In this document: positions 1 to 61,757 of the stretch, piece by piece
Layout: each line of letters opens with the position of its first letter
How positions within the stretch are numbered: position 1 is the first letter of the stretch
DNA from: a virus
Lineage: Duplodnaviria; Caudoviricetes
DNA length: 61,757 nucleotides
Virus record (IMG/VR): IMGVR_UViG_3300030098_005510
Span: 1-61,757 of that record
Reading direction: 5' to 3' (one strand)
The notes under the pieces: generated by a model
Told to the model about the DNA's origin: nothing
Seen by the model: the letters and a program-made list of their open reading frames with translations, nothing else
The model's database searches: none
Made by a program: the position numbers and the translations under genes

Positions 1-264
1 GAATACGTTGTTGGTAATGACAACGTTAAAGTTGAATACTGCCATAGCAGTGTTTCAGACTCAATCAAAGTGGTTGAGATGTGGGTTAATGGTAAGTTCC
101 ATAGGGTTAATTGGATGAGTCCTGAGGGTAATAAGAGGTTGATGGATAGGTTGGAAAAGGATATGACCGATAGGATGTGCGGTAGTTATATGGATGATTT
201 ACAAACCACAGGCTTTGATACAGAGATTGATTTAGATAGGGACATGCCAAGTTATGGATTATAA
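1..264 (+). CDS. Hypothetical protein, 5'-truncated or starting at 70
   Basis: Frame 1 is open from base 1 through the track ORF 70..264. Its end overlaps the start of the next gene. Confidence 0.6.
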   Translation, partial: EYVVGNDNVKVEYCHSSVSDSIKVVEMWVNGKFHRVNWMSPEGNKRLMDRLEKDMTDRMCGSYMDDLQTTGFDTEIDLDRDMPSYGL

Positions 265-445
265 AGAAATATTGGATAGGCTTGTAGATATAGAAGGTCA
301 GTTGGATGACGCTATGAACACCTTACCAGAGTATAATGCTAATGTAGATTCACAAGGATATATAGACGGCGCCAGGTGTGACTTATATTATCTTAAAGAC
401 GAAATAGAAAAGGCCATACTTGACGACAAGTCTGATAGCCAGTAA
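254..445 (+). CDS. Small acidic hypothetical protein
   Basis: 63 aa ORF overlapping both neighbours in a tightly packed operon. Confidence 0.65.
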   Translation: MDYKEILDRLVDIEGQLDDAMNTLPEYNANVDSQGYIDGARCDLYYLKDEIEKAILDDKSDSQ

Positions 446-974
446 CTGTAAAGAATGTCAAACCGAGTTGGATTCATCACGAGTTCAACTTGGTTATGAT
501 ATCTGTACAGATTGTTCTGATACTCAAAAGTATTCAGCTCATGTCGTGTATCCACACAAAACAGGTGCGATTGTCCAACCTGTCCAAGAAGACACTAAAA
601 GGAATATTCAGAGATTAGACCGAAGGTCTTCTAATGGTGGTCGTGTAGCTAAAGGTATCTTTGCTGATAATAGTTGGGATAGGTGGTTGGAAAAGTATTA
701 CGACAATATATATAACAAACAGACAACGAAAAAATCTTTTAAAAAAATCTCTCAAAAGTTCTCTCACATGAAGACCGAAACACTCTACCAAACTATCGTA
801 AAAGAATTCATCGAATGGGGTTATCAACGGGCAGTAGACAAAGTAAACGAGTTATATTCACAAGATAAAATATCATTGATTCAGAAAGGTAAGATGATTG
901 ACAACCTTTCTAAATTACAAATGATGTCCTCAAAAGAAAAAAAGTTTTTCAAGAAGTTAGAAAACAATTCATAA
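420..974 (+). CDS. Protein with an N-terminal C4 zinc finger (DksA/TraR-like spacing)
   Basis: CKEC-x16-CTDC (CKECQTELDSSRVQLGYDICTDCS). The exact start is uncertain. Confidence 0.55.
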   Translation: MTTSLIASNCKECQTELDSSRVQLGYDICTDCSDTQKYSAHVVYPHKTGAIVQPVQEDTKRNIQRLDRRSSNGGRVAKGIFADNSWDRWLEKYYDNIYNKQTTKKSFKKISQKFSHMKTETLYQTIVKEFIEWGYQRAVDKVNELYSQDKISLIQKGKMIDNLSKLQMMSSKEKKFFKKLENNS

Positions 975-1032
975 GGTGGTACTAATTCTTTAGTCCTCAA
1001 CTAGTCAACGACTTAAAAGAAGAAGTGCCACC
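975..1032 (+). other. Long intergenic stem-loop (terminator or structured leader)
   Basis: GGTGGTACT (975-983) pairs with AGTGCCACC (1024-1032). Inner pairings are TTCTTT/AAAGAA and AGTC/GACT. It is followed by TTATACTTATT. Confidence 0.55.
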
Positions 1033-1035
1033 TTA

Positions 1036-1042
1036 TACTTAT
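1036..1042 (+). promoter_or_regulatory. Putative phage late promoter variant TACTTAT
   Basis: Variant of the recurring intergenic TATTTAT motif, upstream of the transglycosylase RBS. Confidence 0.35.
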
Positions 1043-1062
1043 TAATAAAGAAAGGAAATACA

Positions 1063-1638
1063 ATGTCAGTAAATAAACTATATTACCTATTAGGTGTATT
1101 AACAACTGCTGTATCTGTTATGGCTTATGTAGAAATAATAGAGCCTGATATACCAATACAAACAAAAACCGAAACAGTTGTTCGTATGATTAACGTACCT
1201 TTTGCTCCAAGTGACTACGAACTACAGGCAGAAGAGATTAAATCTTCTTTGAATAAATCTAAGCTAAAACATATACTTATTTATATAGAAGCTCTCTGTT
1301 GGGAGTATGGGGTTGATTATGAAATGGTTAAAGCTGTTATACAAACTGAATCTGATTGGAATCACAAAGCTGTTTCCACGAGTGGAGCAATAGGTCTTAT
1401 GCAAGTATTACCATCAACTGCTATGTCAGAATTTAAAACACCAGAAAAAGACTTATATAATCCATATGTTAATGTAACTGTTGGTATAAAATATCTATCC
1501 AAACTTAACAAACACTTTGATGATATGGAATCAACACTTACAGCATATAGTCACGGTCCTACCGTAACAAAAAAATATTCTAATAATTATATTAGTAATA
1601 ACTTTTATGTAAAGAGAGTTCAAAAGAATCTAAAATGA
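1063..1638 (+). CDS. Lytic transglycosylase (SLT domain) with N-terminal membrane anchor
   Basis: SLT motifs AVIQTES (catalytic E), GAIGLMQV, G-x-x-YL and AYS-x-GP. Hydrophobic N-terminus. AAGGA RBS. Confidence 0.92.
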   Translation: MSVNKLYYLLGVLTTAVSVMAYVEIIEPDIPIQTKTETVVRMINVPFAPSDYELQAEEIKSSLNKSKLKHILIYIEALCWEYGVDYEMVKAVIQTESDWNHKAVSTSGAIGLMQVLPSTAMSEFKTPEKDLYNPYVNVTVGIKYLSKLNKHFDDMESTLTAYSHGPTVTKKYSNNYISNNFYVKRVQKNLK

Positions 1639-2288
1639 ATATAGCAACTTTAGCTGGACACTTAGCCTTTGGTCTTATTGCCTTTTCTTTTTTGGTAAAG
1701 GACATACTGTATCTTAGAATACTATCTATACTAGCTAGTTTGTTCTCTGTACTTTATAATTTCTATATACCAGTCGAACCTATGTGGTTAGCAATAAATT
1801 GGAACATCATATTTATTTTAGTTAATATCTATCATATAGCAGTCATCATTTATGAGAAGAGACCTGTTAAGATGTCTGCTAAAGAAAAAGAATTATATGA
1901 AACTATGTTTCGTGGTTTATCACCGGTAGAGTTTCTAAAGATTACTAAGATTGCTAAATGGAAAAAATTTAAATCACCATTACCAATTATTCAACAAGGT
2001 AAACCTGTAAATGATTTAATTTTAATTTACAATGGTGTGGTTGATATTTTAGTTAATGATAACAAAGTAGCTGAATTAAAAGATGGTCAGTTTGTAGGAG
2101 AGATGTCTTTCCTTACGGAGAAACCAGCTACTGCTACTTGTAAAGTAGCACATACCACAGAATGTTTAGTCTGGCCACAAAAAGATTTTAAGGATTTGTT
2201 GAAACGAAATCCCTCTTTATATTTCACAATACAATCACTTTTAAGTGAACAAGTATCTAACAATTTAGTTTCAAGTTCTCAAAAATAA
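1635..2288 (+). CDS. Popeye-type membrane protein with cyclic-nucleotide-binding domain
   Basis: About 3 N-terminal TM helices (KDILYLR...WNIIFILVNIYH), then a cNMP-binding fold (LILIYNG-x-V, GQFVGEMSFL...ATAT). ATGA overlap with the SLT gene. Confidence 0.82.
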   Translation: MNIATLAGHLAFGLIAFSFLVKDILYLRILSILASLFSVLYNFYIPVEPMWLAINWNIIFILVNIYHIAVIIYEKRPVKMSAKEKELYETMFRGLSPVEFLKITKIAKWKKFKSPLPIIQQGKPVNDLILIYNGVVDILVNDNKVAELKDGQFVGEMSFLTEKPATATCKVAHTTECLVWPQKDFKDLLKRNPSLYFTIQSLLSEQVSNNLVSSSQK

Positions 2289-2291
2289 TGC

Positions 2292-2320
2292 TTGACTTAA
2301 TGGTTATTTGTTTGTATATT
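2292..2320 (+). promoter_or_regulatory. Sigma70-type (early) promoter
   Basis: TTGACT (2292-2297), 17-nt spacer, TATATT (2315-2320), in an intergenic region. Confidence 0.75.
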
Positions 2321-2385
2321 ATATTGGATAATTAAATAGGTTATCGTTCTCAAAGAATTGAATCTCATTTATAAGAGGTTCTTAT

Positions 2386-2420
2386 GGGGCATAGTTCTTT
2401 CTTCCTTTCTTCTATGCCCC
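2386..2420 (+). other. GC-rich hairpin with a 17-nt all-pyrimidine loop
   Basis: Perfect 9-bp stem GGGGCATAG/CTATGCCCC with loop TTCTTTCTTCCTTTCTT. No U-tract follows. Confidence 0.65.
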
Positions 2421-2453
2421 TAAAATTTAAACAATAATAATAAGAGGTTAACA

Positions 2454-2690
2454 ATGAAAAATAAGAAAATAGATCTTTCCCAATTCGAACTATCAGCAGA
2501 TGATAAAAGACAAATGAAGTCTATGGATAAATTGTCGTCATCTACTCCTAACTATAAAGAAAACAAGAGAGTTAATCTTGATTACTTTAATGAAGGTGAA
2601 TTAGATGATACTGCTGTTAATGATTACTCCGAGTGTGATGGTCGTGAAGACTTAAAAACATTAGGTGACATTGGAATGGATGTATATTAA
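2454..2690 (+). CDS. Hypothetical protein (probably early)
   Basis: 78 aa ORF with GAGGT RBS, downstream of the sigma70 promoter. Confidence 0.75.
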   Translation: MKNKKIDLSQFELSADDKRQMKSMDKLSSSTPNYKENKRVNLDYFNEGELDDTAVNDYSECDGREDLKTLGDIGMDVY

Positions 2691-2740
2691 AAATTAAAAT
2701 CTCAATACTTAAATATAAGTGATTTGGTTAGGTGGTAGAC

Positions 2741-2747
2741 TATTTAT
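2741..2747 (+). promoter_or_regulatory. Putative late promoter TATTTAT
   Basis: Recurring intergenic motif, 6 nt before ATG 2754. Confidence 0.5.
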
Positions 2748-2753
2748 GAGTAT

Positions 2754-3086
2754 ATGGAACAGAAAGAAGCAAATAACGAACAAATCATTAAAGTATTATC
2801 TTTCATAATGACTAGATTAGATACTTTGGAGATTGAGCAATCAAGACACAAAGAGATGTTCTATAAAGTTCGTAAGAACTTGACAGATGCTAATGACTTG
2901 ATTAATCAAATACTTGATGTATTGGAGATAGAAAATCCAGAGTTGTATACCAAAACTATGGAACAATATCAAAATAGTCATATGAAGGATTTGGTTTCCA
3001 CATTAGATAAACATATAGAAGAACTTGATAATTTAAGTGATGATGAAGTTCTTGAACTATTAATGCAAATTGTAGGAGATGCTTAA
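2754..3086 (+). CDS. Hypothetical helical/coiled-coil protein
   Basis: 110 aa ORF, tightly coupled to the next gene. Confidence 0.75.
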   Translation: MEQKEANNEQIIKVLSFIMTRLDTLEIEQSRHKEMFYKVRKNLTDANDLINQILDVLEIENPELYTKTMEQYQNSHMKDLVSTLDKHIEELDNLSDDEVLELLMQIVGDA

Positions 3087-3232
3087 TGATAAATTCAGAG
3101 ATGATTCTCTTCTTAGAGGATTTAAAGGCTTTGTTATTAGAAATAGATACACACCATGAGGAAGACCAAAACGAGATACTTATAGAAGTCATAGATTTAA
3201 TAGACGATAAAATTATCGAACTAGAGTCATAA
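3086..3232 (+). CDS. Small acidic hypothetical protein (48 aa, not in the ORF track)
   Basis: ATG overlaps the upstream TAA, with an AGGAG RBS. Reads MINSEMILFLEDLKALLLEIDTHHEEDQNEILIEVIDLIDDKIIELES and fills the gap exactly. Confidence 0.7.
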   Translation: MINSEMILFLEDLKALLLEIDTHHEEDQNEILIEVIDLIDDKIIELES

Positions 3233-3523
3233 TTGTTACATTACATAATTACAATCATATTAGGAATTGTTGCTACCTTTTTTGGGGTGGTAATTTTCTA
3301 TGCATTACGCCGTATAAACTCATACGAAAATATAATACTAAACATAAGCAATACAGTAGAATCAATAAAACTTCAACTTAAAGTAATAGACGATAAAGGA
3401 ACATTTGAATCAGACGATGAAGTTGGTTTCTTCTTTGAAGAAATAAAACAACTTGGAAAAGACTTAGACAATTTATTTGAAACCGAGGTTGAAGAAAATG
3501 AAAAAGAGACGAAAGAAAAGTAA
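3233..3523 (+). CDS. Single-TM membrane protein
   Basis: N-terminal hydrophobic helix, then a coiled segment and a GTFESDDEVGFFF motif. Confidence 0.75.
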   Translation: MLHYIITIILGIVATFFGVVIFYALRRINSYENIILNISNTVESIKLQLKVIDDKGTFESDDEVGFFFEEIKQLGKDLDNLFETEVEENEKETKEK

Positions 3524-4205
3524 AGTTTATTTTGGTACACCAGTACATGATGCTATCGTAAGATATAATCATTGTGATAATACCTTAGAAAAAAACAAAA
3601 TTTATACTGAGGAGATACATGCAGCATTTCTTAAGTTAGCAGAAAATATAATTAATACTTTCAAGTTTAGTTATTTTACTTATGGATTCAGAGACTTACA
3701 AGAAGAGGTTGTTTCTAACCTTGTTCTTAACATGCACAAATTTGATGAAACAAAGGGGAGTAAAGCTTTTAGTTATTTTTCTGTAGTAGCAAAAAATTAT
3801 CTTATTCTAAATAATAATGCTAACTACAAGAAGATGAAGATACATGACGACATAGATGTTTTATATGACCACGGTCACGATGATGAAGTTATAAATAAAA
3901 ATCCATCATCTGATGTATTTAAAAAGACTATCGATTATTTTGACCAAAATATAGAAAGACTCTTTCCAAAACACCAAGACAGAGAGATTGCTGAATCTAT
4001 ATTATATCTTTGTAGAAATAAAGATAACATAGATAACTTTAATAAGAAAGCAATCTACATAATGATTCGTGAGATGACAGATGTGAAAACATCAAAAATA
4101 ACTCAGATTACAAATACGTTCCGTAAAATATATCCTAAAATCCAAGAAGAAGTGCTTACAAGAGGTCACATAGACAACCTAAGATATACAGGTTCTTTAG
4201 TGTAA
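3498..4205 (+). CDS. Late-transcription sigma factor (T4 gp55-like)
   Basis: Sigma region-2-like segment DLQEEVVSNLVLNMHKFDETKGSKAFSYFSVVAKN. ATG 3498 has a GAGG RBS (track start is 3477). Confidence 0.75.
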   Translation: MKKRRKKSKVYFGTPVHDAIVRYNHCDNTLEKNKIYTEEIHAAFLKLAENIINTFKFSYFTYGFRDLQEEVVSNLVLNMHKFDETKGSKAFSYFSVVAKNYLILNNNANYKKMKIHDDIDVLYDHGHDDEVINKNPSSDVFKKTIDYFDQNIERLFPKHQDREIAESILYLCRNKDNIDNFNKKAIYIMIREMTDVKTSKITQITNTFRKIYPKIQEEVLTRGHIDNLRYTGSLV

Positions 4206-4221
4206 TATTGTAACCATACTA

Positions 4222-4228
4222 TATTTAT
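4222..4228 (+). promoter_or_regulatory. Putative late promoter TATTTAT
   Basis: Heads the baseplate operon, 4 nt before ATG 4233. Confidence 0.55.
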
Positions 4229-4232
4229 ATGT

Positions 4233-4631
4233 ATGGACAATGATATAAAAATATTTGGTGACAAAAACTTCTCGGATTTATCCCAAGAAATATACGAGAA
4301 TAACAAGTTAAAGAAAACTCAAATCGACTTGTTAATCCAAGAGGTGCATGGTTACATACAAGGTATCGAAGATATTGCTATCGTAGGTCCTATTATCAAA
4401 GAACTAATGGATGTTGGTATCAAGAATGATGACAACCTTGTTAAACTAGCAACTCTATATCAGAGGATAATGTCTAAACAAACTATTGATGAAAGTGGAG
4501 TTAGTCTATTATCGGATGAAGAAAAAGAACAACTCATGGCTTCGCTTGAAGATGTAGCAGAGGACTTACAGAAAAAGAAAGACGACATTGTTGATATGTC
4601 TGAGATAAGACAAAAGTATGGTGACTCATAA
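4233..4631 (+). CDS. Hypothetical protein, first gene of the baseplate operon
   Basis: 132 aa helical ORF coupled to the next gene. Confidence 0.8.
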   Translation: MDNDIKIFGDKNFSDLSQEIYENNKLKKTQIDLLIQEVHGYIQGIEDIAIVGPIIKELMDVGIKNDDNLVKLATLYQRIMSKQTIDESGVSLLSDEEKEQLMASLEDVAEDLQKKKDDIVDMSEIRQKYGDS

Positions 4632-5992
4632 TGACGAATTTAGCAGTAAATCCATTGAATATAAACCAACGAGGAACTCCTAATCAAGATGAGGTTACTT
4701 TACCGGAGTTTACTTTTCATCACGGTCATGTTGAAATGGTTGTTCATGAATATTCTGATTTAGAACAATATGGTAAACTACCAACAAATTTACCATCAGA
4801 CTTAAGTCATTGTATTTTATTACTACCCACATTTGAAGGCATAGTTGGTTCACAAAATTTAAAAGAAGTGGTTTTAGCACAACCTTTATTAAGAGGAGTT
4901 TCAGACTCGGTGGCTAGGGGAGATAGTGTTATTTTTACAAGAATAGGTGATATATTTTTTTACTTAGGTCCTTTAAATACAACTAACAATCCAAACTATT
5001 GTCCTGATAGCTATTATGATTCCTCGTTTGGTGGTAATAGAGTTATACAATCTAGTGCTGACGATAGTAATGGTTACAATTTAGATTATAAAAAAGTTAA
5101 TATAAAAAGAGTATTAAAAGATAAAAATGTGTTTTTAGACAGACCATATAATTTAGGAGTTGGGGAAGTTGGTTCAAAGGCACATACACAATCACACTAT
5201 TCTAATTTAACATTTGAAGGAAGACACGGCAATTCAATTGAAATAGGCACTCGTTTTATTAATCCATATATAACAATAAAAAATAATACAAGAGCAGTAT
5301 CCGGTACTGGTATAGGCTTGTTATCACTTGGAACTATAAATGATTATTTTCCAAGTTACGGAAGTTTATCAAGCGACAGAAGAATAAATGAAGAACGAGA
5401 AACTTTAATAGAAGGTCAATATCCTGGTTATCAAATAAATTTTGGTAATGATGAACTAAGTGGTAATAATCTACCTAGGCAGGATAAATTTGATTATTTA
5501 TATGCTGCGACCAATAAAGAAACTCCAGAATCACAAACGGAGTTTGACCAACTAATAATATTTTCAGATAGGATAACTTTTGATTCTAGAGATAATGATT
5601 TAACGATGTCAGCATATCGTAATATAAACTTAGGTGCTGGAAGAAATGTAACTATTACTAATAAAGGATTCTCAGTTATTGAATCTCAGAATATTTATTT
5701 AGGGAAGCAATCTAAAACTAAAAAAGAACCGTTGGTATTAGGTGATGAACTAAGAGCATTATTATTAGATATTATGACTATATTACAAGATTCACGAGCA
5801 TTAGTTCAAGGAGTTCCGATTCCACTTGTTGATGACAACTCTGCACCAATGTTTCAAAGAATACAAAATTTAATTACTGAACTAGAACCAAGAACTGAAG
5901 GTGATAATGGATTTACAAATGACGGACCTAAATTTATGAGTCATCATCATTACATAGAAATAAACAATAGGGAACAGAACAATGAAGGTTAA
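4631..5992 (+). CDS. Probable baseplate hub/spike protein (gp5/gpV-like)
   Basis: EGRHGNSIEIG and a beta-repeat C-terminus (QLIIFSDRITFDSR...IYLG...EPLVLGDEL). Lies just upstream of gp25-like and gp6-like genes. Confidence 0.55.
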   Translation: MTNLAVNPLNINQRGTPNQDEVTLPEFTFHHGHVEMVVHEYSDLEQYGKLPTNLPSDLSHCILLLPTFEGIVGSQNLKEVVLAQPLLRGVSDSVARGDSVIFTRIGDIFFYLGPLNTTNNPNYCPDSYYDSSFGGNRVIQSSADDSNGYNLDYKKVNIKRVLKDKNVFLDRPYNLGVGEVGSKAHTQSHYSNLTFEGRHGNSIEIGTRFINPYITIKNNTRAVSGTGIGLLSLGTINDYFPSYGSLSSDRRINEERETLIEGQYPGYQINFGNDELSGNNLPRQDKFDYLYAATNKETPESQTEFDQLIIFSDRITFDSRDNDLTMSAYRNINLGAGRNVTITNKGFSVIESQNIYLGKQSKTKKEPLVLGDELRALLLDIMTILQDSRALVQGVPIPLVDDNSAPMFQRIQNLITELEPRTEGDNGFTNDGPKFMSHHHYIEINNREQNNEG

Positions 5993-6410
5993 TATATTTA
6001 AAAAGTTAATAAGAGAAGTAGTAAGAGAAGAGTTAGATTATAAATTTTCTGCACTTGAAAAAAAGTTAGATGAAGTGTTAGTTAGCTCTAATTCTAATAG
6101 TATAGTAGAAGATAGAGCGCTACAACTTACCGCATCTTCGACTGAAAAAACAAATACTCAGTCACGAGTTCCGACTCCGACATTACCATCTACCAATACT
6201 GCACTAACAAAAGATGCAATATTAAATGATATTCTTGCTGAAACAGCAGCAAATGATGATTGGAAAAAAATAAATGAAGAACCACAAGTTCAATCCGTAA
6301 CAGACAATACTCAAGGATTACCTGAACATCTGGCAAATGCTCTTAACAAAGATTATTCAGAGGTAATGAATAAGGTAGAAGAAAAGGCAAGGTTTAAGAA
6401 TGGCTCTTAA
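5982..6410 (+). CDS. Hypothetical virion-associated protein
   Basis: 142 aa with a KKLIREVVREEL N-terminus, within the baseplate operon. Confidence 0.75.
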   Translation: MKVNIFKKLIREVVREELDYKFSALEKKLDEVLVSSNSNSIVEDRALQLTASSTEKTNTQSRVPTPTLPSTNTALTKDAILNDILAETAANDDWKKINEEPQVQSVTDNTQGLPEHLANALNKDYSEVMNKVEEKARFKNGS

Positions 6411-6765
6411 AGACGACATATATACAGCTTTAATTAATAATATTCAACCAGATAATCCTGGTGAAAATTTTAATTTATCAGATGCAGCAATAGATAAAGT
6501 GGAAAAATTATCTGAAGATTTAACAACAGCTATTAAATCATATATTGACGATTTAGTTTTTAGAGTTCACGACTTAAAAGCCGATACTATTATTTTACCT
6601 GGCACAATACAAACAGCAGCAGGTCCTAATGTTAATCCTTTACAAGTATCAGTTAAAGTTAGTCAAGATAATCCAGAGGGTATTACAGACGCACCAAACT
6701 CTCTTCAGTCTGTGATTAAAGTTGATAAAATTGTAAATAGCGATAAAAGTGGAGTGCTTGTATAA
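6400..6765 (+). CDS. Hypothetical protein
   Basis: 121 aa ORF overlapping both neighbours. Confidence 0.7.
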   Translation: MALKDDIYTALINNIQPDNPGENFNLSDAAIDKVEKLSEDLTTAIKSYIDDLVFRVHDLKADTIILPGTIQTAAGPNVNPLQVSVKVSQDNPEGITDAPNSLQSVIKVDKIVNSDKSGVLV

Positions 6766-7274
6766 TGCCAATACTCGACAGAAGAAAAGATAGATTTGTA
6801 GAAGACCAAGATACAAGAGTGTCTGTGGGAATTGATTTTCCTTTTGGTAGGGTTGGCAATGGCGATGGATTTTTTAAAACTACAAAGACAACAATAGATG
6901 CTATAAAAAACAATATTAAACTTCTTTTACAAACTAATCAAGGTGAAAGAATGTTTCAACCAAACTTAGGAATGAACTTAAGAAATCTTTTGTTCGAGGA
7001 AATGACAGAGGACTTGACTATACAAATAGAAAATAATATTGTAGATGTGTTTGAAAGATGGCTTCCTTTTGTCGAGTTAAGAAACATAAACATAGAAAAT
7101 AGAAACGAATTAAGTCAAGTAAAAATTAATATAGAATTTAATATAAGAAGAGCACCTAATTCTTTGGAGAGTGTTCAAGTTACATTTGATGGTGTAGGTG
7201 CTGGAAGTTCTACCAGCATTGGTGGTGGAGTGACTACCGGAACTAGTAGCGGCGGTGGTGGTGGTGGTTACTAA
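6765..7274 (+). CDS. Baseplate wedge subunit, gp25/gpW-like
   Basis: IKNNIKLLLQTNQGERMFQPNLGMNLRNLLFE...WLPFV, the hallmark of the GPW/gp25 family. Gly-rich tail. Confidence 0.9.
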   Translation: MPILDRRKDRFVEDQDTRVSVGIDFPFGRVGNGDGFFKTTKTTIDAIKNNIKLLLQTNQGERMFQPNLGMNLRNLLFEEMTEDLTIQIENNIVDVFERWLPFVELRNINIENRNELSQVKINIEFNIRRAPNSLESVQVTFDGVGAGSSTSIGGGVTTGTSSGGGGGGY

Positions 7275-7290
7275 GACATAGGAGATATTA

Positions 7291-9207
7291 ATGGCATATA
7301 CAGAAAAACAAAGACTAAAACCAACAAATGTAAAATACACAAGTAAAGATTTTAGTACGATTAAAAAAGATTTAATTGAATATACTAAATCTTATTTTCC
7401 TGATACATACAAAGATTTCAACGAAACATCACCTGGTATGATGTTAATAGAGTTATCAAGTTATGTTGGTGATGTGCTTTCATATTACATAGATTATAAC
7501 TACAAAGAAAATCTGTTAGCAACCGCCACAGAAAAAAGAAACATCCGTAGACTATCAGAATTTCTTGGATATAAAACTCCAAATACAACACCATCAGTTG
7601 TTAGGTTAAAAGTAGAAACTAGTATTGGTGCTGATAGTACAACTGGTGAACCACTTTACGGAGAAGCCCCATCTTCAATAGATAGCGGTTTACAGATTGC
7701 TTCAAATATAGATTCTGAGATTCTTTTTGAGACTACTGATGAAATAGACTTCTCATCAAGTGGTTCAGGTGATCCTGCTATAAGTGCTCCAATACTTGAT
7801 AGTAATGGTGAAGCTAGTTCTTATACTTTAACAAGATTTGTTAGAGCTATATCGGCAGAGACTAAAACAAAAACATTTAATATTACAACTCCTACAAAAT
7901 TTTTAGAATTAGATTTAGGTGAAAGTAATTTAATTGAGATACTAGATTGTACAGATGGTTCTGGACAAAAATGGTATGAAGTAGATTATTTAGCACAAAC
8001 TAAGATTTTAAAAGAAACACATTATAGTGATGATTCAACTAGAACAAATGCTTACGACCAAGGTGATGCCTCAACTGAAACTTCAACAATACCTGTTCCT
8101 TATGTTGCTGAGTACATATCCTCTACAAAAAAATTCACAACTAAATTTGATGAAGATACTGAAACATACAAAGCTTGTTTTGGTAATGGACTGTTTAGAT
8201 TTAGTAACTCTGGTTCAAATGTAGATCCTGTAGAACAAGCTGGTGTAACTATTAACGGAACTAATCTTGCTGATGTACCAAGTGCTATTGGTGTAGTAGT
8301 AGGAAACAATCCAAATTTAGGAGAAACTCCATCAAATACATCATTGACATTTACCTATAGAGTTGGTGGTGGTGCGGATACAAATATACAATCCGGAGAA
8401 TTGACAACTGTTAATAACTCACCAGCAGGTGTTTCTATAACTGTAACAAATGATGAACCAAGTGTTGGTGGAACTGATGGTCAAACTGTAGACGAGATAA
8501 GAAACAATGCCTCTGCTTTCTTTGCCTCTCAACTTCGTTGTGTTACCAAAGAAGATTATCAGGCAAGAATACTGTCTCTTCCACAAAAGTTTGGTAGTAT
8601 TGCTAAATGTTATGTGGAAAGAGTAGATGGTGGAGCTTTATTAGTGTCTACTCTTTCTTATAATCAGAACAGGCAATTAGTTCAGACACCACAACTTGTT
8701 TTACAAAATATTGGTACATACCTTAATCAATTCAGAATGATAAACAATCAAGTAGGTTTTGGTTTTACATTGAATGACACATTGTTTTCTGGCTATGTAA
8801 TAAACTTTGGAGTTCGTTTTATTATCAATTATGACAGAAGATTAAATCCAACTGAAGTAAAGTTAAATGTAATTCAAGTGATAAAGAATTTCTTTGCAGT
8901 AGAAAAAATGCAGTTTAGACAATCGATTAATTTAAACGATTTACAATATAATATCTTAGGATTAGACGGTGTGATTGGTATAAAAGAATTAAAGTTATTT
9001 CAAGATGGAAATACAAATTACGCTAATGGTAGAAAGCTTTATCAATATCAAGGTAACGGTGAAATTGTGACTGATGGTGAATCGGAATATGGTTTTCAGT
9101 ATAACTTTGAAAATGCTTTGCAAGACGGAATCATAAGACCATCTGTTACACCAGCAGTATTTGAATTAAGAAACCCTAACCAAGACATATACGGAAAGGT
9201 AATATAA
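7291..9207 (+). CDS. Baseplate wedge protein, gp6/baseplate J-like
   Basis: KDFSTIKKDLIEY...DFNETSPGMMLIELSSYVGDVLSYY; FGNG; YRVGGG; GG-x-D...RCVTKEDY. Confidence 0.9.
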   Translation: MAYTEKQRLKPTNVKYTSKDFSTIKKDLIEYTKSYFPDTYKDFNETSPGMMLIELSSYVGDVLSYYIDYNYKENLLATATEKRNIRRLSEFLGYKTPNTTPSVVRLKVETSIGADSTTGEPLYGEAPSSIDSGLQIASNIDSEILFETTDEIDFSSSGSGDPAISAPILDSNGEASSYTLTRFVRAISAETKTKTFNITTPTKFLELDLGESNLIEILDCTDGSGQKWYEVDYLAQTKILKETHYSDDSTRTNAYDQGDASTETSTIPVPYVAEYISSTKKFTTKFDEDTETYKACFGNGLFRFSNSGSNVDPVEQAGVTINGTNLADVPSAIGVVVGNNPNLGETPSNTSLTFTYRVGGGADTNIQSGELTTVNNSPAGVSITVTNDEPSVGGTDGQTVDEIRNNASAFFASQLRCVTKEDYQARILSLPQKFGSIAKCYVERVDGGALLVSTLSYNQNRQLVQTPQLVLQNIGTYLNQFRMINNQVGFGFTLNDTLFSGYVINFGVRFIINYDRRLNPTEVKLNVIQVIKNFFAVEKMQFRQSINLNDLQYNILGLDGVIGIKELKLFQDGNTNYANGRKLYQYQGNGEIVTDGESEYGFQYNFENALQDGIIRPSVTPAVFELRNPNQDIYGKVI

Positions 9208-10301
9208 TGCATAGATATTTTTTTACAACCAAAGATACCTTTATCAGTAGTGGTTCAGACCAAATTACTGGTGAAGATTTTAAAGATAAGAATACAGGAC
9301 AAGATGAAGTTCTTGAGTTAAAAAAAGTATTTTTTGACAGAGGTTTTTCTTACCATACTCGTGTTCTTGTTCAATTTGATACTACTGAAATAGAAAACTA
9401 TATTAGTTCTTCAGTATTACCAAGTGATTACCAACTTAACTTAAGACTTTATGAAACAGAAGGTACAAGTGGATTAACTGAGGAGTATACGATTGCTGCT
9501 TATCCATTAGAGGAAGAATGGGACGAAGGTGTAGGTAAAGAAATTGATGAACCAAAAACAACAGATGGTTGTAGCTATCTGTATAGGAAAAATAGAGAAG
9601 GCGCTACTGAAATAGAATGGACAGATGCTGGTGGAACTTATATTGACAGCGATGAAGTAACACAATCCTTTTCATCAGAGTCACCTGATATTAACATGGA
9701 CATAACTAATATCAGTAAAAAATGGTTTGATGGGAGAAATACAAATCATGGTCTTTTGCTAAGATTTTCTGGTAGTAGAGAAACATCAAGTGGTAGTTTT
9801 GAAGACATCAAGTTTTTCTCAAGACAAACCAACACTATCTACTCGCCGAAGATAGAATTAAAATGGGATGACCATCTACCGGCAACTGGTTCAAATACAG
9901 GCAGTTTAACTCAGTTAGATATTAGTGGTAATAGTGAAAACTTTTTGTATCCATTACATTTTAGAGAAGCCTATAAAGAAAACGAAACCGTAAAGTTTAG
10001 ATTTGGTGCTCGTAAAAGATACATACAAAAATCATTTACAACATCAGTTCAAACTGTAAGTGGTAGTTTTATACCACATGGTTCAGGTTCTTACTCTATC
10101 ATAGATATGGCAACAAATGAATCAGTTGTTCCATTTAGTGCTTACACAACGATGAGTTGTGACACGACATCTAACTATTTCAAACAAGACTTAAATGCTT
10201 TTGAACCTAATCGTGCTTATAAAATACTAATAAAGGTCAATCACAACGATGGTCAGGAGATAATCTACGATAACGACTTTGAATTTATATTGAGGACTTA
10301 A
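9207..10301 (+). CDS. Putative baseplate/tail structural protein
   Basis: 364 aa beta-rich ORF (WDEGVG, NHGLLLR, FFSRQTNTIYSPKIE), coupled to the gp6-like gene. Confidence 0.65.
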   Translation: MHRYFFTTKDTFISSGSDQITGEDFKDKNTGQDEVLELKKVFFDRGFSYHTRVLVQFDTTEIENYISSSVLPSDYQLNLRLYETEGTSGLTEEYTIAAYPLEEEWDEGVGKEIDEPKTTDGCSYLYRKNREGATEIEWTDAGGTYIDSDEVTQSFSSESPDINMDITNISKKWFDGRNTNHGLLLRFSGSRETSSGSFEDIKFFSRQTNTIYSPKIELKWDDHLPATGSNTGSLTQLDISGNSENFLYPLHFREAYKENETVKFRFGARKRYIQKSFTTSVQTVSGSFIPHGSGSYSIIDMATNESVVPFSAYTTMSCDTTSNYFKQDLNAFEPNRAYKILIKVNHNDGQEIIYDNDFEFILRT

Positions 10302-10302
10302 T

Positions 10303-12759
10303 ATGCCTTATCACACTAGAACTAGACAGATAAGCACAAGAACTCGTCAGCAAGATACTGATACACAACAGAGAACTACAACGACTCGTCAGCAAAGAAC
10401 CACAACAACTCGTCAGCAAAGTAGTCGTGTTCAACCAAGAACCACAACTACTCGTCAGCAAAGTAGTCGTGTTCAACCAAGAACCACAACGACTCGTCAG
10501 CAAAGTAGTCGTGTTCAACCAAGAACCACAACGACTCGTCAACAAGACACAGGCAGACAACAACAAAGTAGGGTGCCTCGTCAACCACGAACAATAAATA
10601 GACGACAAATTACCGAAACTCAACAACCAAGAGTGACAACTCCTAGACCGATTGAACAAATATCTCAAACTGATATAGTCCCACAACAAACTCCGACTGT
10701 CACATTGTCTGGCACATTAGTTATGCCAACACCTGATGCCAGTGTATGGTCAGTCACATCTGTGGACAATAATAATTTAGCACAACAGGTAGAAGCCGGC
10801 ATGACCGTTACCTTGCTTCAATACGGACAAACACAAAATTTTATAATCGAGTCGATAAGTGGAAGCACGGTTAACTTAACTCAGCCGGTTCCAGGACAGA
10901 GTATAGGCTCAACGATTGAGTTTTTTGTAGAGATAGATTTAGAGAATGAACAAGAATCTGATGTTAATGTGCTTCTTGACAATCCAATAGTAGAAATTGG
11001 GTTGATTGCGTCAAGTGAAGATAATTGGTTTTATGAAATTAGTGGAGAGCCATATGTTGGGTTGTATCATTTACATGAAGATGGTACTGCTATGATTAAT
11101 GAGGGTGTATTAGGTGTAGTTCATGAGCTGAAACCAGATGAAATAATTATTCAACTTCCCATACCAGAAGTAGAAGTAGATATTGTCGAAACGATAGTAG
11201 AACCAGTGTCCTATGAAACAGTACAAGAAGTAAAGGAAGTAGTTAGTGATATTTTTTATAAAGTATGGTTTAAATCAAATACATTATCTGAAGAAGAAAT
11301 ACTGTCAATGCAAACTACCATTCGAGATGGTATAAAACAAATAGGTCGTAATGAAGACGAACCTCTTGTATTCTATAAGAAAGATAGAAATACTTTAGAA
11401 AGTAGAAAAGATTTGCAAGGTGATAAATTTGAAAAGATATGTCAATACGTCTATAGTAATCAGATACTTGATTTAGGTGATAGATTTAATGTCTATGTAC
11501 AAGAACTTTATGATAAAACAATATATTATTTAAGATTTCTTAAGCTTGATTCATCTTTTATTGATCTTCAAATAGCAGTAAAGGTAGAAGGTGAGTTTAC
11601 AGATGTTCTAAATCTTAGTCAGCTAACAAAACCAAAATCTGGTAATAAAATAAAACCTGAAAAAGCTCGTGAGGTTTTAGACACAAATATATTTGAATTA
11701 CTTCCAAATCAAACAACTCGTCAAGATCAAGTAAATGACTTCTTTACAGAGTTTGATAATTTAATAGGACCAACACCAGTTTTTCAAGACGTAGATGGTG
11801 ATGGTGTTGGCGAAGATATACAAAATAAAGAACAAGACGAACAATCTCGTATTAGTTTTGAAAATCAACCAGGTGCTTTCATAACAAGGTTAGATGAACA
11901 AGCAGAAGGTGATAGTATTAATCAAGGTAAGACTCTTGAGTCAATGAGAAACAGACTTAATACTTATCTTGGTGATGTTGATAATGTTATTGAAACATTA
12001 GAGGATGACAGACCAGAGTATCAAAATATTTCAAGTGGTTTTTTAAAAATAAGAAAACCAAATCAAGCAATAATAATAAGAGCACCTGGTAATGACTTAT
12101 TAGAATTTCAAAAAATAAATTCTAATGGAATTCCAAGTTATTTAGATGATGGTTTTACAATAACAATGTGGGTGAGATTTATTAGTAAAACATCGGAGGG
12201 AACTCTTTTTAATTTTGGTAATCCTTTAGACAACAATGGAGATGGGTTTAGATTAGAAACAAGAACTAATATTGATAGTGATGGTAATTATAAAAGATGG
12301 ATAAGATTATTAGTAAGACAAAATAATGGGGTTTTGACACAGAACAATTGGGGTGTTGAAGGTTTACCTCGAAGGTTGAGCAATCCAATTGATTCTGTCA
12401 GTAGTGAAGAAGTTCACAAGGTTTATCCAAACATACCAACTGATGATTTAAACGAATGGTTTTTTATTTGTGCAACTTTCAATCCAACTATATCTGAAGT
12501 AGGACATGGAGAACCTACAAACACTAATAAACAGTATTGGTTAAATCATGTTTTACCAACAGAAGATGGTGATGTGGTGGTTGCTAATAGTGGGTTGGGA
12601 GCTAAATGTAAAGTAGAGATAATAAGTCGTTCTGATTTACTTAGAGCTCGTGGATATAAGATTGGTGATTTAAGTATTGATTCTACTTCGAATCAACAAC
12701 AAACTGAAGTTGAACTCGAACAGGATGAACAAACAGAATTAGACTTAGGTATTCGTTGA
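10303..12759 (+). CDS. Structural protein with R/Q/T-rich repeat N-terminus and LamG-like C-terminal domain
   Basis: Low-complexity N-terminus. GFTITMWVRF...GTLFNFG...EWFFICATF resembles concanavalin A/LamG folds. Confidence 0.65.
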   Translation: MPYHTRTRQISTRTRQQDTDTQQRTTTTRQQRTTTTRQQSSRVQPRTTTTRQQSSRVQPRTTTTRQQSSRVQPRTTTTRQQDTGRQQQSRVPRQPRTINRRQITETQQPRVTTPRPIEQISQTDIVPQQTPTVTLSGTLVMPTPDASVWSVTSVDNNNLAQQVEAGMTVTLLQYGQTQNFIIESISGSTVNLTQPVPGQSIGSTIEFFVEIDLENEQESDVNVLLDNPIVEIGLIASSEDNWFYEISGEPYVGLYHLHEDGTAMINEGVLGVVHELKPDEIIIQLPIPEVEVDIVETIVEPVSYETVQEVKEVVSDIFYKVWFKSNTLSEEEILSMQTTIRDGIKQIGRNEDEPLVFYKKDRNTLESRKDLQGDKFEKICQYVYSNQILDLGDRFNVYVQELYDKTIYYLRFLKLDSSFIDLQIAVKVEGEFTDVLNLSQLTKPKSGNKIKPEKAREVLDTNIFELLPNQTTRQDQVNDFFTEFDNLIGPTPVFQDVDGDGVGEDIQNKEQDEQSRISFENQPGAFITRLDEQAEGDSINQGKTLESMRNRLNTYLGDVDNVIETLEDDRPEYQNISSGFLKIRKPNQAIIIRAPGNDLLEFQKINSNGIPSYLDDGFTITMWVRFISKTSEGTLFNFGNPLDNNGDGFRLETRTNIDSDGNYKRWIRLLVRQNNGVLTQNNWGVEGLPRRLSNPIDSVSSEEVHKVYPNIPTDDLNEWFFICATFNPTISEVGHGEPTNTNKQYWLNHVLPTEDGDVVVANSGLGAKCKVEIISRSDLLRARGYKIGDLSIDSTSNQQQTEVELEQDEQTELDLGIR
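10411..10536 (+). repeat. Three near-perfect 42-bp tandem coding repeats (RQQSSRVQPRTTTT)
   Basis: Copies start at 10411, 10453 and 10495, with shorter degenerate units on both sides. Confidence 0.9.
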
Positions 12760-12761
12760 CA

Positions 12762-14351
12762 ATGGCTAAATTTACGAGTATAGAGAAATTGCTCGAAGAA
12801 GCATATCAATCTATTGTTGGTTCTCCACCAGAACATGGTCGTGTTGAATTGGGAACAAAAACTCTCGATAATAGGGATTATTGGGAAAATATAAATTTCA
12901 ACAAAGACACTTTTCAACCTTACTTGACTGGTAACTTAGAGACATTAAATACTGAACTTAGAGATGGAATAGTTTATCGTAGAAATATAGAAACATCTGA
13001 ACTCTTTCAATATTCTATTGATGCCTTACCCTTTGTTACAGATATCAATGATGATGATGAAATAATAAGGTTAGATGAATACTATGATAAAAGAAATGAT
13101 TCTACACAATATTATTTAGCAACAGAAGGTAAGATAAATTATTATTTGTATGCCAGAGAAAGTGGAAGACCAACACCAGATGGTCATATTGATAACTATG
13201 CAACAAGAAATAAAACAAATAAATTTGACAGTTATGCTAATAGACCAGGTGAAACTGGTTTTTATTTATTTAAATTAAATTGGGGTGATGGTACTACCAT
13301 AGAATATACTGATAGACCAAAGTTGTTAGAGGAGTCTGTATTATTAGAACACTTTTATGAAAAACCTGGTTTCTATACTATTTCCGGCGTGGTTTATGCT
13401 TTATTTAAACCAAATGATGGGACAGGTCGCGAAGCCATAGGTGGATATGAAAGGTTTGAAACAAACATATTATTAAACCCATCGAAGAACTATGAATTGA
13501 ATTTATATGATTATTATAATTTTGCTACCATAGGTGGTGTAGATTTAAATTCATCTTTAATTAAATCTTCTTTAAATACTATAGGGATAGATCCTAAAAA
13601 TCCATTTGAGCCTCATCCTGGAGATGATGATTCTGAAAATATAGAGAAATTAAATTTATTTGATAAGTTACAATTGTTTAATTTTTTAAACAAAGTATCG
13701 GATACTTTTTTAAGTAGATTTGACAGTTTAGTAGAACCTTATTCTGAGGCTTTTGATAACACTCCTAATATTACCGATGATATTTTTCCTTTTCAATTGA
13801 ATGTTATTAGTGAACCAGTTTACAACAGAGACACGAGTGAATTTGAAATTGCTGGCACCATCATCGTGTCACCGGATACTGATGATGGCACTGGAACAGG
13901 TGATAGAATTTATGATGAAGGAACAGTTGTTAACATACAAGCACTTGCTGACGATCGTTTTGAATTTGATACATGGGATGTGACAATAGGTAACGATAGT
14001 CAAATAGGAAACCTTTCTTCACCAAGCACAACTGTCACTATGTCACGAGATATTAGAGTGTATGCTAGATTTAAAGCAGTGGAGTTCGAAGATTTTGATG
14101 GAGAGGATTTTAATCCAGATTCTGATTTCGATGACCCGATTGATGAGACAACTGATATAGATATTGATAATTATGTATTTCCCTTTGATGAATATTTTGG
14201 TGAACCGAGAGAAAATGAAATTTTTACAGATTCTAATGGTGTTACTTGGCAATACACTCATTTAACTAATGAACAAGCCGGTATAATTTTATCTGAACCA
14301 CTTGAGTTGACAAATCCAGCACAATTTGATTGGTTGGTTGTGGGGGTATAA
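12762..14351 (+). CDS. Structural protein with PKD-like and InlB B-repeat-like domains
   Basis: LNWGDG...HFYEKPGFYTI (PKD-like) and YDEGTVVNIQA...FEFDTW...TTVTMSRDIRVYARF (B-repeat-like). Track start is 12756. Confidence 0.6.
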   Translation: MAKFTSIEKLLEEAYQSIVGSPPEHGRVELGTKTLDNRDYWENINFNKDTFQPYLTGNLETLNTELRDGIVYRRNIETSELFQYSIDALPFVTDINDDDEIIRLDEYYDKRNDSTQYYLATEGKINYYLYARESGRPTPDGHIDNYATRNKTNKFDSYANRPGETGFYLFKLNWGDGTTIEYTDRPKLLEESVLLEHFYEKPGFYTISGVVYALFKPNDGTGREAIGGYERFETNILLNPSKNYELNLYDYYNFATIGGVDLNSSLIKSSLNTIGIDPKNPFEPHPGDDDSENIEKLNLFDKLQLFNFLNKVSDTFLSRFDSLVEPYSEAFDNTPNITDDIFPFQLNVISEPVYNRDTSEFEIAGTIIVSPDTDDGTGTGDRIYDEGTVVNIQALADDRFEFDTWDVTIGNDSQIGNLSSPSTTVTMSRDIRVYARFKAVEFEDFDGEDFNPDSDFDDPIDETTDIDIDNYVFPFDEYFGEPRENEIFTDSNGVTWQYTHLTNEQAGIILSEPLELTNPAQFDWLVVGV

Positions 14352-14353
14352 AA

Positions 14354-14992
14354 ATGTCTCAAGGACCACATCTCGGATTTATTAATAAAAAATTGTCCAA
14401 CTCCCTAAAAGATACTGGTTTAAATAATTTTGATTTAGCAACCACAAGAATTTACAAGGGTGTTAGGCCAATGTGGGAACAACTTGGTTTCGAAAGTGAT
14501 GATAGTGATATACCAATTACAGTTTCTTATTGGAATAATATAATACCAAGTGAATTTGATTTTTTAAATAAAAGTGGAATTGAAATTCAAGATGGTGATG
14601 AGCCTATAAAAGGTTCAAAAACACCAAGAACACCATACAAAGAAATAATCATCGATGAAGATGATGAACAGATTTGGAACGATAATTATCTTTATCCAAT
14701 ATTACCAAAGATAAGTAAATTTGGAGAGTTTGTTGAAGATGTAAATGTTGAAGGTTCATATGGTAGAGATGATGCCCCAATAACAAATTTAAATGTTGTT
14801 GATGATAATTTAATATTAGATGTTGATTTTGGAGTAAACACAACAGACAATCTAATTGACAAAACAGACTTTAGTAAACTCCATTACAATCAAGATTTTG
14901 AACTTTCACTTGATGATAACTTAAGATTAAAAACAGATACTTTTATTATACCAGATAGTATAGAAAAAGATAATTCAGAACAGGCATTTTAA
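14354..14992 (+). CDS. Hypothetical structural protein
   Basis: ATG 14354 is in frame with the track ORF. Its C-terminus (IEKDNSEQAF) resembles that of the next gene (LETDNDNQAF). Confidence 0.7.
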   Translation: MSQGPHLGFINKKLSNSLKDTGLNNFDLATTRIYKGVRPMWEQLGFESDDSDIPITVSYWNNIIPSEFDFLNKSGIEIQDGDEPIKGSKTPRTPYKEIIIDEDDEQIWNDNYLYPILPKISKFGEFVEDVNVEGSYGRDDAPITNLNVVDDNLILDVDFGVNTTDNLIDKTDFSKLHYNQDFELSLDDNLRLKTDTFIIPDSIEKDNSEQAF

Positions 14993-17346
14993 TGGCATAC
15001 GAAAAAAAAGATAACTACCCATCGTATAAAAAACCAGGTGTATACCCATCTGGTTCAATAAAAGAACTTGGTTTAAACAATGATGACTTAGAAAAGTTTT
15101 CTTTGGGTAATTGGAATTCAATCACAAAAAATAATAGAAAGTTTTTTGTTCCACAACAAGATAGTTTGTTGAATGATTTTTTAAATGGTAAAACTTTAGG
15201 AAGACCAGTTTTAATATCTAATATACTACCTGTAAATTTTTTACAAGGTAATATTGGATTTTTTTCACAAAAAGTTTTAACACATCCGAGTAGTAACTTT
15301 TTAAGATTTGTTAGTCAACCAGCTTGGCCAAGTAGAGCGGGTTATTTGTATAATACATTTGGTCTTGACAATTTCAACTATAATATTGTAAAAGATTATA
15401 GTCAGAGTGACATAAATCAAATTTCTAATTTTCTAACCGAAAGGTATAATGAATTAAAAGAAATATTAGATAATAATTATGCTTATATTTTACCTGATGA
15501 TACAGATGTAGAAGGTTTGTCCGATGGGGAAAAAGTTCAAATTCCAATTAGGTTTAGATTTGAACCCGAAGTTCAAGAGCAAATCAACGAAATATTGAGT
15601 CAACAAATTACTAAGGGAACTGATACTTTGTCTGTAAATCAAATACGAGCTCAAAAAAATGGTCTTGAGGATTTTGGTTTTCCACAAGATTGGCCAGAGG
15701 ATAGCAGAACTCAAGAGTTCCATACATATCAACTTTACATTAGCCCACCAACACAACACGATGATGGAACACCATTAATACCTGAATCAAATGAGCAATA
15801 TCCACCCGATGAAAATTATTTATTCGATGTTTACGCAGAAGAGGATTATTTGACACTAAATACAGTTAATATACCAACAGCAGATGGTTTTCTTTTTAGG
15901 TTTTTTGTCCAATCAATAGATGACGATGGTATTTACACTGGTGTTTTTTCTGCAGGTGAAGAAGATGGTATAAGTGCTTTAAACGCTTCACAACGATTTG
16001 GTGGTCATCCAAATTATCCAATTCGATTTCCTTTTGTTGATGAAAATATTGTGCCTGAATTAATACCAGATAAAGTCGATTTTAAAGTTTTTTGCACTCC
16101 ATCCTCAGATCTAATAGGTGTTGAACAAAATAAATTTGAATCAGTACAAGAACAAAAAGATTCTTTTCTTTATTACGAATTCGAAGATGAAAGATATACA
16201 AGTACATCCTATCCGATAAAAGTTGATTTATCGATTTCAGTCGAAAATACAAATTTTGTTCAGTTTCGAAATCAAGAAACCATTATTGATGAAGACTTGA
16301 CAAGTGAACTTTTTCAATTGTTTTCTACAACAAAAGATGATCAAATCAACTCTTTAGTAAGCGGAGATTTCGGAAATTTAAACTCAATAGATACTTCAGT
16401 TTTTTACTACAAAGTAATACAATGGGGAGATGAAAAAAAATTACTAACAGATGATGATATATTAAATACAGAATATTTTAAGATATATGATTTTGAAGAA
16501 TATCCAGGTAATGATAATTACTATTTTAAAAGATATAGACAACAAATTTTAAACAAGGTCAATTGGGAGGAGGCTAGTTACACAGAAATGCTAGAGTCAA
16601 ATAATTTCAAACCTATTAAAAACCCTTCTAATGTTTCTAACGATTTAATTATTTCAAATCATGCTTACAACGAACCAGGTCCTAAATCTATCAAAATTAT
16701 ATTAATGAGATTTACTTCGAATATGTTGATTTTAAATGAAACAATATTAGTGACAAAAAATATAGTCATTAATGATGGAAATTTATTAAGCCAAGATTTT
16801 TCAATATTTGGTGGAACTGATTTTAACTTTTTACCAATTGTAGATAATCAAGCAATAATAGGTGGTTTTGATGAAAACTCAAATTATAACAACTCTGTAT
16901 CTAAAATTGTTAAAGATGATAATTTTGTTCAAGAGGATTATTTGGAAAGGGTGTCTTCAAAAGATTATGTAAAAAAGTTCAATGATGGTTTTTTAGGTAA
17001 TACGCCAGGTCAATTAGACTTGAGTCAAACAAGAGTTTTTACAGAGTCAAGGGACATATATGATTTTATTGGTGGTGATAAATTAGAGTGGATAAATCAA
17101 GGTTCAGGTAGTTTACCACTCAATAGTTTAGCAACCGACATATTTATTAGAGATGATAAATGTGTTGTTGATTTAAATCCAACTAACTCTGAATTTCTTA
17201 CAATACAAAATCAGATGGGAACAAAAGAACAAGGCATTTTGATTGGAGACTATAAAGTCAATCAACCAAAAGATGGTAGAGTTCAAAAACAAGGTGTGAT
17301 GCGAACTCCACTTTTAGAAACGGATAATGACAACCAAGCATTCTAA
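14992..17346 (+). CDS. Hypothetical structural protein (PKD-like WGD motif)
   Basis: 784 aa ORF with VIQWGD...HAYNEPGPKSIK, coupled on both sides. Confidence 0.7.
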   Translation: MAYEKKDNYPSYKKPGVYPSGSIKELGLNNDDLEKFSLGNWNSITKNNRKFFVPQQDSLLNDFLNGKTLGRPVLISNILPVNFLQGNIGFFSQKVLTHPSSNFLRFVSQPAWPSRAGYLYNTFGLDNFNYNIVKDYSQSDINQISNFLTERYNELKEILDNNYAYILPDDTDVEGLSDGEKVQIPIRFRFEPEVQEQINEILSQQITKGTDTLSVNQIRAQKNGLEDFGFPQDWPEDSRTQEFHTYQLYISPPTQHDDGTPLIPESNEQYPPDENYLFDVYAEEDYLTLNTVNIPTADGFLFRFFVQSIDDDGIYTGVFSAGEEDGISALNASQRFGGHPNYPIRFPFVDENIVPELIPDKVDFKVFCTPSSDLIGVEQNKFESVQEQKDSFLYYEFEDERYTSTSYPIKVDLSISVENTNFVQFRNQETIIDEDLTSELFQLFSTTKDDQINSLVSGDFGNLNSIDTSVFYYKVIQWGDEKKLLTDDDILNTEYFKIYDFEEYPGNDNYYFKRYRQQILNKVNWEEASYTEMLESNNFKPIKNPSNVSNDLIISNHAYNEPGPKSIKIILMRFTSNMLILNETILVTKNIVINDGNLLSQDFSIFGGTDFNFLPIVDNQAIIGGFDENSNYNNSVSKIVKDDNFVQEDYLERVSSKDYVKKFNDGFLGNTPGQLDLSQTRVFTESRDIYDFIGGDKLEWINQGSGSLPLNSLATDIFIRDDKCVVDLNPTNSEFLTIQNQMGTKEQGILIGDYKVNQPKDGRVQKQGVMRTPLLETDNDNQAF

Positions 17347-20300
17347 TGGAAATATTACAACCATATAATAATAATACTTTACAATTAATATCGGATGAAA
17401 ATTCATATGAATTTACACCTGATTTGTTACAGAGTGGTGTAATAAAACTATCTGTGTTCTCAGATGTTGGGGGATTTTTAGACTCCTCTATATTAGAAGA
17501 GGGTGTTGATTTTTATGTAAGAGACAATGATCTTTTTCTAAAACCTAATGAGTTTTTAGATAGAACTGGTTTTAGTGAAGATAACTATAATTTACAATAT
17601 GATTTTTTAAATAGATTAGATACAAGTGATTTTAATATATCTGAAATATCTCCAAGTAGACAAGAAATAAGAATAAATATAGTTGGTTCTGAAATAGATG
17701 ATGATACTCAAGATGTCATTGTTAATTTTATGCAAGGTGATGAGGATACCTATCAGTTTAATTCTTATTTAGAATTATCACAAGGAAGATTGATTCCAAT
17801 TAATGGATATGCTTTTGATAATGTAACTGGTAATAAAAGAACTTTAATAGTAAAATTAAATCAACCATTACCAAATGATATACCAACTTTATCAACTGAT
17901 TTTAATATATCAAATAAATTTTTATCATCACAAACCGAGACAATATTTTTTATAGACAGAGAAGGTCTTGCTATAAGTGGATTAGGTCTAGCAATAGATG
18001 AGGGTTATTCTACAACACCAACTCACGAAGAAGACTCATATGTTAATTATAATAATATCACAGCATCTTCTGGTGAAAACATTGTAGAAGAAATAACTCG
18101 TCAACAAAAAGACCTCAACCTAAATATAGATTATAAAAAATTTGATGGCCATGTTTTTTTTGGTTCAGCAAAATCTAAACTTGAAGGATTTAAAAATAAA
18201 GCTGTTAGGTTAGATGGTTTATTTACACAACTTAGTCAGTCACTTGCCTTTTCTAGTAGTCTAAAGGTTGTAGAGAGAAGAAAACATTTATTTAAAGAGA
18301 TAAGGAAAATAGAAGACGAGTTTACTCATTACGAACATTTTGTGTACAACGATGGGCAAAGTTACTCTACATCATCAGCGCCTGGTGTTAGTAATAATTT
18401 AGCTGGAACAAATTATACAAATTTGGTAAATAATGATTTTACTAAATTACAAAACCAAGAAGGATTCGACAGAGTTTATAAAAAGTCTGAAGATGGTTTT
18501 ATACATCTTTTTACTGATGTTTATAATGTGGAACAACCACCATTTTATAATTCAGATGATGAGTTTTATCTTTCTTTTATTTTAAGAGGTGGTGGAGCTG
18601 ATAGTGAATATGAACTAAACTTTGCTTCTGGTGGTTTTGCTAATGAAAGGTATGATAGGTCGGGTGGAGATGAAGTCGGAAACTATGGATACTTTAATGG
18701 TAGACAAATTCCTTTTAATGCTTGGAATGGTTCGGTATTGGCAAATCCTGAAACTACAGGTTCTCATTACCAAAGATACATTTTTCAAGCTAAACAACAA
18801 TTTTTTAGACCTGTTAAAAGTGGTGATTTTGGTTTAATAACTGGTCTTGAAGATTATAGTAGTGATTCCACATCTTGGGAAATACTTTCTGGTTCAAACC
18901 CAATATCTGCTTCTACAAGTGGTTCTATAGGAGATGGGTTTGCTTATGGTTTCTTTGATTTAACTGGTGTTTATAACTCTTATGTTTTTCCAAACCAAAT
19001 TCAAGATGATGGTACATTGGGTATGCAAGATTTTGTTACAGGCTCAATATTACCACAAGGTGATTTATTTCCTTTGTTTACTCAAGAGAGTGGAGATAAA
19101 GAAGCATTCTTTACAGATGTAGTTGTCACAAAAAATAACCCAACAAATATACATCCTTTTTCAAAAATTTACAGACCACCTAGTGGAAGTTATGCTGGTT
19201 CATCAGAATGGAATGATTGGTATGATACGATGCATGATATTGCTTCTGATTATGACGATAATAACATTCATTCTCTTGTAAACAATTTACCAACTTTTTT
19301 GAGAGAGGGTAGTGACCATCAAACTCTTCGTGATTTCGTAAATATGTTAGGAGAACAATTTGACTTATTAAGAAGTTATGTTGACAATTATCATAATATT
19401 TACAAACTCGGATACACAAATCCGAATGCTATGCCAGACAATCTTTTACCAATTATTGGAAACTCACTTGGGTTTGATTTGAGAAACCCACTTACTGGTA
19501 GTCTTGATAATTATTTAGAATCAACTCGTGGTGATGAGATTGGAGATAAAACAGCTATAAATTCACTTTGGACAAAAATATTAAATAATTTAGTTTATAT
19601 CTACAAAACAAAAGGAACTCAAGAAAGTATAAATACTTTATTAAGTTTGTATGGGTATGATCCTACTTCGTTTAAATTAACTGAATACGGTGGTTCAAGA
19701 GAAGAGCATAATCCAAGTGTTGTAACAAATAATGTTGCTAATGATTTAGAAAATGGATTAAAAAATGTTGTAGGAAATGTTTCATTCAGAGAAAGTGTGG
19801 ATGCGTTTAAATCACTTAATCTTTCTTCTGGTTCAGACCGATTAGCTGTTGATTGGTGGTCTAACGATGCTGAACCAAACGGTATTGAATTTATATTTAG
19901 AACAACAAACACTAACAATCACCAAACTCTTATTAGATCAAGTGGTTCTGTTGCTGGTGAAGACCATTGGGATTTGAGAATTATACCATTTGGTTCATCA
20001 ACCACTACTGGTAGTATACAGTTTAGATTAAATAATAGTGAGAATGCTAGTAGTGTGATTGCCTCTAATGCTATATCAATGTCAACAGATAATATCAATG
20101 ATATAAACAATAATAAATTTATAAACGTTTTTTTACAAAGAGATAAAGTAACATCAAGTTTTGCTGTAACACAATCATATCACATGTTTATTGGTAGAAA
20201 GGATGGTGATAAAATAAAAAATATACAGCATATTAGTATGTCTAGTTTTAATACACATGCAAATCAAAATTTTATAACTTCATCAGGCCAATCAAATAAT

Positions 20301-21956
20301 AATTTGTTGTTTGGAGAAGAGATAACAGGTTCAATCGGTGAGATAAGAGCTTGGGATGCTTACATCAGCATGTCTAAATTTAAACAACATATTCTTAATT
20401 ACAAAAGTGTTGTTGGAGGAACTGCTACATCACCAAGAGATAATTTAATATATCATTACCCTCTTAATGATGGTTCAAATACTACAACTATAAAAGATAT
20501 ATCCTCTACAAAAAAAATAAAAAGTTTTGACAAAACAGTATCATCTCAGCCAAATTTAACCGTCAAAAGTTCTACCTCTGATGTAAAAAACTTTTCATTT
20601 CAAGTAAGAGGAAGTGATGTTGTAAAAAGTGATAGACAATATAACATTGGTTCTGATATGAAATATTATGGGGAATTAAATCCAAATACAAGAACTTTGG
20701 GATTACCTTACAATCCACAAGATAATCAAGAGGTAAATGTAAATAAAATAGGAAAATCATTTTCTTATGTAGATGCGATTGATGCCCTTGTAATAAACGC
20801 TATGTCTGATTTTGTATTAGATGATTTCTTAGATGATTATGATAACAATGGTATCTACGATGAGTTAATAACTTTAAGAAGACAACTCATTGATGAAAGA
20901 CTAATAAAAGTAGACGTAGTTAATAACTTGTCTATGGTAGAATCACATGTAGATAATCCTGAATTTATAGACTCTATGGAAAAGTTATTACCAGCAAATA
21001 CAAAGTTAGAGTTTTCATACGAAATCAAAAATGATACTCTATTTAGGTCAAGAATAAAAAGAGCTGCTTTACAGACACAACTTAATCCAAACAAAGCAGA
21101 GGGTTCAACTAATTTGACAGAACCAACTGTTAGTATAAACTTTAATGAAAACAAACACGAAAAATCGATTGATGTTTTAACTGATGAAGTTGACGTAACT
21201 GCATTGTTTAACGAAAACAAACACGAAAAATCTATTGATGTTTTAACAGACGAAGTTAGTATTACATCTACATTTAACGATAAAGTTCACACAAACGAAT
21301 CTGCTCCATTAGATATTATTGATTTGTCAGACTCTTCAAATCAAACTGTTCTTACTTTAGAACCGAGTAACTTTACTGATTTGTTACTAGGTTCTAAAAA
21401 TGAGTTTTATAAAAATCATGGTAAGAGTGAAAACCAAACTTTCTTTAAAACAGCCAATCAAGGTGCTAATGGGGATTTCAATACTTACAAATACGAAAGT
21501 AGGTTTCATTTTAGAACTATTGGTGATATAGAGGAGTTTTTTCCTGTTAGTGGAGCTCTTGAGAGTAGAACTGGCACAAATGCCAAACAACCTTTTAATC
21601 ATCATGATAATTTTAGACATTTTGGAAATCGTTATTATGTGGATAGTGGAAGTGGATACACTTACTCCTCTTTCTTTGGCAGTGATGATGCTACTGTTGA
21701 TGGTAGGATGGTAGGTAGAACACTATTCTTTAAATCAGATGATGATGGAAACATTACATACCCAATCAATCATTATTTTAAGGTAGGAACAAGTAAAGAT
21801 GCTTTAACAAATCTTATTTATAAAGGAACACAAAATGATGGATTTCCTGAATCACAATTTGATCCTGAATTAGATGTTTTACCTAGAGTTTCAGCATATA
21901 AAATCAATGTAGGTGGTTCGGATACTAAAAATAAATTAAAAGTAACACGAGGTTAA
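17346..21956 (+). CDS. Large baseplate wedge/tail protein (gp7/P2 I-like segment plus LamG-like domain)
   Basis: FVNMLGEQFD...LLPIIGNSLGFD...YIYKTKGTQESINTLLSLYG, then a LamG-like region (GSIGEIRAWD...LIYHYPLN). Confidence 0.6.
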   Translation: MEILQPYNNNTLQLISDENSYEFTPDLLQSGVIKLSVFSDVGGFLDSSILEEGVDFYVRDNDLFLKPNEFLDRTGFSEDNYNLQYDFLNRLDTSDFNISEISPSRQEIRINIVGSEIDDDTQDVIVNFMQGDEDTYQFNSYLELSQGRLIPINGYAFDNVTGNKRTLIVKLNQPLPNDIPTLSTDFNISNKFLSSQTETIFFIDREGLAISGLGLAIDEGYSTTPTHEEDSYVNYNNITASSGENIVEEITRQQKDLNLNIDYKKFDGHVFFGSAKSKLEGFKNKAVRLDGLFTQLSQSLAFSSSLKVVERRKHLFKEIRKIEDEFTHYEHFVYNDGQSYSTSSAPGVSNNLAGTNYTNLVNNDFTKLQNQEGFDRVYKKSEDGFIHLFTDVYNVEQPPFYNSDDEFYLSFILRGGGADSEYELNFASGGFANERYDRSGGDEVGNYGYFNGRQIPFNAWNGSVLANPETTGSHYQRYIFQAKQQFFRPVKSGDFGLITGLEDYSSDSTSWEILSGSNPISASTSGSIGDGFAYGFFDLTGVYNSYVFPNQIQDDGTLGMQDFVTGSILPQGDLFPLFTQESGDKEAFFTDVVVTKNNPTNIHPFSKIYRPPSGSYAGSSEWNDWYDTMHDIASDYDDNNIHSLVNNLPTFLREGSDHQTLRDFVNMLGEQFDLLRSYVDNYHNIYKLGYTNPNAMPDNLLPIIGNSLGFDLRNPLTGSLDNYLESTRGDEIGDKTAINSLWTKILNNLVYIYKTKGTQESINTLLSLYGYDPTSFKLTEYGGSREEHNPSVVTNNVANDLENGLKNVVGNVSFRESVDAFKSLNLSSGSDRLAVDWWSNDAEPNGIEFIFRTTNTNNHQTLIRSSGSVAGEDHWDLRIIPFGSSTTTGSIQFRLNNSENASSVIASNAISMSTDNINDINNNKFINVFLQRDKVTSSFAVTQSYHMFIGRKDGDKIKNIQHISMSSFNTHANQNFITSSGQSNNNLLFGEEITGSIGEIRAWDAYISMSKFKQHILNYKSVVGGTATSPRDNLIYHYPLNDGSNTTTIKDISSTKKIKSFDKTVSSQPNLTVKSSTSDVKNFSFQVRGSDVVKSDRQYNIGSDMKYYGELNPNTRTLGLPYNPQDNQEVNVNKIGKSFSYVDAIDALVINAMSDFVLDDFLDDYDNNGIYDELITLRRQLIDERLIKVDVVNNLSMVESHVDNPEFIDSMEKLLPANTKLEFSYEIKNDTLFRSRIKRAALQTQLNPNKAEGSTNLTEPTVSINFNENKHEKSIDVLTDEVDVTALFNENKHEKSIDVLTDEVSITSTFNDKVHTNESAPLDIIDLSDSSNQTVLTLEPSNFTDLLLGSKNEFYKNHGKSENQTFFKTANQGANGDFNTYKYESRFHFRTIGDIEEFFPVSGALESRTGTNAKQPFNHHDNFRHFGNRYYVDSGSGYTYSSFFGSDDATVDGRMVGRTLFFKSDDDGNITYPINHYFKVGTSKDALTNLIYKGTQNDGFPESQFDPELDVLPRVSAYKINVGGSDTKNKLKVTRG
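21141..21290 (+). repeat. 66-bp-period coding duplication (FNENKHEKSIDVLTDEV twice, plus a partial third copy)
   Basis: Copies at 21141 and 21207, and a partial one at 21273. Confidence 0.8.
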
Positions 21957-21971
21957 AAAATAATTTAGATA

Positions 21972-21978
21972 TATTTAT
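21972..21978 (+). promoter_or_regulatory. Putative late promoter TATTTAT
   Basis: Intergenic, upstream of the RBS of the 22012 gene. Confidence 0.5.
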
Positions 21979-22011
21979 AAATAAGTAATATTATAACTTA
22001 AAGGATTTATT

Positions 22012-22701
22012 ATGGGAATTTTAGACAACGATACAGTAATAGTAGATGCCATTCTAACCAAGTTAGGTCGTCAGAAGTTAGCAAATGGTCAACCATTAGG
22101 TGTTACACAATACGCTTTTGGAGATACGGGTGTTGATTACACTCTTTATAATGCTTCACATCCAAGTGGTTCAGATTCATATGGAAATGCTATCACCTCT
22201 CTTCCAATGTTAGAAGCTGTACCAGATGACAATGTATTTTTAAGATTTAGATTATATGGAGAAGGTGAAAGGAATGTAGAAAACTTTTCCTTCATCACAG
22301 TAACAAGCGGAACTTCTGTTACAATAACAAAAGTGCCTGGTGAAACTGAGAGTAATCCTATTACAATAATCCCAAGAATTTTTCCCGTACCAGACTTTTC
22401 TCTATTTACTTTCAAAATTTTAGACGCTAGAGGATTAACTGTAAGAAGAGGAAGTGGAGCCGAAATGCCAGATGATGCGATTACTTTTTCTGGTGATTAC
22501 AGTCTTGATAATCTACCATCATTTTCAGTACCAGAGCCTGTTATTGCTACTGTTTTGGGAACTGGTATTAATCGTATCACTCTTAATGCTCAACCACAAC
22601 AAATAACTTCACCGAGAACTATCGGTGTTGAAATCACAGCACAAGGTGCTGCTTCGGCATTCGTAAGTGTAACAATTGATGCAAATAACACAACAGCATA
22701 G
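22012..22701 (+). CDS. Putative virion structural protein
   Basis: MGILDNDTVIVDAILTKLGRQKLA...FGDTGVDYTLY. AAGGA RBS. Tail context. Confidence 0.65.
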   Translation: MGILDNDTVIVDAILTKLGRQKLANGQPLGVTQYAFGDTGVDYTLYNASHPSGSDSYGNAITSLPMLEAVPDDNVFLRFRLYGEGERNVENFSFITVTSGTSVTITKVPGETESNPITIIPRIFPVPDFSLFTFKILDARGLTVRRGSGAEMPDDAITFSGDYSLDNLPSFSVPEPVIATVLGTGINRITLNAQPQQITSPRTIGVEITAQGAASAFVSVTIDANNTTA

Positions 22702-22711
22702 GATTTGAACC

Positions 22712-23776
22712 ATGATGAAAACATTTAATATAGCAGAAGATACTATAACAACACAGATTACTGTGACCAACGGATTTTTTGATGGTGGTGTTGGAACACT
22801 TGATGGTTCTAATTTAACAACCTCTTCGTTATCTGCTACACAGAAATCTTACTACTACAATCTACAATTTAACTCAAAAGACCATTTTAGTATAACCTAC
22901 GGTCACAAAGGTGGTAGTGGTTCAGCTGAAGAATCAGCAACTGTCGAAGGAACAACACAGGCAATATATAAACAATTTTTTAATTTTGTTGAACCAAATG
23001 CTGAAAATATAAGAGATGATGTTGGCTGGTCAATGATTGATGGAACTGATGGTACTAATGCTGTAACTCAAAATGATGTCTATATCTTGGCGGCTGAAAG
23101 ACTACAAATGAAAGACAGATTAAATCCTGGTACTTGGACAATTACCCTTTCAGGCTCTAATACTGTTGGTGTTGGTAAGAATTTAGAATTAACAGATGAT
23201 TCTAAAACTGTAAATGCGACATCTGTTCCATTCGGACCAAGACATAATATTGTATCTGGTTCTGCTGGAACTGTTAAGCTTGCTCACACCACTAAAACCT
23301 ACGGATTCTTTTATCCAGATGCTGGATTAATGGTATTTAGTGCTAATGCTCTTTCATCAAGTTTACCAGGTACTGTTGGATTTATACAAAGTGGAAGTTC
23401 TCATCCCACTGCTATAGGTGGTACTGGTTTAACATCAGATACTAGAGTTGCTGAGGCTGTTGACAATGCTCACAAATTAACACAAGCTATACAATTAGGT
23501 TCAACAACTCTTCGTTCGGAAGAACAACAATATATTTACGATTACTTTTGTAGAGCTAAGGCAACTGAGTTTAACTTATCTCAAAACTTAACTTTTTGGA
23601 GTGGTTCAACTTACGCTATCAGACATGATGATATGGTGAGTAATCCTCAAACTTTTATTAGTGAAGTTGGGTTGTATGATAATCAAAACTCACTTATGGC
23701 AGTAGGTAGATTAAGTTCACCGATAAATAAAAACTTTAGTTCTGAAGCAATCGTCAAGGTTCGCTTGACTTACTAA
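22712..23776 (+). CDS. Putative tail/baseplate structural protein
   Basis: C-terminal FISEVGLYD...LMAVGRLSSPINK motif, shared with the next gene. Confidence 0.65.
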   Translation: MMKTFNIAEDTITTQITVTNGFFDGGVGTLDGSNLTTSSLSATQKSYYYNLQFNSKDHFSITYGHKGGSGSAEESATVEGTTQAIYKQFFNFVEPNAENIRDDVGWSMIDGTDGTNAVTQNDVYILAAERLQMKDRLNPGTWTITLSGSNTVGVGKNLELTDDSKTVNATSVPFGPRHNIVSGSAGTVKLAHTTKTYGFFYPDAGLMVFSANALSSSLPGTVGFIQSGSSHPTAIGGTGLTSDTRVAEAVDNAHKLTQAIQLGSTTLRSEEQQYIYDYFCRAKATEFNLSQNLTFWSGSTYAIRHDDMVSNPQTFISEVGLYDNQNSLMAVGRLSSPINKNFSSEAIVKVRLTY

Positions 23777-23785
23777 TGTCATGGG

Positions 23786-24598
23786 ATGCTTAAACAATTC
23801 ACACCTGAAAATCAGAATACTTACGAGTACAAGGCACATAAGTCATTTACTTTAACTCAGGCAGATGTCACACGACATCAGTTTTTAAACAACTCATCAA
23901 ACGAAGTATCTAAAAGTTATTATGACTTTGCTCGTATAAATTTTTATCTTAGTGGTTCTACCGTTGATAGCTATGGTAAAGGGTTTAATATAGGAAACGA
24001 TGGTTCTGGTTATGACACCTTTTTAACAAAGTTTTATGATACTGGTTCAATTGTTTTTATACCACAAAATAAATTTGATGTAGAAATAAAAAGAGGTAGT
24101 TTTCAGTTAATTGACACTACTACAAATGCTATCATAGTAGACGATAGTAATGGAAATCTTTATTCTACAAATGCTACATTTTCACAATCGGTGTCAGCAC
24201 TATCATCATCCGACAACTATGTAGGAAATATTTTTTATAATGTTGGTGCTTTTGCCATCACAGAAACAGCTTCATTTGATGGCTCACAAAATTATACAGA
24301 TGTAACAAGTGGTGACTATACAATTACATACAAGGGTACAGCTGTAATAAATACATATGAATGGACTTGTGATGCTCAACCAGATGAGTTGAATGACACA
24401 ACTAATGCTACGGTGTTTCATAGTAATGGATTAGGGCAATTAAAAGATAATTTAACAAGTAGTAATTTTCCAACTTATATAACAGAAGTAGGATTGTATG
24501 ATGACCAAAACAGTTTGGTGGGTTATGCTAAACTTTCTAAAGCAATACCTAAAAGTCAAAAGATACCAATGAAATTTTTATTAAGAATGGATTACTAA
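23786..24598 (+). CDS. Putative tail/baseplate structural protein (paralogous C-terminus)
   Basis: YITEVGLYD...LVGYAKLSKAIPK, paralogous to the preceding gene. Confidence 0.65.
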   Translation: MLKQFTPENQNTYEYKAHKSFTLTQADVTRHQFLNNSSNEVSKSYYDFARINFYLSGSTVDSYGKGFNIGNDGSGYDTFLTKFYDTGSIVFIPQNKFDVEIKRGSFQLIDTTTNAIIVDDSNGNLYSTNATFSQSVSALSSSDNYVGNIFYNVGAFAITETASFDGSQNYTDVTSGDYTITYKGTAVINTYEWTCDAQPDELNDTTNATVFHSNGLGQLKDNLTSSNFPTYITEVGLYDDQNSLVGYAKLSKAIPKSQKIPMKFLLRMDY

Positions 24599-24605
24599 TA
24601 CTTAT
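24599..24605 (+). promoter_or_regulatory. Putative late promoter variant TACTTAT
   Basis: Intergenic, upstream of the AGGAG RBS of the envelope operon. Confidence 0.35.
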
Positions 24606-24630
24606 TAGTGTAACTTATAGGAGAAATATA

Positions 24631-24921
24631 ATGGAAAGTCCAATATCAAAATTTGTAAACTGGCAACTATCAACTGGTCAACTTGACCATTGGACATCTT
24701 ATCATATAGCAGCCGGTTTGGCTATTGCAAAAATAGCTCAATGGTTGGGTTCATCCGATTTATGGGCAGTTCTTTGGGTACTAATCATTGGAATTGCTTG
24801 GGAAATATTTGAATATATCATAGAGGATTGGAGAGTCTATGGTAGTAAAAAGAAATGGGCTTGGAACACTGCAGCCGACATCATAGTCGAAGTTGGTGCA
24901 GCGTGGTGGATGGTTCTTTAA
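24631..24921 (+). CDS. Small integral membrane protein (VanZ/YfiM-like D-H...E...D pattern)
   Basis: LDHWTSYH...AWEIFE...NTAADII within hydrophobic helices. AGGAG RBS. Confidence 0.65.
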   Translation: MESPISKFVNWQLSTGQLDHWTSYHIAAGLAIAKIAQWLGSSDLWAVLWVLIIGIAWEIFEYIIEDWRVYGSKKKWAWNTAADIIVEVGAAWWMVL

Positions 24922-24942
24922 AATTAACTTAGGAGAAAACAG

Positions 24943-26238
24943 ATGTTAAAGAAAATTATATTAGGGATACTGCTATCCTCATCTTTGTTTAGTCAGAACT
25001 TTTTTACTAACTTTTTTAAGTATTCCACAGCTTATTCAAGTTTTAGTTTAAATGCTCCTCGCTATCAAGATGATAGATTTGCCATTGTTGGTGGTCTATC
25101 AACTGGTGTGTTGCAAGTAGAACGAACTGAAAGAGAATTAAAACCTGATTTTCAAACCTCATTTGGACTTCGTAAGATTGGTAGATTTCAGTACGAAGCT
25201 AAAAGAGGTGTAAAGTCTGCGGGAAAAGGTGGTGTTTGGTATGATGGCTCAGAACAAAATGCTAACGAAAGTGCTACATTTGGTCCTGTTAAGGGTTGGG
25301 AATACTTAATAAAATTTTCAGAAGGTAGACAATGGGGTAATGAATATTTAAACCAAGAATATTGGTTGAGATATATTGGTGACTTTGTTATGGCAAAAGT
25401 TGGATGGACTGAATTAGGTCTTGAAGATATTGCTTATGGACAAGGTGACATTAGATTACATCTAACACCAGAAGCATTAGGAAACAAACTACATTTCTCT
25501 GTTGGTCTAAAACACAGACAACATCCTGTGTATGGATTTGATGCTATGGTATTAGATACTACTTGGTATAAAGGTCAATGGTGGAACTTTGCTGAAGATG
25601 CTTTTGGTATAGATGACAATATGTGGTATGACTCAACTATGATTGACCCGAACTCACCCACTGGTTGGGAGAAGAGAACACTATACGAGGTTGATCCTGT
25701 AACAGGTGAAATCAGAGAGGTGGAAGGTTCTGGTCCTTTTTGGAATGAAGGTGGAGAGTATTGGGGACACGATTGGTTGTGGAGAGATGAAGAAGGTAGA
25801 ATATTTGCTTATACAGATAGAGAATATTTTATTTACCACTTTCCAAAAATGTTAGAAAATTACATAGGTGGTGTTAAAAAAGATTTAGGATATCAAAGTG
25901 AAACATCTTTAGTTTTAGGTGTTGATTGGTATCACTATGATGAAAAGTGGTGGTTACATGCTTGGGGTAATTGGCTACCTTATCACTATGGTCATTCAAA
26001 ACACGCATATCATAATGCTGCTCATTATCAAACTCATTTGGAAGAGGGTGGTGAAGCAAGTGATTTTATGTATATGAATTCAATGTGGCACGATTGGAAT
26101 GATTATGATATTGGTGCTATATTAGGTGTAAAAATAAAAGAAAACTTAGGTGTATTCACCGAAGGTCGTTATCTGTATTATTGGGAAAGACCAGCATATG
26201 ATATTAAATTTGGTCTTAATTATCAATTCTTAAACTAG
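24943..26238 (+). CDS. Secreted protein, probable outer-membrane beta-barrel
   Basis: Sec signal peptide, aromatic-rich alternating strands, and C-terminal YDIKFGLNYQF resembling a beta-signal. Confidence 0.6.
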   Translation: MLKKIILGILLSSSLFSQNFFTNFFKYSTAYSSFSLNAPRYQDDRFAIVGGLSTGVLQVERTERELKPDFQTSFGLRKIGRFQYEAKRGVKSAGKGGVWYDGSEQNANESATFGPVKGWEYLIKFSEGRQWGNEYLNQEYWLRYIGDFVMAKVGWTELGLEDIAYGQGDIRLHLTPEALGNKLHFSVGLKHRQHPVYGFDAMVLDTTWYKGQWWNFAEDAFGIDDNMWYDSTMIDPNSPTGWEKRTLYEVDPVTGEIREVEGSGPFWNEGGEYWGHDWLWRDEEGRIFAYTDREYFIYHFPKMLENYIGGVKKDLGYQSETSLVLGVDWYHYDEKWWLHAWGNWLPYHYGHSKHAYHNAAHYQTHLEEGGEASDFMYMNSMWHDWNDYDIGAILGVKIKENLGVFTEGRYLYYWERPAYDIKFGLNYQFLN

Positions 26239-26247
26239 GAGATAACT

Positions 26248-26298
26248 ATGTGTGACTGTTGTGGATGTGATTATAATTGTAATTGTGGAAAAAAATAA
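26248..26298 (+). CDS. 16-aa cysteine-rich micropeptide MCDCCGCDYNCNCGKK
   Basis: AGGAGA RBS (26237-26242) 5 nt before the ATG. The stop abuts ATG 26299. Six of 16 residues are Cys. Confidence 0.6.
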   Translation: MCDCCGCDYNCNCGKK

Positions 26299-26940
26299 AT
26301 GAATGGTGACATCAAAATCGGTAAGTTGTTGTGTGATGAGGATATCATCACTAAAAGACAACTCAACAAAGCCTTACAAGTTCAGGTAAAAGGAGACAAA
26401 CGTACTATTGGTGAAATACTTGTAGACCAAGGTTTTTGCGATTTTGATGACATCACTAACGCATTATTAAACCACGATTCAGACACGGAGAAACACGAAG
26501 AAAAGTCAGAAAAGATACATGTTGAACCCACGCCAATAAAAGAAAAACCTAAAGAAAAATCAAAATCAAAGAAAAAAGAACCTATAGAAATAAGTGAAGA
26601 TAAAGTATTAGATACTAAATTCACATTATCTGTACAAACAATGATAGCAGCTGGAACTGGTCTAGCTTCATTGATTGGTATGTGGTATACTCTACAAGGT
26701 GAAATTGAAGAAGCAAAAGAATTACCTAAAATAGATATAGAAAAAATTTTTACGGATGAATACCCATCCAAACCTGATGGTCATAATTGGCCACGGTCAT
26801 ATGAACAATATAAGAACCAAGTTGGAGGTCTACAAGAAGATATGGATGCTGTATATGACGCACTAGATGAGTATGAAGAACTCATCAAAGAATTACAAAA
26901 AGATATCAAAGACCTTGAACGAAGGAAAAGGGATAAATAG
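26299..26940 (+). CDS. MshEN-like (PilB/GspE N-terminal) domain, TM helix and coiled coil
   Basis: Tandem 24-residue motifs KIGKLLCDEDIITKRQLNKALQVQ and TIGEILVDQGFCDFDDITNALLNH. TM segment at MIAAGTGLASLIGMWYTL. Confidence 0.7.
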   Translation: MNGDIKIGKLLCDEDIITKRQLNKALQVQVKGDKRTIGEILVDQGFCDFDDITNALLNHDSDTEKHEEKSEKIHVEPTPIKEKPKEKSKSKKKEPIEISEDKVLDTKFTLSVQTMIAAGTGLASLIGMWYTLQGEIEEAKELPKIDIEKIFTDEYPSKPDGHNWPRSYEQYKNQVGGLQEDMDAVYDALDEYEELIKELQKDIKDLERRKRDK

Positions 26941-26949
26941 GAGTCTGTT

Positions 26950-27324
26950 ATGAGAAACATATTAACATTATTACTATTTCTGTCTGTTACATTTTCACAA
27001 GTAAATGACAAGAACTTCAAATCAGAAATCAATGGCGGAATAGTAGTTGCTATCTTTTCATCTGAATGGCAAGAACAAGATGTCGATGAAAAGATACTGA
27101 AGGGTGTTAGTGGATATCAAGATTGTAAAATAATTAGAGTCAAGAGTGAAGATGCTCCGAAGGTTGTAAAAAAATTAAGATTTAGAAACTTTCCATCAAT
27201 GGCATTATTCTATGATGGTTCTAAGAAAGAAACTTGGAAGGCTGATATGGATGGTGAACTTGATATCAGTAATAAAGATATAAAAGGTGCTATAGATGAT
27301 ATTTTATCAGAAGATGTATTTTAG
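26950..27324 (+). CDS. Secreted thioredoxin-fold protein lacking CxxC
   Basis: Signal peptide. VNDKNFKSEI...VVAIFSSEW...FRNFPSMALFYDG follows the thioredoxin pattern without catalytic cysteines. Confidence 0.65.
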   Translation: MRNILTLLLFLSVTFSQVNDKNFKSEINGGIVVAIFSSEWQEQDVDEKILKGVSGYQDCKIIRVKSEDAPKVVKKLRFRNFPSMALFYDGSKKETWKADMDGELDISNKDIKGAIDDILSEDVF

Positions 27325-27333
27325 GAGAACAAA

Positions 27334-27897
27334 ATGAAAAAACTACTTTTACTTTCTTTTTTACTATTTTCACTCAGTTGTGAAGATTACAGAGAGGAGT
27401 CCTCAGAACCATCTATGCAGTTATGGGTAAATGGTGACTACATAAATCCGTACACTTATTATAAACAAATAAATACTTATGGTGAGAAAAAAGTAGGTGA
27501 TGATGGCAAAATCAAAAAACTATTTGTTCTTCATTTACAAAGAGAAATAGGTAGAGTTTTACCAGAGTTAGAACACTACGCTGGTATATGGTATGATGAA
27601 GATGGTGAGGATAATAAAGCGTTAATCGATGCGGGTTTGTATCTGAACTATGGACCAACGGATACATTGGCTCACACAAGAGAACAAACGATGAACATGG
27701 AGATTATTGGTAGCTTAGACTATACAGAATTCGCACAATCAGAAATATATGTAAATGATGATAATAAAATTTCAGGAATGGCTAATGGTAAGTTTTTTAA
27801 TCCATATAGAAATGAAATGCAAATTGGGTTACTAATTTTTGAGAATATAGAAATCGGAACAGATCCGGAAGCTACATTTTATCAAGGAGATTATTGA
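27334..27897 (+). CDS. Lipoprotein
   Basis: MKKLLLLSFLLFSLSC lipobox-type signal. AGGAG RBS. Confidence 0.75.
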   Translation: MKKLLLLSFLLFSLSCEDYREESSEPSMQLWVNGDYINPYTYYKQINTYGEKKVGDDGKIKKLFVLHLQREIGRVLPELEHYAGIWYDEDGEDNKALIDAGLYLNYGPTDTLAHTREQTMNMEIIGSLDYTEFAQSEIYVNDDNKISGMANGKFFNPYRNEMQIGLLIFENIEIGTDPEATFYQGDY

Positions 27898-28163
27898 TGA
27901 GTAAATTTAATGATTTTATGTTACAATGGGGTGTGGATAAGTTTTTACATTTTATGGCAGGTGCTGCTGGATTTGCTATAACAGAGTCGTGGATAGTGTT
28001 GAGTATACTAGCATTTGGTAAAGAAATATATGATAAATACAATTCATCAAGTGGTTGGAGTAATCCTGATGCCTTTGCTACTGTGTTGGGTGGTGTTGTA
28101 GCATTTGTTGGTATTATTTGTTGGGATTTTGTTACAAGTAAATTACCGTTTGTAATTTATTGA
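27894..28163 (+). CDS. Small membrane protein (YfiM/VanZ-like)
   Basis: DKFLHF...GKEIYD...GWS-x-x-DAFATVLG pattern. Confidence 0.65.
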   Translation: MMSKFNDFMLQWGVDKFLHFMAGAAGFAITESWIVLSILAFGKEIYDKYNSSSGWSNPDAFATVLGGVVAFVGIICWDFVTSKLPFVIY

Positions 28164-28170
28164 TACACTT

Positions 28171-28186
28171 TGTAACAAGTGTAACA
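28171..28186. promoter_or_regulatory. Putative sigma54 activator (bEBP) binding site TGT-N10-ACA
   Basis: TGT AACAAGTGTA ACA, about 105-120 bp upstream of the -24/-12 box. Related half-sites at 28130 and 28161. Confidence 0.45.
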
Positions 28187-28191
28187 TTTTG

Positions 28192-28224
28192 AAAACCTCA
28201 TTTTTAAATGGGGTTTTTTATTTA
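28192..28224 (+). terminator. Intrinsic terminator
   Basis: AAAACCTCATT-ttta-AATGGGGTTTT followed by a T-rich tail. Separates the envelope operon from the pilin operon. Confidence 0.75.
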
Positions 28225-28289
28225 TACTCTAAATTCAATAATATCAACATTACAAAAAAAAATAAAAAAATTGGCAAAAACAAACACTT

Positions 28290-28305
28290 TGGTACAGTTA
28301 TTGTA
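28290..28305 (+). promoter_or_regulatory. Sigma54-type promoter (-24/-12)
   Basis: TGGTAC-AGTTA-TTGTA against consensus TGGCAC-N5-TTGCW. GG-N10 spacing is kept, but the -12 GC is GT. Confidence 0.55.
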
Positions 28306-28340
28306 CTATATAAGTAACAACAACATATAGGAGAGCTGAA

Positions 28341-28979
28341 ATGTTCAAATCAATAAAAAAATACTTTAAAGGTCGTAGTGGTCAGTCACTCGCTGAATTT
28401 GCAGTAACAACTGCTATGATGGCCACACTTGCTACCACTGCTGCACCTAAATTTTCCGGTGTTGGAGAAGGTGCTAAGGAAAAGAAAACTCTTGCTGATA
28501 TCGATAAGATAATGAAATCAGCTAACAATTTTTATAATGCTAAGGTAACATCAGAAGGTCGTGGTAGATTTCCTGGTCAGGTAAAGTACAACGAAAGTGT
28601 ACCTGATAATAATGGTGGATATGCTAACGAAGATTTACTTCTCGCGAGTATCGATGTATTCGAAACTTTTGAAAGTGAAGAAGCATCCAAATGGGCTTCT
28701 GTGTTTGGAACAGCAAATTTAGAATCACCAGCACCACAAGGTTCTTCTGTGAATGTATCAGAAGATGATGATAATGATGGTTCATTTGATCTTACAGCTG
28801 GTGCCGAAGAGTTCTTGAATGAGTTTGGTGGTAATGCTATCAAATCACCTTTCCAGGATGGTCACTATATCTACACAGTAATTGCTGGTGGTGGAAGTGG
28901 ACAACAATCCTATTCTCCAATTCTTTATATTGCAGATTTGGAAAGTCCAAAGAACTTTAACAAAAAATTACAACCTTAA
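28341..28979 (+). CDS. Type IV pilin-like protein (class III signal, G|QSLAE)
   Basis: Basic leader MFKSIKKYFKGRSG|QSLAEFAVTTAMMATLATTAAPKF with E5 and P22. AGGAG RBS. Confidence 0.8.
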   Translation: MFKSIKKYFKGRSGQSLAEFAVTTAMMATLATTAAPKFSGVGEGAKEKKTLADIDKIMKSANNFYNAKVTSEGRGRFPGQVKYNESVPDNNGGYANEDLLLASIDVFETFESEEASKWASVFGTANLESPAPQGSSVNVSEDDDNDGSFDLTAGAEEFLNEFGGNAIKSPFQDGHYIYTVIAGGGSGQQSYSPILYIADLESPKNFNKKLQP

Positions 28980-29009
28980 AATCAGACTCGAAATCGAGCG
29001 GAGAATACA

Positions 29010-29441
29010 ATGAATAACAAAGGATTCACATTAATAGAACTAATAATGGTTACTATCATTTTAGGGATTCTCGCAGCAGTAGCTATACCAAGATATGTTG
29101 GTGTAGTAGACAAAGCAGAACAGGCTGCAGAAGATGCAATAATATCTTCTGTTAAGGCTGGTTTGGAAAACTATGCTGTCGAACAACTTCTTGATAATGG
29201 TAGAAAGAGTTGGCCAACCCATCCTTTTGATGCTTTAGACCAAGTACCAGTAGGATACGATTCAACAGATGTTGATAATGCTGATACCGATGGCGAGTGG
29301 ACATTCAATACCACAACCAACAAAATCACACACCAACGAAAAGATAACACTCGTTATGCTTGGGCTTATGACAAAGGAGTTCAAACAGGTGACAATGCTG
29401 GTGTTGGTTCAATTGGTACTAGAGAAGCTATTGTAGATTAG
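29010..29441 (+). CDS. Type IVa pilin/pseudopilin
   Basis: MNNKG|FTLIELIMVTIILGILAAVAIPRY, the canonical N-methylation motif. Confidence 0.93.
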   Translation: MNNKGFTLIELIMVTIILGILAAVAIPRYVGVVDKAEQAAEDAIISSVKAGLENYAVEQLLDNGRKSWPTHPFDALDQVPVGYDSTDVDNADTDGEWTFNTTTNKITHQRKDNTRYAWAYDKGVQTGDNAGVGSIGTREAIVD

Positions 29442-29452
29442 AGGGGATACCA

Positions 29453-29899
29453 ATGAGAAACTCAAATGCTGGTTTCACATTGGCAGAGATGGTTGTTAGT
29501 ATTGCATTAGTGGGAGTAGTAATGTCATTTGCTATTCCCACTTTTAGTAATGTGACTATGGATACCCAACGACAAATTAATCTTGCCAATATGTCAATTA
29601 TAAAAGATACATTTTTGAGATATTATCAAGAGACACATATGAAAGGTAATCCTCAACTTCCTACAGAGCCAGAAAATAATTTATTAGATGGAGAATATCG
29701 TCAAATAGTATTATCTGATGGTAGAACTCCTAATCATTTGTTTAGTGGAGATTTGCCATTCAATTCCAATCAAAATGCATTTAGATATGAAATAAAATCA
29801 GATACATCCGAGCAAGGATATATAACCAAACTATTTATTATTAGTGATGTGGACGAAGATAGTCCATCATATGAGGAATATATAATCGGAGAAATCTAG
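29453..29899 (+). CDS. Type IV pilin/pseudopilin
   Basis: MRNSNAG|FTLAEMVVSIALVGVVMSFAIPTF. Confidence 0.9.
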   Translation: MRNSNAGFTLAEMVVSIALVGVVMSFAIPTFSNVTMDTQRQINLANMSIIKDTFLRYYQETHMKGNPQLPTEPENNLLDGEYRQIVLSDGRTPNHLFSGDLPFNSNQNAFRYEIKSDTSEQGYITKLFIISDVDEDSPSYEEYIIGEI

Positions 29900-30294
29900 T
29901 GAGTAAAGGCTACACTTTATTTGAACTTGTGGTGGTGATTTTATTGATTGGAATATTAACTGCTGTGGCTATTCCAAGATTTGAAAAAAGAATTGAATTA
30001 GAAGAATTAAAAGCAGAAAAACAATTTGCTCATCGATTGTGGGAAGAGTTAGAACTGTATGCCGATATTCAAAAAGAATTAACAGACATCGATGTATGGC
30101 CTGACCATCCATTATCAGTATTAGGTCGTACAAGAGGTGTCATTGTTACTCACGAGTTAGGTATACCTGATGAAGATAATGAGTGGCAATTTGATGGGAC
30201 TAAACTATATCATAGGAGAATGAATAATGAGATTTGGTATTTTGAATACAACCCTAATAATTTTTATTTGTCTGAACTTCCAATTAAGTTATAG
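29899..30294 (+). CDS. Type IV pilin/pseudopilin, paralogue of 29010..29441
   Basis: MSKG|YTLFELVVVILLIGILTAVAIPRF. Shares WP-x-HP and EW-x-F...H-x-R with the 29010 gene. Confidence 0.9.
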   Translation: MSKGYTLFELVVVILLIGILTAVAIPRFEKRIELEELKAEKQFAHRLWEELELYADIQKELTDIDVWPDHPLSVLGRTRGVIVTHELGIPDEDNEWQFDGTKLYHRRMNNEIWYFEYNPNNFYLSELPIKL

Positions 30295-30841
30295 TCAAGA
30301 TGTACAAAGAACATCTGAAATCAAAAGAGATGTTGCTTATGGACAAGATTGTGATGATACAGAATATCGTAATGAATGGGGAACACCAAATTGGAAAAAC
30401 TATGGTAAGTGGTTAAGTGAATGTGATTCAATTCGTACTGTAAATTTAGATAAAGAGTTTGCCGAAAGAGACAGAATAAAAAGACTGAAGAAAGCAAAAC
30501 AAGATAGTATTGATATGGTCGAGATGCAATCAATAGAATTAGATTTAGACGCTATGTGGGAAAATACAGTATGGGAAGAGATTCAAGAAATTGGAGAAGA
30601 AGTAATCTACGAAACAGAATACATAACAGCTGTTGCCGGTGTTCGTGGAGCAGAAGCAGAGGACGAAGCATTAGAACATTTATATTATAGAAAAAGCATG
30701 AAAGGTTTGGCAAAATTAGACATACAAAAGGCATTAGGTAAGTTAATTTTAAGAAGAGAAAAAATATCAGACGACCACAAAGATGCCAAAAAAATAGATG
30801 GTTACATATCTCAGTTAAAACTTAAATTGAAAAAAGTTTAA
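30227..30841 (+). CDS. Secreted hypothetical protein
   Basis: Signal-peptide-like N-terminus and an AVAGVRG motif. Last gene of the pilin operon. Confidence 0.65.
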   Translation: MRFGILNTTLIIFICLNFQLSYSQDVQRTSEIKRDVAYGQDCDDTEYRNEWGTPNWKNYGKWLSECDSIRTVNLDKEFAERDRIKRLKKAKQDSIDMVEMQSIELDLDAMWENTVWEEIQEIGEEVIYETEYITAVAGVRGAEAEDEALEHLYYRKSMKGLAKLDIQKALGKLILRREKISDDHKDAKKIDGYISQLKLKLKKV

Positions 30842-30865
30842 AGCATTTCTTTCGTATTTTCATTA

Positions 30866-30872
30866 TATTTAT
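30866..30872 (+). promoter_or_regulatory. Putative late promoter TATTTAT
   Basis: 7 nt before ATG 30880, with no SD sequence. Confidence 0.55.
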
Positions 30873-30879
30873 AAATGTA

Positions 30880-31242
30880 ATGGTACATCTAAAAGACATA
30901 TTTCTAGAACTCATTGAAGATAATTCTTGCATTTACTGTGGTGAAATCGTTGATGAAAATTTAAGACAATGGTTTCAAAAAGGTGGTAAAGGTGGAACAA
31001 CTTCTGGTGGTTGGGATAGGTATGGTTCTGATGGACAAAAACTTGGAAAGTGTGGTGCAGGAAAAAAAGGTGGTGCTTATGCTGCTTGTTTGAGTGCCGA
31101 AAAAGCTCGTAAGCTTGGTAAAAAGGGAAGAGCATCTTTCGTAAGAAGAAAAAGAGCAGCTCAGAAAAAGGGTGGTGATGCGAAAAAAGGTGGTGAAAAA
31201 AGAAAAGCCCAAAAGTCAATCAAGGTTAAAACTGGTGCCTAA
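30880..31242 (+). CDS. Basic Gly/Lys-rich protein, putative internal head protein
   Basis: MVHLKDIFLE N-terminal signature, CxxC, highly basic. Confidence 0.65.
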   Translation: MVHLKDIFLELIEDNSCIYCGEIVDENLRQWFQKGGKGGTTSGGWDRYGSDGQKLGKCGAGKKGGAYAACLSAEKARKLGKKGRASFVRRKRAAQKKGGDAKKGGEKRKAQKSIKVKTGA

Positions 31243-32372
31243 TGTCTTTACCTTGTGGATACAAAAGTAATACCGAGACTGTAGCTCAGTATAGAAAGAG
31301 ATGTGGTCCTAGACCATTGGGTATGATAGGTAAGGTTCATGAAGGAGATGACAAGTTAGAGTTGATAAAGTTGTATAATAAAGCTCTCAAAATGATGCCT
31401 AACTCACCTGCACAAAAAAAGATAAGAAAACAGATTTCTGCTTTACGAAAAAAATTAAAAATGGATGAGGCACCAAGAAAACCTCGAAAGAAAGGTCAAC
31501 CAGCTGGTTCAAAAAAACACTCGGATTTATACACGGATGAAAATCCAAAGGGAACAATACACGGGCTAAAGTTTGCTACCGTAAAGGATGCTCAAAAGTC
31601 AGTCAGTAAAATAAAGGGTAGTGGAAAAACCCATGCTCATAAAATACAGGCAGCTATAGCTATGGAACAAAGAGCAAGGGCAGCTGGTAAGAAAAGTGCT
31701 GCTGGTGTGTATAGAAAATTTATTAACCAAATGAAAAAAAAGACTAAACAACGAAATGAAGGTTGGTCGGACAAATATAAGAAAAGTATCGACTGTAATA
31801 ACCCAAAAGGATTTAGTCAAAAAGCACATTGTGCTGGAAGAAAAAAACGAGAGAATAAGATGAGTTTAAAGTTAGAACAGTTAGTAGGAAAGGTTATTAC
31901 AGAAGAACAATTTGATGAGGCAGCTGGTAAGAAGGATGCTTGTTATCATAAGGTTAAAGCTCGTTACGATGTTTGGCCATCAGCATATGCTAGTGGTGCT
32001 CTCGTCAAATGTCGTAAAGTAGGTGCTAAAAATTGGGGTAATAAAAGTAAGAAAGAGTCTTATGATATATGGGCAGAAGATGGTTCATTTGGATATACAA
32101 TGACAGGTTTAGTTGAAGCTGAGTATCAAGGTCGTAAAGTAAAACTTAATAAACCAATGCAAGGTGATTCTAAAAAGTTCAAAGTTTATGTTAAAAATGA
32201 TAAGGGTAATGTGGTAAAGGTAAACTTTGGACAAGGCGGTGACGCTAAAGGTGGAACTATGAGAATTAGAAAATCTAATCCTAAGGCAAGAGCCAACTTT
32301 AGAGCAAGGCATAATTGCGATAATCCAGGACCAAAATACAAGGCCAGATATTGGAGTTGTAAAAAATGGTAA
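31242..32372 (+). CDS. Multi-module basic protein (putative internal head polyprotein)
   Basis: A string of short basic modules (SDLYTDENPKGTIHGL; SIDCNNPKGFSQKAHC; DACYHKVK...PSAYASG; FRARHNC...RYWSC) separated by Glu-ending linkers. Confidence 0.65.
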   Translation: MSLPCGYKSNTETVAQYRKRCGPRPLGMIGKVHEGDDKLELIKLYNKALKMMPNSPAQKKIRKQISALRKKLKMDEAPRKPRKKGQPAGSKKHSDLYTDENPKGTIHGLKFATVKDAQKSVSKIKGSGKTHAHKIQAAIAMEQRARAAGKKSAAGVYRKFINQMKKKTKQRNEGWSDKYKKSIDCNNPKGFSQKAHCAGRKKRENKMSLKLEQLVGKVITEEQFDEAAGKKDACYHKVKARYDVWPSAYASGALVKCRKVGAKNWGNKSKKESYDIWAEDGSFGYTMTGLVEAEYQGRKVKLNKPMQGDSKKFKVYVKNDKGNVVKVNFGQGGDAKGGTMRIRKSNPKARANFRARHNCDNPGPKYKARYWSCKKW

Positions 32373-33112
32373 AATTAAAAGACTTACTAACTGAAGGCGT
32401 TTTAGATCCTGGCATACTTAAAGCCGTATTTCTTGCTGGAGGACCTGGTAGTGGTAAAGGTTTTGTTGGAAGTGGATTATTTGGTATTCCAAAAAAAGTA
32501 AATGTATCAGCGTATGGCTTAAAACTTGTAAATCAAGATAAAGAATTAGTTCGTATGTTAAACAAGTATGGATTTGGTACAGACTTAGACGATATGCCAG
32601 AAGAACTATTTAGACAATTGACAGATCCTGATTACGAGGATTATAGTGGCTTACGAGGTAGGGCAAAAGAGTTGACTAGGGATAGACAAAAACTTTATAT
32701 GGAAGGTCGTTTGGGTATGATAATAGACGGTACAGGTCATAAGTTTGATAAGATACGAAAGAGAAAATTAGAATTAGAAGAAATAGGATATGATTGTTTT
32801 ATGGTATTTGTCCATACAGATTTAGAAGTAGCACAAAAAAGAAATATGGAAAGACCAAGAAAACTTAATCCTGAATTAGTAGAAGAATCTTGGAATGATG
32901 TTCAAAAAAATAAAATATACTTTCAAGGTCTTTTTGGAAATGCGAATTTTATGATGGTCGATAATTCAAATACCTTAAGTGAAAAACAAGCTACCAAAAA
33001 ATTTAATATGTTGGTTAAAAAGGGTATTGGTTCTTTTATCAAAAAACCAGTTAAAAACTATCGTGGTAAAAAATGGGTTGAAAGACAACTTATACTTAAA
33101 GGAATAAAATGA
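32366..33112 (+). CDS. P-loop kinase (zeta-toxin/AAA_33-like)
   Basis: AVFLAGGPGSGK Walker A, MIIDGT Walker B and RNMER lid. MVKLKDLLTE N-terminus. Confidence 0.8.
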   Translation: MVKLKDLLTEGVLDPGILKAVFLAGGPGSGKGFVGSGLFGIPKKVNVSAYGLKLVNQDKELVRMLNKYGFGTDLDDMPEELFRQLTDPDYEDYSGLRGRAKELTRDRQKLYMEGRLGMIIDGTGHKFDKIRKRKLELEEIGYDCFMVFVHTDLEVAQKRNMERPRKLNPELVEESWNDVQKNKIYFQGLFGNANFMMVDNSNTLSEKQATKKFNMLVKKGIGSFIKKPVKNYRGKKWVERQLILKGIK

Positions 33113-33567
33113 TTAAATTAAAAGATTTACTAAGAGAACAAGATGATTTTAAGGTCGATAAAAAACCTGAACATGAAATTCCATCTCATTTTGGAAGTGG
33201 TAAGGAAATAACTGTAAAGGGATATGAAACCAAACATTTTGACATATGTGCTTCAGCTGTAAGTTTATTTACTAAATTAGATAAAGTAGATAACGAAGAA
33301 GCAACAAAGTATATTGTCGAGGCTGCTAAAGGAATTGACCATATATTCGAGATGGAAAAGGCTGTTGTAAATAAAGAAGCATTAAATCACGATCCTATAA
33401 AACATGGTATTGAGATAACTAATACGGCATCTTTTCAATTAGGGTATGTAGCAAAATTAATTGATGATGATTTTATGGATGAAACACTATTCATACCAGA
33501 ACATATAATGGTAATGGTGGAAAGACAAGATGATATAAAAATAGATAAATCGTTGGATAAGGGGTAA
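33109..33567 (+). CDS. Hypothetical protein, putative internal head protein
   Basis: MIKLKDLLRE N-terminus. Confidence 0.7.
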   Translation: MIKLKDLLREQDDFKVDKKPEHEIPSHFGSGKEITVKGYETKHFDICASAVSLFTKLDKVDNEEATKYIVEAAKGIDHIFEMEKAVVNKEALNHDPIKHGIEITNTASFQLGYVAKLIDDDFMDETLFIPEHIMVMVERQDDIKIDKSLDKG

Positions 33568-33570
33568 AAG

Positions 33571-34074
33571 ATGATTAAGTTAATGAATTTAATATCTGAA
33601 CAACGGATAAACGAAGAGGCTGGTGTCTTCAAAAATAAGGATGCTGACAAGTATCTTAAAACACTCATGGATATGTTGGGTGAAGAAACATACAAAAGTG
33701 ATAAAGAGTATGGTTGGTATGATGTTACACTTAAAGATCCATACTATGTAAAAAATTTAGATAAGGTCTACATAATAGACGAGTCAATACCACATTCATT
33801 TCCAGCAGACCACAGAGATTTTTGTTACTCACAATATACTGTACCTGAGTGGAAACCAAAAGATGGACAACATACAATAGACACTCAGTTGTTTGAAGAT
33901 TTTGCCAAGGTGACAGGTTCAATTATCATAGATGGGTTGAAGGGAACTGTTACGGCTAGGTGTGGTGATTTGGTGGCAAATGATGTCACAATAAATTTTG
34001 TTCTTGATGTGGTGTCTGGTAAAATAGAACCATCAAGAGATGAATATAAAAAGAGAATATTAGCAACGAGGTAA
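33571..34074 (+). CDS. Hypothetical protein, putative internal head protein
   Basis: MIKLMNLISE N-terminus and DESIPH-x-x-P-x-x-H-x-D...TARC motifs. Confidence 0.7.
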   Translation: MIKLMNLISEQRINEEAGVFKNKDADKYLKTLMDMLGEETYKSDKEYGWYDVTLKDPYYVKNLDKVYIIDESIPHSFPADHRDFCYSQYTVPEWKPKDGQHTIDTQLFEDFAKVTGSIIIDGLKGTVTARCGDLVANDVTINFVLDVVSGKIEPSRDEYKKRILATR

Positions 34075-34076
34075 TT

Positions 34077-34397
34077 ATGGATAAATATAATAAATCAGTT
34101 CAACATCAATGATTTCACCACGCAACTTGGGGGTCCCCAAAGTATGAACATATGGGTGTTGGAAAAGTAACATGGCATTCACTCACAGAAGATGGTAAAG
34201 TAGAGAGAGTTCACATTAAATTTGGAAAAGAAGTGTATGAAAATGTAGATGTATCTCATTTAAAACCACTTAAAATTGAAGCTCATGGTCATCCAGCAGC
34301 TAAAGATGATGAAGAAAATCCAAAAAGAAAAAAGAACGCTCATAAGAAAAAAGTCAAAGAAGTAATTATCAAAGGTAAAAGATATAGAGCAATATGA
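34077..34397 (+). CDS. Candidate selenoprotein (106 aa, UGA at codon 12)
   Basis: GAGGT RBS and ATG 34077, in frame with track ORF 34152..34397 across a single TGA (34110-34112). Reads MDKYNKSVQHQ-U-FHHATWGSPKYEHMGVGKVTWHSL... Confidence 0.65.
34110..34148 (+). promoter_or_regulatory. Putative bacterial-type SECIS element
   Basis: ACTTGGG-GGTC-CCCAA(A)GT hairpin (34125-34143). The loop begins 19 nt after the UGA. Lower stem TTCA/TGAA. Confidence 0.6.
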
Positions 34398-34954
34398 TAA
34401 AGCTGTTAGATTTAATTAGTGAAAAAATTGTCTTGGATATTAAACCAGGAGATGTTATATTAGCTGGTAGATTCAAAAACAAAAAAGTTGTTGTCAAATC
34501 TATAGGAAAAGATGAACATGGTATGCCAACAATAAATGGAAAAAAGGTTGTGAATTTTAGAATATCACCAAAAAACGAAATAAAAGAAAGAGTTGATTTT
34601 TATGATACAGCAAAACAATTAGTCAAGAAAGCTGGACTAAAATCAAAGGTTGTTTTTGCGAAAAGAAAAGGTGTAAAGGCAGATTACAATGTAGATACCG
34701 ATACAATTTACATCAAACCAACATCAGATTTCAAAGATTTCTTAGTTACAGTTTTTCATGAACTTGACCACGCTTTAGATGCAAAAAAATTTGGAAAACA
34801 AAAGTATAAAGACAAGTATGAATTAGAGATGAACAAAGCAGTTGCTAGGGGTGGGGATGCACATGATGATAATTACTACGAAAAGAAAGCAGAAAAATTT
34901 GGTCGTAAGATGGCAAAGGACTATCTGAAGATTAATAGGAAAAATATTTATTAG
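34394..34954 (+). CDS. HExxH zinc-metallopeptidase-like protein, putative internal head protein
   Basis: VFHELDH...YEKKAE zincin pattern. MIKLLDLISE N-terminus. Confidence 0.65.
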   Translation: MIKLLDLISEKIVLDIKPGDVILAGRFKNKKVVVKSIGKDEHGMPTINGKKVVNFRISPKNEIKERVDFYDTAKQLVKKAGLKSKVVFAKRKGVKADYNVDTDTIYIKPTSDFKDFLVTVFHELDHALDAKKFGKQKYKDKYELEMNKAVARGGDAHDDNYYEKKAEKFGRKMAKDYLKINRKNIY

Positions 34955-35457
34955 TGAAAAAATTAGGTTTGGATGCCTCAACAACTACAGTAGGATATGC
35001 ATTTGTTGATGGCTCAGAAGTTATAGACATGGGATTCATACCCATTCAAAAAGAAAAGTCTATCAGAGATAAAGTTAAATTAACAATGGATATTGTTACA
35101 AATATAGATCCGTTTGAACATATTGATAAAATCAACATAGAAGATAGTCTTTCAGGTTTTATGCGTGGTAGAACATCACAACAAACAATAATAAAGTTAG
35201 CAAAGTTTAATGCTGTATTGACTTACTGTTTAGAATTTGCCTATGGTGAAATAATAGATGGTGTAAATCCCATGACAGCAAGAAAATACCTTTTTGGAAA
35301 AGCCAGAGTAAAAGGTGTATCAGCAAAAGATTTTGTAAAAAAAGAAATAAATTGCTTGTATAATTTAGAAGAATATGTTAAATTAACTAAGACAGGATTA
35401 TGGGATAAACGCAATATGGATGCCTACGACGCATTGGTGTGTGCCTTATATGAATAA
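34954..35457 (+). CDS. RuvC-like Holliday junction resolvase
   Basis: LGLDASTTTVGYA, NIED and D-x-x-DA acidic catalytic set. Confidence 0.82.
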   Translation: MKKLGLDASTTTVGYAFVDGSEVIDMGFIPIQKEKSIRDKVKLTMDIVTNIDPFEHIDKINIEDSLSGFMRGRTSQQTIIKLAKFNAVLTYCLEFAYGEIIDGVNPMTARKYLFGKARVKGVSAKDFVKKEINCLYNLEEYVKLTKTGLWDKRNMDAYDALVCALYE

Positions 35458-36364
35458 ATTAGTTTACTTATTAGAACGAACATTAAATAGTAGAAGTAAG
35501 AAACTAACGAAGCAAGATGAGTATATGTTTTACTCACCTTTCGTTAGTCATTACAAACCTAAATTACAAATCAACATTGTATCACAGAAGTGGCATTGTT
35601 GGGTTAGTAATCAAGGTGGTCATTCAATCTACTCACTATTTAAGAAGATAAATGTTGATAGTCGGTACTTTACTGAACTTAAGGATTTGGTATTTATACC
35701 ATCTAAGTCAGAAGATAAAACCGAATCTAAAATCATTGTATCTTTACCAAGAGAGTTTCTTCCACTTTGGACAATGAACAAATCTTTATATCGTAATCAA
35801 GCAAAATCGTTTCTACATAAAAGAGGTATAACCGATGTTGACATCAAAAAATACAAGATAGGATTTTGTGATTCTGGTTTATACGAGGGTAGAATAATAA
35901 TACCAAGTTATGATGACAAAGGATTACTAAATTATTTTGTTGGTCGTTCTTTTGTTGGTGAAAAAATGAAATACAAAAACCCAAATGTATCACGAGACAT
36001 CGTTCCATTTGATTGGTATATTGCTTGGTCAAAACCAATCGTGTTATGTGAGGGTGTGTTTGATGCTATGTCGATTAGGTCAAATGCCATACCGATGTTA
36101 AGTAAAAAACCATCAAAAAGTTTATTGAGAAAAATATTTGAAAAAAATGTCAAGACCATTTACATTGCTCTTGACGATGACGCTAAAAAAGATGCTTACA
36201 ATATGTCCGAGTTTTTAAGAGACTTTGGTATAGATTGTAAGGTAGTAAAGTTACCGACAGATAAAGACCCGAATGATTTGGGTTGGAAAAAGATTACCAC
36301 ATTAATACATTCAACCGAGTCAGCTAGTTTTAGTGACTCGATACAGGCAAGATTATATGGATAA
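35450..36364 (+). CDS. DNA primase (DnaG-type TOPRIM)
   Basis: FLHKRGI, GRIIIP, YFVGRS, KYKNP, LCEGVFDA, ALDDDA and KDPND. ATG 35450 (track start is 35420). Confidence 0.9.
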   Translation: MNKLVYLLERTLNSRSKKLTKQDEYMFYSPFVSHYKPKLQINIVSQKWHCWVSNQGGHSIYSLFKKINVDSRYFTELKDLVFIPSKSEDKTESKIIVSLPREFLPLWTMNKSLYRNQAKSFLHKRGITDVDIKKYKIGFCDSGLYEGRIIIPSYDDKGLLNYFVGRSFVGEKMKYKNPNVSRDIVPFDWYIAWSKPIVLCEGVFDAMSIRSNAIPMLSKKPSKSLLRKIFEKNVKTIYIALDDDAKKDAYNMSEFLRDFGIDCKVVKLPTDKDPNDLGWKKITTLIHSTESASFSDSIQARLYG

Positions 36365-39300
36365 GAAAATAAAGAAGATTGCTCATTTAGCAGATATTCA
36401 CATTAGAAAACTACATCGTTTTGTAGAGTACAGAGATGTGTTCAACAAACTATATAAAAAATTAGAGGAACTAAAACCTGATTTAATTTATATAGGCGGT
36501 GATGTTGTTCATGGAAAACTTGATACATCGCCAGAAGAAATTAGATTATTGGCAGATTTCTTTTTGAATCTAAGTAATATTTCTAAAACTATTATTATAA
36601 CTGGTAATCACGATTGTAACTTAAACAATAAATCAAGAGAAGATGTATTATCGCCAGTTGTCGATTTGGTTCAACAAATAAATCCTAATTTAATTTATTG
36701 GAAAGAAAGTGGTGTGTATGAATTAGGTGGGTGTCATTTTGGATTACTTTCTGTTTTTGACATTACAAAAGATAATAAACCAAATCTAAAAAATTTACCA
36801 CGAGCTAAAGACATCGAAGGTAAAAACAAAATAGCTCTTTATCATGGTTCAGTTGGTACATTTGAGGTAGATACTGGTTTAAAAATGAGTGATGACTTTG
36901 TTGGTGTCCAAGACTTTGATGGATATGATATGGTTCTTTTAGGTGACATACACAAAAGACAATTTTTAAATAAAGAAGAGACGATTGCTTATTGTGGTTC
37001 ACTTATACAACAGAACTTTGCTGAGTCACCAGAACACGGTTTTTTACTTTGGGACGTTGAAACAAGAAAGTCAGAGTTCATTCAAATAAAGAATGATTAT
37101 GGGTATAAAACCATTCGTGTAGAAGATGGTGATATAAAAAGTAAAATGAACTTTGTACCTCGTTTTGGAAATCTAAAAGTAAAACATCGTAATACACCTG
37201 TAGAACAACTTCGTTTGATTGAGATGGATTTACGAAAAAAATATACAGAAATAAAATCTGTAGCATTTGAAAAGATGGATTCAATTGAAAATAGATTAAA
37301 TGAATCCTCAACAAAAATATCCATCGAAGACATTCACGACTTAAAGGTTCAGAATGGATTGATAGAGAAAGTTGCTAGGTTAGAAAACCCAGCAATAGAC
37401 GATAAAACTTTACAAAGGTTATTCGACATAAACGAATTTACTAACTCATCCATTGGTATGAAAAACGATTTACCGCGAAATGTAGATTGGAAACTTAAGT
37501 ATATTGAGTTTGGTAATATGTTTAGTTATGGTAAAAGAAATAAGATAGACTTTACAAAGCTAAATGGAGTAGTAGGTGTTGTTGCACCCAATCATAGTGG
37601 TAAGTCAGCACTCATAGATATTATTGCTTACACAATATTTGATACTTGTAGCAGAACATTTAAAGCCATAGAAGTTCTAAATAACAAATCAAAAAACTTT
37701 GAGGTAAAATTATCTTTGGAGGTAAATGGTGTAGATTACATCATACATAGAACTGGCTTACTGAAAGAAAGACGAGTGAGAAAAACAGGTGAAATCAGAA
37801 GATTATGTCCTGTTGCCGTTAAGTTTTATGTAGAAGAAAATGGTGAGTTGATTGACCTTAGTGGAGCTGCTCGTAGTAACTCACAATATGGAACAGGTAC
37901 AAACGAAGAAATAAGAAAGATATTAGGAACATTTGATGACTTTATTCTTACATCACTTTCTCTACAGAATAACGGACAGAACTTTGTAGATAAGAAACAA
38001 AGTGAAAGAAAACAAATTCTATCTCAGTTTATGGGCATCGACCTATTTGATAAACTATATGATATTGCTCGTGAAGATGTGGCAGACGAAAAAGCTTATC
38101 TAAGACGAATAAAAGAAAAGAATGTTTTTGAGTCTATGGGTAGAATAGAACAGAAATTAAAAGACTTAAAAAAATCTAAGGTAGAGGTAGAAGAAAAGAT
38201 AGAGCCAGTAAAAAAAGACTTAAAAGATTTTAAATCACAAGTAGAAGAACTAAAGACAAAATTAAAAGATGTAGATGATATTAAGGAGCTCAACTTTGAT
38301 GAATTGATAAGTGAAAAAGAAAGTGAGTTGGAGTCACAAAAAGAAAATTTAAAAGTTGAAGAAGAATATAAAGATAATATTCGACCTCTTTATAACACCA
38401 TCTATAGTAAGCTAAAAGAATATGATGAAGAAACCTTAGACCATAATTATAAAAAGTTTCAAGAGTGTAAAGAAGACTTAAGTAAAATAAAATCTGATGT
38501 TACTGTAAAGGAAAACCAAATAAAACATTTAGAGGTATCTTTAGACGAAGTAAGAGAACATCAGTTTGATGAGGATTGTGAATATTGTGTTAAAAATAGT
38601 CAATGGCATATAGAAAAAATAAAATCATTGACAAGTGAAATAAAAGATTGTAAATTTCAGTTAGACAAAATACTAAATGATAAATATCATCGTGAAAAAG
38701 ACATCAAAAGTTTTGGTGATGTAGAACAAAATAAAGCAAAGTATGAAGAGTTGATGGAAGATTTAAAACGAGTTGAAGGTGATGCCTACAAAACACATGC
38801 GAAAATAAAAGAATTAGAACTTTCAGTAGAACAAACACAATCTAATTTAGAAAAGATTCAAAAAGACCAACAACTATTTTTAGATAATGCTTCAGCAATT
38901 GCTTACAATCGTAACATAATGCAAAAGGTAGATAAGTATCAAACTCAAGTTAAGATTGGTAGTGATATATTAGAAGAACTTGATAAGGAGTTGAAGAAAG
39001 TAGATTCAACTATTTTAATAGAGGAAACCAATCAAAAAAATCTTGGGGAAGAAATCAAAGACCTTGTAGAAGCAGAACAAAAGGTTGCTGATTATGAAGT
39101 CTATCTTCGTTTAGTAAGTCGTGATGGCATTCCTCAGTTAATTATAAATGATGCTCTACCAATAATCGAAAACGAAGTTAATGCAGTATTAGACCATATG
39201 ATGGCCGGTTTTCAGTTAGGTATTACAAATGAAGATAAAAACATAAATCTGTATATACGATATGACGACCAAGAATGGCCTTTAAATCTCTCATCCGGTA

Positions 39301-39569
39301 TGGAAAAGTTCGTTTCCTCACTCGCTCTTCGAGTTGGTCTAATCAATGTTTCTAATCTCCCAAGTCCTAACTTTCTCGTTATAGACGAAGGATTTGGAAC
39401 ACTCGATACAGACAATCTCTCAAACATGAAAGGCGCCTTTGAATACCTAAAAACAAGATTTGATTCTGTATTCATCATATCTCATTTAGATACAATCAAA
39501 GATTTTATGGATTATCTACTACCCGTTACTGTGGGTGATGATGGATTCTCTAAAGTAGTTTATAACTAA
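36357..39569 (+). CDS. Fused Mre11/SbcD nuclease and Rad50/SbcC ATPase (gp47-gp46-like)
   Basis: Phosphoesterase motifs ADIH, GGD, GNHD, HG and GDIH. Then Walker A APNHSGKS, coiled coil with CEYC hook, signature SSGME and Walker B IDEGFGTLD. Confidence 0.92.
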   Translation: MDKKIKKIAHLADIHIRKLHRFVEYRDVFNKLYKKLEELKPDLIYIGGDVVHGKLDTSPEEIRLLADFFLNLSNISKTIIITGNHDCNLNNKSREDVLSPVVDLVQQINPNLIYWKESGVYELGGCHFGLLSVFDITKDNKPNLKNLPRAKDIEGKNKIALYHGSVGTFEVDTGLKMSDDFVGVQDFDGYDMVLLGDIHKRQFLNKEETIAYCGSLIQQNFAESPEHGFLLWDVETRKSEFIQIKNDYGYKTIRVEDGDIKSKMNFVPRFGNLKVKHRNTPVEQLRLIEMDLRKKYTEIKSVAFEKMDSIENRLNESSTKISIEDIHDLKVQNGLIEKVARLENPAIDDKTLQRLFDINEFTNSSIGMKNDLPRNVDWKLKYIEFGNMFSYGKRNKIDFTKLNGVVGVVAPNHSGKSALIDIIAYTIFDTCSRTFKAIEVLNNKSKNFEVKLSLEVNGVDYIIHRTGLLKERRVRKTGEIRRLCPVAVKFYVEENGELIDLSGAARSNSQYGTGTNEEIRKILGTFDDFILTSLSLQNNGQNFVDKKQSERKQILSQFMGIDLFDKLYDIAREDVADEKAYLRRIKEKNVFESMGRIEQKLKDLKKSKVEVEEKIEPVKKDLKDFKSQVEELKTKLKDVDDIKELNFDELISEKESELESQKENLKVEEEYKDNIRPLYNTIYSKLKEYDEETLDHNYKKFQECKEDLSKIKSDVTVKENQIKHLEVSLDEVREHQFDEDCEYCVKNSQWHIEKIKSLTSEIKDCKFQLDKILNDKYHREKDIKSFGDVEQNKAKYEELMEDLKRVEGDAYKTHAKIKELELSVEQTQSNLEKIQKDQQLFLDNASAIAYNRNIMQKVDKYQTQVKIGSDILEELDKELKKVDSTILIEETNQKNLGEEIKDLVEAEQKVADYEVYLRLVSRDGIPQLIINDALPIIENEVNAVLDHMMAGFQLGITNEDKNINLYIRYDDQEWPLNLSSGMEKFVSSLALRVGLINVSNLPSPNFLVIDEGFGTLDTDNLSNMKGAFEYLKTRFDSVFIISHLDTIKDFMDYLLPVTVGDDGFSKVVYN

Positions 39570-39727
39570 CGACTTCTCAATACATTTCGTGGTTTAGATT
39601 CACCACGCTTCAAACTAAGTATATGTTGATTTAACACAGCGCTCATAGTTGTACTTTCATCTCTAACATACAGTCTAAACCACTCCATAAGTGATTCATC
39701 TATTGTAAAAGAATATTTCTTCTTCAT
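39566..39727 (-). CDS. Ribbon-helix-helix DNA-binding protein (53 aa, not in the ORF track)
   Basis: MKKKYSFTIDESLMEWFRLYVRDESTTMSAVLNQHILSLKRGESKPRNVLRSR, a beta-strand plus two helices. GGAG RBS. Alternative in-frame ATG at 39742. Confidence 0.72.
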   Translation of the reverse strand: MKKKYSFTIDESLMEWFRLYVRDESTTMSAVLNQHILSLKRGESKPRNVLRSR

Positions 39728-39753
39728 ACCGATAGTCTCCATACTTTATACAT

Positions 39754-39790
39754 ATAAATATCGTTCATAAATTATTTTGTAAATATTTAT
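39754..39790. promoter_or_regulatory. Divergent pair of TATTTAT promoter motifs
   Basis: The minus-strand copy (39754-39760) faces the RHH gene. The plus-strand copy (39784-39790) is 7 nt before the fibre gene ATG. Confidence 0.55.
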
Positions 39791-39797
39791 TAATGAT

Positions 39798-42700
39798 ATG
39801 CCAGAACTATATAGTCAGATATTAGACCTCAAAGAAAAAGATGTATTTCTCGAAACTGAAGTAAATGACTCACGATATTTTAGTGTCACTGGTTTACCAT
39901 CTAGGTTAAGTTATGGAAAACATCCTTTTTCAATAACATTTAATGATCCTGAAGGCCAACCACTTCTTAAAAATTTATCTAATATAGTTTTCGAATTTGT
40001 TGATTCTAATGATACTGTAATATTTTCTGATTTATTAGACATAGAAGAACTTAGTGGTGCTGGTAATGGTGTTTTATGGATAAAGAAAGATCCTCTAAGA
40101 ACAGCAGATGAAATATCTGATGGTCCTGTTTATCTTTATGTGATGGGTGAGTTGGATGGAGATGAAATACCAAATGAGTGGAAGGGGATATATAATGTAA
40201 GAAGTACATTTGTTTTTGATGCTAGAAAAGATTATCCTAATACTTCTAATCTTGTTTTAAAAAATCCATTAGGAATACAAACAAATCTAAATATATCAGA
40301 GAGTGTAGAGTTTGATACTGCTGATACTGTATTTAAAAGAAGTTTTATAAATGTGTCTCTGACCGACTTAGACACCGATGGTGGTAAAGTAGAATCTGTT
40401 GAGTTGGCATATAATGAAGAAAAAGCTCAAACAGATGATTATGAAATAATAACCACATATCCACTTACAAGTGGTTCATATGAGGTCACAGACATAACAA
40501 AAATATCTGGTCTAAATCCAATAACGAATACTACAAAGATATCAACACCTAAACAATTTAGACGAGACACATCGGTCAGATTCAGACTAAGATTTTTAAA
40601 TCCTGCTGGTGAATTTGCACAATATTTAGATGAAGATAGACAAGGTGAAATAGTAGAGGTCACTTCATCTTTTTTAACTTTCGAAAGCTCACCAACATTT
40701 ATAGAAAAAACTGACAATTTATTAACCGGTTCTTTTAGTGTTGGAGTTGATGTAGGAAAGGGATTTACATTTTCTGGTGCTAAATCAGCAGAGCTATCAA
40801 CTGTTGATTATCAAGGTTTCACAAGTGCATCTGCTGGTTCAGGTTCTGGTATACTTATGTTTTCTGGTTCTGTGAAAAGTGATGTGACAGATGATTATTC
40901 TTTAGGTGGTGTTGGATTAGAATTAGTTGCTGATAGCTCAAGTTTTTTTAGATTTAGAACAAATCCAAAAGAGTTGGATATAAGAGCTAATGCCTTTTTT
41001 ATTGGTTCAGAAACAAGTCAATTTATAAGCGGTTCAAGTGGCGATATAGAAATAAGTTCCTCTGTATTTCATTTAGATCCAGCTAATAGTTTGGTTTCAA
41101 TTAGTGGTAGTATTAATGCCACAGATGGTACTATTGGTGGTTGGAATATTGAAAATGATAAATTAGTAAATTTAGAAAATACTGTAGAGCTGAATAGCAC
41201 CACGCCTGGTTTAAATATAAAAGATGCTGGTGGTATAGATAGAGTAACGATTAAATCTGGATCTTTTTTAACAATAGGTGAAGGAACACAATACATTGGA
41301 AATAAAAGTTTCGAAGATGATACAATATCAGCTGGTAGAAACTTTGTTTCAAATATAACAAGTTGGTCTTTCTCTGAAGGCGGTGGTGTAAATATAAGTT
41401 TGACTGATAGAAGTTCTTTTCCTGACGATGAAAAAGCTGTAAGTGGTGATGTAACTTTGGATGTGGTAGTACCATCAGGTGGTAGCAACTATACCACTAA
41501 AAATAACTATGAATTAGTACAAGTTATAACGGCTTCTTTTAATGCGGGTGATACTCTTTCATTTAGTTCAGTAGCAAGATTTAGTTCATCATTTGGCGGT
41601 AAAGGAAAAGATAGAGCGTTAGGACCACAGTATTTTAGATTGGAATATAGTTCATCTACGTCAAATGGATTCAAATCGTTTTTACCAGCAAATGACTTTA
41701 CAGCTTCAAACGGCTACGGTGAATACTTTTTAGGAAGTGGTCAATATAATAGTTTTGGTGCATCAGCAGAGATGCCAGAAGCATCTGATTTTGTTCGAGT
41801 AATACTTACTGGTAGTATAAATGATGATACTGGTTACACAATTAAAAAACCTTTATTTGCGGAACGTAAAAGAAATAAAGATTTAGGCAATAAAATTTTT
41901 AGTAAAACAATTAAGGGAAGTGCTACAGCCGAGTTTCCTGAAACTGAGTTAAATTTTGATAATTTTTCTTTAAGAAGTAACACAAGAAAAGTTGAACTTA
42001 CTGAAAAGGGTTTATTAATTTATAACTCAGAAGATAGTTTCTTAAAAATGGATGCTAGTGGTATTGAGTTTAGGGGTGGTAGTGGTGTAACGACTTTTGG
42101 TCAATCAATAGCAAGAGAGACTTTTACAAACGATAGTGATGTTGCGGGTAGATTAGGAGCACCTGCATTACAAGCTTATCAATCAGATCCTGAGGATATC
42201 GGAACAACCGCATTTGATGGAAACGTAGGTGAATTTGCAAAAGGAAATCATAGACATAGAATAACATCTACGACAATAAATAATGTAATAAGTTCTTCAG
42301 TCTTGAATGTCGGCGGATTGATTTCAAGTGGTGATATTACGGCTGAAAACTTTATTGTTAAATCAACAGTTACACAAATTACACAATCATTCAGTAGTGG
42401 TTCTACAATATTCGGTGATTCTACTGATGATACTCACCAATTTACAGGATCTTTATTCGTAACAAGTTCAGCATTGACGATTGATAGTGCTGGTACTGTA
42501 AGTGGTTCATCAACCTCAACTGGTTCGTTTGGTGCTGGTAGATTTGCAGGAAAGGTTGGCATCGGCACCACAGGACCGTCTGCTGCTTTACATATATCAG
42601 AAACTAACGATGGTGGGGATACAGCAATAATCCTAAATAATAACGCAGGTGTTGGTTCTACAAATGAAACTGTGTCATTATTTTTTACACATACAGGTAT

Positions 42701-45700
42701 TGCTGGTGGTAAAATAGTATCTGGTAGGACTTTTAATTATTCTACTGTAGCTAACCGAGATAGTAATTTACAGTTTTTCACAACTCAGAATGCGACCGAC
42801 ACATTAGCTCTAACGCTTGATGCTGACCAGAATACAATATTTGCTGGGAATGCGAGTGGTTCATCAACATCAACTGCTTCATTTGGTGTTGTAAGAGCTG
42901 GTAATGGTATAAATAGATTTGGTAATTTATTAACTGATACTCATCAATTTACAGGTTCATTAGAAGTAACTGGTTCGTTTTTGGTAAATGGCGGTGGAGT
43001 CGCCACAACACCTGGTAGCGATAAAGAAGTTGTATTTAATGATGGTGGTTCATTAGGTTCTACATCTGCTTTTACTTTTGATAAAACCACAAATCATTTA
43101 TCAGCAAGTTTACCATCAACCGCATCATTTGGAAAAATATTACAAAATGGTCAAACACTTGCTTCTGTTGGTGGTGCTGATACAAATGTTCTTATAAATA
43201 CAGGAGGTGTAATATCAGGTTCAAATGAATTTGTTTATGACGACTCGACAAATAGGGTTGGCATCGGAGTAAGTCCTTCGTTTTTATTTCATGTTCAAAA
43301 ACAAGTGGATGGTGATTATGTTGGTTTCTTTAAAAATTCAGATTCGGATAATGGATTTGGTGTTGGGATTGATGCTGGTGATGATGCGAATGTAAGAGCT
43401 TTACAAATTAGAAATCATAATGGTAGTGCGGAGTCATTTATAGTAGATGGTGCTGGTAATGCTTTGTTTCCAAGAGCTAATGCAAAAATTAGTGGTTCAG
43501 CAACTTCGACAGGTTCGTTTGGTCAAGGACACTTCGATGGTAGGGTTGGGATTGGAATACAAACACCTGATATAGCTGCAACATCGTTAGACCATTTGGT
43601 TGTTGGAAAACCTGGAACTGGTGTTGCTATGAGTGGAACAAGTCATGTTGGAATTGTGATAGGTACTGGAACTTCTCATATTGGTAGGATTTCATTTCTC
43701 GATAGTCTATCAGCTTTTGGTGGCGCAATTGATTACCATCATGGTGCTGGTTCGGGTGGTGTTGATACCCTAAAATTTTACACAGACAATTATACACAGA
43801 GATTATGTTTAGAAGGTAATAAAATAAGTGGTTCATCAACCTCAACTGGTTCGTTTGCAAAATTAATAACAAAAAATGCAGATATCCAAGATTCTGCCGG
43901 AAACACCTTAATAGGATATGATCCTGGTGATATAGCAAGTGATGAGACAATCAATTTCAAAATAGGTGATGTGGATGGTGTTACTACTGGTGCTACATTA
44001 CAATTAGATGTAGTTAATACAGAAGTTATTTTAAATGACATGAAACTTATAATTCCTGAAACGATTGAACATCAGGGAGACGCGGATACAATTATAGCTT
44101 TTGCTAACGATAAAATAAGATTCAAAGCAGGAGTCGAAGGAGTCTCTCAAGACTTACTTCATCTTAGTGGTTCAAGAATAAGTGGTTCAGTTGCCTCAAC
44201 AGGTTCGTTCGGTAATTTAACTGTTGCGAAGGATTTGATGATGTCCAATGGTAAAGTTTTAAATTGGGGAACTTCTCATGGAACTCTCAGTTCAGCAATT
44301 GTTGGTAATTCAAGCACTAATGTTTTAGTATTTTATACGAATGGTTCTGAAAGAGCTAGATTTAACAGTTCAGGTAATTTAGGCATCGGCACTTCAAGTC
44401 CAGATGGGTTAGTACATGCCTTTAGTGGAAATGCATCTCAAACAGCAAATGCCGCTGCAAATCAACTTATTGCAGAAAATAACACAAATGCTGGTGTCTC
44501 TATTTTGTCAGGTACAAGTCATAGTGGTGCAATATATTTTGGAGATTCTGGTAATGCTAAAATAGGAACTATAATTTATGATCACGGAGATGAACAGTTA
44601 AGGATTGGAGTAAACGATGCTGTTATTTTAACATTAACGGATTCAAAAATAAGTGGTTCATCAACCTCAACTGGTTCATTTGGTGCTGGATTTTTTGATG
44701 GAAATGTTGGGGTAGGTATTGATCCTGATATGACAAGCTTCGATAGAGTATTGCATGTTGGTGGTACTAATACTGCTATAGTAAGATTTACTGGCACAAC
44801 CTATAGTGATACTGGTGGATATGTGGGTATGAACTTTGGTGGGGTGGATTTATTCAATCAAAGAAATAACTATTTGCGTTTTGGTACTAACAATACTGAA
44901 AGGATGAGAATTTCAAATGCTGGCAAAGTCGGCATCGGTGAATCACAACCAACTGTAGCCTTAGATGTTTCAGGTTCAGATAATCTATCGAGTAGAATTA
45001 GACTTGCTAAACATGCTAGTGGAACGAGTAAAATTTTACAACTTGGTGCTGATAGAGATACAACTGCAGTTCCATTCATAGGTGCTGAATCAAATCATGC
45101 CTTTGACATAATAACAAATAATACTCAACGAGTGCGTATAGATACTTCAGGTAATGTCGGCATCGGCACCACAAGTCCTTCTGATTACCATTCCCTAGCA
45201 AGTAATTTAGTTGTAGCTAGTTCGGGAGATACTGGTATAAGTCTTGTCTCTGGAACATCAAGTGATGGTAGAATATTTTTTGCAGATGGCACTAGCGGAG
45301 GTGATGAGTCAAGAGGTCACATTAGATATGACCATTCTGATAATAGTATGCATTTTGTTACCAATGATGCTGGTACTGCAATTAAAATAGACTCATCTGG
45401 TAATTCAGAGTTTCTGAGAGGAAACATAAGTGGTTCATCAACCTCAACGGGTTCGTTTGGAAGAGTTGATGCTCATAGCTTTCAAAATCCAAGTGGTTTA
45501 TTTTTAGGTAGCACAAACGCTGCACATGAGTTTAGTGAAATAACTTCTACCAATCATCTATTTATTGGAGCTGGTGCTTCAACAGTTCAAATGCAAAATG
45601 ATTTAATTCCTGATGGTGATGGAAGTCAAAACTTAGGTTCATCCAACAGAAATTTTAATCAAATTTTTGCTAAAGCAAAAGTTACTGGTTCATCAACTTC

Positions 45701-48700
45701 AACTGGTTCTTTTGGCTCGGTTGTAGCCGGTGGTGTTGGAGTAAATAGTTTTTCATCTAATGTTGGTGTTGGTTTAACTAGTCCTGAAACCATTCTTCAT
45801 ATCAGAGGAGCAGGTGATAAGTTTAGAGTTGATGCAAGTGATGGAACTCAAATTTTACAAATCCAAGAGTTTACAGGTAAGATAGCTGACATTATTGGAC
45901 CTGGTAATAAAGCCCTCAGAATTAATCACAATAGTAGTGGAGATGTTTTTATAGGAACAGGTGGTGGTAGTGTAATGTTAGGAAATACTGTTGCCAATCC
46001 AGCATCAGGTTTTTCTAATCAAAAAGGATTTGGCTTCAATGGTAGTACAGGACAAGTTCAGATAGCATCAAGTACAAATACTGCGGCATTGCAAATTGGA
46101 AAAAATCAAGGCACTGCTGGTGACCTCGTTATTTTTAGACACGAAAGTGTTTCGGTTGGTGCTATTGATACTGCTGGTGGAATAAGTGGTTCATCATCTT
46201 CAACTGGTTCGTTTGGTAAATTATTTATCGGTAATCAATCATTAACCAACACCGGAAATAGTGAGGTACAGTTTAGTCAAAATATTCAGTTGAGAGACGG
46301 TTTTGAATTACAAAATTCACTTGGGTTTAATATAGTTCGTCACGAGATAGATGCTTCTGACTCAGGTGAGGACTTAATTCTATTTGGTACAGACGATTCT
46401 CCAAACACCGATATTTTATTTATGACACCTGGTAATGCTGAGCTTCTATTATTAGAAAATGCTGGGAGTGCAAGATTTTATGGAGATGTCCGATTTACAA
46501 AAGCTAATGCAAAAATAAGTGGTTCATCAACCTCAACTGGTTCGTTTGGTAGAGTTGAAGCCACAACGATTACAGCACCTACTCTTGCTGGGAATACAAT
46601 AATTGATGGTAATTTAAGGACAATAGGTGATATAACTGCAGAAAACTTTATTGTGTCTTCTTCTGTAACAAGTATTACATATCAGTCTCTAAGTGGTTCA
46701 ACTGTTTTTGGTGATTCCTCTGATGACATACATCAATTTACTGGTTCGTTAATGGTATCAGCTTCTGGTCTGATAGGTATTGGCACAAACAACCCACAAA
46801 ATCCAATCCACATTAGAGGTACAGACGCTTTTATGTCATTTACTCATGAGACTAATGGTGCTCAAGCAGGTATTCTATATAGAAATACAAGTGGAACAAA
46901 TGTTGGTTTTGCTGCCTATAATTTTTCAAGTAACGTATGGCAAGTCAGAACTAATAATAATCTTGCTCTTACCCTTGACTCGGCTCAAGATGCTACCTTT
47001 GCCGGTCATATTGCTTTAGCCGCTACTAAAGGTATTTTCTTTGATGGTGGAAGTCATACTTCCATAGCTGAGTCATCTGGTGATAATTTAAGATTTCAAG
47101 TTGGTAATTCAAATGTGTTGGACATTACAACGACAAAAATAAGTGGTTCATTCACTTCAACTGGTTCATTTGGTCATTTAATAACAACTAACAACATCAT
47201 AATGAAAAATGAATTGGGTGCGCCTCATAATATGTTTGAATTTCATGATAAAAATGTTGCTATTCAAAGAGCACAAGGAGCTGATAGATCCAATACTGGA
47301 AACAGTCTATATCTTCATGCTTTTGAAGATATAATATTTACAGCACAAGGCACTACGGCAGCTAGTCAAACTGAAAGGATGCGTATAACTGAAGAAGGTG
47401 ATGTCGGCATCGGCACAGAAAGTCCTACAGCTCTTTTACATTTAGAAGCTGGTTCTGATAATGCAACTGGTGGTATTAGGTTCACTAATGACGACACAGG
47501 TGGTTCAACTGCTACCGATGGAACTGCTTTATTTTTAGAACAAAACACTACAGATTTCTTTATTAGAAATTATGAGAATGCTGGTATAAGATTAAGAACA
47601 AATGATACTGATGCTCTCTATATAAGTAGCGGTCAAAAAGTCGGTATCGGCACCACAAGTCCTGGTTCATTACTCACAATAAAAGATACTGGTGACATAT
47701 CGACCTCTACATTCATATCAGGTATAAGTGGTGATGGATTCAGAATAAAAGACAACGGTTCTGATGGTGTTAGTATGGAAATCGACAACATCACAGTTCG
47801 TAACACATTAAGAACTCATATATTCCAAAAAGATGTTGTTAGAGCTACAAATGGTATTTTATTTATATCAGATAGTGGTGTTATATCAGGCTCTACTGGA
47901 ACTACAAGTAGTGGTACAGTTACGTTTGACAATACCAAATCTGCTACTTTTTCTGATAATGATATACTGCTTTTCAAAGATGCTTCAGATGATGGTACGA
48001 TAAATGCCGTACAATTTCAAATAAATGGAAGCGTAAGTACGGCAGGAGATTTTGATACATACAATGTAGACAATGTAGTAGGTAATTTATCAAACCTGAA
48101 TACTGGCGGTACAGCAGCTAGGATAAGTGGTGGTACAGTAACAATAGACGCTTCATCACCTAATAGTCCTTTCGTAGATGTCAATGAGGCTAGTGGTTCA
48201 CCTGTAGTTAGAATGGGTAATTTAGCTGGAATTACATCTCCTCGATTTGGTGTAAATGATGAGTTTGGATTTTGGGCATCAGGCTCTGCTTATTTAGAAG
48301 GTGCTATAAATGCTAAGACAGGTAACATCGGTGGATGGGGAATAGGAGAAACTGCTATAAGTAGTTCAGGCGATAGTGTTATAATAGATGCTCTTACAAA
48401 AAGAATTACAGTTTCAGATGGTAGTAATGCTAGACTTTTCTTAGGTGAAGTTGATGGAGATGGTTCATCTTTTCCTGGCTCACCACAATTTGGAATAAAA
48501 ATATTTAATGGAAGTGGTGTCGCTGATGGAAATAGATTAGTTGAATTAGGTGAAGGTGCCAATATGATTGCGGGTTGGGATTTACTACCTGGTTCAATAA
48601 AATCAGATACCCAAGATGGAAGTGTAGCTTTGAGTTCTGTATCACAGTCATTAACGATTTGGACTGGTAGTATAAATCACGCTGAACCAAAACTTGTTTT

Positions 48701-51700
48701 AGGAAAACTACCAATCAATGACGGTACAGTCAATGAACCATATGGTTTAGCTGTTTTCGATGGTTCAGGTGTTGTTACATCAAGTGTAAACGATGCCAGT
48801 GCTTCAGTATTAATTACAGCAAACAAAGCTAGACTTGCTGGATGGGAGTTAGTGCCTGGTAGACTGAAGAGTGGAACGGTTGCTGATATAAATGGTAATA
48901 ATGCTTCACTAGCACTCGGAACTGGTGCAACAAGTGCTACTGGCACACCAACACAAGGATTGTTTTTTGTAAGTGCTTCTACACAACCAGTATTCTATGT
49001 GGGTGATACATTTTCATATGTAAATGATGTTTTAAAAGCTGGTGGTTGGGAGATTGGATTAGGACAAATATCAAGTTCAAAAGGAACAGCAAAACTTCTT
49101 AGTGATAATGGTGGAGCTTTTGCTCTTGGTTCTACACCACCAACGGATTATGAAAATGGAACTGGTGTATTTTTAAGTGGTAGTGGACAAGCCTTGTTTG
49201 GAAATGCTGCTGGTAGTAGAGTCCAATGGACAGGTACTGCATTACGAATTAGTTCCTCTGCGTTCAATCTTACTACTGATGGAAACTTGACGGCATCAAA
49301 CGGATTATTTCAAAATATAAGAATTGTCGGTGGTGCTGCTAATAATTCAATTGAAATGATAAGTGGTTCTTTAGGTCAACCAAACTTTATCGGTGGTGGT
49401 AACAATAACAAAATAGAAGCTAGTTACAATACTTTCTTAGGTGGTGGTCAAAATAATGTAGTATCTATGTCTAATCAATCTATTCTTGTTGGTGGTGATG
49501 GTAACGTCATAACAGGTGGTATTGAGCCCGGCCTCGGCACCTTTATTGGAGACAATGCGACAATTGCTGGTGGTAAAGAAAATATGATAGATACTGGTCC
49601 CAACGCCTTTATAGGTGGTGGTACAGAACACTACATAGGTCCTGGAAATAGAGGAATTGAACAAGCAATAGGAAGTGGTAATCCCACTATATTTAATGGA
49701 CCATATACTGAAGAATATAGCGATGGTACTGAAGTTGGAACTGTTGATGGACCAAAAAGAAGCACTTCATCTACAATTGGTGGGGGTGAGGGTAATTTAA
49801 TTAAAGCTTCAACAAATTCTACAATAGCTGGTGGTAGAGTTCATTATATAATTGATTCAGATGCTGCATCTATTGCGGGAGGATCTTTAGGAAAAATGAT
49901 TGATGCAGATCACAGTAACATTCTAGGTGGTATTAACAATCAAATAATTTCACAATCTCATTCAGTTGTTGCTGGTGGTGAACAAAATAAAATTGGTGAA
50001 AATGGTATACCAAATAGACTTACACAAGGTTCATTACAAGCCAGAAACTTTATAGGTGGTGGTTTTCAAAATTTTATATTTAATAGTCAACATTCAACTA
50101 TTCTTGGTGGAAACCAAAACACAGTACATACGGGTAGTGTTAAAGCAACAATATTAGGTGGGGAAGGAAATACCATAAGTAGTGGTTCTAATGCAATGAT
50201 TGGTGGCGGAGAAGATAATTTTATATCTCCTCCTGCAGCAGGAACATTTGGAGAATATGCTTTAATAGGCACTGGAAAAAATAACAGTATAATCAGTTCC
50301 GCAGACTTCAATGTGATTCTTGGTGGAGAAAACAATCACATAGGTAGCACACTCACAGATGTATTTGTCATAGGAAGTAATATAAGTGCATCATTGAGTA
50401 ACACTACATTTGTAGAGTCTTTAGTTGCACAAAACACCACAGATGCTAATGATTATGTAAAAGTCTCACATGATGGAACAGATGGAAATGTAGTATCAAA
50501 TAGAGGTTCATTAAAATTAGGTAGTCAAGGTAGTGCAAACGCAATAACCATTGATTCAAATGCCGATGTAATACTAAAGGCAGGTAAAAAATTATTCTTT
50601 GATGGTAGTGACAATACATATATTTTTGAAAGTTCAGACGGTGTGATAGATGTATATGGTGATAATGTTCATTTAATTTCATTTAAACAAAACGGTACAC
50701 AAAGTGAAGTTGTGGTTAATGAGGGTAGTGGCGATGTTGATTTCAGAGTAGAGGCAAATAACAACCAACACGCTTTCTTTGTTGAAGCAGAAGGACAAGG
50801 TAATGTAGAATTTCGAGGAACAAATCAAAAAATAAGTGGTTCATCAACCTCAACTGGTTCGTTTGGTTCATTAAGTCTCGGAGAATCATCCCATATTCAC
50901 ACTCTTAGTATAAAAGGTCATAGCGAGGGAAGCACTGGTATAAGAGTAAGACATCCATCGGATGATACCTTATTTGAGGTAAAGGCAAGTGAAGATGATG
51001 GTAGATTGAGGTTATTTGCTAATAACTCAAGAAAAATTCAACTTCATGCTAACGATGTCTCCTATTTCAATGGTGGAAATGTCGGCATCGGCACAGAGAG
51101 TCCTACCGCCAGAAAGCTAGAAGTAAAAGATACGAGTTCAAATGTAGGCATACGATTGACAACTGGTACATCATTGGATGCTATAATTGATTTCGGTGAT
51201 ACAGACGATGGCGACGCTGGTCGGATACAATACGACAACAACACCGATAAAATGCACTTTAGGACATCTGGATCCAATAGACTCACCATTGATAGTTCAG
51301 GAAACGTTACGCCAGGTAGTGATGATTCTCAGACTTTTGGTTCATCGTCAGAAAGATGGAAAGATATATTTGCTGTTCAAACAACAACTGGTGGTGTATT
51401 CGAGACAGGATTGAAAACAGAAAAGATTGGAGATAATCCAACAGGAACAATCGTAAGTTGGAGAGGAGATGGTTTAGTTCCTTGTGACTCGAATGAAGAC
51501 GAACTCGTAATGGGTGTGATTAAACAAGGTAAAGACGAACCAATTGTATTGGGTGCTGAGCCCGTATTAGTGACTGGTAAAGTAAACATTGGAGACTACA
51601 TTGTAACCTCTGATAAAATAGGTCATGGAAAAGCTGTTAAAAGAGGATATTTATTAAAGAAGGATTTATTTGGAAAAGTTATTGCTCAAGCACTCGAACC

Positions 51701-51752
51701 AAGTGATGATAGTGATTCGTGTTTGATAAAATGTATGATTAGGAAAATGTAA
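39798..51752 (+). CDS. Giant modular tail fibre/spike protein (3984 aa) with probable C-terminal chaperone domain
   Basis: G/S/T-rich, with repeated GNVGIGT and SGSSTSTGSFG linkers, IGGW motifs and a GG-x-x-N beta-helix region. C-terminal GDYIVTS...GHG...VIAQALE. Confidence 0.82.
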   Translation: MPELYSQILDLKEKDVFLETEVNDSRYFSVTGLPSRLSYGKHPFSITFNDPEGQPLLKNLSNIVFEFVDSNDTVIFSDLLDIEELSGAGNGVLWIKKDPLRTADEISDGPVYLYVMGELDGDEIPNEWKGIYNVRSTFVFDARKDYPNTSNLVLKNPLGIQTNLNISESVEFDTADTVFKRSFINVSLTDLDTDGGKVESVELAYNEEKAQTDDYEIITTYPLTSGSYEVTDITKISGLNPITNTTKISTPKQFRRDTSVRFRLRFLNPAGEFAQYLDEDRQGEIVEVTSSFLTFESSPTFIEKTDNLLTGSFSVGVDVGKGFTFSGAKSAELSTVDYQGFTSASAGSGSGILMFSGSVKSDVTDDYSLGGVGLELVADSSSFFRFRTNPKELDIRANAFFIGSETSQFISGSSGDIEISSSVFHLDPANSLVSISGSINATDGTIGGWNIENDKLVNLENTVELNSTTPGLNIKDAGGIDRVTIKSGSFLTIGEGTQYIGNKSFEDDTISAGRNFVSNITSWSFSEGGGVNISLTDRSSFPDDEKAVSGDVTLDVVVPSGGSNYTTKNNYELVQVITASFNAGDTLSFSSVARFSSSFGGKGKDRALGPQYFRLEYSSSTSNGFKSFLPANDFTASNGYGEYFLGSGQYNSFGASAEMPEASDFVRVILTGSINDDTGYTIKKPLFAERKRNKDLGNKIFSKTIKGSATAEFPETELNFDNFSLRSNTRKVELTEKGLLIYNSEDSFLKMDASGIEFRGGSGVTTFGQSIARETFTNDSDVAGRLGAPALQAYQSDPEDIGTTAFDGNVGEFAKGNHRHRITSTTINNVISSSVLNVGGLISSGDITAENFIVKSTVTQITQSFSSGSTIFGDSTDDTHQFTGSLFVTSSALTIDSAGTVSGSSTSTGSFGAGRFAGKVGIGTTGPSAALHISETNDGGDTAIILNNNAGVGSTNETVSLFFTHTGIAGGKIVSGRTFNYSTVANRDSNLQFFTTQNATDTLALTLDADQNTIFAGNASGSSTSTASFGVVRAGNGINRFGNLLTDTHQFTGSLEVTGSFLVNGGGVATTPGSDKEVVFNDGGSLGSTSAFTFDKTTNHLSASLPSTASFGKILQNGQTLASVGGADTNVLINTGGVISGSNEFVYDDSTNRVGIGVSPSFLFHVQKQVDGDYVGFFKNSDSDNGFGVGIDAGDDANVRALQIRNHNGSAESFIVDGAGNALFPRANAKISGSATSTGSFGQGHFDGRVGIGIQTPDIAATSLDHLVVGKPGTGVAMSGTSHVGIVIGTGTSHIGRISFLDSLSAFGGAIDYHHGAGSGGVDTLKFYTDNYTQRLCLEGNKISGSSTSTGSFAKLITKNADIQDSAGNTLIGYDPGDIASDETINFKIGDVDGVTTGATLQLDVVNTEVILNDMKLIIPETIEHQGDADTIIAFANDKIRFKAGVEGVSQDLLHLSGSRISGSVASTGSFGNLTVAKDLMMSNGKVLNWGTSHGTLSSAIVGNSSTNVLVFYTNGSERARFNSSGNLGIGTSSPDGLVHAFSGNASQTANAAANQLIAENNTNAGVSILSGTSHSGAIYFGDSGNAKIGTIIYDHGDEQLRIGVNDAVILTLTDSKISGSSTSTGSFGAGFFDGNVGVGIDPDMTSFDRVLHVGGTNTAIVRFTGTTYSDTGGYVGMNFGGVDLFNQRNNYLRFGTNNTERMRISNAGKVGIGESQPTVALDVSGSDNLSSRIRLAKHASGTSKILQLGADRDTTAVPFIGAESNHAFDIITNNTQRVRIDTSGNVGIGTTSPSDYHSLASNLVVASSGDTGISLVSGTSSDGRIFFADGTSGGDESRGHIRYDHSDNSMHFVTNDAGTAIKIDSSGNSEFLRGNISGSSTSTGSFGRVDAHSFQNPSGLFLGSTNAAHEFSEITSTNHLFIGAGASTVQMQNDLIPDGDGSQNLGSSNRNFNQIFAKAKVTGSSTSTGSFGSVVAGGVGVNSFSSNVGVGLTSPETILHIRGAGDKFRVDASDGTQILQIQEFTGKIADIIGPGNKALRINHNSSGDVFIGTGGGSVMLGNTVANPASGFSNQKGFGFNGSTGQVQIASSTNTAALQIGKNQGTAGDLVIFRHESVSVGAIDTAGGISGSSSSTGSFGKLFIGNQSLTNTGNSEVQFSQNIQLRDGFELQNSLGFNIVRHEIDASDSGEDLILFGTDDSPNTDILFMTPGNAELLLLENAGSARFYGDVRFTKANAKISGSSTSTGSFGRVEATTITAPTLAGNTIIDGNLRTIGDITAENFIVSSSVTSITYQSLSGSTVFGDSSDDIHQFTGSLMVSASGLIGIGTNNPQNPIHIRGTDAFMSFTHETNGAQAGILYRNTSGTNVGFAAYNFSSNVWQVRTNNNLALTLDSAQDATFAGHIALAATKGIFFDGGSHTSIAESSGDNLRFQVGNSNVLDITTTKISGSFTSTGSFGHLITTNNIIMKNELGAPHNMFEFHDKNVAIQRAQGADRSNTGNSLYLHAFEDIIFTAQGTTAASQTERMRITEEGDVGIGTESPTALLHLEAGSDNATGGIRFTNDDTGGSTATDGTALFLEQNTTDFFIRNYENAGIRLRTNDTDALYISSGQKVGIGTTSPGSLLTIKDTGDISTSTFISGISGDGFRIKDNGSDGVSMEIDNITVRNTLRTHIFQKDVVRATNGILFISDSGVISGSTGTTSSGTVTFDNTKSATFSDNDILLFKDASDDGTINAVQFQINGSVSTAGDFDTYNVDNVVGNLSNLNTGGTAARISGGTVTIDASSPNSPFVDVNEASGSPVVRMGNLAGITSPRFGVNDEFGFWASGSAYLEGAINAKTGNIGGWGIGETAISSSGDSVIIDALTKRITVSDGSNARLFLGEVDGDGSSFPGSPQFGIKIFNGSGVADGNRLVELGEGANMIAGWDLLPGSIKSDTQDGSVALSSVSQSLTIWTGSINHAEPKLVLGKLPINDGTVNEPYGLAVFDGSGVVTSSVNDASASVLITANKARLAGWELVPGRLKSGTVADINGNNASLALGTGATSATGTPTQGLFFVSASTQPVFYVGDTFSYVNDVLKAGGWEIGLGQISSSKGTAKLLSDNGGAFALGSTPPTDYENGTGVFLSGSGQALFGNAAGSRVQWTGTALRISSSAFNLTTDGNLTASNGLFQNIRIVGGAANNSIEMISGSLGQPNFIGGGNNNKIEASYNTFLGGGQNNVVSMSNQSILVGGDGNVITGGIEPGLGTFIGDNATIAGGKENMIDTGPNAFIGGGTEHYIGPGNRGIEQAIGSGNPTIFNGPYTEEYSDGTEVGTVDGPKRSTSSTIGGGEGNLIKASTNSTIAGGRVHYIIDSDAASIAGGSLGKMIDADHSNILGGINNQIISQSHSVVAGGEQNKIGENGIPNRLTQGSLQARNFIGGGFQNFIFNSQHSTILGGNQNTVHTGSVKATILGGEGNTISSGSNAMIGGGEDNFISPPAAGTFGEYALIGTGKNNSIISSADFNVILGGENNHIGSTLTDVFVIGSNISASLSNTTFVESLVAQNTTDANDYVKVSHDGTDGNVVSNRGSLKLGSQGSANAITIDSNADVILKAGKKLFFDGSDNTYIFESSDGVIDVYGDNVHLISFKQNGTQSEVVVNEGSGDVDFRVEANNNQHAFFVEAEGQGNVEFRGTNQKISGSSTSTGSFGSLSLGESSHIHTLSIKGHSEGSTGIRVRHPSDDTLFEVKASEDDGRLRLFANNSRKIQLHANDVSYFNGGNVGIGTESPTARKLEVKDTSSNVGIRLTTGTSLDAIIDFGDTDDGDAGRIQYDNNTDKMHFRTSGSNRLTIDSSGNVTPGSDDSQTFGSSSERWKDIFAVQTTTGGVFETGLKTEKIGDNPTGTIVSWRGDGLVPCDSNEDELVMGVIKQGKDEPIVLGAEPVLVTGKVNIGDYIVTSDKIGHGKAVKRGYLLKKDLFGKVIAQALEPSDDSDSCLIKCMIRKM

Positions 51753-54279
51753 TGGGAAAGATTCACATAGAAAATGGCATTATAAGTTCATCGGCTGATT
51801 ATAGTTTATTTCATGGAACATCTAAATTGGCAATTATTGAGCCTGGTGCTTTCAGAGTCCAAGGTGATTTAATTGCCGAAAACTATATTGTGAGTTCTTC
51901 TGTGACTTTTATGACCACATCTTTTAGTGATGGTTCAACACGATTCGGTAATTCTGATGCCGATACACATCATTTTCAAGGTATCATAAGTTCTAGTGTT
52001 GGAGGCTCAACTAATAATAATTCTGTTATCAGAGCTACAGGTGGTGGTGCCAGGCTTCTTTTAGATTCTGTGCATAATGAAACAACAACTGGTGTTCAAT
52101 TTTTAGAAGGTGCTTTTGGTACTGAAGCAAGTATCAATTATAATCACGCTACTGATACGATGGAATTTAAAGGAAGTGGGACTAACACGACATTAGTGTC
52201 CATAGATACAAGTGGAGATATTGAATTAGCCACTAACGATGCTAAGATAAAAGCAGACTCTACAAACACATTAAACATACAAGCACATCAGTTAAAGATT
52301 CTTGGTTCTGGTGGTGAGGAAAGATTTCAACTGCAAAGTGAAGGGAATGATAATCCTGGTGTGTTTATGATTAAACAATCTGAAGTACAAACCACCATTC
52401 AATTAAATTCAGCTGGAGATTCTTTTTTAAATGGTGGGAATGTCGGCATCGGCACATCAAATCCAGCTGGTAATTTAGAAATAGTAGGTGGTAACGGTAC
52501 TGTTAGTGGAACACCTGAGTCTGATGGAAATGAATTTGTAATTAGAAATAATGACAGAGCTGGTATGTCTATATTAGCTGGTGAGGGAACTGGAGATACA
52601 TCTAATGTGGTATTTGGTTCTACAAGTGACATGAATGGTGCTAGTTTAAATTATGAGTTTAATGCAAAACTGTTTAGAATGCAAAGTCAGCATCCTAGTT
52701 CGGAATTATCACTAGCAAGTGCTAATAATGTTGAGGCAGTAAGAATCGATACATCACAGAGAGTCGGCATCGGCGTCTCAAGTCCCGCACAAAGACTTCA
52801 TGTTTCCCAAAGTTCTGGAACGGCCGCTCTTATTGATGGTGATGGTAATGGTAACAATCCAATTCTTCATGTAAGAGACAGAGCAGATACATTTGTCGCA
52901 TTATTCGAGGGTAACAGAGCAGGAGACACAGGAGCTGCTGTAATGATTCGTCACAATCCAGCATCACCCGCCTCTAGTAATAGAACTCGTTTAAATTTTC
53001 AGATGCCCGATAATGGTGGAACTGCTACCACTTATGCTCAATTTGCTTCATTCATAGATAGTAACACCAATACTTCAGAGGAAGGTCATTTGAAAATCAA
53101 TACAATGACTGGTGGTTCTGTAACCGAACATCTACATATCGGTAATAATAAAATAAGTGGTTCAGCAGCCTCAACCGGTTCGTTTGGTTCGGTTCACACT
53201 GGTGGGCAAGTAGGTGTGCAAACTACAGCTCCAAAGAAAGGTTTGACTGTTAAAGCCACTGGTAATGATGATGGAATAGCACTTCTTGCAAGTAATGGTC
53301 AATATGTTGCACTAATTCATCAACAAGACTCAGATGCTGGAATGTTAAGATTACATGATGATTCTTCAACAACTAAAATAGCTTTCAATGCTGATAATGG
53401 AGGTAATTCTTTTTTCAATAATGACAACGGTAAAGTTGGCATCGGCACGGATAATCCTCAAAAAGATCTACATATACATCAAAACAATAGTAATGCTTTA
53501 CATGAAGCACTAACAATTAGAACAAACTCTAGTGGTGAGGGTTTAGCTCTTGGAGTCAATGCTGATAACTCCTCTTATGTGGTTAATTCTGATTCTGGTA
53601 ATGCATTACATTTAGGTGGTTCAAGTTCTACAATTAATAATACAGGTCATCTAACAGTTGATGGTGGTGGTAACATCGGCATCGGAACGGGAAGTCCTAC
53701 ACAAAAATTAGATATTCGTGGTGGAAATTTAATAATTTCGGCTAGTGGTGGAAGTGGTGTTATCTTCAAAGGAACAGGAGACGGTTCAAACAAAAATGCC
53801 CTATACTTCAAAAATGCCTCAAATACTGAAAAGTTTAGAATAATACACGATCCAAGTGCTAATGGAACTGATGATTTACAATTCAAAGCAAATGCAAATA
53901 GTGTGCCTGTAATGACAATGTTACAGAATGGAAATGTAGGCATCGGCACATCAAGTCCTGATTCTCTTTTACATTTAGAAACAGGCGGAAAAGCAACTCT
54001 TAGAATGACAAATTCTACTACAAGTACAACAGATGAAACTGAAATTGGCACAATAGAATTTGAAGGAAAAGATAGTTCTACTAATCGTTCAGGTGTAATG
54101 GCAAAGATTACATCTAGGTATAGTGATACAGGCACTGCTGGGGGTAGTACGATTGATGGTGGTGGTAATGAAGGTGGCAATATAGGATTTTTCACATCTA
54201 TTGCAACATCAGTTGGAGGTTCTCAAACACTTGCAGAAAAAATGAGAATTGAGAATAATGGGAATATTGGCATCGGCAC
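42558..54279 (+). repeat. Dispersed motif GGCATCGG(CAC) coding GIGT
   Basis: At least 13 copies in two fibre genes, 9 of them the full GGCATCGGCAC. Confidence 0.85.
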
Positions 54280-57200
54280 CGGAAACACGAATCCGAAAAC
54301 ACATTTAGATATACAAAGTTATCAGGCAGATGGTATTACCATTGGTGCGGATAATGATGCTAATAGAACACGAACAAATTCAACAGTAAAGAGTGGTGGT
54401 ATAACTGGTGTTCATTATACTAATGCAGAGGAGAACATCAGAATAATTGGATATGATTCTACTTCTGATGCAAATAAAGTTTATATTGGTGGTGCCAATG
54501 GTGATTGGAACGCGGCAACTCAGATAGATTTTTATACTGCTGCAAATTTTAATACTGTTACTGGTACTTTAAGATTTAGACTTGACTCTAACTCCAGAAT
54601 CTCACTAAGTAATAATGATAGCGGAGGTACTGGTGGTTCAGATTCCACAAGTGCAAATACACTTTTGGGTTTTTTGGCTGGCGATGACTTAGCATCTGGA
54701 GGTGTGAATAATTCTTTCGTTGGACACGCAGCTGGACATAAAAATACAACTGGTGATAGTAATTCTGGTTTTGGAAGATATGCTGGGTTTGGAAACTTGA
54801 CTGGTGACAATAATACATTTGTTGGAAGTCAAGCTGGGCTATCAGACAATGGGAGTAGTCATAGTAATAATACCGGAGTCGGATTTGAGGCTCTAAAAGT
54901 GCTTACTACTGGTGGAAGTAACACTGCTGTGGGAGTGACTGCTGGCGATTCAATTACGAGTGCTAATTTCAACGTTGCAGTTGGCTTAGACGCATTAGGT
55001 CAAACCACAACGGGCGGTGCAAATGTTGCGGTGGGATATCAAGCTATGGAAGGGGATGCTGATGGTGACGGAGCAGACAATGTTGCCATAGGACATAAAG
55101 CTATGTTAGCAAATGTAAGTCCAAGTAAGAATGTTGCTATTGGTGATTCTGCAATGAGAGCAATGAATGGAACTGCTAATGGAATTGCACAATGTGTAGC
55201 AATAGGTGCAAATGCCTTTTTTGGTGATGCCGACAATACAACTACTAATACAGATGGCACGACTGCGATTGGATATAATTCATTATTCTCATTAACTACT
55301 GGACAACAAAATACAGCAATCGGCTCATTCAATTCTGATGCTCTAACCACAGGTGGGTTCAACACATCAGTTGGAAGGTCTACGCTTGGTGCTTTAACGG
55401 CTGGAAGTCATAATGTAGCATTGGGAAGAGCGACACTAACAACTGCGGCTGATGATGAATCAGATAACATTGCTATTGGTAATAGTGCATTAGGAGCGGC
55501 TAAACAAGACGGAACAGCAAGTAGTACCAACAGAGAAGTAAAACAAAATATAGCGATTGGAACTGATGCTCTAATTGGAGGCACTTTAACAGGTGCAAGA
55601 CATCTTGAAGGTAATGTTGCTATTGGGTATCAAGCATTGGATGCTACTGGAGCAAACGAACAAATAGGTACAGTTGCTATCGGAACAATGGCATTATCGA
55701 CATTGACGGATGGCCAATTTAACGTTGCTATAGGTTACGAATCTCAAAAATTTCAATCAGACGGAACAGGTAATACCACATTAGGATACCAATCTTTTAG
55801 AAATGCAGATAATGGTGAATCATTCAATGTTGTGATTGGACACGAAGCCGGAGAGTTTCAAAATCACGCAGCTTCCGATGGTAATGTTTGGATAGGAGGT
55901 GAGGCTTGTGTTGGTGGAACTGGTAATAGAGATTATAGTGTTGCAATAGGTTATCGAGCTTGGTCAAATGCTGGTACTCAAAATAATATTGGTGGTTCTG
56001 AGAATATATTTATCGGTGCTTATTCGGGTAACGGAACTTGGGCAACTGCCGCGAGTGACCAAAACACTGCAGTTGGATATCAAACAATGGCTGGAAATAT
56101 GAATGGGGCAGCTTATAATAGTGCGTTCGGGTTTGAGTCACTAAACGATTTGACTACAGGTGACTATAATACTGCTATAGGCTATAAATCTGCCGATGCT
56201 TTGACCACAGGCACTCAAAATACCGCATTGGGTTCTTTTTCCTTTAGTAACTCTACGGAAGCTGCCAGAGTAGTCGCAATTGGATATGCCGCGAGTAATG
56301 CCTCTCTCCTAGCCAATGGTGAGGGAAGTGTTGCAATAGGTTATGCCGCACTTAATAATCATCAACAGAATGTTAATACTGCCGTTGGATATCAATCAGG
56401 TAAAAATTGCTCGACAGGTGGAAATAACACTGCTCTTGGTTATAATACATTAGGTGGGAATAACTCTGCTGGGATAACTGGTACTAACAACACAACTATA
56501 GGACACCAGGCAGGCAGAGATATGGAAGGAGCAGTTGAAGGAAATGTCCTTGTAGGAAAAAACGCCGGTTTAAATATGACCACTGCGGCAAACAATACCC
56601 TTGTCGGAACAAATGCGGGCGATGCACTTATTGATGAAACCCATAATGTTGCAGTCGGAACAGATGCTCTTGGTGGTTCAAGTTTAGTAGACCAAACAGT
56701 TGTCATAGGTTCTCAAGCTGGTATGGGAGCAATGGAGGCTACTGCTGACGGAACAGTCATCGTGGGATATGGAGCCGGAGCATCAGTCACTTCAGGTGAG
56801 GGTAATACCCTGATTGGTTTTGGTGCGGGCACGGATATAACTACGGGTGGTGCCAATACTATTATTGGATATCAAGCCCTTATAAATGCACAAACAAATG
56901 TTGGTAACTCTACTGTTATTGGATATAAAGCTGGACAAAAACTTGGTGATAATGGACTAAGTGACCATTCAGAACATAATATTATCATTGGTTCAGGAAC
57001 AATGGATGGTGGTCACGATACATTAGCTAACAATACAGCAAATTTAAATATTGCTATCGGTAATAATGCGTTAGGTGGCAATACTGGCACATCTACTTCC
57101 CTAACAGCGGCTAGTAATACAGTCATTGGACATGATGCCATGAAAGTGGTGTCAAGTGGGGTGGATAATGTTGTAGTCGGCAAGGATGCAGGCGACTCAA

Positions 57201-58453
57201 TAACGACTGGACAGTTCAATACAATTATAGGTAAAGGTGCGGATGTATCAGCTGCCAGTGGGGAAAATCAAATAGTGATAGGTAGGGCAGTAATAGGAAC
57301 AGGTAATAACGAAACTGTAATTGGTGGTTCATCTCAAACTAAAGTTACATTTGGTGGTGACACCGCAATAACTAGTTCAGCTGGTTCTAGCATGTCAAGT
57401 GGAACAATTATTGCAAACGATTTTCAAGTTAAAACTTCAATATCTGGTTTTGGTGATTCTGATACAAAAATTGAATTGGGTTCTGATACGATTGACTTTA
57501 CTGCCGGCAATGTAAAAATGTTGTCACTCAAAGAAGGTTCAAGTGATTCTGTTGTAATAAATGATGATTCTAATGATGTAAATTTTAGAGTAGAATCTGA
57601 CGGCGAAAGCTCAATGTTGAAAGTAGATGGGGGAACGAATAGAGTTGGTATAGCACAAGGAACACCAGAAGGACTTTTACATGTGGGATTTACAGGCGCT
57701 GCCTTTGGACCATCTACACCAACAGCAGCCTTATATGTTGAAACACCTGATTATGCCCAACCAGCATTGTATACCAAAACACCAACTTCTGATGCAGGTA
57801 CAACTAAAGTTGCAAATAAAATGGAATTTGGAGATACTGCTGTTAATAGTGGTTCAGTTATTTTGGATCTTGATTTTTCAGGTGATAGTTCCCTTAACTC
57901 AAATCATAATTTTATAAGATTTCAAAGTGGTGCTGGTATAGTTGGAAGTATAAATGATGATGTGGCTTATAGTACATTTACAGGCACTCACATTTCACAA
58001 AGACCAAGTGGTTCATCCTATGATGATTGGAGAACAGGTATGATAGTAAAGTCTACTGGTAATATTATTGCTACTGGTAGTTCAATATCACTTGCTTGGC
58101 CAGAAGTTGAATTAACAACAACACAAAAAGACAAAGCTGTGATGGGTGTATTTTCAATGACAACTCAAGATGACTTTGAGTATGCCCACTTAGATAGAAC
58201 ACTTCCAAGAATACATTACAATGCTCTCGGTGAAGGAATGATTAGAGTTACGGATACTGGTGGAAACATAGAGACTGGTGATTACATATGTTCATCTACT
58301 AGAATAGGACATGGTGAAAAACAAGATGACGATTTAATGCATAACTATACAGTAGCAAAAGCCACTCAACCTTACAATTTCACATCAGCCAGTAATGATG
58401 CTGATTTAGGATATAAATCAGTATTGATTGCTTGTACTTATCATTGTGGATAA
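51752..58453 (+). CDS. Giant tail fibre protein (2233 aa) with YadA-head-like beta-roll repeats and C-terminal chaperone-like domain
   Basis: GNVGIGT modules. About 14-aa N-x-A-x-G-x-x-A repeats at roughly 54650-57330. C-terminal FTGTH...GEG...GDYI...TVAKAT...CTYHCG. Confidence 0.82.
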   Translation: MGKIHIENGIISSSADYSLFHGTSKLAIIEPGAFRVQGDLIAENYIVSSSVTFMTTSFSDGSTRFGNSDADTHHFQGIISSSVGGSTNNNSVIRATGGGARLLLDSVHNETTTGVQFLEGAFGTEASINYNHATDTMEFKGSGTNTTLVSIDTSGDIELATNDAKIKADSTNTLNIQAHQLKILGSGGEERFQLQSEGNDNPGVFMIKQSEVQTTIQLNSAGDSFLNGGNVGIGTSNPAGNLEIVGGNGTVSGTPESDGNEFVIRNNDRAGMSILAGEGTGDTSNVVFGSTSDMNGASLNYEFNAKLFRMQSQHPSSELSLASANNVEAVRIDTSQRVGIGVSSPAQRLHVSQSSGTAALIDGDGNGNNPILHVRDRADTFVALFEGNRAGDTGAAVMIRHNPASPASSNRTRLNFQMPDNGGTATTYAQFASFIDSNTNTSEEGHLKINTMTGGSVTEHLHIGNNKISGSAASTGSFGSVHTGGQVGVQTTAPKKGLTVKATGNDDGIALLASNGQYVALIHQQDSDAGMLRLHDDSSTTKIAFNADNGGNSFFNNDNGKVGIGTDNPQKDLHIHQNNSNALHEALTIRTNSSGEGLALGVNADNSSYVVNSDSGNALHLGGSSSTINNTGHLTVDGGGNIGIGTGSPTQKLDIRGGNLIISASGGSGVIFKGTGDGSNKNALYFKNASNTEKFRIIHDPSANGTDDLQFKANANSVPVMTMLQNGNVGIGTSSPDSLLHLETGGKATLRMTNSTTSTTDETEIGTIEFEGKDSSTNRSGVMAKITSRYSDTGTAGGSTIDGGGNEGGNIGFFTSIATSVGGSQTLAEKMRIENNGNIGIGTGNTNPKTHLDIQSYQADGITIGADNDANRTRTNSTVKSGGITGVHYTNAEENIRIIGYDSTSDANKVYIGGANGDWNAATQIDFYTAANFNTVTGTLRFRLDSNSRISLSNNDSGGTGGSDSTSANTLLGFLAGDDLASGGVNNSFVGHAAGHKNTTGDSNSGFGRYAGFGNLTGDNNTFVGSQAGLSDNGSSHSNNTGVGFEALKVLTTGGSNTAVGVTAGDSITSANFNVAVGLDALGQTTTGGANVAVGYQAMEGDADGDGADNVAIGHKAMLANVSPSKNVAIGDSAMRAMNGTANGIAQCVAIGANAFFGDADNTTTNTDGTTAIGYNSLFSLTTGQQNTAIGSFNSDALTTGGFNTSVGRSTLGALTAGSHNVALGRATLTTAADDESDNIAIGNSALGAAKQDGTASSTNREVKQNIAIGTDALIGGTLTGARHLEGNVAIGYQALDATGANEQIGTVAIGTMALSTLTDGQFNVAIGYESQKFQSDGTGNTTLGYQSFRNADNGESFNVVIGHEAGEFQNHAASDGNVWIGGEACVGGTGNRDYSVAIGYRAWSNAGTQNNIGGSENIFIGAYSGNGTWATAASDQNTAVGYQTMAGNMNGAAYNSAFGFESLNDLTTGDYNTAIGYKSADALTTGTQNTALGSFSFSNSTEAARVVAIGYAASNASLLANGEGSVAIGYAALNNHQQNVNTAVGYQSGKNCSTGGNNTALGYNTLGGNNSAGITGTNNTTIGHQAGRDMEGAVEGNVLVGKNAGLNMTTAANNTLVGTNAGDALIDETHNVAVGTDALGGSSLVDQTVVIGSQAGMGAMEATADGTVIVGYGAGASVTSGEGNTLIGFGAGTDITTGGANTIIGYQALINAQTNVGNSTVIGYKAGQKLGDNGLSDHSEHNIIIGSGTMDGGHDTLANNTANLNIAIGNNALGGNTGTSTSLTAASNTVIGHDAMKVVSSGVDNVVVGKDAGDSITTGQFNTIIGKGADVSAASGENQIVIGRAVIGTGNNETVIGGSSQTKVTFGGDTAITSSAGSSMSSGTIIANDFQVKTSISGFGDSDTKIELGSDTIDFTAGNVKMLSLKEGSSDSVVINDDSNDVNFRVESDGESSMLKVDGGTNRVGIAQGTPEGLLHVGFTGAAFGPSTPTAALYVETPDYAQPALYTKTPTSDAGTTKVANKMEFGDTAVNSGSVILDLDFSGDSSLNSNHNFIRFQSGAGIVGSINDDVAYSTFTGTHISQRPSGSSYDDWRTGMIVKSTGNIIATGSSISLAWPEVELTTTQKDKAVMGVFSMTTQDDFEYAHLDRTLPRIHYNALGEGMIRVTDTGGNIETGDYICSSTRIGHGEKQDDDLMHNYTVAKATQPYNFTSASNDADLGYKSVLIACTYHCG

Positions 58454-58466
58454 CAAAATTTCTTTA

Positions 58467-58473
58467 TATTTAT
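58467..58473 (+). promoter_or_regulatory. Putative late promoter TATTTAT
   Basis: Intergenic, upstream of the AGGA RBS of the 58497 gene. Confidence 0.5.
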
Positions 58474-58496
58474 ATATGAATAATTAGGATAAGTTT

Positions 58497-58823
58497 ATGC
58501 CGATTACATGGGCTGAAGCGGATATATCACCGTCACAACTTTCAAAAAATAGTGAACTTGCTACATTTACTTGGTCTGAGTTTAGTACAGCATATGAAGC
58601 TTATCTAAAAAGAGGTAAATATAGAAGAAAAGACTACAACGAATTCTATAATCAAAACCTTGATAAGAAAAAGAAAATGGTAAGTCTTATTCTAAAGGTA
58701 AAGGGTGAGACGATAAAAGATGATGCTATTATACCAATGGATATGGACATTAGTTTAACAGACATTGATATGGTAATTAATGAAGTATTATTAAAACCAA
58801 AGGTGAAAATATATGTCGATTAA
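58497..58823 (+). CDS. Hypothetical protein
   Basis: 108 aa ORF with RBS, overlapping the next gene. Confidence 0.7.
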   Translation: MPITWAEADISPSQLSKNSELATFTWSEFSTAYEAYLKRGKYRRKDYNEFYNQNLDKKKKMVSLILKVKGETIKDDAIIPMDMDISLTDIDMVINEVLLKPKVKIYVD

Positions 58824-59331
58824 ATTATATACAGATAAGACAGAGTTGTTTGAATGTAATGTTGCTCTTGAAGGAGCTTCAATCAAAGAATCAAAACTAA
58901 GAGCTATTTTAAAATTTGACGATAAAAATTTAATGGTCGAGGGTGAAATCAAATCAAATGGAAAAGGACAAATATTATTACCTAAGTTAAAAAACATTTC
59001 TGAGGATGGAGAAGTCGGTAAAATGGAATTAGAAGTTATAGCCGAAGATGCTTATTTTCAACCATACGAGGAAACTTTTAAAGTCGTTACAAGTAAAAAG
59101 GCAACTGTTGAGGTTATGAGTAAAGAAGTTTCTAAACCAAAAATAGTAGTTGAAAAAATTACACCTGAAATGGAAATGACAAAAATGTTAAGAGAAAATG
59201 GGATTACCAAAAAGATGTTGGTAAAAAACAAGTCTCGTTTCACTCCTGTTCTACATAATTATTATAAGGAAGCAAATATAAAAGAAGGTTTTAATGTCTT
59301 TTTATCAAAGGTTTTAAAAAGGTTAGATTAA
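58813..59331 (+). CDS. Hypothetical protein (beta-rich N-terminal domain)
   Basis: 172 aa ORF in the fibre region. Confidence 0.75.
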   Translation: MSIKLYTDKTELFECNVALEGASIKESKLRAILKFDDKNLMVEGEIKSNGKGQILLPKLKNISEDGEVGKMELEVIAEDAYFQPYEETFKVVTSKKATVEVMSKEVSKPKIVVEKITPEMEMTKMLRENGITKKMLVKNKSRFTPVLHNYYKEANIKEGFNVFLSKVLKRLD

Positions 59332-59332
59332 A

Positions 59333-59689
59333 ATGGCCAACAGACCAGATCTTAATTTAACTGGCGATAGTATATCATCAACTTTTCAACATCTACTACA
59401 GGTTCGTGAAGATGATAAAACTCTTTACGATGCTACTGGTGACGCCCTAACTGATTTTAGAGTTACTGGTAGTTTTACATCAACAGAAACTATAACAACA
59501 AAAAATGTCAACTCCCAATTTTTGACTATTGAAAAAAATAGAACATTGACGGAAGATAAAACTTTTGATTCCACCGATAATGTCTCGTTAATGTTAGGTG
59601 ATAATTTAACTGTTGGGGATGGTGTAAGTTTAACAATAGAAAATGATGCACAATTTATAGTTGTGCCTTCATCATTTTTTATAAAATGA
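59333..59689 (+). CDS. Small tail-associated protein
   Basis: 118 aa. C-terminal LTVGDGVSLTIEN beta segment. Precedes a fibre gene. Confidence 0.65.
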   Translation: MANRPDLNLTGDSISSTFQHLLQVREDDKTLYDATGDALTDFRVTGSFTSTETITTKNVNSQFLTIEKNRTLTEDKTFDSTDNVSLMLGDNLTVGDGVSLTIENDAQFIVVPSSFFIK

Positions 59690-59702
59690 TAAGGAAGATT
59701 AA

Positions 59703-61757
59703 GTGTCACAATTAAATGTAAATACTATATCACCACAATCAGGCAGTTCAATAAGTCTTGACAGTTCAATAACTGTTTCGGGTAATATTACAGCAACAAG
59801 TCAAACAGGCTCTATAGGGAGAATAGAAGGTGACACTATAAACCTATCAGGTGATTTAACTGCAAAAAGATATATTGTATCATCCTCTGTAACAGAGTTA
59901 AGTGTAATTACTAATAGTGGTTCTACTGCTTTTGGAGACTCATTAGACGATACACATATTTACACAGGTAGTTTACAATTAACTGGTAGTATAACTGCTA
60001 CAAGTTTTAGTGGTGATGGAAGTGGATTATCAAATGTATTTGAGGGAACTGTACCAAGTGCTTCTATATCAACTAGACTTACAAATACAGAGGTCACTGC
60101 TAGTAGTTTCTTAGATGGAACTGCTACATTAATAAGTGGTTCAGTAACATCAACTGGTTCGTTTGGTATAGGGTATTTGAACCAAATAGGAATATTACAA
60201 ACAAATCCATCTACAATGGACTCAGCTGCTGATGATTTAGTTATTGGAAATGGGGATAGTGGAGTAGATAGAGGAATCACTATATTCACAAGTGCTGGTA
60301 ATAGTAAAGGCTCTATTCATTTTGGTGACGCTACAAGTGGTAGTGGTAGAAAACGAGGAAGAATAGTTTATGACCATGATGGTGATGCCTTAACATTTGC
60401 AGCTGCTAATACTGATGTATTGGAAGTGACTAATGGTGGATTAGAAGTATCAACAGGTAACATAAGTGGTTCAGTAACCTCAACTGGTTCGTTTGGAAAA
60501 CTATTAGGTGATGGTAGTAGTTTAACAGGTATAACCTCTTTTGCTGGTTCAGCTGGAACTGAAACATCTTTTAGTGGTTCAGCAGCTTCAACTGGTTCGT
60601 TTGGTAGTTTAAAATTGAATAATGAATTTGGTGATGTAAATATACGTTCCTCTGGTGGTTCAATGAATATAGTTATAGGTAGTAGTACAACTGGAGAAGC
60701 ATTAAATAGTGGTGCCGTTGACAATGTATTAATTGGACAAGGTATTTCAGCACCAGCAGGTGCTTCAAATAATACGTTCATAGGATCTGGAGCTGGTGCA
60801 GCTAACGCTGCTTCCAATAATAATGTTGCCATTGGATATAGTGCTATGGCAAGTGGAAATTCTAATGCAAGAACTGTTGCAATTGGTTTTCGAGCTTTAA
60901 ATGGTAATGGTAATTCCAATAACAATGTCGCTGTTGGTTCTCAGGCAGGAGAGGCTACTACTGATGGTGAAGAAAATGTCTTTATCGGACAAGATTCAGG
61001 CGATACTAATACCACAGGAGATAAGAATGTAACTTTAGGTAACGCAGCTGATGTAAGCACTGCCAATGCACAGAATCAAATTGCTATTGGACACAATGTA
61101 ACATCTACTGGTGATAATCAAACTGTAATTGGTAATTCAGATCAAACTCATGTTGTATTTGGTGGAGATGCCTTAATAAGTGGTTCAGCAACCTCAACTG
61201 GTTCGTTTGGAACAGTTATAGCTGATAGTAATAAAATTATCCAAAGTACAGATGCAAATACATTCATTCTATTAACTGGAGCCGGTTATCCAAACGATGA
61301 TTTTAAAGTCGTTTCAAGAAATAACACTCTACTGCATGTAAATAATAATACTGGCGGTGTGATGATGGGTGGGGGTGCCAACGCTACGGGTGATTCGGTA
61401 GCTATTGGATATACAGCAGCTGCTGGAACTAATGCAGTTGCTATAGGTAGAGGTATTAGTGCGGCTGCAAGTGAAATTAGAATAGGTGAAAGCGGTGCAA
61501 CTGATGCTTACTTAGGACAAGGTAATGCTAATTTACATATAAATGCTATTACTGCTAGTGGTGACATAAGTGGTTCAGCAACATCAACTGGTTCGTTTGG
61601 ACACATAATGAAAGGTGGAGTTAATTTTGATACAGCAGTTTCTTCATCGGCTGCGGCTGCTGGATTTGGTAGTGGTGGTGGAAGTGGTGGTGGTGGTGGT
61701 TCATCACCAAATGCCACAGATGGTTCACAATCTGTAATAAGTGGTTCATCAACCTCA
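59703..61757 (+). CDS. Third modular tail fibre protein, 3'-truncated (not in the ORF track)
   Basis: AAGGA RBS and GTG start, MSQLNVNTISPQSG... It carries the same GSTAFGDS-x-DDTH and SGS-x-x-STGSFG modules and is still in frame at the window end. Confidence 0.8.
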   Translation, partial: MSQLNVNTISPQSGSSISLDSSITVSGNITATSQTGSIGRIEGDTINLSGDLTAKRYIVSSSVTELSVITNSGSTAFGDSLDDTHIYTGSLQLTGSITATSFSGDGSGLSNVFEGTVPSASISTRLTNTEVTASSFLDGTATLISGSVTSTGSFGIGYLNQIGILQTNPSTMDSAADDLVIGNGDSGVDRGITIFTSAGNSKGSIHFGDATSGSGRKRGRIVYDHDGDALTFAAANTDVLEVTNGGLEVSTGNISGSVTSTGSFGKLLGDGSSLTGITSFAGSAGTETSFSGSAASTGSFGSLKLNNEFGDVNIRSSGGSMNIVIGSSTTGEALNSGAVDNVLIGQGISAPAGASNNTFIGSGAGAANAASNNNVAIGYSAMASGNSNARTVAIGFRALNGNGNSNNNVAVGSQAGEATTDGEENVFIGQDSGDTNTTGDKNVTLGNAADVSTANAQNQIAIGHNVTSTGDNQTVIGNSDQTHVVFGGDALISGSATSTGSFGTVIADSNKIIQSTDANTFILLTGAGYPNDDFKVVSRNNTLLHVNNNTGGVMMGGGANATGDSVAIGYTAAAGTNAVAIGRGISAAASEIRIGESGATDAYLGQGNANLHINAITASGDISGSATSTGSFGHIMKGGVNFDTAVSSSAAAAGFGSGGGSGGGGGSSPNATDGSQSVISGSSTS

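What the first reader, a model, noticed from the sequence alone, without database searches (positions are those of the whole stretch)
28341..30841. Phage-borne cassette of four type IV pilins without assembly machinery
Seen: four tandem genes with class III signal peptides (G|QSLAE, G|FTLIE, G|FTLAE, G|YTLFE), followed by a secreted protein. The block is insulated by a terminator upstream and a phage-type promoter motif downstream, and lies between tail and head-protein genes. Two pilins are diverged paralogues. No prepilin peptidase, ATPase, platform protein or secretin occurs in the window. Established: such proteins are processed by host PilD and polymerised by the T4P or T2SS machine, and pili are common phage receptors. 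Inference: the phage re-coats or jams the host pilus, giving superinfection exclusion or altered adhesion, aggregation or DNA uptake in infected cells. From memory, the first pilin's GQSLAEFAVTTAMMATLATTAAPKF leader resembles marine Marinimicrobia proteins; this host hint is unverified.
Basis: partly seen in the sequence, partly recalled or inferred. Interest (0 to 1): 0.85.

Follow-up and report, generated by a model that had tools for sequence, protein, structure and literature searches.

The report
Ocean phage carries host pilus genes
A large uncultured ocean phage carries five genes for the exported parts of a pilus, copied with their on-switch from its probable host (SAR406/Marinimicrobia bacteria), so infected cells probably build or re-surface their pili with phage-made parts; single phage-encoded pilins already have laboratory precedents.

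Summary
Genes at 28341-30841 encode four proteins with prepilin-type leaders, then an exported protein. They sit in a T4-like myovirus record that CheckV rates 34% complete. The block is not a chimera and is not decaying. Eight related viral contigs keep the same gene order. Median dN/dS is 0.08-0.20 with no internal stops.

New here: all five genes have homologues in one pilus gene cluster of Marinimicrobia (SAR406) genomes. Phage p1 is up to 80% identical to the cellular gene and nests among cellular sequences in the tree. The sigma-54-type promoter came with it: 8 of 8 phage contigs and 35 of 39 host p1-like genes carry the motif. No peptidase, ATPase, platform or secretin was found in five phage records.

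Most likely the host machine assembles phage-made subunits into its pilus. Superinfection exclusion is the likeliest payoff, by analogy with P-FimU (PMC12952977). Function is untested.

The scan found this cassette before on other phage genomes, with the same reading. I class it as a new variant of a known kind.

The parts
28130..28186 (+). Three TGTWACA repeats (starts 28130, 28171, 28180). Candidate binding sites for a sigma-54 activator (enhancer).
   Evidence: sites at -211, -170 and -161 from the ATG. Similar repeats lie upstream of p1 in the other phage contigs and in host L018 (-178, -156, -137). Sequence read. Their function is inferred.
28191..28224 (+). Intrinsic-terminator-like hairpin plus T-run. 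It closes the upstream envelope operon.
   Evidence: 12-pair stem, 4-nt loop; hairpin and T-run kept in 8 of 8 phage contigs, with differing stem sequences.
28290..28305 (+). Sigma-54-type promoter, TGGTAC-N5-TTGTA. It is homologous in position to the host p1 promoters.
   Evidence: one of only 2 matches in the window, against 1.09 expected; present at -48 to -82 in 8 of 8 phage contigs and in 35 of 39 host p1-like genes..
28341..28979 (+). p1: non-canonical prepilin (G|QSLAEF). It is a homologue of the last gene in the host's tandem array of p1-type pilins.
29010..29441 (+). p2: canonical type IV prepilin (G|FTLIE), GspG-like in its N-terminal helix.
   Evidence: Host homologues are 52-74% identical and lie directly after host p1.
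29453..29899 (+). p3: prepilin (G|FTLAE), a homologue of the third host pilin gene.
   Evidence: Host homologues are 30-42% identical.
29899..30294 (+). p4: prepilin (G|YTLFE), a diverged member of the p2 type.
   Evidence: Its best host matches are p2-type genes at about 33%.
30227..30841 (+). p5: exported protein that overlaps the end of p4 by 68 nt. Its C-terminal domain (about residues 100-202) is homologous to a small secreted protein encoded at the far end of the host pilus cluster.
   Evidence: 50% identity, E 3e-32.
30866..30873 (+). TATTTATA motif in front of the next phage gene (30880). It marks the downstream edge of the cassette.
   Evidence: Copies also lie just before the genes at 4233 and 22012. 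Promoter function is not shown.
26299..26940 (+). Linked gene outside the finding: a membrane-anchored protein with an MshE-type c-di-GMP-binding motif.
   Evidence: NF053729, 41.1 bits against a cut-off of 38. It is kept upstream of the cassette in L001, L003, L005, L007 and L010. dN/dS is 0.08. It is only 28% identical to the host ATPase N-terminus.

Best explanation
This is a host-derived kit of exported pilus parts carried by a large T4-like marine myovirus whose probable host is Marinimicrobia (SAR406).

The kit holds a p1-type pilin, two p2-type pilins (p2, p4), a p3-type pilin and a small secreted accessory protein (p5). Its control region holds activator-site-like repeats, an A-rich tract and a sigma-54-type promoter.

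Proposed mechanism, with its status:
1. In an infected cell the host RNA polymerase with sigma-54, and the activator encoded in the host pilus cluster, transcribe the cassette (inferred).
2. The host prepilin peptidase cleaves the leaders, and the host ATPase, platform and secretin machine polymerises the phage subunits into the cell's own pilus (inferred).
3. The parts of p1 needed for assembly are 91-100% identical to the host's over residues 21-80, while the central region differs. The result would therefore be a working pilus with a changed surface or tip (the identity pattern is shown; the consequence is inferred).
4. The likeliest payoff is blocking adsorption of competing or sibling phages that land on this pilus (by analogy only).
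For: Phage identity. Baseplate wedge, gp55-like late sigma, primase and SbcC all lie on one strand. The record is a virus record.

Host origin.
- p1 relatives occur at 42 loci, mostly in Marinimicrobia MAGs and SAGs.
- In 17 loci (L017-L033), p1 (49-80% identity), p2 (52-74%) and p3 (29-42%) homologues all occur with no other phage gene in up to 10-kb flanks. They stand in the phage order p1-p2-p3 in 15. L026 and L031 differ: p3 lies upstream, or p2 and p3 lie on the opposite strand.
- In SAG locus L018 these genes sit inside a cluster. It holds prepilin peptidase, MshEN-T2SSE ATPase, sigma-54 activator, T2SSF platform, then p1-p2-p3 and further pilins, then an AAA_22 protein, a PilO-like protein and a secretin.
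- The p5 homologue is the last gene of a CHASE2-cyclase / FG-GAP / TPR / p5h unit. Its first gene overlaps the secretin gene's end by 8 nt. TPR-p5h adjacency holds in 9 of 9 loci. p5h was found in 25 of 301 genomes sampled from the phylum.

Tree. Seven phage p1 sequences form a clade (100/95) inside an 11-row clade with 4 cellular sequences (100/96). That clade sits inside a 21-row clade with 14 cellular sequences (95/88).

Promoter. The motif is present in 8 of 8 phage contigs and 35 of 39 host p1-like genes, against 2 matches in the whole window.

Selection. Median dN/dS is 0.20 for p1, 0.08 for p2, 0.12 for p3, 0.19 for p4 and 0.18 for p5. There are no internal stops in 6-9 orthologues.

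Assembly compatibility. Phage-versus-host identity of p1 is 1.00, 0.95 and 0.91 in residues 21-80, and 0.97 in residues 161-180. It is only 0.44-0.61 in residues 81-140.

No machine genes were found in five phage records.

Precedents.
- Prophage FimU is incorporated into the pilus and blocks tip-binding phages. PilA-like genes also occur in virulent phages (PMC12952977, abstract and sections 17-18).
- Pilins of the SNJ2 provirus hijack the host machinery (PMC12426801, abstract).
Against: - No step after DNA is shown: not transcription from this promoter, nor cleavage, nor incorporation, nor any effect on phage adsorption.
- The phage promoter reads TGGTAC...TTGTA. It lacks the C after GG and the GC of the -12 element in the consensus as I recall it, so its strength is unknown.
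- p1 fails every pilin HMM. Its fold match is only Z 5.3.
- All phage records are fragments (29-52% complete). A phage-encoded machine or activator elsewhere in the genome is therefore not excluded.
- No phage hallmark gene was found in 5 Marinimicrobia genomes searched. The host link rests on gene sharing alone.
- It is unknown whether any phage uses this pilus as a receptor.
Confidence: 0.6

Rival explanations
1. Pilus maintenance or boost (the auxiliary-gene logic). The phage supplies subunits so that the infected cell keeps or increases a working pilus while host expression declines. That pilus would serve adhesion to particles, aggregation or DNA uptake. The benefit would be to phage yield or spread, not exclusion.
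For: - The kit covers fibre-type and accessory parts, not one receptor component.
- The host-type control region is kept.
- The assembly-relevant parts of p1 are near-identical to the host's.
- SNJ2-encoded pili promote host biofilm formation and motility (PMC12426801, abstract).
Against: - The central region of p1 differs from the nearest host allele as much as host alleles differ from each other.
- Two distinct p1 lineages exist among the phages. Both points fit surface diversification better than simple replenishment.
- The function of this pilus in Marinimicrobia is unknown.
Confidence: 0.2
2. Dominant-negative jamming. The phage pilins enter the host machine but poison elongation or cap the fibre. 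The cell then loses its pili and can no longer be superinfected through them.
For: - Overexpression of a single minor pilin can disrupt assembly, and truncated PilA-like phage genes exist (PMC12952977, sections 17-18).
- p4 is a strongly diverged p2-type pilin with no close host counterpart; its best host hits are about 33%.
- A linked MshEN-motif membrane protein could interfere with c-di-GMP control of the motor.
Against: - Purifying selection acts on full-length globular domains of all four pilins.
- The assembly surfaces of p1 are near-identical to the host's. A blocker would not need four intact pilins plus p5.
Confidence: 0.12
3. Parts of the virion or of an entry or exit device. The pilin-like proteins would be phage structural or egress components, for example a pseudopilus piston, rather than additions to the host pilus.
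For: - The cassette lies after the tail and baseplate genes and an envelope-targeted operon.
- A TATTTATA motif shared with some structural genes lies nearby.
Against: - All five genes and the promoter are copies from a cellular pilus cluster.
- The upstream TATTTATA copy is not conserved in relatives.
- No PHROG structural family matches. The PHROG pilin family is filed under morons.
Confidence: 0.04
4. Assembly chimera, or host DNA mis-joined into a viral contig.
For: - p1 is up to 80% identical to cellular genes.
- Logan contigs of two runs break at 28289-28322 with alternative flanks.
Against: - Eight other viral contigs from different samples carry the same block. L001, L003 and L007 have the same upstream genes, and L002 and L007 the same downstream genes.
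- Runs X4 and X5 cover 30 of 30 bins and bridge the downstream junction without a difference.
- The phage copies form their own clade.
Confidence: 0.01

Closest known systems
P-FimU and P-PilA: pilus subunits encoded by Pseudomonas aeruginosa F10-like prophages, by Xylella prophages and by some virulent phages (Sztanko et al., Cell Rep 2026, PMC12952977; abstract and sections 17-18 read)
   Same: - A phage carries a copy of a host type IV pilus subunit but no machine.
- The copy keeps the assembly-competent parts and differs on the exposed parts.
- In that work the promoter regions are conserved among phage copies; here the promoter is conserved too.
- The proposed payoff is blocking pilus-binding phages.
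   Different: - Here there are five genes of four kinds (p1 type, two p2 type, p3 type, and a secreted accessory protein), not one.
- The carrier looks like a large T4-like lytic myovirus of an uncultured marine phylum.
- The control region is a sigma-54-type promoter with activator-like sites shared with the host.
- Nothing has been tested at the bench.
SNJ2 provirus pilins PilA1/PilA2 of Natrinema sp. J7 (Xiang et al., Cell Rep 2025, PMC12426801; abstract read)
   Same: - Two tandem virus-encoded type IV pilins use the host secretion machinery to form filaments.
- More than one pilin gene is carried per virus.
   Different: - That system is an archaeal temperate virus.
[quoted passage not shown]
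- No accessory secreted protein or sigma-54 control is described in the abstract.
Phage inhibitors of type IV pili, such as Aqs1 of phage DMS3 (PMC13436744; search listing and abstract start only)
   Same: A phage alters the host type IV pilus, with exclusion of other pilus-dependent phages as the payoff.
   Different: Those are small inhibitors of the machinery, not structural subunits copied from the host.
MSHA-type type IV pilus clusters (gene names recalled, not from a call)
   Same: The host cluster has an ATPase with an MshEN domain, an AAA_22 protein, a PilO-like protein, a secretin and several pilins in one cluster.
   Different: - The host cluster also holds a sigma-54 activator between the ATPase and the platform.
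- It has tandem arrays of p1-type pilins with a G|Q/N-SLAEF leader.
- It has a CHASE2-cyclase / FG-GAP / TPR / p5h tail.
- Membership of the MSH type was not tested.

Membership tests
Type IV pilin / pseudopilin (prepilin with class III signal peptide) | N-terminal cleavage/methylation motif recognised by PF07963 / TIGR02532 | tested here: met
   p2, p3 and p4 score 30.7, 29.1 and 21.5 bits against the PF07963 cut-off of 21.2. Against TIGR02532 they score 31.8, 24.6 and 21.9 bits, cut-off 16.3. p4 only just passes Pfam.
Type IV pilin / pseudopilin (p1 only) | The same motif recognised by a pilin HMM | tested here: not met
   p1 matches no Pfam, PHROG or NCBIfam family at E<=0.1 or 0.01. By eye it keeps Gly-1, Glu+5 and a 20-residue hydrophobic stretch, with Gln or Asn at +1. 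Some sources name relatives PilE, PulG or 'GspG C-terminal domain'.
Type IV pilin / pseudopilin (p1 only) | Pilin fold: a long N-terminal helix packed on a beta-sheet | tested here: inconclusive
   The AF2 model has pLDDT 77 and shows helices 16-33 and 38-72 plus C-terminal strands. In the VIA-align wide search the top 17 rows are pilins or pseudopilins, but Z is only 5.3-3.9, below the tool's caution line of 8. Foldseek gave no match at E<=0.001.
Type IV pilin / pseudopilin | Cleavage by a prepilin peptidase and polymerisation by an ATPase/platform machine | not testable with these tools
   The host cluster encodes A24 peptidase, T2SSE, T2SSF and a secretin N-domain protein. Processing itself needs a bench test.
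Phage-encoded pilus component (P-FimU / P-PilA kind) | Encoded in a phage genome that lacks the pilus machine | tested here: met
   PF01478, PF00437, PF00482 and PF00263 were not found over cut-off in G000-G004/G005. The one sub-cut-off T2SSE hit and the weak PF00158 hit fall in an AAA_5/MoxR-like ORF. Caveat: all records are 24-52% complete.
Phage-encoded pilus component (P-FimU / P-PilA kind) | Homologous to a pilus subunit of the host | tested here: met
   Identity to cellular loci reaches 80% for p1, 74% for p2, 42% for p3 and 50% for the p5 domain. The host assignment itself is inferred from this sharing.
Phage-encoded pilus component (P-FimU / P-PilA kind) | Incorporated into the host pilus and protective against pilus-binding phages | not testable with these tools
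   No cultured host or phage exists.
Sigma-54-dependent promoter | GG at -24 and GC at -12 with fixed spacing (consensus TGGCAC-N5-TTGCW, recalled) | tested here: inconclusive
   The phage reads TGGTAC-N5-TTGTA. GG and the spacing are kept, but -12 reads GT. Host copies are mostly TGGCAC/T-N5-TTGCT, and some host copies also read TTGTA (L018, L030, L033).
Sigma-54-dependent promoter | A cognate activator (PF00158 with HTH) is available | tested here: met
   For the host: L018:7120-8577 scores 221 bits on PF00158 and carries HTH_8. The phage records have none. Their PF00158 hit is an AAA_5 protein, in which I saw no GAFTGA loop (motif recalled) by reading.
Tad/Flp-type pilin or TadE-like pseudopilin (considered for p1 because of G|xxxxEF; motif recalled) | Match to the Flp/TadE family models | tested here: not met
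   No Pfam family matches at E<=0.1. The gene also sits in a T4P/T2SS-type cluster with a PilD-like A24 peptidase.

The most novel reading that the evidence does not exclude
The phage does not merely swap one receptor component. It carries a deliberately assembled kit of every small exported part: a p1-type pilin, two p2-type pilins (p2, p4), a p3-type pilin, and the secreted accessory protein taken from about 21 kb further along the host cluster. It carries the host's sigma-54 switch as well. A linked gene encodes a c-di-GMP-motif membrane protein. Together these let the infected cell build a phage-specified pilus on the host motor, a 'virocell pilus'. Its purpose would go beyond exclusion: for example particle attachment, aggregation with uninfected hosts, or DNA uptake to feed replication of a genome of roughly 180 kb in nutrient-poor water.
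Probability: 0.2. Interest if true: 0.75.

Novelty: new variant of a known kind. Interest (0 to 1): 0.55.

Why it matters
1. It gives a gene-sharing host link (SAR406/Marinimicrobia) for an abundant uncultured ocean phage group. p1 has 3409 relatives and p5 has 5377 in the 5.8-billion-protein collection, many from Tara and other marine sets. My searches of the held paper library found no described phage of this phylum and no paper joining Marinimicrobia, phage and pilin in this sense.

2. It extends the newly described 'phage replaces a pilus part' strategy in three ways: from single genes in prophages of cultured pathogens to a five-gene kit, to a lytic-type marine phage, and to capture of the host control region.

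3. It points to the pilus as a battleground in SAR406. Host genomes carry tandem arrays of 2-5 p1-type genes and up to 15 p2-type pilin genes. Most p1-type genes have their own sigma-54 promoter.

Tried and rejected
Searches and models that gave nothing usable:
- Foldseek of the p1 model against the PDB gave no match at E<=0.001.
- Pfam, PHROGs and NCBIfam gave no family for p1 or p5.
- The ESM Atlas gave no usable hit for p5.
- The AlphaFold2 model of p5 was poor (pLDDT 52), so I made no fold search with it.
- tblastn of p1 against 50,697 phage records gave no match.
- p2 gave only three weak matches, 27-31% identity: two Vibrio phages and one gut phage contig.
- The phage is far from isolates. 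Its best baseplate match is 34.5% identical, to Microcystis phage Mel-JY01.

Complex prediction. I ran mature p2 + p3 + p4 with p5 as partner. The verdict was 'no answer', score 0.00, and the controls were not run. This is no evidence either way.

Host link through infected single cells. The phage baseplate protein was not found in 5 Marinimicrobia genomes, four of them SAGs or MAGs that carry the pilus locus. This shows nothing about absence.

Origin of the MshEN-motif protein. It is only 28% identical over 47 residues (E 0.008) to the host ATPase N-terminus. A recent capture from that gene is not supported.

A phage-encoded sigma-54 activator. A PF00158 hit over cut-off appeared in G001-G003. 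It is an AAA_5/MoxR-like ATPase lying next to a gene whose product, by my reading, resembles a vWA domain; Pfam gave no family for that protein. I rejected it as an activator.

T4 late-promoter reading of TATTTATA. The + strand motif is the reverse complement of TATAAATA (consensus recalled). It is only weakly enriched, and the copy at 28219 is not conserved. I left it as a boundary mark only.

RNA. Two metatranscriptome runs of one study hold Logan contigs on parts of p1, p2 and p3.
- Exact pieces lie at 28722-28950, 29289-29368 and 29339-29431 in X20.
- Pieces bridging p1/p2 (28797-29079) and p2/p3 (29133-29502) occur in X19, with 8 and 10 differences.
- High-depth pieces on the conserved N-terminus carry 4-8 differences and may come from host genes.
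- The tool warns that DNA can be present in such libraries and that contigs show neither level nor strand. I count this as a weak hint of transcription at most.
- The flanks 27800-28150 and 30842-31300 had no cover in the RNA runs.

Upstream junction. Among the rows shown, no single Logan contig crosses 28312-28341 (142 rows were not shown). Loose ends at 28289 and 28322 in X4 and X5 point to alternative flanks there. The junction is bridged by the IMG/VR contigs L001, L003 and L007.

First p5 result overturned. My first tblastn found no p5 homologue in host loci because the flanks were only 10 kb. The phylum search overturned that.

Supplementary tables of PMC12952977 (Table S3, phage PilA-like groups) could not be seen. 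They may list marine phages.


Full report
WHAT IS THERE

The window is a whole IMG/VR virus record of 61,757 bases. It is linear, and CheckV rates it 34% complete. Of the 49 ORFs of at least 110 aa, the 6 on the minus strand all lie inside larger plus-strand ORFs. GC is about 0.28-0.41.

PHROGs identify these genes:
- T4-type baseplate wedge subunits (6765-7274, 7291-9207)
- a gp55-like late sigma factor (3477-4205)
- a transglycosylase
- a RuvC-like resolvase
- a primase
- an SbcC-like protein

The nearest isolates are distant. The best baseplate match is 34.5% identical, to Microcystis phage Mel-JY01.

The five ORFs of the finding lie exactly as described.
- p2, p3 and p4 pass Pfam N_methyl and TIGR02532 over their cut-offs.
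- p1 has the leader ...GRSG|QSLAEF and matches no family model.
- The p1 AlphaFold2 model (pLDDT 77) finds only pilins and pseudopilins in the top 17 rows of the VIA-align wide search, at modest Z of 5.3-3.9. Foldseek found nothing.
- p2 and p4 are paralogues, 33-35% identical.
- p5 starts 68 nt inside p4 and has a hydrophobic N-terminal segment.

NOT A CHIMERA, NOT DECAYING

A scan of viral contigs found 13 loci.
- Eight of them (L001-L005, L007, L009, L010) carry p1-p2-p3-p4 in the same order. p5 follows in all eight, but only its first 57 residues fit on L001, where the contig ends.
- L001, L003 and L007 share the upstream genes. L002 and L007 share downstream genes.
- L005 has different upstream neighbours, so the block moves as a unit.

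Two marine metagenome runs not flagged as the possible source (X4, X5; two studies) cover 30 of 30 bins. They bridge the p5/next-gene junction without a difference.

Median pairwise dN/dS is 0.20 (p1, 9 sequences), 0.08 (p2, 9), 0.12 (p3, 8), 0.19 (p4, 9) and 0.18 (p5, 6). There are no internal stops.

WHERE IT CAME FROM

p1 has 3409 relatives in the large protein collection and 288 clusters at 50% identity. Named members include a Marinimicrobia MAG protein and proteins that sources call PilE or PulG.

A scan of one genome per species found 42 loci, mostly in Marinimicrobia/Neomarinimicrobiota MAGs and single-cell genomes. A few MAGs labelled otherwise (Methanobacteriota, Balneolaceae, Gammaproteobacteria, Nitrospinaceae, Dehalococcoidia) carry the same kind of locus. 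I take those as probable binning errors; this is an inference.

In 17 loci (L017-L033), homologues of p1 (49-80% identity), p2 (52-74%) and p3 (29-42%) all occur. They stand in the phage order p1-p2-p3 in 15 of the 17. L026 and L031 differ: p3 lies upstream, or p2 and p3 lie on the opposite strand. None of the other 39 window proteins used as queries matches in the flanks of up to 10 kb.

In the single-cell contig behind L018 the genes sit in a pilus cluster, in this order:
- response regulator
- A24 prepilin peptidase
- MshEN-T2SSE ATPase
- sigma-54 activator
- T2SSF platform
- p1, p2, p3
- three further ORFs, two of them passing N_methyl
- a 550-aa protein
- an AAA_22 protein
- a PilO-like protein
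- a T2SSB-like protein
- a secretin

The secretin gene's end overlaps by 8 nt a CHASE2-cyclase gene. That gene is followed by an FG-GAP protein, a TPR protein and a 148-aa secreted protein. The 148-aa protein is 50% identical (E 3e-32) to the C-terminal domain of p5. TPR-p5h adjacency holds in 9 of 9 loci examined. The p5 domain was found in 25 of 301 genomes sampled from the phylum.

So all five phage genes trace to one host cluster, but they are not a contiguous copy:
- p1-p3 are adjacent in the host.
- p4 is a diverged p2-type gene, with best host hits of about 33%.
- p5 lies about 21-31 kb downstream of p1 in three host contigs (coordinates).

In the careful maximum-likelihood tree of 80 p1-type sequences:
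- The seven closest phage copies form a clade (ultrafast bootstrap 100 / SH-aLRT 95).
- That clade lies inside an 11-row clade with four cellular sequences (100/96), which lies inside a 21-row clade with 14 cellular sequences (95/88).
- The L009/L010 phage pair lies apart (100/100).
- None of 200 bootstrap trees makes the phages one group.

This means two captures or an allele replacement. The tree is rooted at the midpoint only. I infer the direction host-to-phage because the full machine and the gene arrays are cellular.

THE SWITCH CAME TOO

TGGTAC-N5-TTGTA lies at 28290-28305, 36-51 nt before the p1 start codon. The degenerate pattern has only 2 matches in the whole window, against 1.09 expected by chance. 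Within 230 nt upstream of p1-type genes it occurs in 8 of 8 phage contigs and in 35 of 39 host genes. Host copies are mostly TGGCAC/T-N5-TTGCT, and some read TTGTA.

TGTWACA repeats lie further upstream in the phages and in L018.

Between the repeats and the promoter all 8 phage contigs keep a hairpin plus T-run whose stem letters differ. This is a conserved terminator that closes the upstream operon.

The phage records hold no activator. The PF00158 hit in three relatives is an AAA_5/MoxR-like ATPase.

HOW IT MOST LIKELY WORKS

Phage and nearest-host p1 are identical or nearly so in residues 21-80 (1.00, 0.95, 0.91), which hold the N-terminal helix. They are also close in residues 161-180 (0.97). 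In residues 81-140 identity drops to 0.44-0.61, a region that also varies among host alleles.

Host genomes carry tandem arrays of 2-5 p1-type genes, most with their own sigma-54 promoter. They also carry up to 15 p2-type genes.

This is the pattern expected of exchangeable fibre subunits under diversifying pressure. I therefore read the cassette as subunits that the host peptidase and motor accept, giving a pilus with a phage-specified surface.

The payoff cannot be tested here. By analogy with prophage FimU, exclusion of pilus-binding phages is the leading candidate. FimU is incorporated into the pilus without loss of function and blocks tip-binding phages. The same paper notes PilA-like genes in virulent phages (PMC12952977, abstract and sections 17-18). 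Pilus maintenance or gain (compare the SNJ2 pilins, PMC12426801, abstract) and jamming are the main rivals.

Shown here:
- homology
- synteny
- promoter sharing
- purifying selection
- absence of machine genes in five fragments

Inferred:
- transcription
- cleavage
- incorporation
- effect on the cell or on other phages

LIMITS

- All phage records are fragments. G001 reaches about 65 kb upstream of p2, and G003 reaches about 91 kb downstream (coordinates). If the two are collinear, most of a genome of roughly 180 kb was searched, but collinearity was not checked.
- PilM, PilN and PilP families were not searched.
- Evidence of expression is weak: contigs from one study's RNA libraries.
- The host link rests on shared genes only, and a search for the phage in five host genomes found nothing.

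COMPARISON AND NOVELTY

Phage-encoded pilins that use the host machine are in print (the two papers above).

This case differs in four ways:
- the size and make-up of the kit: four pilins of three types plus an accessory protein fetched from the other end of the cluster
- the captured sigma-54 control region
- the lytic-type T4-like marine carrier
- the uncultured host phylum

My searches of the held library found no paper describing it (and passages of PMC9948707). Supplementary tables were closed.

The scan itself has met the same cassette on other phage genomes, and follow-up agents reached the same reading. I reached the host-origin and promoter results before reading those notes. Their statement that all five genes are host copies made me search for p5 in the phylum, and that search corrected my earlier view that p5 was phage-specific.

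VERDICT

This is a new variant of a known kind, with interest 0.55.

Noticed in passing
window 26299-26940: A membrane-anchored protein whose N-terminus passes NCBIfam NF053729 (MshE-related c-di-GMP-binding motif, 41.1 bits against a cut-off of 38). It is kept near the pilin cassette in L001, L003, L005, L007 and L010, with dN/dS 0.08. It is only 28% identical to the host pilus ATPase N-terminus. It may tie the phage to c-di-GMP control of the pilus motor.
   Followed up: partly
L017, L019, L023, L026, L028, L033 (host loci), upstream of host p1: Host genomes carry tandem arrays of 2-5 p1-type pilin genes. Most have their own sigma-54-type promoter. Some neighbouring copies have identical proteins (for example L017 7993 and 9010; L026 2143 and 3076).
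   Followed up: partly
L038 11659-19622 and L043 11647-17039: These loci hold arrays of 15 and 11 canonical G|FTLIE-type pilin-like genes in a row, most of them p2-type, in two large cellular contigs (583 kb and 220 kb).
   Followed up: no
L070 196-10387 (host), also L068, L069, L071: A conserved unit of CHASE2-adenylate/guanylate cyclase, FG-GAP repeat protein, TPR protein and a small secreted protein (the p5 homologue). It directly follows the pilus secretin gene. Its role in the pilus is unknown.
   Followed up: partly
window 28289-28322: Logan contigs of two independent metagenome runs end here, with alternative flanking sequence on both sides. The spot is right at the sigma-54-type promoter. 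It may be a recombination boundary of the cassette.
   Followed up: no
window 30880, 32366, 33109 (gene starts): Three downstream proteins begin with similar decapeptides (MVHLKDIFLE, MVKLKDLLTE, MIKLKDLLRE). Another first-reader note reads these as a capsid-targeting sequence. I did not test it.
   Followed up: no
window 39798-51752 and 51752-58453: Two giant ORFs of 3984 and 2233 aa follow the DNA-metabolism genes. The last ORF of the window (59703-) matches tail-spike and virion-protein PHROGs.
   Followed up: no
L059 123-2319 (relative G003; also G001, G002): An AAA_5/MoxR-like ATPase lies next to a gene whose product, by eye, resembles a vWA domain (Pfam gave no family). The pair sits a few kb downstream of the cassette in three relatives. 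No counterpart was found in the window.
   Followed up: partly
L009 4360-4764 and L010 4391-4750: In two relatives p5 is short (134 and 119 aa), like the 148-aa host protein. The window's lineage has an extra Cys-containing segment of about 70 residues after the signal peptide.
   Followed up: partly
L022, L033, L050, L053, L058: MAGs labelled Balneolaceae, Methanobacteriota, Nitrospinaceae, Gammaproteobacteria and Dehalococcoidia carry the same pilin loci. L058 looks like a phage fragment (p1 88%, p3 62%, p5 50%). These are probably binning errors.
   Followed up: no

What the first reader, a model, noticed from the sequence alone, without database searches (positions are those of the whole stretch)
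34077..34397. Probable phage-encoded selenoprotein with a bacterial-type SECIS
Seen: a GAGGT RBS and ATG (34077) directly follow the upstream stop. The frame runs 11 codons, meets one TGA (34110-34112) and continues in frame into the ORF that the track starts at 34152, which has no clear RBS. Just downstream is an unusually GC-rich hairpin, ACTTGGG-GGTC-CCCAA(A)GT, whose loop occupies positions 23-26 counting from the U of UGA. Established: bacterial SECIS elements lie inside the CDS just 3' of the UGA, and the E. coli fdhF loop AGGUCU carries the SelB-contacting G23/U24, about 1 nt from this geometry. TGA is an ordinary stop elsewhere in this window (1638, 33112, 34397), so this is not genome-wide recoding. 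Inference: the product is MDKYNKSVQHQ-U-FHHATWG...WHS...HGH, a His-rich metal or redox site with Sec. It would be made with the host SelABCD machinery and sits among likely internal virion proteins. The sequence resembles no selenoprotein family I recognise.
Basis: partly seen in the sequence, partly recalled or inferred. Interest (0 to 1): 0.92.

Follow-up and report, generated by a model that had tools for sequence, protein, structure and literature searches.

The report
Phage gene encoding a selenocysteine protein
A small gene of this uncultured marine phage reads through an internal UGA "stop" that all its close relatives keep where distant relatives have cysteine, followed by the RNA hairpin bacteria use to insert selenocysteine, so it most likely encodes a selenoprotein, which is not reported for viruses of bacteria.

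Summary
ATG 34077 (GAGGT 5 nt upstream), in-frame TGA 34110-34112 and hairpin 34125-34143 are there. The TGA is kept in all 104 homologous loci I could place and in 33 more hits of a DNA-pattern scan. Codons on both sides vary synonymously, and most relatives have no start codon after the TGA, so translation must pass it.

A profile search found distant relatives with the same H-x-?-x-x-H motif. Two further subfamilies have TGA at that codon (28 loci). A large cyanophage-type group has TGT/TGC (79 of 80 loci). Each TGA subfamily has its own hairpin with the loop at +22 to +27, kept by compensatory changes. The Cys forms have none (mean -8.4 to -8.9 against -2.7 kcal/mol).

TGA is a normal stop for 7 of 49 window genes, and no suppressor tRNA or tRNA-Sec was found.

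Open points are the unknown host and the lack of protein evidence. The only host hint is a Pelagibacter bin, a lineage without Sec machinery. This scan noted the same superfamily before on other DNA (e1-5997729, e1-6122308). I found no paper on phage selenoproteins.

The parts
34068..34072 (+). Shine-Dalgarno-like GAGGT, 4 nt before the true start codon
   Evidence: Sequence. Relatives have GAGG/AGGAG/AAGGAG at the same place, or an in-frame upstream ATG extension.
34077..34397 (+). Full recoded CDS: 106 codons plus the terminal TGA. Product is MDKYNKSVQHQ-U-FHHATWG... (Sec at residue 12).
   Evidence: The leader codons 1-11 and codons 13-16 vary synonymously among 67 distinct relatives. L001/L002 lack the 34152 Met.
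34110..34112 (+). In-frame UGA, the proposed Sec codon
   Evidence: TGA in 104 of 104 loci and in 33 of 33 family hits of the pattern scan. Cys codons stand at the aligned position in 79 of 80 Cys-type loci. Contigs of 4 runs show no variant here.
34125..34143 (+). SECIS-like hairpin inside the CDS (stem ACUUGGG / CCCAA(A)GU). It starts 12 nt after the UGA.
   Evidence: structure. 94.1% of cells are paired in 56 distinct rows, against 16-58% when slid. RNAalifold finds the same helix. ACT, TGG and GGG are invariant.
34132..34135 (+). Apical loop GGUC (+23 to +26). Most relatives have GGUCU at +23 to +27.
   Evidence: Loops tabulated. G lies within the first two loop bases in 81 of 81 distinct TGA-type sequences of three subfamilies.
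34104..34121 (+). H-x-U-x-H-H motif (His10, Sec12, His14, His15). The superfamily consensus is H-x-[C/U]-x-x-H.
   Evidence: Alignment A9 columns: H10 45 of 45, position 12 W(=TGA) 29 / C 16, H15 46 of 47.
34176..34178 (+). Invariant His34 of the W-H-S-L-T-E-D-G core
   Evidence: H34 in 69 of 69 rows.
34284..34292 (+). Invariant His70-x-His72
   Evidence: H70 in 67 of 68 and H72 in 67 of 68 rows with a residue.
34395..34400 (+). Terminal TGA (overlapping the next gene's ATG 34394) followed at once by an in-frame TAA
   Evidence: Sequence. This is why code-4 gene calls end '...W' (P0004).

Best explanation
The gene 34077-34397 encodes a 106-residue selenoprotein.

Proposed mechanism (inferred):
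- Ribosomes start at ATG 34077.
- When UGA (codon 12) reaches the A site, the hairpin 34125-34143 sits just outside the mRNA channel, 12 nt downstream.
- The host's SelB-GTP-Sec-tRNA(Sec) binds the G-rich apical loop and delivers selenocysteine.
- The hairpin is then melted and read as T-W-G-S-P-K.

The product is a small beta-rich domain, weakly SH3-like. Sec lies in an invariant H-x-U-x-x-H motif beside three further invariant histidines (H34, H70, H72). This is most simply read as a metal-binding or redox site.

The domain belongs to a marine-phage superfamily. Its cyanophage members carry Cys at this position, in the N-terminal part of phrog_764 proteins next to the head genes. At least three uncultured lineages carry UGA plus a SECIS-like hairpin.

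Shown here:
- the UGA is conserved, with coding on both sides;
- Cys and UGA align at the same position;
- the hairpin is present only with UGA;
- there is no global recoding.

Inferred:
- SelB-dependent Sec insertion;
- a Sec-competent host;
- the metal or redox role, and any packaging into the capsid.
For: 1. The UGA is conserved.
- 104 of 104 loci in which my motif placed the gene: the window, 24 viral loci and 79 of 80 metagenome loci. L056 was dropped because the motif was not found.
- 33 of 33 family hits of a codon-blind DNA pattern scan.

2. Both sides are translated.
- Synonymous variation occurs in codons 2-8 and 13-16.
- An SD or an upstream ATG extension precedes the leader.
- In L001/L002 the 34152 Met is replaced (H-M to S-K), leaving only a 50-aa table-11 ORF.
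- In subfamily 2 the UGA lies about 45 codons into the ORF.

3. Sec and Cys alternate at one position.
- The profile search gave 97 hits at E <= 1e-3.
- TGA stands in 19 loci of subfamily 2 and 9 of subfamily 3.
- TGT/TGC stands in 79 of 80 Cys-type loci. The 80th, L249, is cut off by its contig end.

4. The hairpin occurs only with TGA. Mean folding energy of +10 to +42:
- subfamily 1: -8.41 (n=58);
- subfamily 2: -8.93 (n=16);
- subfamily 3: -8.61 (n=7);
- Cys type: -2.72 (n=53), with 2% at -6 or below.
The loops lie at +22 to +27, always with G in the first two bases.

5. Structure is conserved rather than sequence. The three stems differ in sequence, and double-sided changes are present:
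- subfamily 1: 2 pairs, both in L025;
- subfamily 2: 3 pairs in 4 cells;
- subfamily 3: 2 pairs in 6 cells.

6. RNA-level constraint: ACT in 66 of 66 and GGG in 67 of 67 distinct sequences.

7. TGA is a normal stop for 7 of 49 window genes. No tRNA was found in the window or in 5 related records. No other TGA-plus-hairpin candidate lies in the window.

8. The Cys forms sit in 269 cultured phage records. All are Synechococcus or Prochlorococcus phages or cyanophages, apart from 2 labelled 'Marine'. That cyanobacteria lack Sec is recalled, not tested.
Against: - The host is unknown. The only host hint is a syntenic 71.9-kb phage contig binned into a MAG titled Ca. Pelagibacter sp. TMED166.
- That MAG has no SelB over cut-off and no tRNA-Sec.
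- SelA was over cut-off in 0 of 151 genomes of its family.
- A preprint states that 135 complete Pelagibacter genomes lack selC (10.64898/2026.04.03.716425, passages read).
- No Sec machinery lies on the phage records searched. No tRNA-Sec over cut-off or selD was found in 5 large records with subfamily 2 or 3, one of them 100% complete.
- One of 70 database proteins (P0023) has Arg at the position. I could not check its DNA.
- True compensatory changes within the window's own subfamily come from a single divergent sequence, L025.
- Rfam has no match.
- There is no protein-level or selenium-labelling evidence.
Confidence: 0.8

Rival explanations
1. SelB-independent programmed UGA readthrough. 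The hairpin stalls or remodels the ribosome, and a near-cognate tRNA (Trp, Cys or Arg) is inserted. The phage could then express the protein in hosts without Sec machinery, such as Pelagibacter.
For: A phage contig of this lineage is binned with a Pelagibacter MAG that lacks SelB and tRNA-Sec. SelA was over cut-off in 0 of 151 genomes of that family. One database protein has Arg at the codon. UGA is the leakiest stop in bacteria (recalled).
Against: - The position is Cys in 79 of 80 Cys-type loci, inside an invariant H-x-C-x-x-H motif. Trp or Arg there makes little chemical sense.
- No DNA copy has TGG.
- The base after UGA is U in 103 of 104 loci, a strong termination context in E. coli (recalled).
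- Hairpin-stimulated readthrough is not an established bacterial mechanism (recalled).
- The binning link is weak. The contig is phage-like throughout: 62 of 64 ORFs lie on one strand and 24 of 64 have window homologues.
Confidence: 0.1
2. The phage, or its host late in infection, reads TGA as a sense codon generally. This could be code 4 or 25, or a phage suppressor tRNA encoded outside the 34%-complete window.
For: Public gene callers translated the codon as W in 57 of 70 database proteins. The window is only about a third of the genome by CheckV, so a tRNA elsewhere cannot be excluded.
Against: - TGA ends 7 of 49 genes, 5 of them in 4-nt overlaps with the next start.
- Only one in-frame TGA with coding on both sides exists in 61.7 kb.
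- There are no tRNAs in the window or in 5 related records.
- The tRNAs on 4 larger records with subfamily 2 or 3 are Leu, Met, Lys, Arg, Asn and Thr.
- A general suppressor would not need a hairpin that is present only after this codon.
Confidence: 0.03
3. Two separate things: an 11-codon leader ORF ending at TGA, a regulatory hairpin, and an 81-aa gene that starts at ATG 34152.
For: This is what table 11 gives in the window. Twelve of 70 database proteins are called that way.
Against: - Most relatives have no Met there and no other in-frame start. L001 would keep only 50 aa.
- Residues 13-25 are conserved as protein, with synonymous changes.
- No SD precedes 34152.
- In subfamilies 2 and 3 the TGA is deep inside the ORF.
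Confidence: 0.02
4. A broken gene or an assembly or sequencing error at the codon.
For: None beyond the stop itself.
Against: The same TGA occurs in more than 130 independent contigs. Contigs of 4 runs from 4 studies show no variant at the codon. Purifying selection acts on both sides.
Confidence: 0.01

Closest known systems
Bacterial selenoprotein genes with an in-ORF SECIS read by SelB (prototype E. coli fdhF; bSECIS consensus of Zhang and Gladyshev 2005, cited in PMC2398784 and PMC5029168)
   Same: An in-frame UGA is followed by a stem-loop starting about 12 nt downstream, inside the coding sequence. [quoted passage not shown] Cys homologues align at the UGA. The loop GGUC(U) resembles the fdhF loop AGGUCU with G23/U24, offset by about 1 nt; the fdhF details are recalled, not from a call.
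   Different: The gene is carried by a virus, not by the cell that owns selA/B/C/D. The protein family has no Pfam entry. I saw no bulged U like fdhF U17 (recalled feature). SelB dependence is untested.
Cyanophage phrog_764 proteins, e.g. S-RIM12 gp062 (YP_009779152.1, 482 aa; 'hypothetical protein' in GenBank, 'cytidyltransferase' in RefSeq)
   Same: They share the H-x-C-x-x-[HKL]...H[ST][LM]-x-E-D-G-x-V...H-x-H domain. P0002 hits phrog_764 at E 8.8e-5, and the S-RIM12 fragment P0168 at 1e-60. They are marine phages of about 170-180 kb.
   Different: They have Cys (TGT/TGC), not UGA, and no hairpin. The domain is the N-terminal part of a much longer protein next to the head genes. Their hosts are Synechococcus and Prochlorococcus.
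Poxvirus glutathione peroxidases (Molluscum contagiosum GPx1, fowlpox GPx4), the known viral selenoproteins (PMC1802603, abstract and passages read)
   Same: These are virus-encoded selenoproteins made with host machinery. In fowlpox the SECIS lies inside the ORF.
   Different: They are eukaryotic viruses with a eukaryotic SECIS (SBP2 type). The genes were captured from the host and belong to a known enzyme family. Here the family is phage-specific and the signal is of the bacterial type.
Unnamed marine selenoprotein families GOS_A (2 Sec / 155 Cys) and GOS_B (11 Sec / 125 Cys) of PMC2398784
   Same: They are marine metagenomic families, function unknown, with no conserved domain, many Cys homologues and a bSECIS-like hairpin (Table 4 and text read).
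   Different: Their sequences are in a figure and a supplement that I could not see, so identity with this family is neither shown nor excluded. The paper's main text does not mention phage (0 occurrences).
Stop-codon-recoded phages (TAG or TGA reassigned genome-wide with suppressor tRNAs; recalled from Borges et al. 2022, not read here)
   Same: A phage ORF runs through a standard stop codon.
   Different: Here there is one codon in one gene, TGA is otherwise a stop, no suppressor tRNA was found, and a dedicated hairpin follows the codon.

Membership tests
Bacterial-type selenoprotein gene (UGA + in-ORF SECIS, SelB-dependent) | In-frame UGA conserved among homologues, with coding sequence on both sides | tested here: met
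   TGA in 104 of 104 and 33 of 33 loci. Synonymous variation on both sides. No alternative start in most relatives.
Bacterial-type selenoprotein gene (UGA + in-ORF SECIS, SelB-dependent) | Homologues with Cys aligned to the UGA | tested here: met
   79 of 80 Cys-type loci have TGT/TGC in the same H-x-C-x-x-H motif. 13 database proteins have Cys there.
Bacterial-type selenoprotein gene (UGA + in-ORF SECIS, SelB-dependent) | Stable stem-loop just 3' of the UGA, with G in the apical loop at a fixed distance (bSECIS consensus; numeric limits recalled) | tested here: met
   Loops lie at +22 to +27. G is in the first two loop bases in 81 of 81 distinct TGA-type sequences. Mean energy is -8.4 to -8.9 against -2.7 kcal/mol in the Cys forms. 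Pairing is 94-97% with compensatory changes.
Bacterial-type selenoprotein gene (UGA + in-ORF SECIS, SelB-dependent) | The decoding organism has selA, selB, selC and selD | not testable with these tools
   The host is unknown. The only candidate is the bin partner of L107. It lacks SelB over cut-off and tRNA-Sec, and SelA is over cut-off in 0 of 151 genomes of its family. The link is by binning only. No tRNA-Sec or selD lies on 5 large phage records.
Bacterial-type selenoprotein gene (UGA + in-ORF SECIS, SelB-dependent) | Selenium is actually incorporated (75Se labelling or mass spectrometry) | not testable with these tools
   This needs an experiment.
E. coli fdhF-type SECIS in the strict sense | Loop G23/U24 and bulged U17 (recalled) | tested here: inconclusive
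   Subfamily 1 has G-G-U at +23 to +25 in 44 of 58 distinct sequences, but GGA or GGGAU loops in 14. No bulged U is seen in the stem. SelB specificities differ between bacteria (recalled).
Rfam SECIS families | Covariance-model match | tested here: not met
   No hit at gathering score in the window. No SECIS hit at E <= 10 in 34040-34240. The preprint read says Rfam represents bacterial SECIS elements poorly.
phrog_764 / cyanophage S-RIM12 gp062-like N-terminal domain | Profile match plus the H-x-[C/U]-x-x-H...H[ST]L-x-E-x-G...H-x-H motif | tested here: met
   P0002 against phrog_764: E 8.8e-5, profile positions 62-146. Motif columns are invariant in A9. There is no Pfam family.
Genome-wide TGA reassignment (code 4 or 25, or suppressor-tRNA phages) | TGA is not used as a stop; many in-frame TGAs; a UCA-anticodon tRNA | tested here: not met
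   7 of 49 genes end in TGA. Of four + strand TGAs followed by a long open frame, only the one at 34110 has a downstream hairpin. No such tRNA was found. The window is about 34% of the genome.

The most novel reading that the evidence does not exclude
Viruses of bacteria make genuine selenoproteins. This phage-specific domain (H-x-U-x-x-H plus three invariant His) is made by hijacking the host's SelB, tRNA(Sec) and a bacterial-type SECIS. It exists in at least three UGA-bearing lineages beside Cys forms in cyanophages. The UGA-plus-hairpin state would therefore mark uncultured phages whose hosts decode Sec. The protein may be a capsid-packaged metal or redox factor.
Probability: 0.75. Interest if true: 0.85.

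Novelty: new variant of a known kind. Interest (0 to 1): 0.8.

Why it matters
- The only viral selenoproteins in the papers I could read are poxvirus glutathione peroxidases captured from animal hosts (PMC1802603).
- My five searches found no paper reporting a selenoprotein of a bacteriophage. PMC9402790 states that selenoprotein families have few or no viral sequences in GOS.
- If true, an abundant group of marine phages depends on host selenium metabolism for a conserved protein.
- The Sec or Cys state of one codon could then serve as a culture-free host-trait marker.
- A new His/Sec site becomes available for biochemistry.
- There is a practical point too. Public protein sets hide this codon as 'W' or truncate the gene (57 and 12 of 70 database proteins), so such genes are systematically missed.

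Tried and rejected
- **Single-sequence folding.** It gives no signal (z -0.12), so the hairpin claim rests on comparison only.
- **Rfam.** Nothing at gathering score, and only chance-level non-SECIS hits at E <= 10.
- **'phages' collection.** No match for 33000-36400, for the 106-aa protein or for the subfamily 2 protein P0153. No cultured phage carries a TGA form.
- **Pfam.** No family for the domain.
- **Structure.**
  - AlphaFold2 on a 69-row alignment gave pLDDT 74.4.
  - Foldseek against PDB gave nothing at E <= 0.001, only weak SH3/Tudor/PsaE/NdhS-like rows.
  - I could not read coordinates, so whether Sec12 and the histidines cluster is untested.
- **Host inference.**
  - Window genes gave only SLT, cNMP-binding, gp25-like and pilin motifs.
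  - The nearest cultured phages are Microcystis phage Mel-JY01 and Flavobacterium phage immuto, at 31-35% identity.
  - This is not enough to name a host.
- **Translational bypass (T4 gene 60 type).** Rejected, because the codons right after the UGA are conserved as protein in the same frame.
- **L125.** It matched the DNA pattern by chance, in another reading frame.
- **Sequencing runs.** No RNA holder is listed. Only contigs, not raw reads, could be laid.
- **Complex prediction.** Not used, as there was no binding claim to test.
Full report
**What is in the window**

- GAGGT lies at 34068-34072 and ATG at 34077.
- Eleven codons follow, then TGA at 34110-34112.
- The same frame continues through FHHATWGSPKYEH into the ORF that table 11 starts at ATG 34152. 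It ends at TGA 34395-34397, which overlaps the next gene's ATG and is followed at once by TAA.
- The hairpin ACUUGGG-GGUC-CCCAA(A)GU spans 34125-34143, with its loop at +23 to +26 from the U of UGA.

Taken alone the hairpin is unremarkable. The 71-nt surround folds no better than shuffles (z -0.12). The window is a 61,757-base virus record, about 34% complete by CheckV, with about 33% G+C and essentially all genes on the + strand.

**Is TGA a stop in this phage?**

Yes. Of 49 + strand genes picked by a greedy longest-ORF script, 35 end in TAA, 7 in TAG and 7 in TGA. Five of the TGA stops lie in ATGA or TTGA overlaps with the next start.

A scan of + strand TGAs with an in-frame start at least 8 codons of open frame upstream and at least 40 open codons downstream gave four places. 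Only 34110 has a downstream hairpin (-6.5 kcal/mol against -0.3 to -1.0). ARAGORN finds no tRNA in the window. Rfam finds nothing.

**Close relatives**

The nearest relative, L001/L002 (about 92% protein identity), has the same TGA. It has AGT AAA where the window has CAT ATG, so the 34152 Met is absent. Table 11 leaves only a 50-aa ORF from a GTG far downstream, although the changes in between are mostly synonymous.

Protein-pattern scans that did not use codon 12 returned three sets:
- 24 viral loci, from 51 stretches that matched a pattern;
- 146 metagenome relatives, of which the best 80 were kept;
- one locus in a genome collection.

My script placed the gene in 104 records: the window, 24 viral and 79 metagenome loci. 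L056 was dropped because the motif was not found.
- All 104 have a stop at the codon, and all 104 stops are TGA (103 TGAT, 1 TGAA).
- Most relatives read K-N-E-G or K-S-E-G where the window has H-M-G, so they have no start after the TGA.
- All have an SD plus ATG before the leader, or an in-frame upstream ATG extension.

A DNA pattern covering only codons 14-19 found 34 stretches in viral contigs. Thirty-three are family members, all with TGA. One is a chance match in another frame.

Contigs of four runs from four studies show no other letter at 34110-34112. The table lists 25 variable places elsewhere in the 601 bases laid.

**Selection at protein and RNA level**

Among 67 distinct sequences in the common register, codons 2-8 and 13-16 vary synonymously (for example TTT 43 / TTC 23 and CAC 40 / CAT 27). 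Both sides of the TGA are therefore translated.

Inside the stem the pattern differs. Thr17 is ACT in 66 of 66, Gly19 is GGG in 67 of 67, and Tyr23 is TAT in 56 of 56. Other Gly columns use GGG in only 0, 1, 6 and 0 sequences. That is an RNA-level constraint.

On 56 distinct 60-nt rows, the 7-bp helix is paired in 94.1% of cells, against 16-58% when the partner is slid. Double-sided changes occur at 2 pairs, both in the single divergent sequence L025. RNAalifold predicts the same helix on its own.

**The database 'W'**

A word-based search returned 70 proteins. Fifty-seven show W at position 12, one shows R (P0023), and 12 start after the TGA.

Several W proteins also carry W at the position of the C-terminal TGA stop, for example P0004 ending ...YRPVW. 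The W is therefore TGA read under a code-4 model by the gene caller, not TGG. Every DNA copy I could read confirms this.

P0023 is 86% identical to P0025.

**Distant relatives: Cys or TGA**

An exhaustive profile search with alignment A2 gave 97 proteins at E <= 1e-3. Those that cover the position share H-x-[C or W]-x-x-H.

I fetched their DNA through narrower alignments.
- The 'W' groups are TGA. Subfamily 2 (..IIGHT-U-LTHVKRKDSALNE..) has 19 loci, with the UGA about 45 codons into an ORF that begins MKITRRQL... Subfamily 3 (..HK-U-MKEGRLSS..) has 9 loci.
- The Cys group had 223 relatives in viral contigs, of which 80 were kept. It has TGT (67) or TGC (13) in 79 of 80 loci. The 80th, L249, is cut off by its contig end before the position, and L274 holds two copies. 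None has TGA.

In a 69-row alignment the invariant columns are H10 (45 of 45 rows with a residue), H15 (46 of 47), G29, H34 and L36 (69 of 69 each), and H70 and H72 (67 of 68 each).

**Hairpin only with TGA**

I folded +10 to +42 of every distinct sequence.

| Group | n | Mean energy (kcal/mol) | Loops |
|---|---|---|---|
| Subfamily 1 | 58 | -8.41 | GGUCU 39, GGA 12, GGUC 3, GGUCA 2, GGGAU 2; at +23 to +27 |
| Subfamily 2 | 16 | -8.93 | GGA 12, GGG 2, GUC 2; at +24 to +26 |
| Subfamily 3 | 7 | -8.61 | AGUU 6, AGUC 1; at +22 to +25 |
| Cys forms | 53 | -2.72 | no common hairpin; 2% at -6 or below |

The three stems differ in sequence: CUUGGG/CCCAAG, AGCGGAA/UUCUGCU and AAGCUG/CAGCUU.
- Subfamily 2 is paired in 96.5% of cells, with double-sided changes at 3 pairs (4 cells).
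- Subfamily 3 is paired in 93.9%, with 2 pairs (6 cells).
- The slid controls give 16-60%.

**What the family is**

The Cys form matches 269 records of cultured phages. All are Synechococcus or Prochlorococcus phages or cyanophages, apart from 2 labelled 'Marine'.

In S-RIM12 it is the N-terminal part of a 482-aa protein, gp062, just upstream of the head genes. GenBank calls it 'hypothetical' and RefSeq 'cytidyltransferase'. Pfam finds nothing in it, while the neighbouring gp063 does match a cytidylyltransferase domain. The label is therefore doubtful.

The window's protein hits the same PHROG, phrog_764, at E 8.8e-5.

AlphaFold2 with 69 rows gives a beta-rich model of pLDDT 74.4. Foldseek finds no significant PDB match, and the weak rows are SH3, Tudor, PsaE and NdhS-like barrels.

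**Host and machinery**

No tRNA was found in five related viral records. No tRNA-Sec over cut-off and no selD was found in five large records carrying subfamily 2 or 3, one of them 100% complete. Their long-arm tRNAs are tRNA-Leu(UAA). Decoding must therefore use the host.

The host is unknown. The nearest cultured phages are only 31-35% identical.

The one hint is L107. It lies on a 71.9-kb contig that is syntenic with the window: 24 of 64 ORFs have window homologues and 62 of 64 lie on one strand. That contig is binned into a MAG titled Ca. Pelagibacter sp. TMED166.
- The MAG has no SelB over cut-off.
- Its best tRNA-Sec hits are tRNA-Ser.
- SelA is over cut-off in 0 of 151 genomes of its family.
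- A preprint says 135 complete Pelagibacter genomes lack selC, whereas Actinomarina, at similar G+C by my recollection (the passages read give no G+C), has the full machinery (10.64898/2026.04.03.716425, passages read).

Either the binning link is spurious, which I think likely, or the codon is decoded without SelB. This is the main reason my confidence stops at 0.8.

**Mechanism**

Shown:
- a conserved UGA with coding on both sides;
- Cys and UGA aligned at one position;
- a hairpin present only with UGA, at a fixed distance and with loop G;
- no global recoding.

Inferred: SelB-GTP-Sec-tRNA(Sec) binds the hairpin when UGA is in the A site and inserts Sec. The ribosome then melts the hairpin and reads it as T-W-G-S-P-K. 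The resulting H-x-U-x-x-H, with H34 and H70-x-H72, forms a metal or redox site. The fdhF comparison (loop AGGUCU, G23/U24, 11-nt spacer) is recalled, not from a call.

**Novelty**

Five literature searches found no report of a bacteriophage selenoprotein.
- PMC1802603 (abstract and passages read) names only poxvirus GPx genes as viral selenoproteins.
- PMC9402790 (passages read) says selenoprotein families have few or no viral sequences in GOS.
- In the listing, the BSepDB, deep-Sep and 2022 review papers show 0 occurrences of 'phage'.
- PMC2398784 lists the unnamed families GOS_A and GOS_B, whose sequences I could not see.

Within this scan the idea is not new. One search lists many notes on phage selenoprotein candidates. 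One search shows that two of them (e1-5997729, e1-6122308) share words with the subfamily 2 protein, so they concern the same superfamily on other DNA.

Noticed in passing
window 32366, 33109, 33571, 34394; also L107 168, 878, 1271, 4349; subfamily 2 proteins P0153, P0143: Neighbouring genes begin MIKLKDLL / MIKLMNLISE / MIKLLDLISE. The distant TGA-type and Cys-type homologues themselves begin MKITRRQLRQIIQEE and the like. The Sec domain thus belongs to the set of proteins carrying this N-terminal signature, although the window's copy lacks it.
   Followed up: partly
window 31242-32372 (C-terminal part); P0019, P0022, P0024, P0059; L107 3133-3459: In other phages the Sec domain is fused to a module ...NVPTNPSKWSYYKSQAKKKFDVYPSAYANAWAAKQYKAAGGGW... 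A related module (DVWPSAYASGALVKCRKVGAKNWG) sits in a separate window gene. This points to domain shuffling within the gene cluster.
   Followed up: no
database proteins P0004-P0073: Public gene calls hide the recoded codon. 57 of 70 translate TGA as W (a code-4 model chosen for short low-GC contigs), and 12 start after it. Such genes would be missed by ordinary annotation.
   Followed up: yes
G001:C6 (L289-L292), 71,886 bases: A MAG titled Ca. Pelagibacter sp. TMED166 contains a whole 71.9-kb contig that is phage. It is syntenic with the window and has 62 of 64 ORFs on one strand. This is either bin contamination or a host hint.
   Followed up: partly
L280 3010-4458 (S-RIM12 gp062) and 1824-2981 (gp063): RefSeq labels both genes 'cytidyltransferase', but only gp063 matches the Pfam cytidylyltransferase domain and gp062 matches nothing. 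The name of phrog_764 probably spread from the neighbour.
   Followed up: partly
window 39798-51752 and 51752-58453: Two giant ORFs of 3984 and 2233 aa follow the SbcC-like gene. The contig in G001 has a 4084-aa counterpart.
   Followed up: no
window 34395-34400: The gene's own terminal TGA is followed at once by an in-frame TAA. In several relatives the frame runs 4-5 codons past the TGA instead.
   Followed up: no
window 1635-2285 and G001:C6 22625-23278: The Popeye/cNMP-binding membrane protein (Pfam POPDC1-3 and cNMP_binding) is 70% identical between the two phages, but sits at a different place in the genome.
   Followed up: no

What the first reader, a model, noticed from the sequence alone, without database searches (positions are those of the whole stretch)
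42558..54279. GGCATCGGCAC conserved at the DNA level at fibre module starts: candidate recombination signal
Seen: the GIGT linker is encoded as GGC ATC GG(C AC) at 42558, 43260, 44382, 44931, 45159, 47406, 51084, 52445, 52766, 53438, 53678, 53939 and 54269. It often extends to GTCGGCATCGGCAC-N4-AGTCC. By eye, these genes otherwise prefer GGT/GGA for Gly and ATT/ATA for Ile, and the modules following each copy are unrelated in sequence. Protein-level selection does not explain fixed rare synonymous codons. Inference: this is a crossover or recognition site used to swap, add or delete fibre modules. It would be a host-range diversification system distinct from invertase shufflons and DGRs, since all copies are direct repeats and no recombinase or RT is in view. 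A co-translational pause signal is an alternative.
Basis: partly seen in the sequence, partly recalled or inferred. Interest (0 to 1): 0.75.

Follow-up and report, generated by a model that had tools for sequence, protein, structure and literature searches.

The report
Codon-locked joints between phage fibre modules
The giant tail-fibre genes of this uncultured marine phage are chains of dissimilar modules joined by short motifs always spelt in the same, otherwise rare, DNA letters, and related phages have swapped modules at these joints, a new example of a known way phages rebuild host-recognition fibres.

Summary
Among 16 [VIL]GIG boxes, GGC, ATC and GGC fill 13, 14 and 12, against 6.6-7.4% background use. 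The neighbouring conserved Val, Thr and Pro codons are not locked. Module bodies are unrelated in 114 of 120 pairs, so recent duplication is excluded.

Homology blocks shared with related phages end at these boxes four times more often than chance (35 of 217 ends against 8.5 expected). Single junctions show a switch of parent inside the box.

The motif is not a special signal. A 33-36-nt ISGSSTSTGSFG box is locked more tightly and is a commoner junction (88 of 217 ends). Other lineages spell the same peptide differently. No invertase, integrase or RT was found.

Most likely these are passive short-homology seams for general recombination, kept uniform by constant module exchange, as at T-even His boxes and glycine-rich motifs. 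This scan has noted the same thing on at least seven other genomes.

The parts
39798..51752 (+). Fibre gene A (3984 aa). The N-terminal ~890 aa are collinear with relative G001. The centre is a module array.
51752..58453 (+). Fibre gene B (2233 aa); its start overlaps the stop of gene A.
59703..61757 (+). Fibre gene C, 3' open at the window end. It has ST boxes but no GIG box.
42555..42569 (+). GIG box: GTT GGC ATC GGC ACC (canonical core)
43257..43271 (+). GIG box: GTT GGC ATC GGA GTA (8-mer core only). A homology block shared with L255/G001 ends here.
43545..43559 (+). GIG box, non-canonical spelling: GTT GGG ATT GGA ATA
44379..44393 (+). GIG box: TTA GGC ATC GGC ACT (canonical core)
44928..44942 (+). 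GIG box: GTC GGC ATC GGT GAA (8-mer core). Left edge of the block shared with G001 (92.6%).
45156..45170 (+). GIG box: GTC GGC ATC GGC ACC (canonical). Right edge of the same block. In L255/G001 the sequence switches here to a gene-B module.
46773..46787 (+). GIG box, non-canonical: ATA GGT ATT GGC ACA. A block shared with L009/L010 ends here.
47403..47417 (+). GIG box: GTC GGC ATC GGC ACA (canonical). Left edge of the block shared with L011 (84%).
47640..47654 (+). GIG box: GTC GGT ATC GGC ACC. Right edge of the L011 block and left edge of the L092 block.
51081..51095 (+). GIG box: GTC GGC ATC GGC ACA (canonical)
52442..52456 (+). GIG box: GTC GGC ATC GGC ACA (canonical)
52763..52777 (+). GIG box: GTC GGC ATC GGC GTC (encodes VGIGV)
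53435..53449 (+). GIG box: GTT GGC ATC GGC ACG (canonical)
53675..53689 (+). GIG box: ATC GGC ATC GGA ACG (8-mer core). Left edge of the block shared with L009/L010/L011 (89%).
53936..53950 (+). GIG box: GTA GGC ATC GGC ACA (canonical). Right edge of that block.
54266..54280 (+). GIG box: ATT GGC ATC GGC ACC (canonical). The L012 block ends here and the L255/G001 block starts here.
42498..42533 (+). ST box (ISGSSTSTGSFG-coding, about 36 nt)
43488..43523 (+). ST box. Left edge of the 96.6% block shared with G001.
43824..43859 (+). ST box. Right edge of that block.
44178..44213 (+). ST box
44649..44684 (+). ST box
45426..45461 (+). ST box
45681..45716 (+). ST box
46182..46217 (+). ST box
46515..46550 (+). 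ST box
47139..47174 (+). ST box
50832..50867 (+). ST box
53153..53188 (+). ST box (the only one in gene B)
60132..60167 (+). ST box (gene C)
60462..60497 (+). ST box (gene C)
60570..60605 (+). ST box (gene C)
61176..61211 (+). ST box (gene C). A block shared with L009/L010/L257 ends here.
61566..61601 (+). ST box (gene C)
42329..42455 (+). Third box type (GDITAENFIV...FGDS.DDTHQFTGS, about 130 nt, 70-78% nt identity to copies in relatives), here inside gene A
   Evidence: (family D13)
46625..46753 (+). Third box type, second copy inside gene A
51862..51976 (+). Third box type, at the N-terminus of gene B
59849..59893 (+). Third box type, at the N-terminus of gene C (the 45-nt part reported by the repeat finder)
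   Evidence: D13

Best explanation
GGCATCGGCAC encodes the G-I-G-T of the conserved loop motif (V-G-I-G-T-x-x-P-x-x-x-L) found in the beta-helix regions of solved trimeric fibres of the Bdellovibrio MAT / S74 type.

In this lineage of uncultured marine myoviruses the motif is kept identical at the DNA level across dozens of otherwise unrelated modules, several fibre genes and several genomes. The same holds for a longer ISGSSTSTGSFG box and a THQFTGS box. These boxes act as in-frame seams. General recombination between short identical patches joins a module from one context to a module from another. This happens within a gene, between fibre genes of one genome, and between co-infecting relatives, and it also adds or deletes modules. 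The enzymes are presumably the phage's own T4-type machinery; a fused Mre11/Rad50-like nuclease is encoded next door. Selection keeps chimeras whose junctions lie at these motifs.

Modules turn over at least as fast as silent sites mutate, so the boxes evolve in concert. Whatever spelling the founder had, here G+C-ending rare codons, stays frozen while the module bodies diverge.

Shown: the codon lock, its confinement to the box, lineage-specific spellings, and junctions at boxes. Inferred: that DNA identity itself guides the crossovers, that exchange causes the lock, and the consequence for host range.
For: (1) Codon lock. GGC/ATC/GGC fill 13, 14 and 12 of 16 boxes against 6.6-7.4% background. 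The flanking conserved Gly, Val, Thr and Pro codons are not locked, with pairwise codon identity 0.25-0.39.

(2) A second, unrelated box shows the same behaviour. Its codons are AGT 16/17, GGT 17/17, TCA 17/17, TCG 14/17 and TTT 16/17. Across the lineage TCG fills 174 of 221 copies, while TCG is 4-6% of Ser codons in genes A and B.

(3) Not duplication. 114 of 120 pairs of module bodies show no blastp similarity at E<1e-3.

(4) The closest relative, G001, has a gp46-like protein 93% identical. It is collinear with window 28194-42469 at 86-97% nt identity apart from two indels near 30909-32365 and 34400. The fibre centre is reshuffled, with modules moved between genes A and B.

(5) Junction alignments. 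In L255/G001 a block 92.6% identical to gene A 44949-45178 runs into the box and continues as gene B 54290 onwards. In L011 a block homologous to 47403-47654 is bounded by boxes on both sides, with non-homologous flanks.

(6) Junction statistics. Of 217 unique ends of inter-contig homology blocks (>=150 nt, >=80% identity) inside fibre ORFs, 35 lie within 15 nt of a GIG box (8.5 expected) and 88 at an ST box (17.1 expected).

(7) Graded junction rate. An end falls in 90/3460 = 2.6% of control 45-nt windows, 9/79 = 11% of GIG boxes without the GGCATCGG spelling, 16/59 = 27% of GIG boxes with it (Fisher p = 0.025), and 33-39% of ST boxes, scored in wider 66-nt windows.

(8) Silent-site identity. 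Over all 15 x 23 paralogous ST-box pairs between the window and G001, codons are identical in 80% of identical residues. The value is 77% in the orthologous gp46-like gene and 61% in the orthologous N-terminus of gene A.

(9) The spelling is lineage specific. In an unbiased sample of the peptide motif in other low-G+C phage ORFs (86 instances in 39 ORFs), GGC is 5% at both Gly positions and ATC 15%. Yet in 15 of 15 ORFs with >=3 copies the copies share codons more than codon usage predicts, and in 9 of 15 at simulated p<=0.01. One example, L199, has its own near-invariant 30-nt spelling.

(10) Gly is GGT in the ST box and GGC in the GIG box of the same genes. This argues against a tRNA or accuracy explanation.
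Against: - The invariant GIG core is only 11-14 nt. At the L255 junction the two window parents share about 12 nt. From recalled knowledge this is below the homology usually needed for efficient RecA/UvsX-type exchange, so crossovers there would be microhomology events.
- Junctions at these motifs are also what selection on folded chimeras alone would give. Sequence comparison cannot separate where crossovers happen from which recombinants survive.
- The block ends counted are not independent. Each block is seen from both partners, and some loci are near-duplicates or parts of one contig (L009/L010, L010/L254, L255 within G001).
- The canonical versus non-canonical contrast is modest (p = 0.025). 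It is confounded by which sub-lineage has more relatives in the data. It is absent for ST boxes (62/158 against 17/52, p = 0.42).
- GIG-box codon identity to more distant lineage members is low, for example 0.24 against L261.
- No recombination event was observed directly. The metagenome contigs laid are short unitigs that break at repeats by construction.
Confidence: 0.6

Rival explanations
1. Structure-only filtering plus a separate reason for the codons. Crossovers occur anywhere by illegitimate recombination, and only chimeras joined at these conserved structural motifs fold. The rare codons are kept for translation (local speed, pausing or accuracy at a critical loop) or for an mRNA feature.
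For: - The box is a conserved structural element. It aligns to the repeated G-N-L-G-L-G-T-A-A-P-T-S-A-L-H-V-E type motif of the solved Bdellovibrio fibre Bd2133. That paper describes conserved capping loops on beta-helix edges (PMC10769870, passages).
- Even GIG boxes without the canonical spelling are junctions about four times more often than control windows (9/79 against 90/3460).
- All locked GIG codons are C-ending. From recalled knowledge these pair by Watson-Crick with G34 tRNAs.
Against: - In the same genes the equally conserved ST box fixes GGT (17/17, twice) and TTT (16/17), not GGC or TTC.
- Other low-G+C lineages encode the same loop with common codons: GGC 5%, ATC 15% of 86 instances.
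- The Thr and Pro of the motif are invariant as residues but free in codon.
- No tRNA genes are in the window, so no phage-specific decoding is in view.
Confidence: 0.17
2. A dedicated recognition site. A phage-encoded sequence-specific nuclease or recombinase recognises GGCATCGGCAC (and perhaps the ST box) and starts programmed module shuffling. This would be a host-range diversification system of a new kind.
For: - The conserved core has a sharp boundary of 9-11 nt.
- All 13 copies have one orientation and there are none elsewhere in the window.
- A recombination nuclease gene lies directly upstream of the fibre genes.
- About 66% of the genome is unseen.
Against: - At least three box types of unrelated sequence behave alike.
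- Spellings differ between lineages that all show internal uniformity. This fits identity among copies rather than one recognised word.
- No resolvase, tyrosine integrase or RT was found in the window.
- The upstream nuclease belongs to a family of general recombination and repair enzymes (PHROG 77, Pfam Metallophos).
Confidence: 0.07
3. Recent amplification. The boxes look alike because the modules were duplicated recently, and the bodies then diverged fast under diversifying selection or targeted hypermutation.
For: Six of 120 pairs of module bodies are detectable paralogues at 27-49% identity.
Against: - 114 of 120 pairs are not alignable, and the DNA of the bodies shares only patches of 16-27 nt.
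- Conserved residues only 1-4 codons from the core already have randomised codons.
- The same spelling is shared with genomes whose orthologous genes have 23-39% of silent codons changed.
- No RT was found, and the bodies differ by non-homology and indels, not by substitution at one base.
Confidence: 0.03

Closest known systems
Recombination at conserved motifs in the T-even distal tail-fibre and adhesin genes (gp37 'His boxes', gp38 glycine-rich motifs). Trojet et al. 2011, PMC3157838, passages read, which cites Tetart et al. 1996 and 1998; those two papers were not seen.
   Same: Host-recognition proteins are built of variable segments separated by short, highly conserved, Gly-rich motifs. 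[quoted passage not shown] General recombination does this, with no dedicated recombinase.
   Different: - A different protein family (long arrays of beta-helix modules, not gp37/gp38) and a different phage group (uncultured marine myovirus; best isolate matches are 31-35% in a baseplate protein).
- Three box types are used across three or more giant genes.
- A quantified silent-site lock on rare codons and lineage-specific spellings are shown here.
- I found no paper describing this for the VGIGT motif. One search returned 20 papers, and none of the 15 listed concerns phage fibres. Searches gave nothing relevant among the listed papers.
Mosaic adhesive trimer (MAT) fibres of Bdellovibrio bacteriovorus and S74-type phage fibres (Caulton et al. 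2024, PMC10769870, passages read; PDB 8ond, 8ojn)
   Same: - Sequence similarity of the modules to solved chains: 8ond E = 6e-7 and 8ojn E = 9e-4.
- The window's GNVGIGTSSPDSLLHLE-type box aligns to repeated GNLGLGTAAPTSALHVE-type motifs in Bd2133.
- The paper reports a conserved 'capping loop' consensus on beta-helix edges and calls the proteins chimeric.
   Different: - The paper deals with protein structure and prey recognition. In the passages I read it says nothing about DNA-level conservation or recombination at the motif; the word 'recombination' occurs twice in the text and was not among the passages shown.
- Its printed consensus, V-G-G/N-pi-X-X-P-X-X-X-L, is one residue shorter than V-G-I-G-T-x-x-P.
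- Its Supplementary Fig. 18 (alignment of loops) could not be seen.
- No S74 chaperone domain was detected here (Pfam: 0 families).
Short conserved sequences that mediate modular shuffling in T4-type genomes (Arbiol et al. 2010, PMC2839356; only the search listing and the start of the abstract were seen)
   Same: Short repeated DNA elements at module borders are proposed as substrates for recombination that swaps genome modules in T4-type phages.
   Different: Those elements are intergenic regulatory cassettes between genes. The boxes here are in-frame coding seams inside genes.
Shufflons and invertase systems, and diversity-generating retroelements
   Same: The outcome is the same: diversification of a receptor-binding protein.
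   Different: - Shufflons use inverted repeats and a site-specific recombinase. Here all copies are direct and no resolvase or integrase was found.
- DGRs use an RT and a template repeat. No RT was found, and the variation here is whole-module replacement.

Membership tests
Conserved-motif recombination in phage tail-fibre genes (T-even His-box / GRM type) | Variable segments are separated by short, strictly conserved peptide motifs. | tested here: met
   There are 16 [VIL]GIG and 17 S[TS]GSF boxes between dissimilar bodies.
Conserved-motif recombination in phage tail-fibre genes (T-even His-box / GRM type) | The motifs are also conserved as DNA, giving patches of identity. | tested here: met
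   An 11-14-nt core is present in 9-13 copies. A 33-nt ST core is exact in 18 stretches of other viral contigs.
Conserved-motif recombination in phage tail-fibre genes (T-even His-box / GRM type) | Natural chimeras have their junctions in or next to the motifs. | tested here: met
   Of 217 block ends, 35 and 88 lie at boxes against 8.5 and 17.1 expected.
Conserved-motif recombination in phage tail-fibre genes (T-even His-box / GRM type) | Recombinants at the motifs change host range (shown by crosses). | not testable with these tools
   The phage is uncultured and its host is unknown.
MAT / S74-type trimeric beta-helix fibre | Sequence similarity to solved members. | tested here: met
   phmmer gives 8ond_A at E = 6e-7 and 8ojn_C at E = 9e-4.
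MAT / S74-type trimeric beta-helix fibre | Capping-loop consensus V-G-G/N-pi-X-X-P-X-X-X-L (PMC10769870). | tested here: inconclusive
   The box aligns to the repeated motifs of Bd2133, but it is one residue longer than the printed consensus.
MAT / S74-type trimeric beta-helix fibre | C-terminal S74 intramolecular chaperone (in the S74 subgroup). | tested here: not met
   Pfam finds 0 families in proteins A and B at E<=0.01. The non-S74 subgroup of MATs also lacks this domain.
MAT / S74-type trimeric beta-helix fibre | Trimeric beta-helix fold. | not tested
   No structure prediction was run.
Shufflon / invertase switch | Inverted repeats plus a site-specific recombinase. | tested here: not met
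   All 13 copies are on one strand. PF00239 and PF00589 have no match in the window. Only about 34% of the genome is held.
Diversity-generating retroelement | Reverse transcriptase and a template/variable repeat pair differing at adenines. | tested here: not met
   PF00078 has no match. The modules differ by non-homology.

The most novel reading that the evidence does not exclude
The boxes are not merely passive leftovers but maintained recombination 'zip codes'. They are short, unusually G+C-rich patches in a 33% G+C genome: the core has 8 G/C in 11 nt. Their spelling would be kept either by GC-biased repair of heteroduplex at recombination hot spots, or by second-order selection for efficient annealing during exchange driven by the Mre11/Rad50-type nuclease. 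Each phage gene pool would then have its own spelling, which defines who can swap fibre modules with whom. That would be a DNA-level compatibility code for host-range evolution.

Supporting hints:
- The locked GIG codons are all G+C-ending.
- In the family-wide sample, third-position G+C of the GNVGIGT box exceeds the ORF background for the same residues in ORFs of 0.4-0.5 G+C (0.49 against 0.33, Wilcoxon p = 4e-5) and above 0.5 (0.74 against 0.57). It does not in ORFs below 0.4 (0.21 against 0.16, p = 0.38). The Pro codon just downstream is not raised.
- Junction rate rises with the length of the identical patch.
Probability: 0.15. Interest if true: 0.8.

Novelty: new member of a known kind. 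Interest (0 to 1): 0.45.

Why it matters
Tail fibres decide which cells a phage can attack. This locus shows, with counts, how an abundant but uncultured group of ocean myoviruses rebuilds fibres of 2000-4000 residues. Modules are cut and pasted at a small set of in-frame seams whose DNA spelling is frozen. Two phages whose neighbouring genes are 86-97% identical already have almost completely rearranged fibre centres.

The seams give a practical handle. They mark module borders for annotation. They predict where natural or engineered chimeras will be viable. Their lineage-specific spellings could be used to trace which phages share a fibre-module pool.

The principle itself is known from T-even coliphages, so the value is in its extent and quantification rather than in a new mechanism.

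Tried and rejected
- Universal codon preference at the motif: rejected. The exact 14-mer GTCGGCATCGGCAC hits 120 or more viral stretches of 32-70% G+C, many in the GNVGIGT frame. That search is biased by the pattern. The degenerate, codon-neutral search shows no such preference in other low-G+C phages.
- Recent duplication: rejected.
- Translation optimality or pausing: judged unlikely.
- Shufflon or DGR: no enzymes found in the window.
- Identifying the phage by DNA: no megablast match among phage records. In protein mode the best isolates are only 31-35% identical. PHROGs named 3 of 10 proteins tried.
- Pfam on the two giant proteins: 0 families.
- Metagenome runs: only Logan contigs were available. 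The many 'joints' and loose ends at box edges have sides of 22-38 nt and come from unitigs that break at repeats of 31 nt or more, and from other phages in the sample. I take them only as showing that the boxes sit in many different contexts in these communities. Summed depth in bins holding ST boxes is 5-20 times that of unique parts in run X8. Several different continuations lie behind 45179, 45461 and 46553. This is not evidence of ongoing recombination.
- The ungapped identity printed at the end (25/78) was out of register and is not used.
- One segment (57867-59432 against L011) failed for a frame reason and was dropped. One search replaced it with the gp46-like and gene-A N-terminal orthologues.
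- Literature: search 34 for the peptide words found 20 papers, none of the 15 listed on phage fibres. Searches gave nothing relevant among the listed papers. Tetart 1996 and 1998 were not seen and are cited only through PMC3157838. Sandmeier 1994 and Haggard-Ljungquist 1992 on fibre mosaics are recalled, not seen, and are not used as evidence. Supplementary files were not opened.
- No structure prediction, complex prediction, protein-database search or atlas search was run.

Full report
**1. What the window is**

The window is a whole viral-contig record of 61,757 bases, estimated to be 34% complete. Its G+C is about 29-35% outside the fibre genes and 37-41% inside them. It encodes a baseplate wedge protein (PHROGs). 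The best matches of that protein among isolated phages are Microcystis phage Mel-JY01 (34.5%) and Flavobacterium phages (31%), so this is an uncultured large myovirus. Runs that hold the stretch are labelled marine, seawater or estuary metagenomes.

Three consecutive + strand ORFs make up the fibre cluster:
- Gene A, 39798-51752, 3984 aa.
- Gene B, 51752-58453, 2233 aa.
- Gene C, 59703 to the window end, open at its 3' end.

Pfam recognises nothing in A or B. phmmer links the repeated modules to solved trimeric fibres of Bdellovibrio (8ond at E = 6e-7, 8ojn at E = 9e-4). In those alignments the window's GNVGIGTSSPDSLLHLE-type motif lies on the repeated GNLGLGTAAPTSALHVE-type motifs of Bd2133. 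The paper on these structures describes conserved capping loops on the edges of the beta-helix domains, shared with phage S74-type fibres (PMC10769870, passages). This explains why the peptide motif is conserved and why it recurs along the fibre.

**2. The observation**

GGCATCGGCAC occurs 9 times against 0.01 expected. GGCATCGG occurs 13 times against 0.26 expected. The longer form with AGTCC is exact in 3 copies.

I defined boxes by protein alone ([VIL]GIG), which gives 16 boxes:

| Position | Locked codon | In boxes | Background |
|---|---|---|---|
| First Gly | GGC | 13/16 | 6.6% of Gly codons outside boxes |
| Ile | ATC | 14/16 | 7.4% of Ile codons |
| Second Gly | GGC | 12/16 | 6.6% |
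| Val | GTC | 7/12 | 10% |

The lock is narrow. The equally conserved Gly two codons upstream, the Val, the Thr and the Pro have pairwise codon identities of 0.25-0.39, which is about what codon usage gives. The 80-residue bodies behind the boxes are unrelated in 114 of 120 pairs, and their DNA shares only 16-27-nt patches.

**3. It is not the only box**

The peptide ISGSSTSTGSFG is spelt ATA AGT GGT TCA TCA ACC TCA ACT GGT TCG TTT GGT in 17 copies over all three genes. AGT, GGT and TCA are fixed in 16-17 of 17 copies and the rare TCG in 14 of 17. TCG is 4-6% of Ser codons in genes A and B. A third repeated element (GDITAENFIV...DDTHQFTGS) stands at the N-termini of genes B and C and twice inside gene A (family D13).

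In the ST box Gly is always GGT and Phe is TTT. In the GIG box Gly is GGC. One tRNA-based or accuracy-based preference cannot give both.

**4. Is the spelling universal?**

No. A codon-neutral search for GNVGIGT..P in the viral collection gave 185 instances in 112 ORFs on 111 new loci. In the 39 ORFs below 40% G+C (86 instances), GGC is 5% at both Gly positions and ATC 15%. Yet copies inside one ORF tend to agree with each other. In 15 of 15 ORFs with three or more copies, codon identity exceeds the codon-usage expectation, and in 9 of 15 at simulated p<=0.01. L199, for example, has its own near-invariant 30-nt spelling. The locked word therefore differs between gene pools. What is general is uniformity within a pool.

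**5. Relatives of this phage**

Protein-guided and exact-box searches gave contigs of 35-38% G+C that share both spellings. Across them TCG fills 174 of 221 ST boxes.

The closest relative, G001, has a gp46-like protein 93% identical. It is collinear with window 28194-42469 at 86-97% nt identity apart from two indels near 30909-32365 and 34400. Collinearity ends just before the first ST box. After that only scattered blocks match, in a different order, and some have moved between genes A and B.

Silent-site identity puts this in proportion. Codons are identical in 77% of identical residues in the orthologous gp46-like gene and in 61% in the orthologous N-terminus of gene A. They are identical in 80% over all 15 x 23 non-orthologous ST-box pairs, and in 56% over GIG boxes when the free Val and Thr codons are counted in.

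**6. Junctions**

*Single cases.*
- In L255 (part of G001) a block 92.6% identical to gene A 44949-45178 runs into GGTAATGTCGGCATCGGCAC and continues as gene B from about 54290.
- In L011 a block homologous to 47403-47654 begins at GTCGGCATC and ends after GGCATCGGCACCACA, with unrelated sequence on both sides. The next block there corresponds to gene B 53678-53946.
- A 96.6% block (43472-43858) is bounded by two ST boxes.
- The window has one extra module, about 42469-42902, between two THQFTGS copies.

*Counts.* There are 150 inter-contig blocks of >=150 nt and >=80% identity, giving 217 unique ends inside fibre ORFs. Of these, 35 lie within 15 nt of a GIG box (8.5 expected) and 88 at an ST box (17.1 expected).

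I repeated the count on a set in which L009, L255 and L264 were replaced by the whole G001 fibre region; L010/L254, L250/L261 and L251/L260 stayed as pairs of loci from one contig each, compared only with other contigs. This gave 166 blocks. The share of windows that hold a block end was:

| Window type | With a block end | Share |
|---|---|---|
| Control 45-nt windows away from boxes | 90/3460 | 2.6% |
| GIG boxes without the GGCATCGG spelling | 9/79 | 11% |
| GIG boxes with GGCATCGG | 16/59 | 27% |
| ST boxes far from the 33-mer (66-nt windows) | 17/52 | 33% |
| ST boxes near the 33-mer (66-nt windows) | 62/158 | 39% |

The contrast between the two kinds of GIG box has Fisher p = 0.025. The ST contrast is not significant (p = 0.42).

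*Caveats.* The ends are not independent. The canonical versus non-canonical contrast may be confounded by sampling of sub-lineages.

**7. Mechanism**

The simplest account is that the boxes are in-frame seams of short DNA identity at which general recombination joins modules, with selection keeping well-folded chimeras. Turnover of modules is fast relative to silent mutation, as the G001 comparison shows. The boxes are therefore continually re-copied and evolve in concert, freezing a founder spelling.

The gene directly upstream of gene A is a fused Metallophos (Mre11/SbcD-like) plus SbcC-like nuclease. This is a general recombination enzyme of T4-type phages. I do not claim a specific link. 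No resolvase, integrase or RT is in the window.

Weak points:
- The GIG core is only 11-14 nt, so exchanges there are microhomology events.
- Sequence data cannot separate where crossovers occur from which products survive.

I put this account at 0.6. I put structure-only filtering with a separate codon constraint at 0.17, a dedicated recognition system at 0.07 and recent duplication at 0.03.

**8. Comparison with what is known**

[quoted passage not shown] 1996 and 1998, which I did not see. This locus works the same way. It meets the three sequence-testable features of that kind: motifs between variable segments, DNA-level conservation, and junctions at motifs. It differs in protein family, phage group, scale and the demonstrated silent-site lock. 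I file it as a new member of a known kind.

The scan's earlier notes describe the same phenomenon on at least seven other genomes, and the ST box of this genome was noted separately. Those notes are unverified. They agree with what I found here.

**9. Metagenome contigs**

Contigs of four runs laid on 41000-58500 show much higher summed depth in bins that hold ST boxes, and several different continuations at box edges. These are short unitigs that break at repeats. They show only that the boxes occur in many contexts in those communities.

Noticed in passing
window 42329-42455, 46625-46753, 51862-51976, 59849-59893: A third repeated element (GD-I/L-TAENFIV...FGDS.DDTHQFTGS) marks the N-termini of genes B and C and occurs twice inside gene A. 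Gene A therefore looks like a head-to-tail fusion of fibre-gene units. The window has one extra module (about 42469-42902) between two THQFTGS copies relative to G001.
   Followed up: partly
window 36333-39569 and 35420-36364: The gene directly upstream of fibre gene A is a single 1078-aa protein. It has an N-terminal Metallophos (Mre11/SbcD-like) domain and an SbcC-like remainder, so the two nuclease subunits are fused. The ORF before it is a Toprim/DnaG-like primase.
   Followed up: partly
loci L135-L245 (family-wide sample): Third-position G+C of the GNVGIGT box exceeds the ORF background for the same residues in ORFs of 0.4-0.5 G+C (0.49 against 0.33) and above 0.5 (0.74 against 0.57). It does not in ORFs below 0.4 (0.21 against 0.16). 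The Pro codon just downstream is not raised. This could reflect GC-biased conversion or selection for stable annealing.
   Followed up: partly
window 30909-32365: This 1.46-kb stretch is absent from the close relative G001, and about 30 nt of G001 match both edges. It may be another indel between short repeated coding sequences.
   Followed up: no
L199, L235, L182, L193 (other phage lineages): Other fibre genes carry their own near-invariant spellings of the same peptide box. In L199 it is GGC AAC GTC GGT ATC GGG ACG ACG AGT CCG. Within-ORF codon identity is 0.71-0.94 against 0.37-0.46 expected.
   Followed up: partly
L050 (record labelled GVMAG, 32% G+C): A contig labelled as a giant-virus MAG has a 1641-aa ORF with eight VGIG boxes, six of them spelt GGC ATC GGC. 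Either it is a phage contig under another label, or the same fibre module pool reaches further.
   Followed up: no
window 53647-54195 (- strand): A 182-aa antisense ORF overlaps the module array of gene B. It is probably a chance frame in Gly/Ser/Thr-rich coding DNA and was not examined.
   Followed up: no
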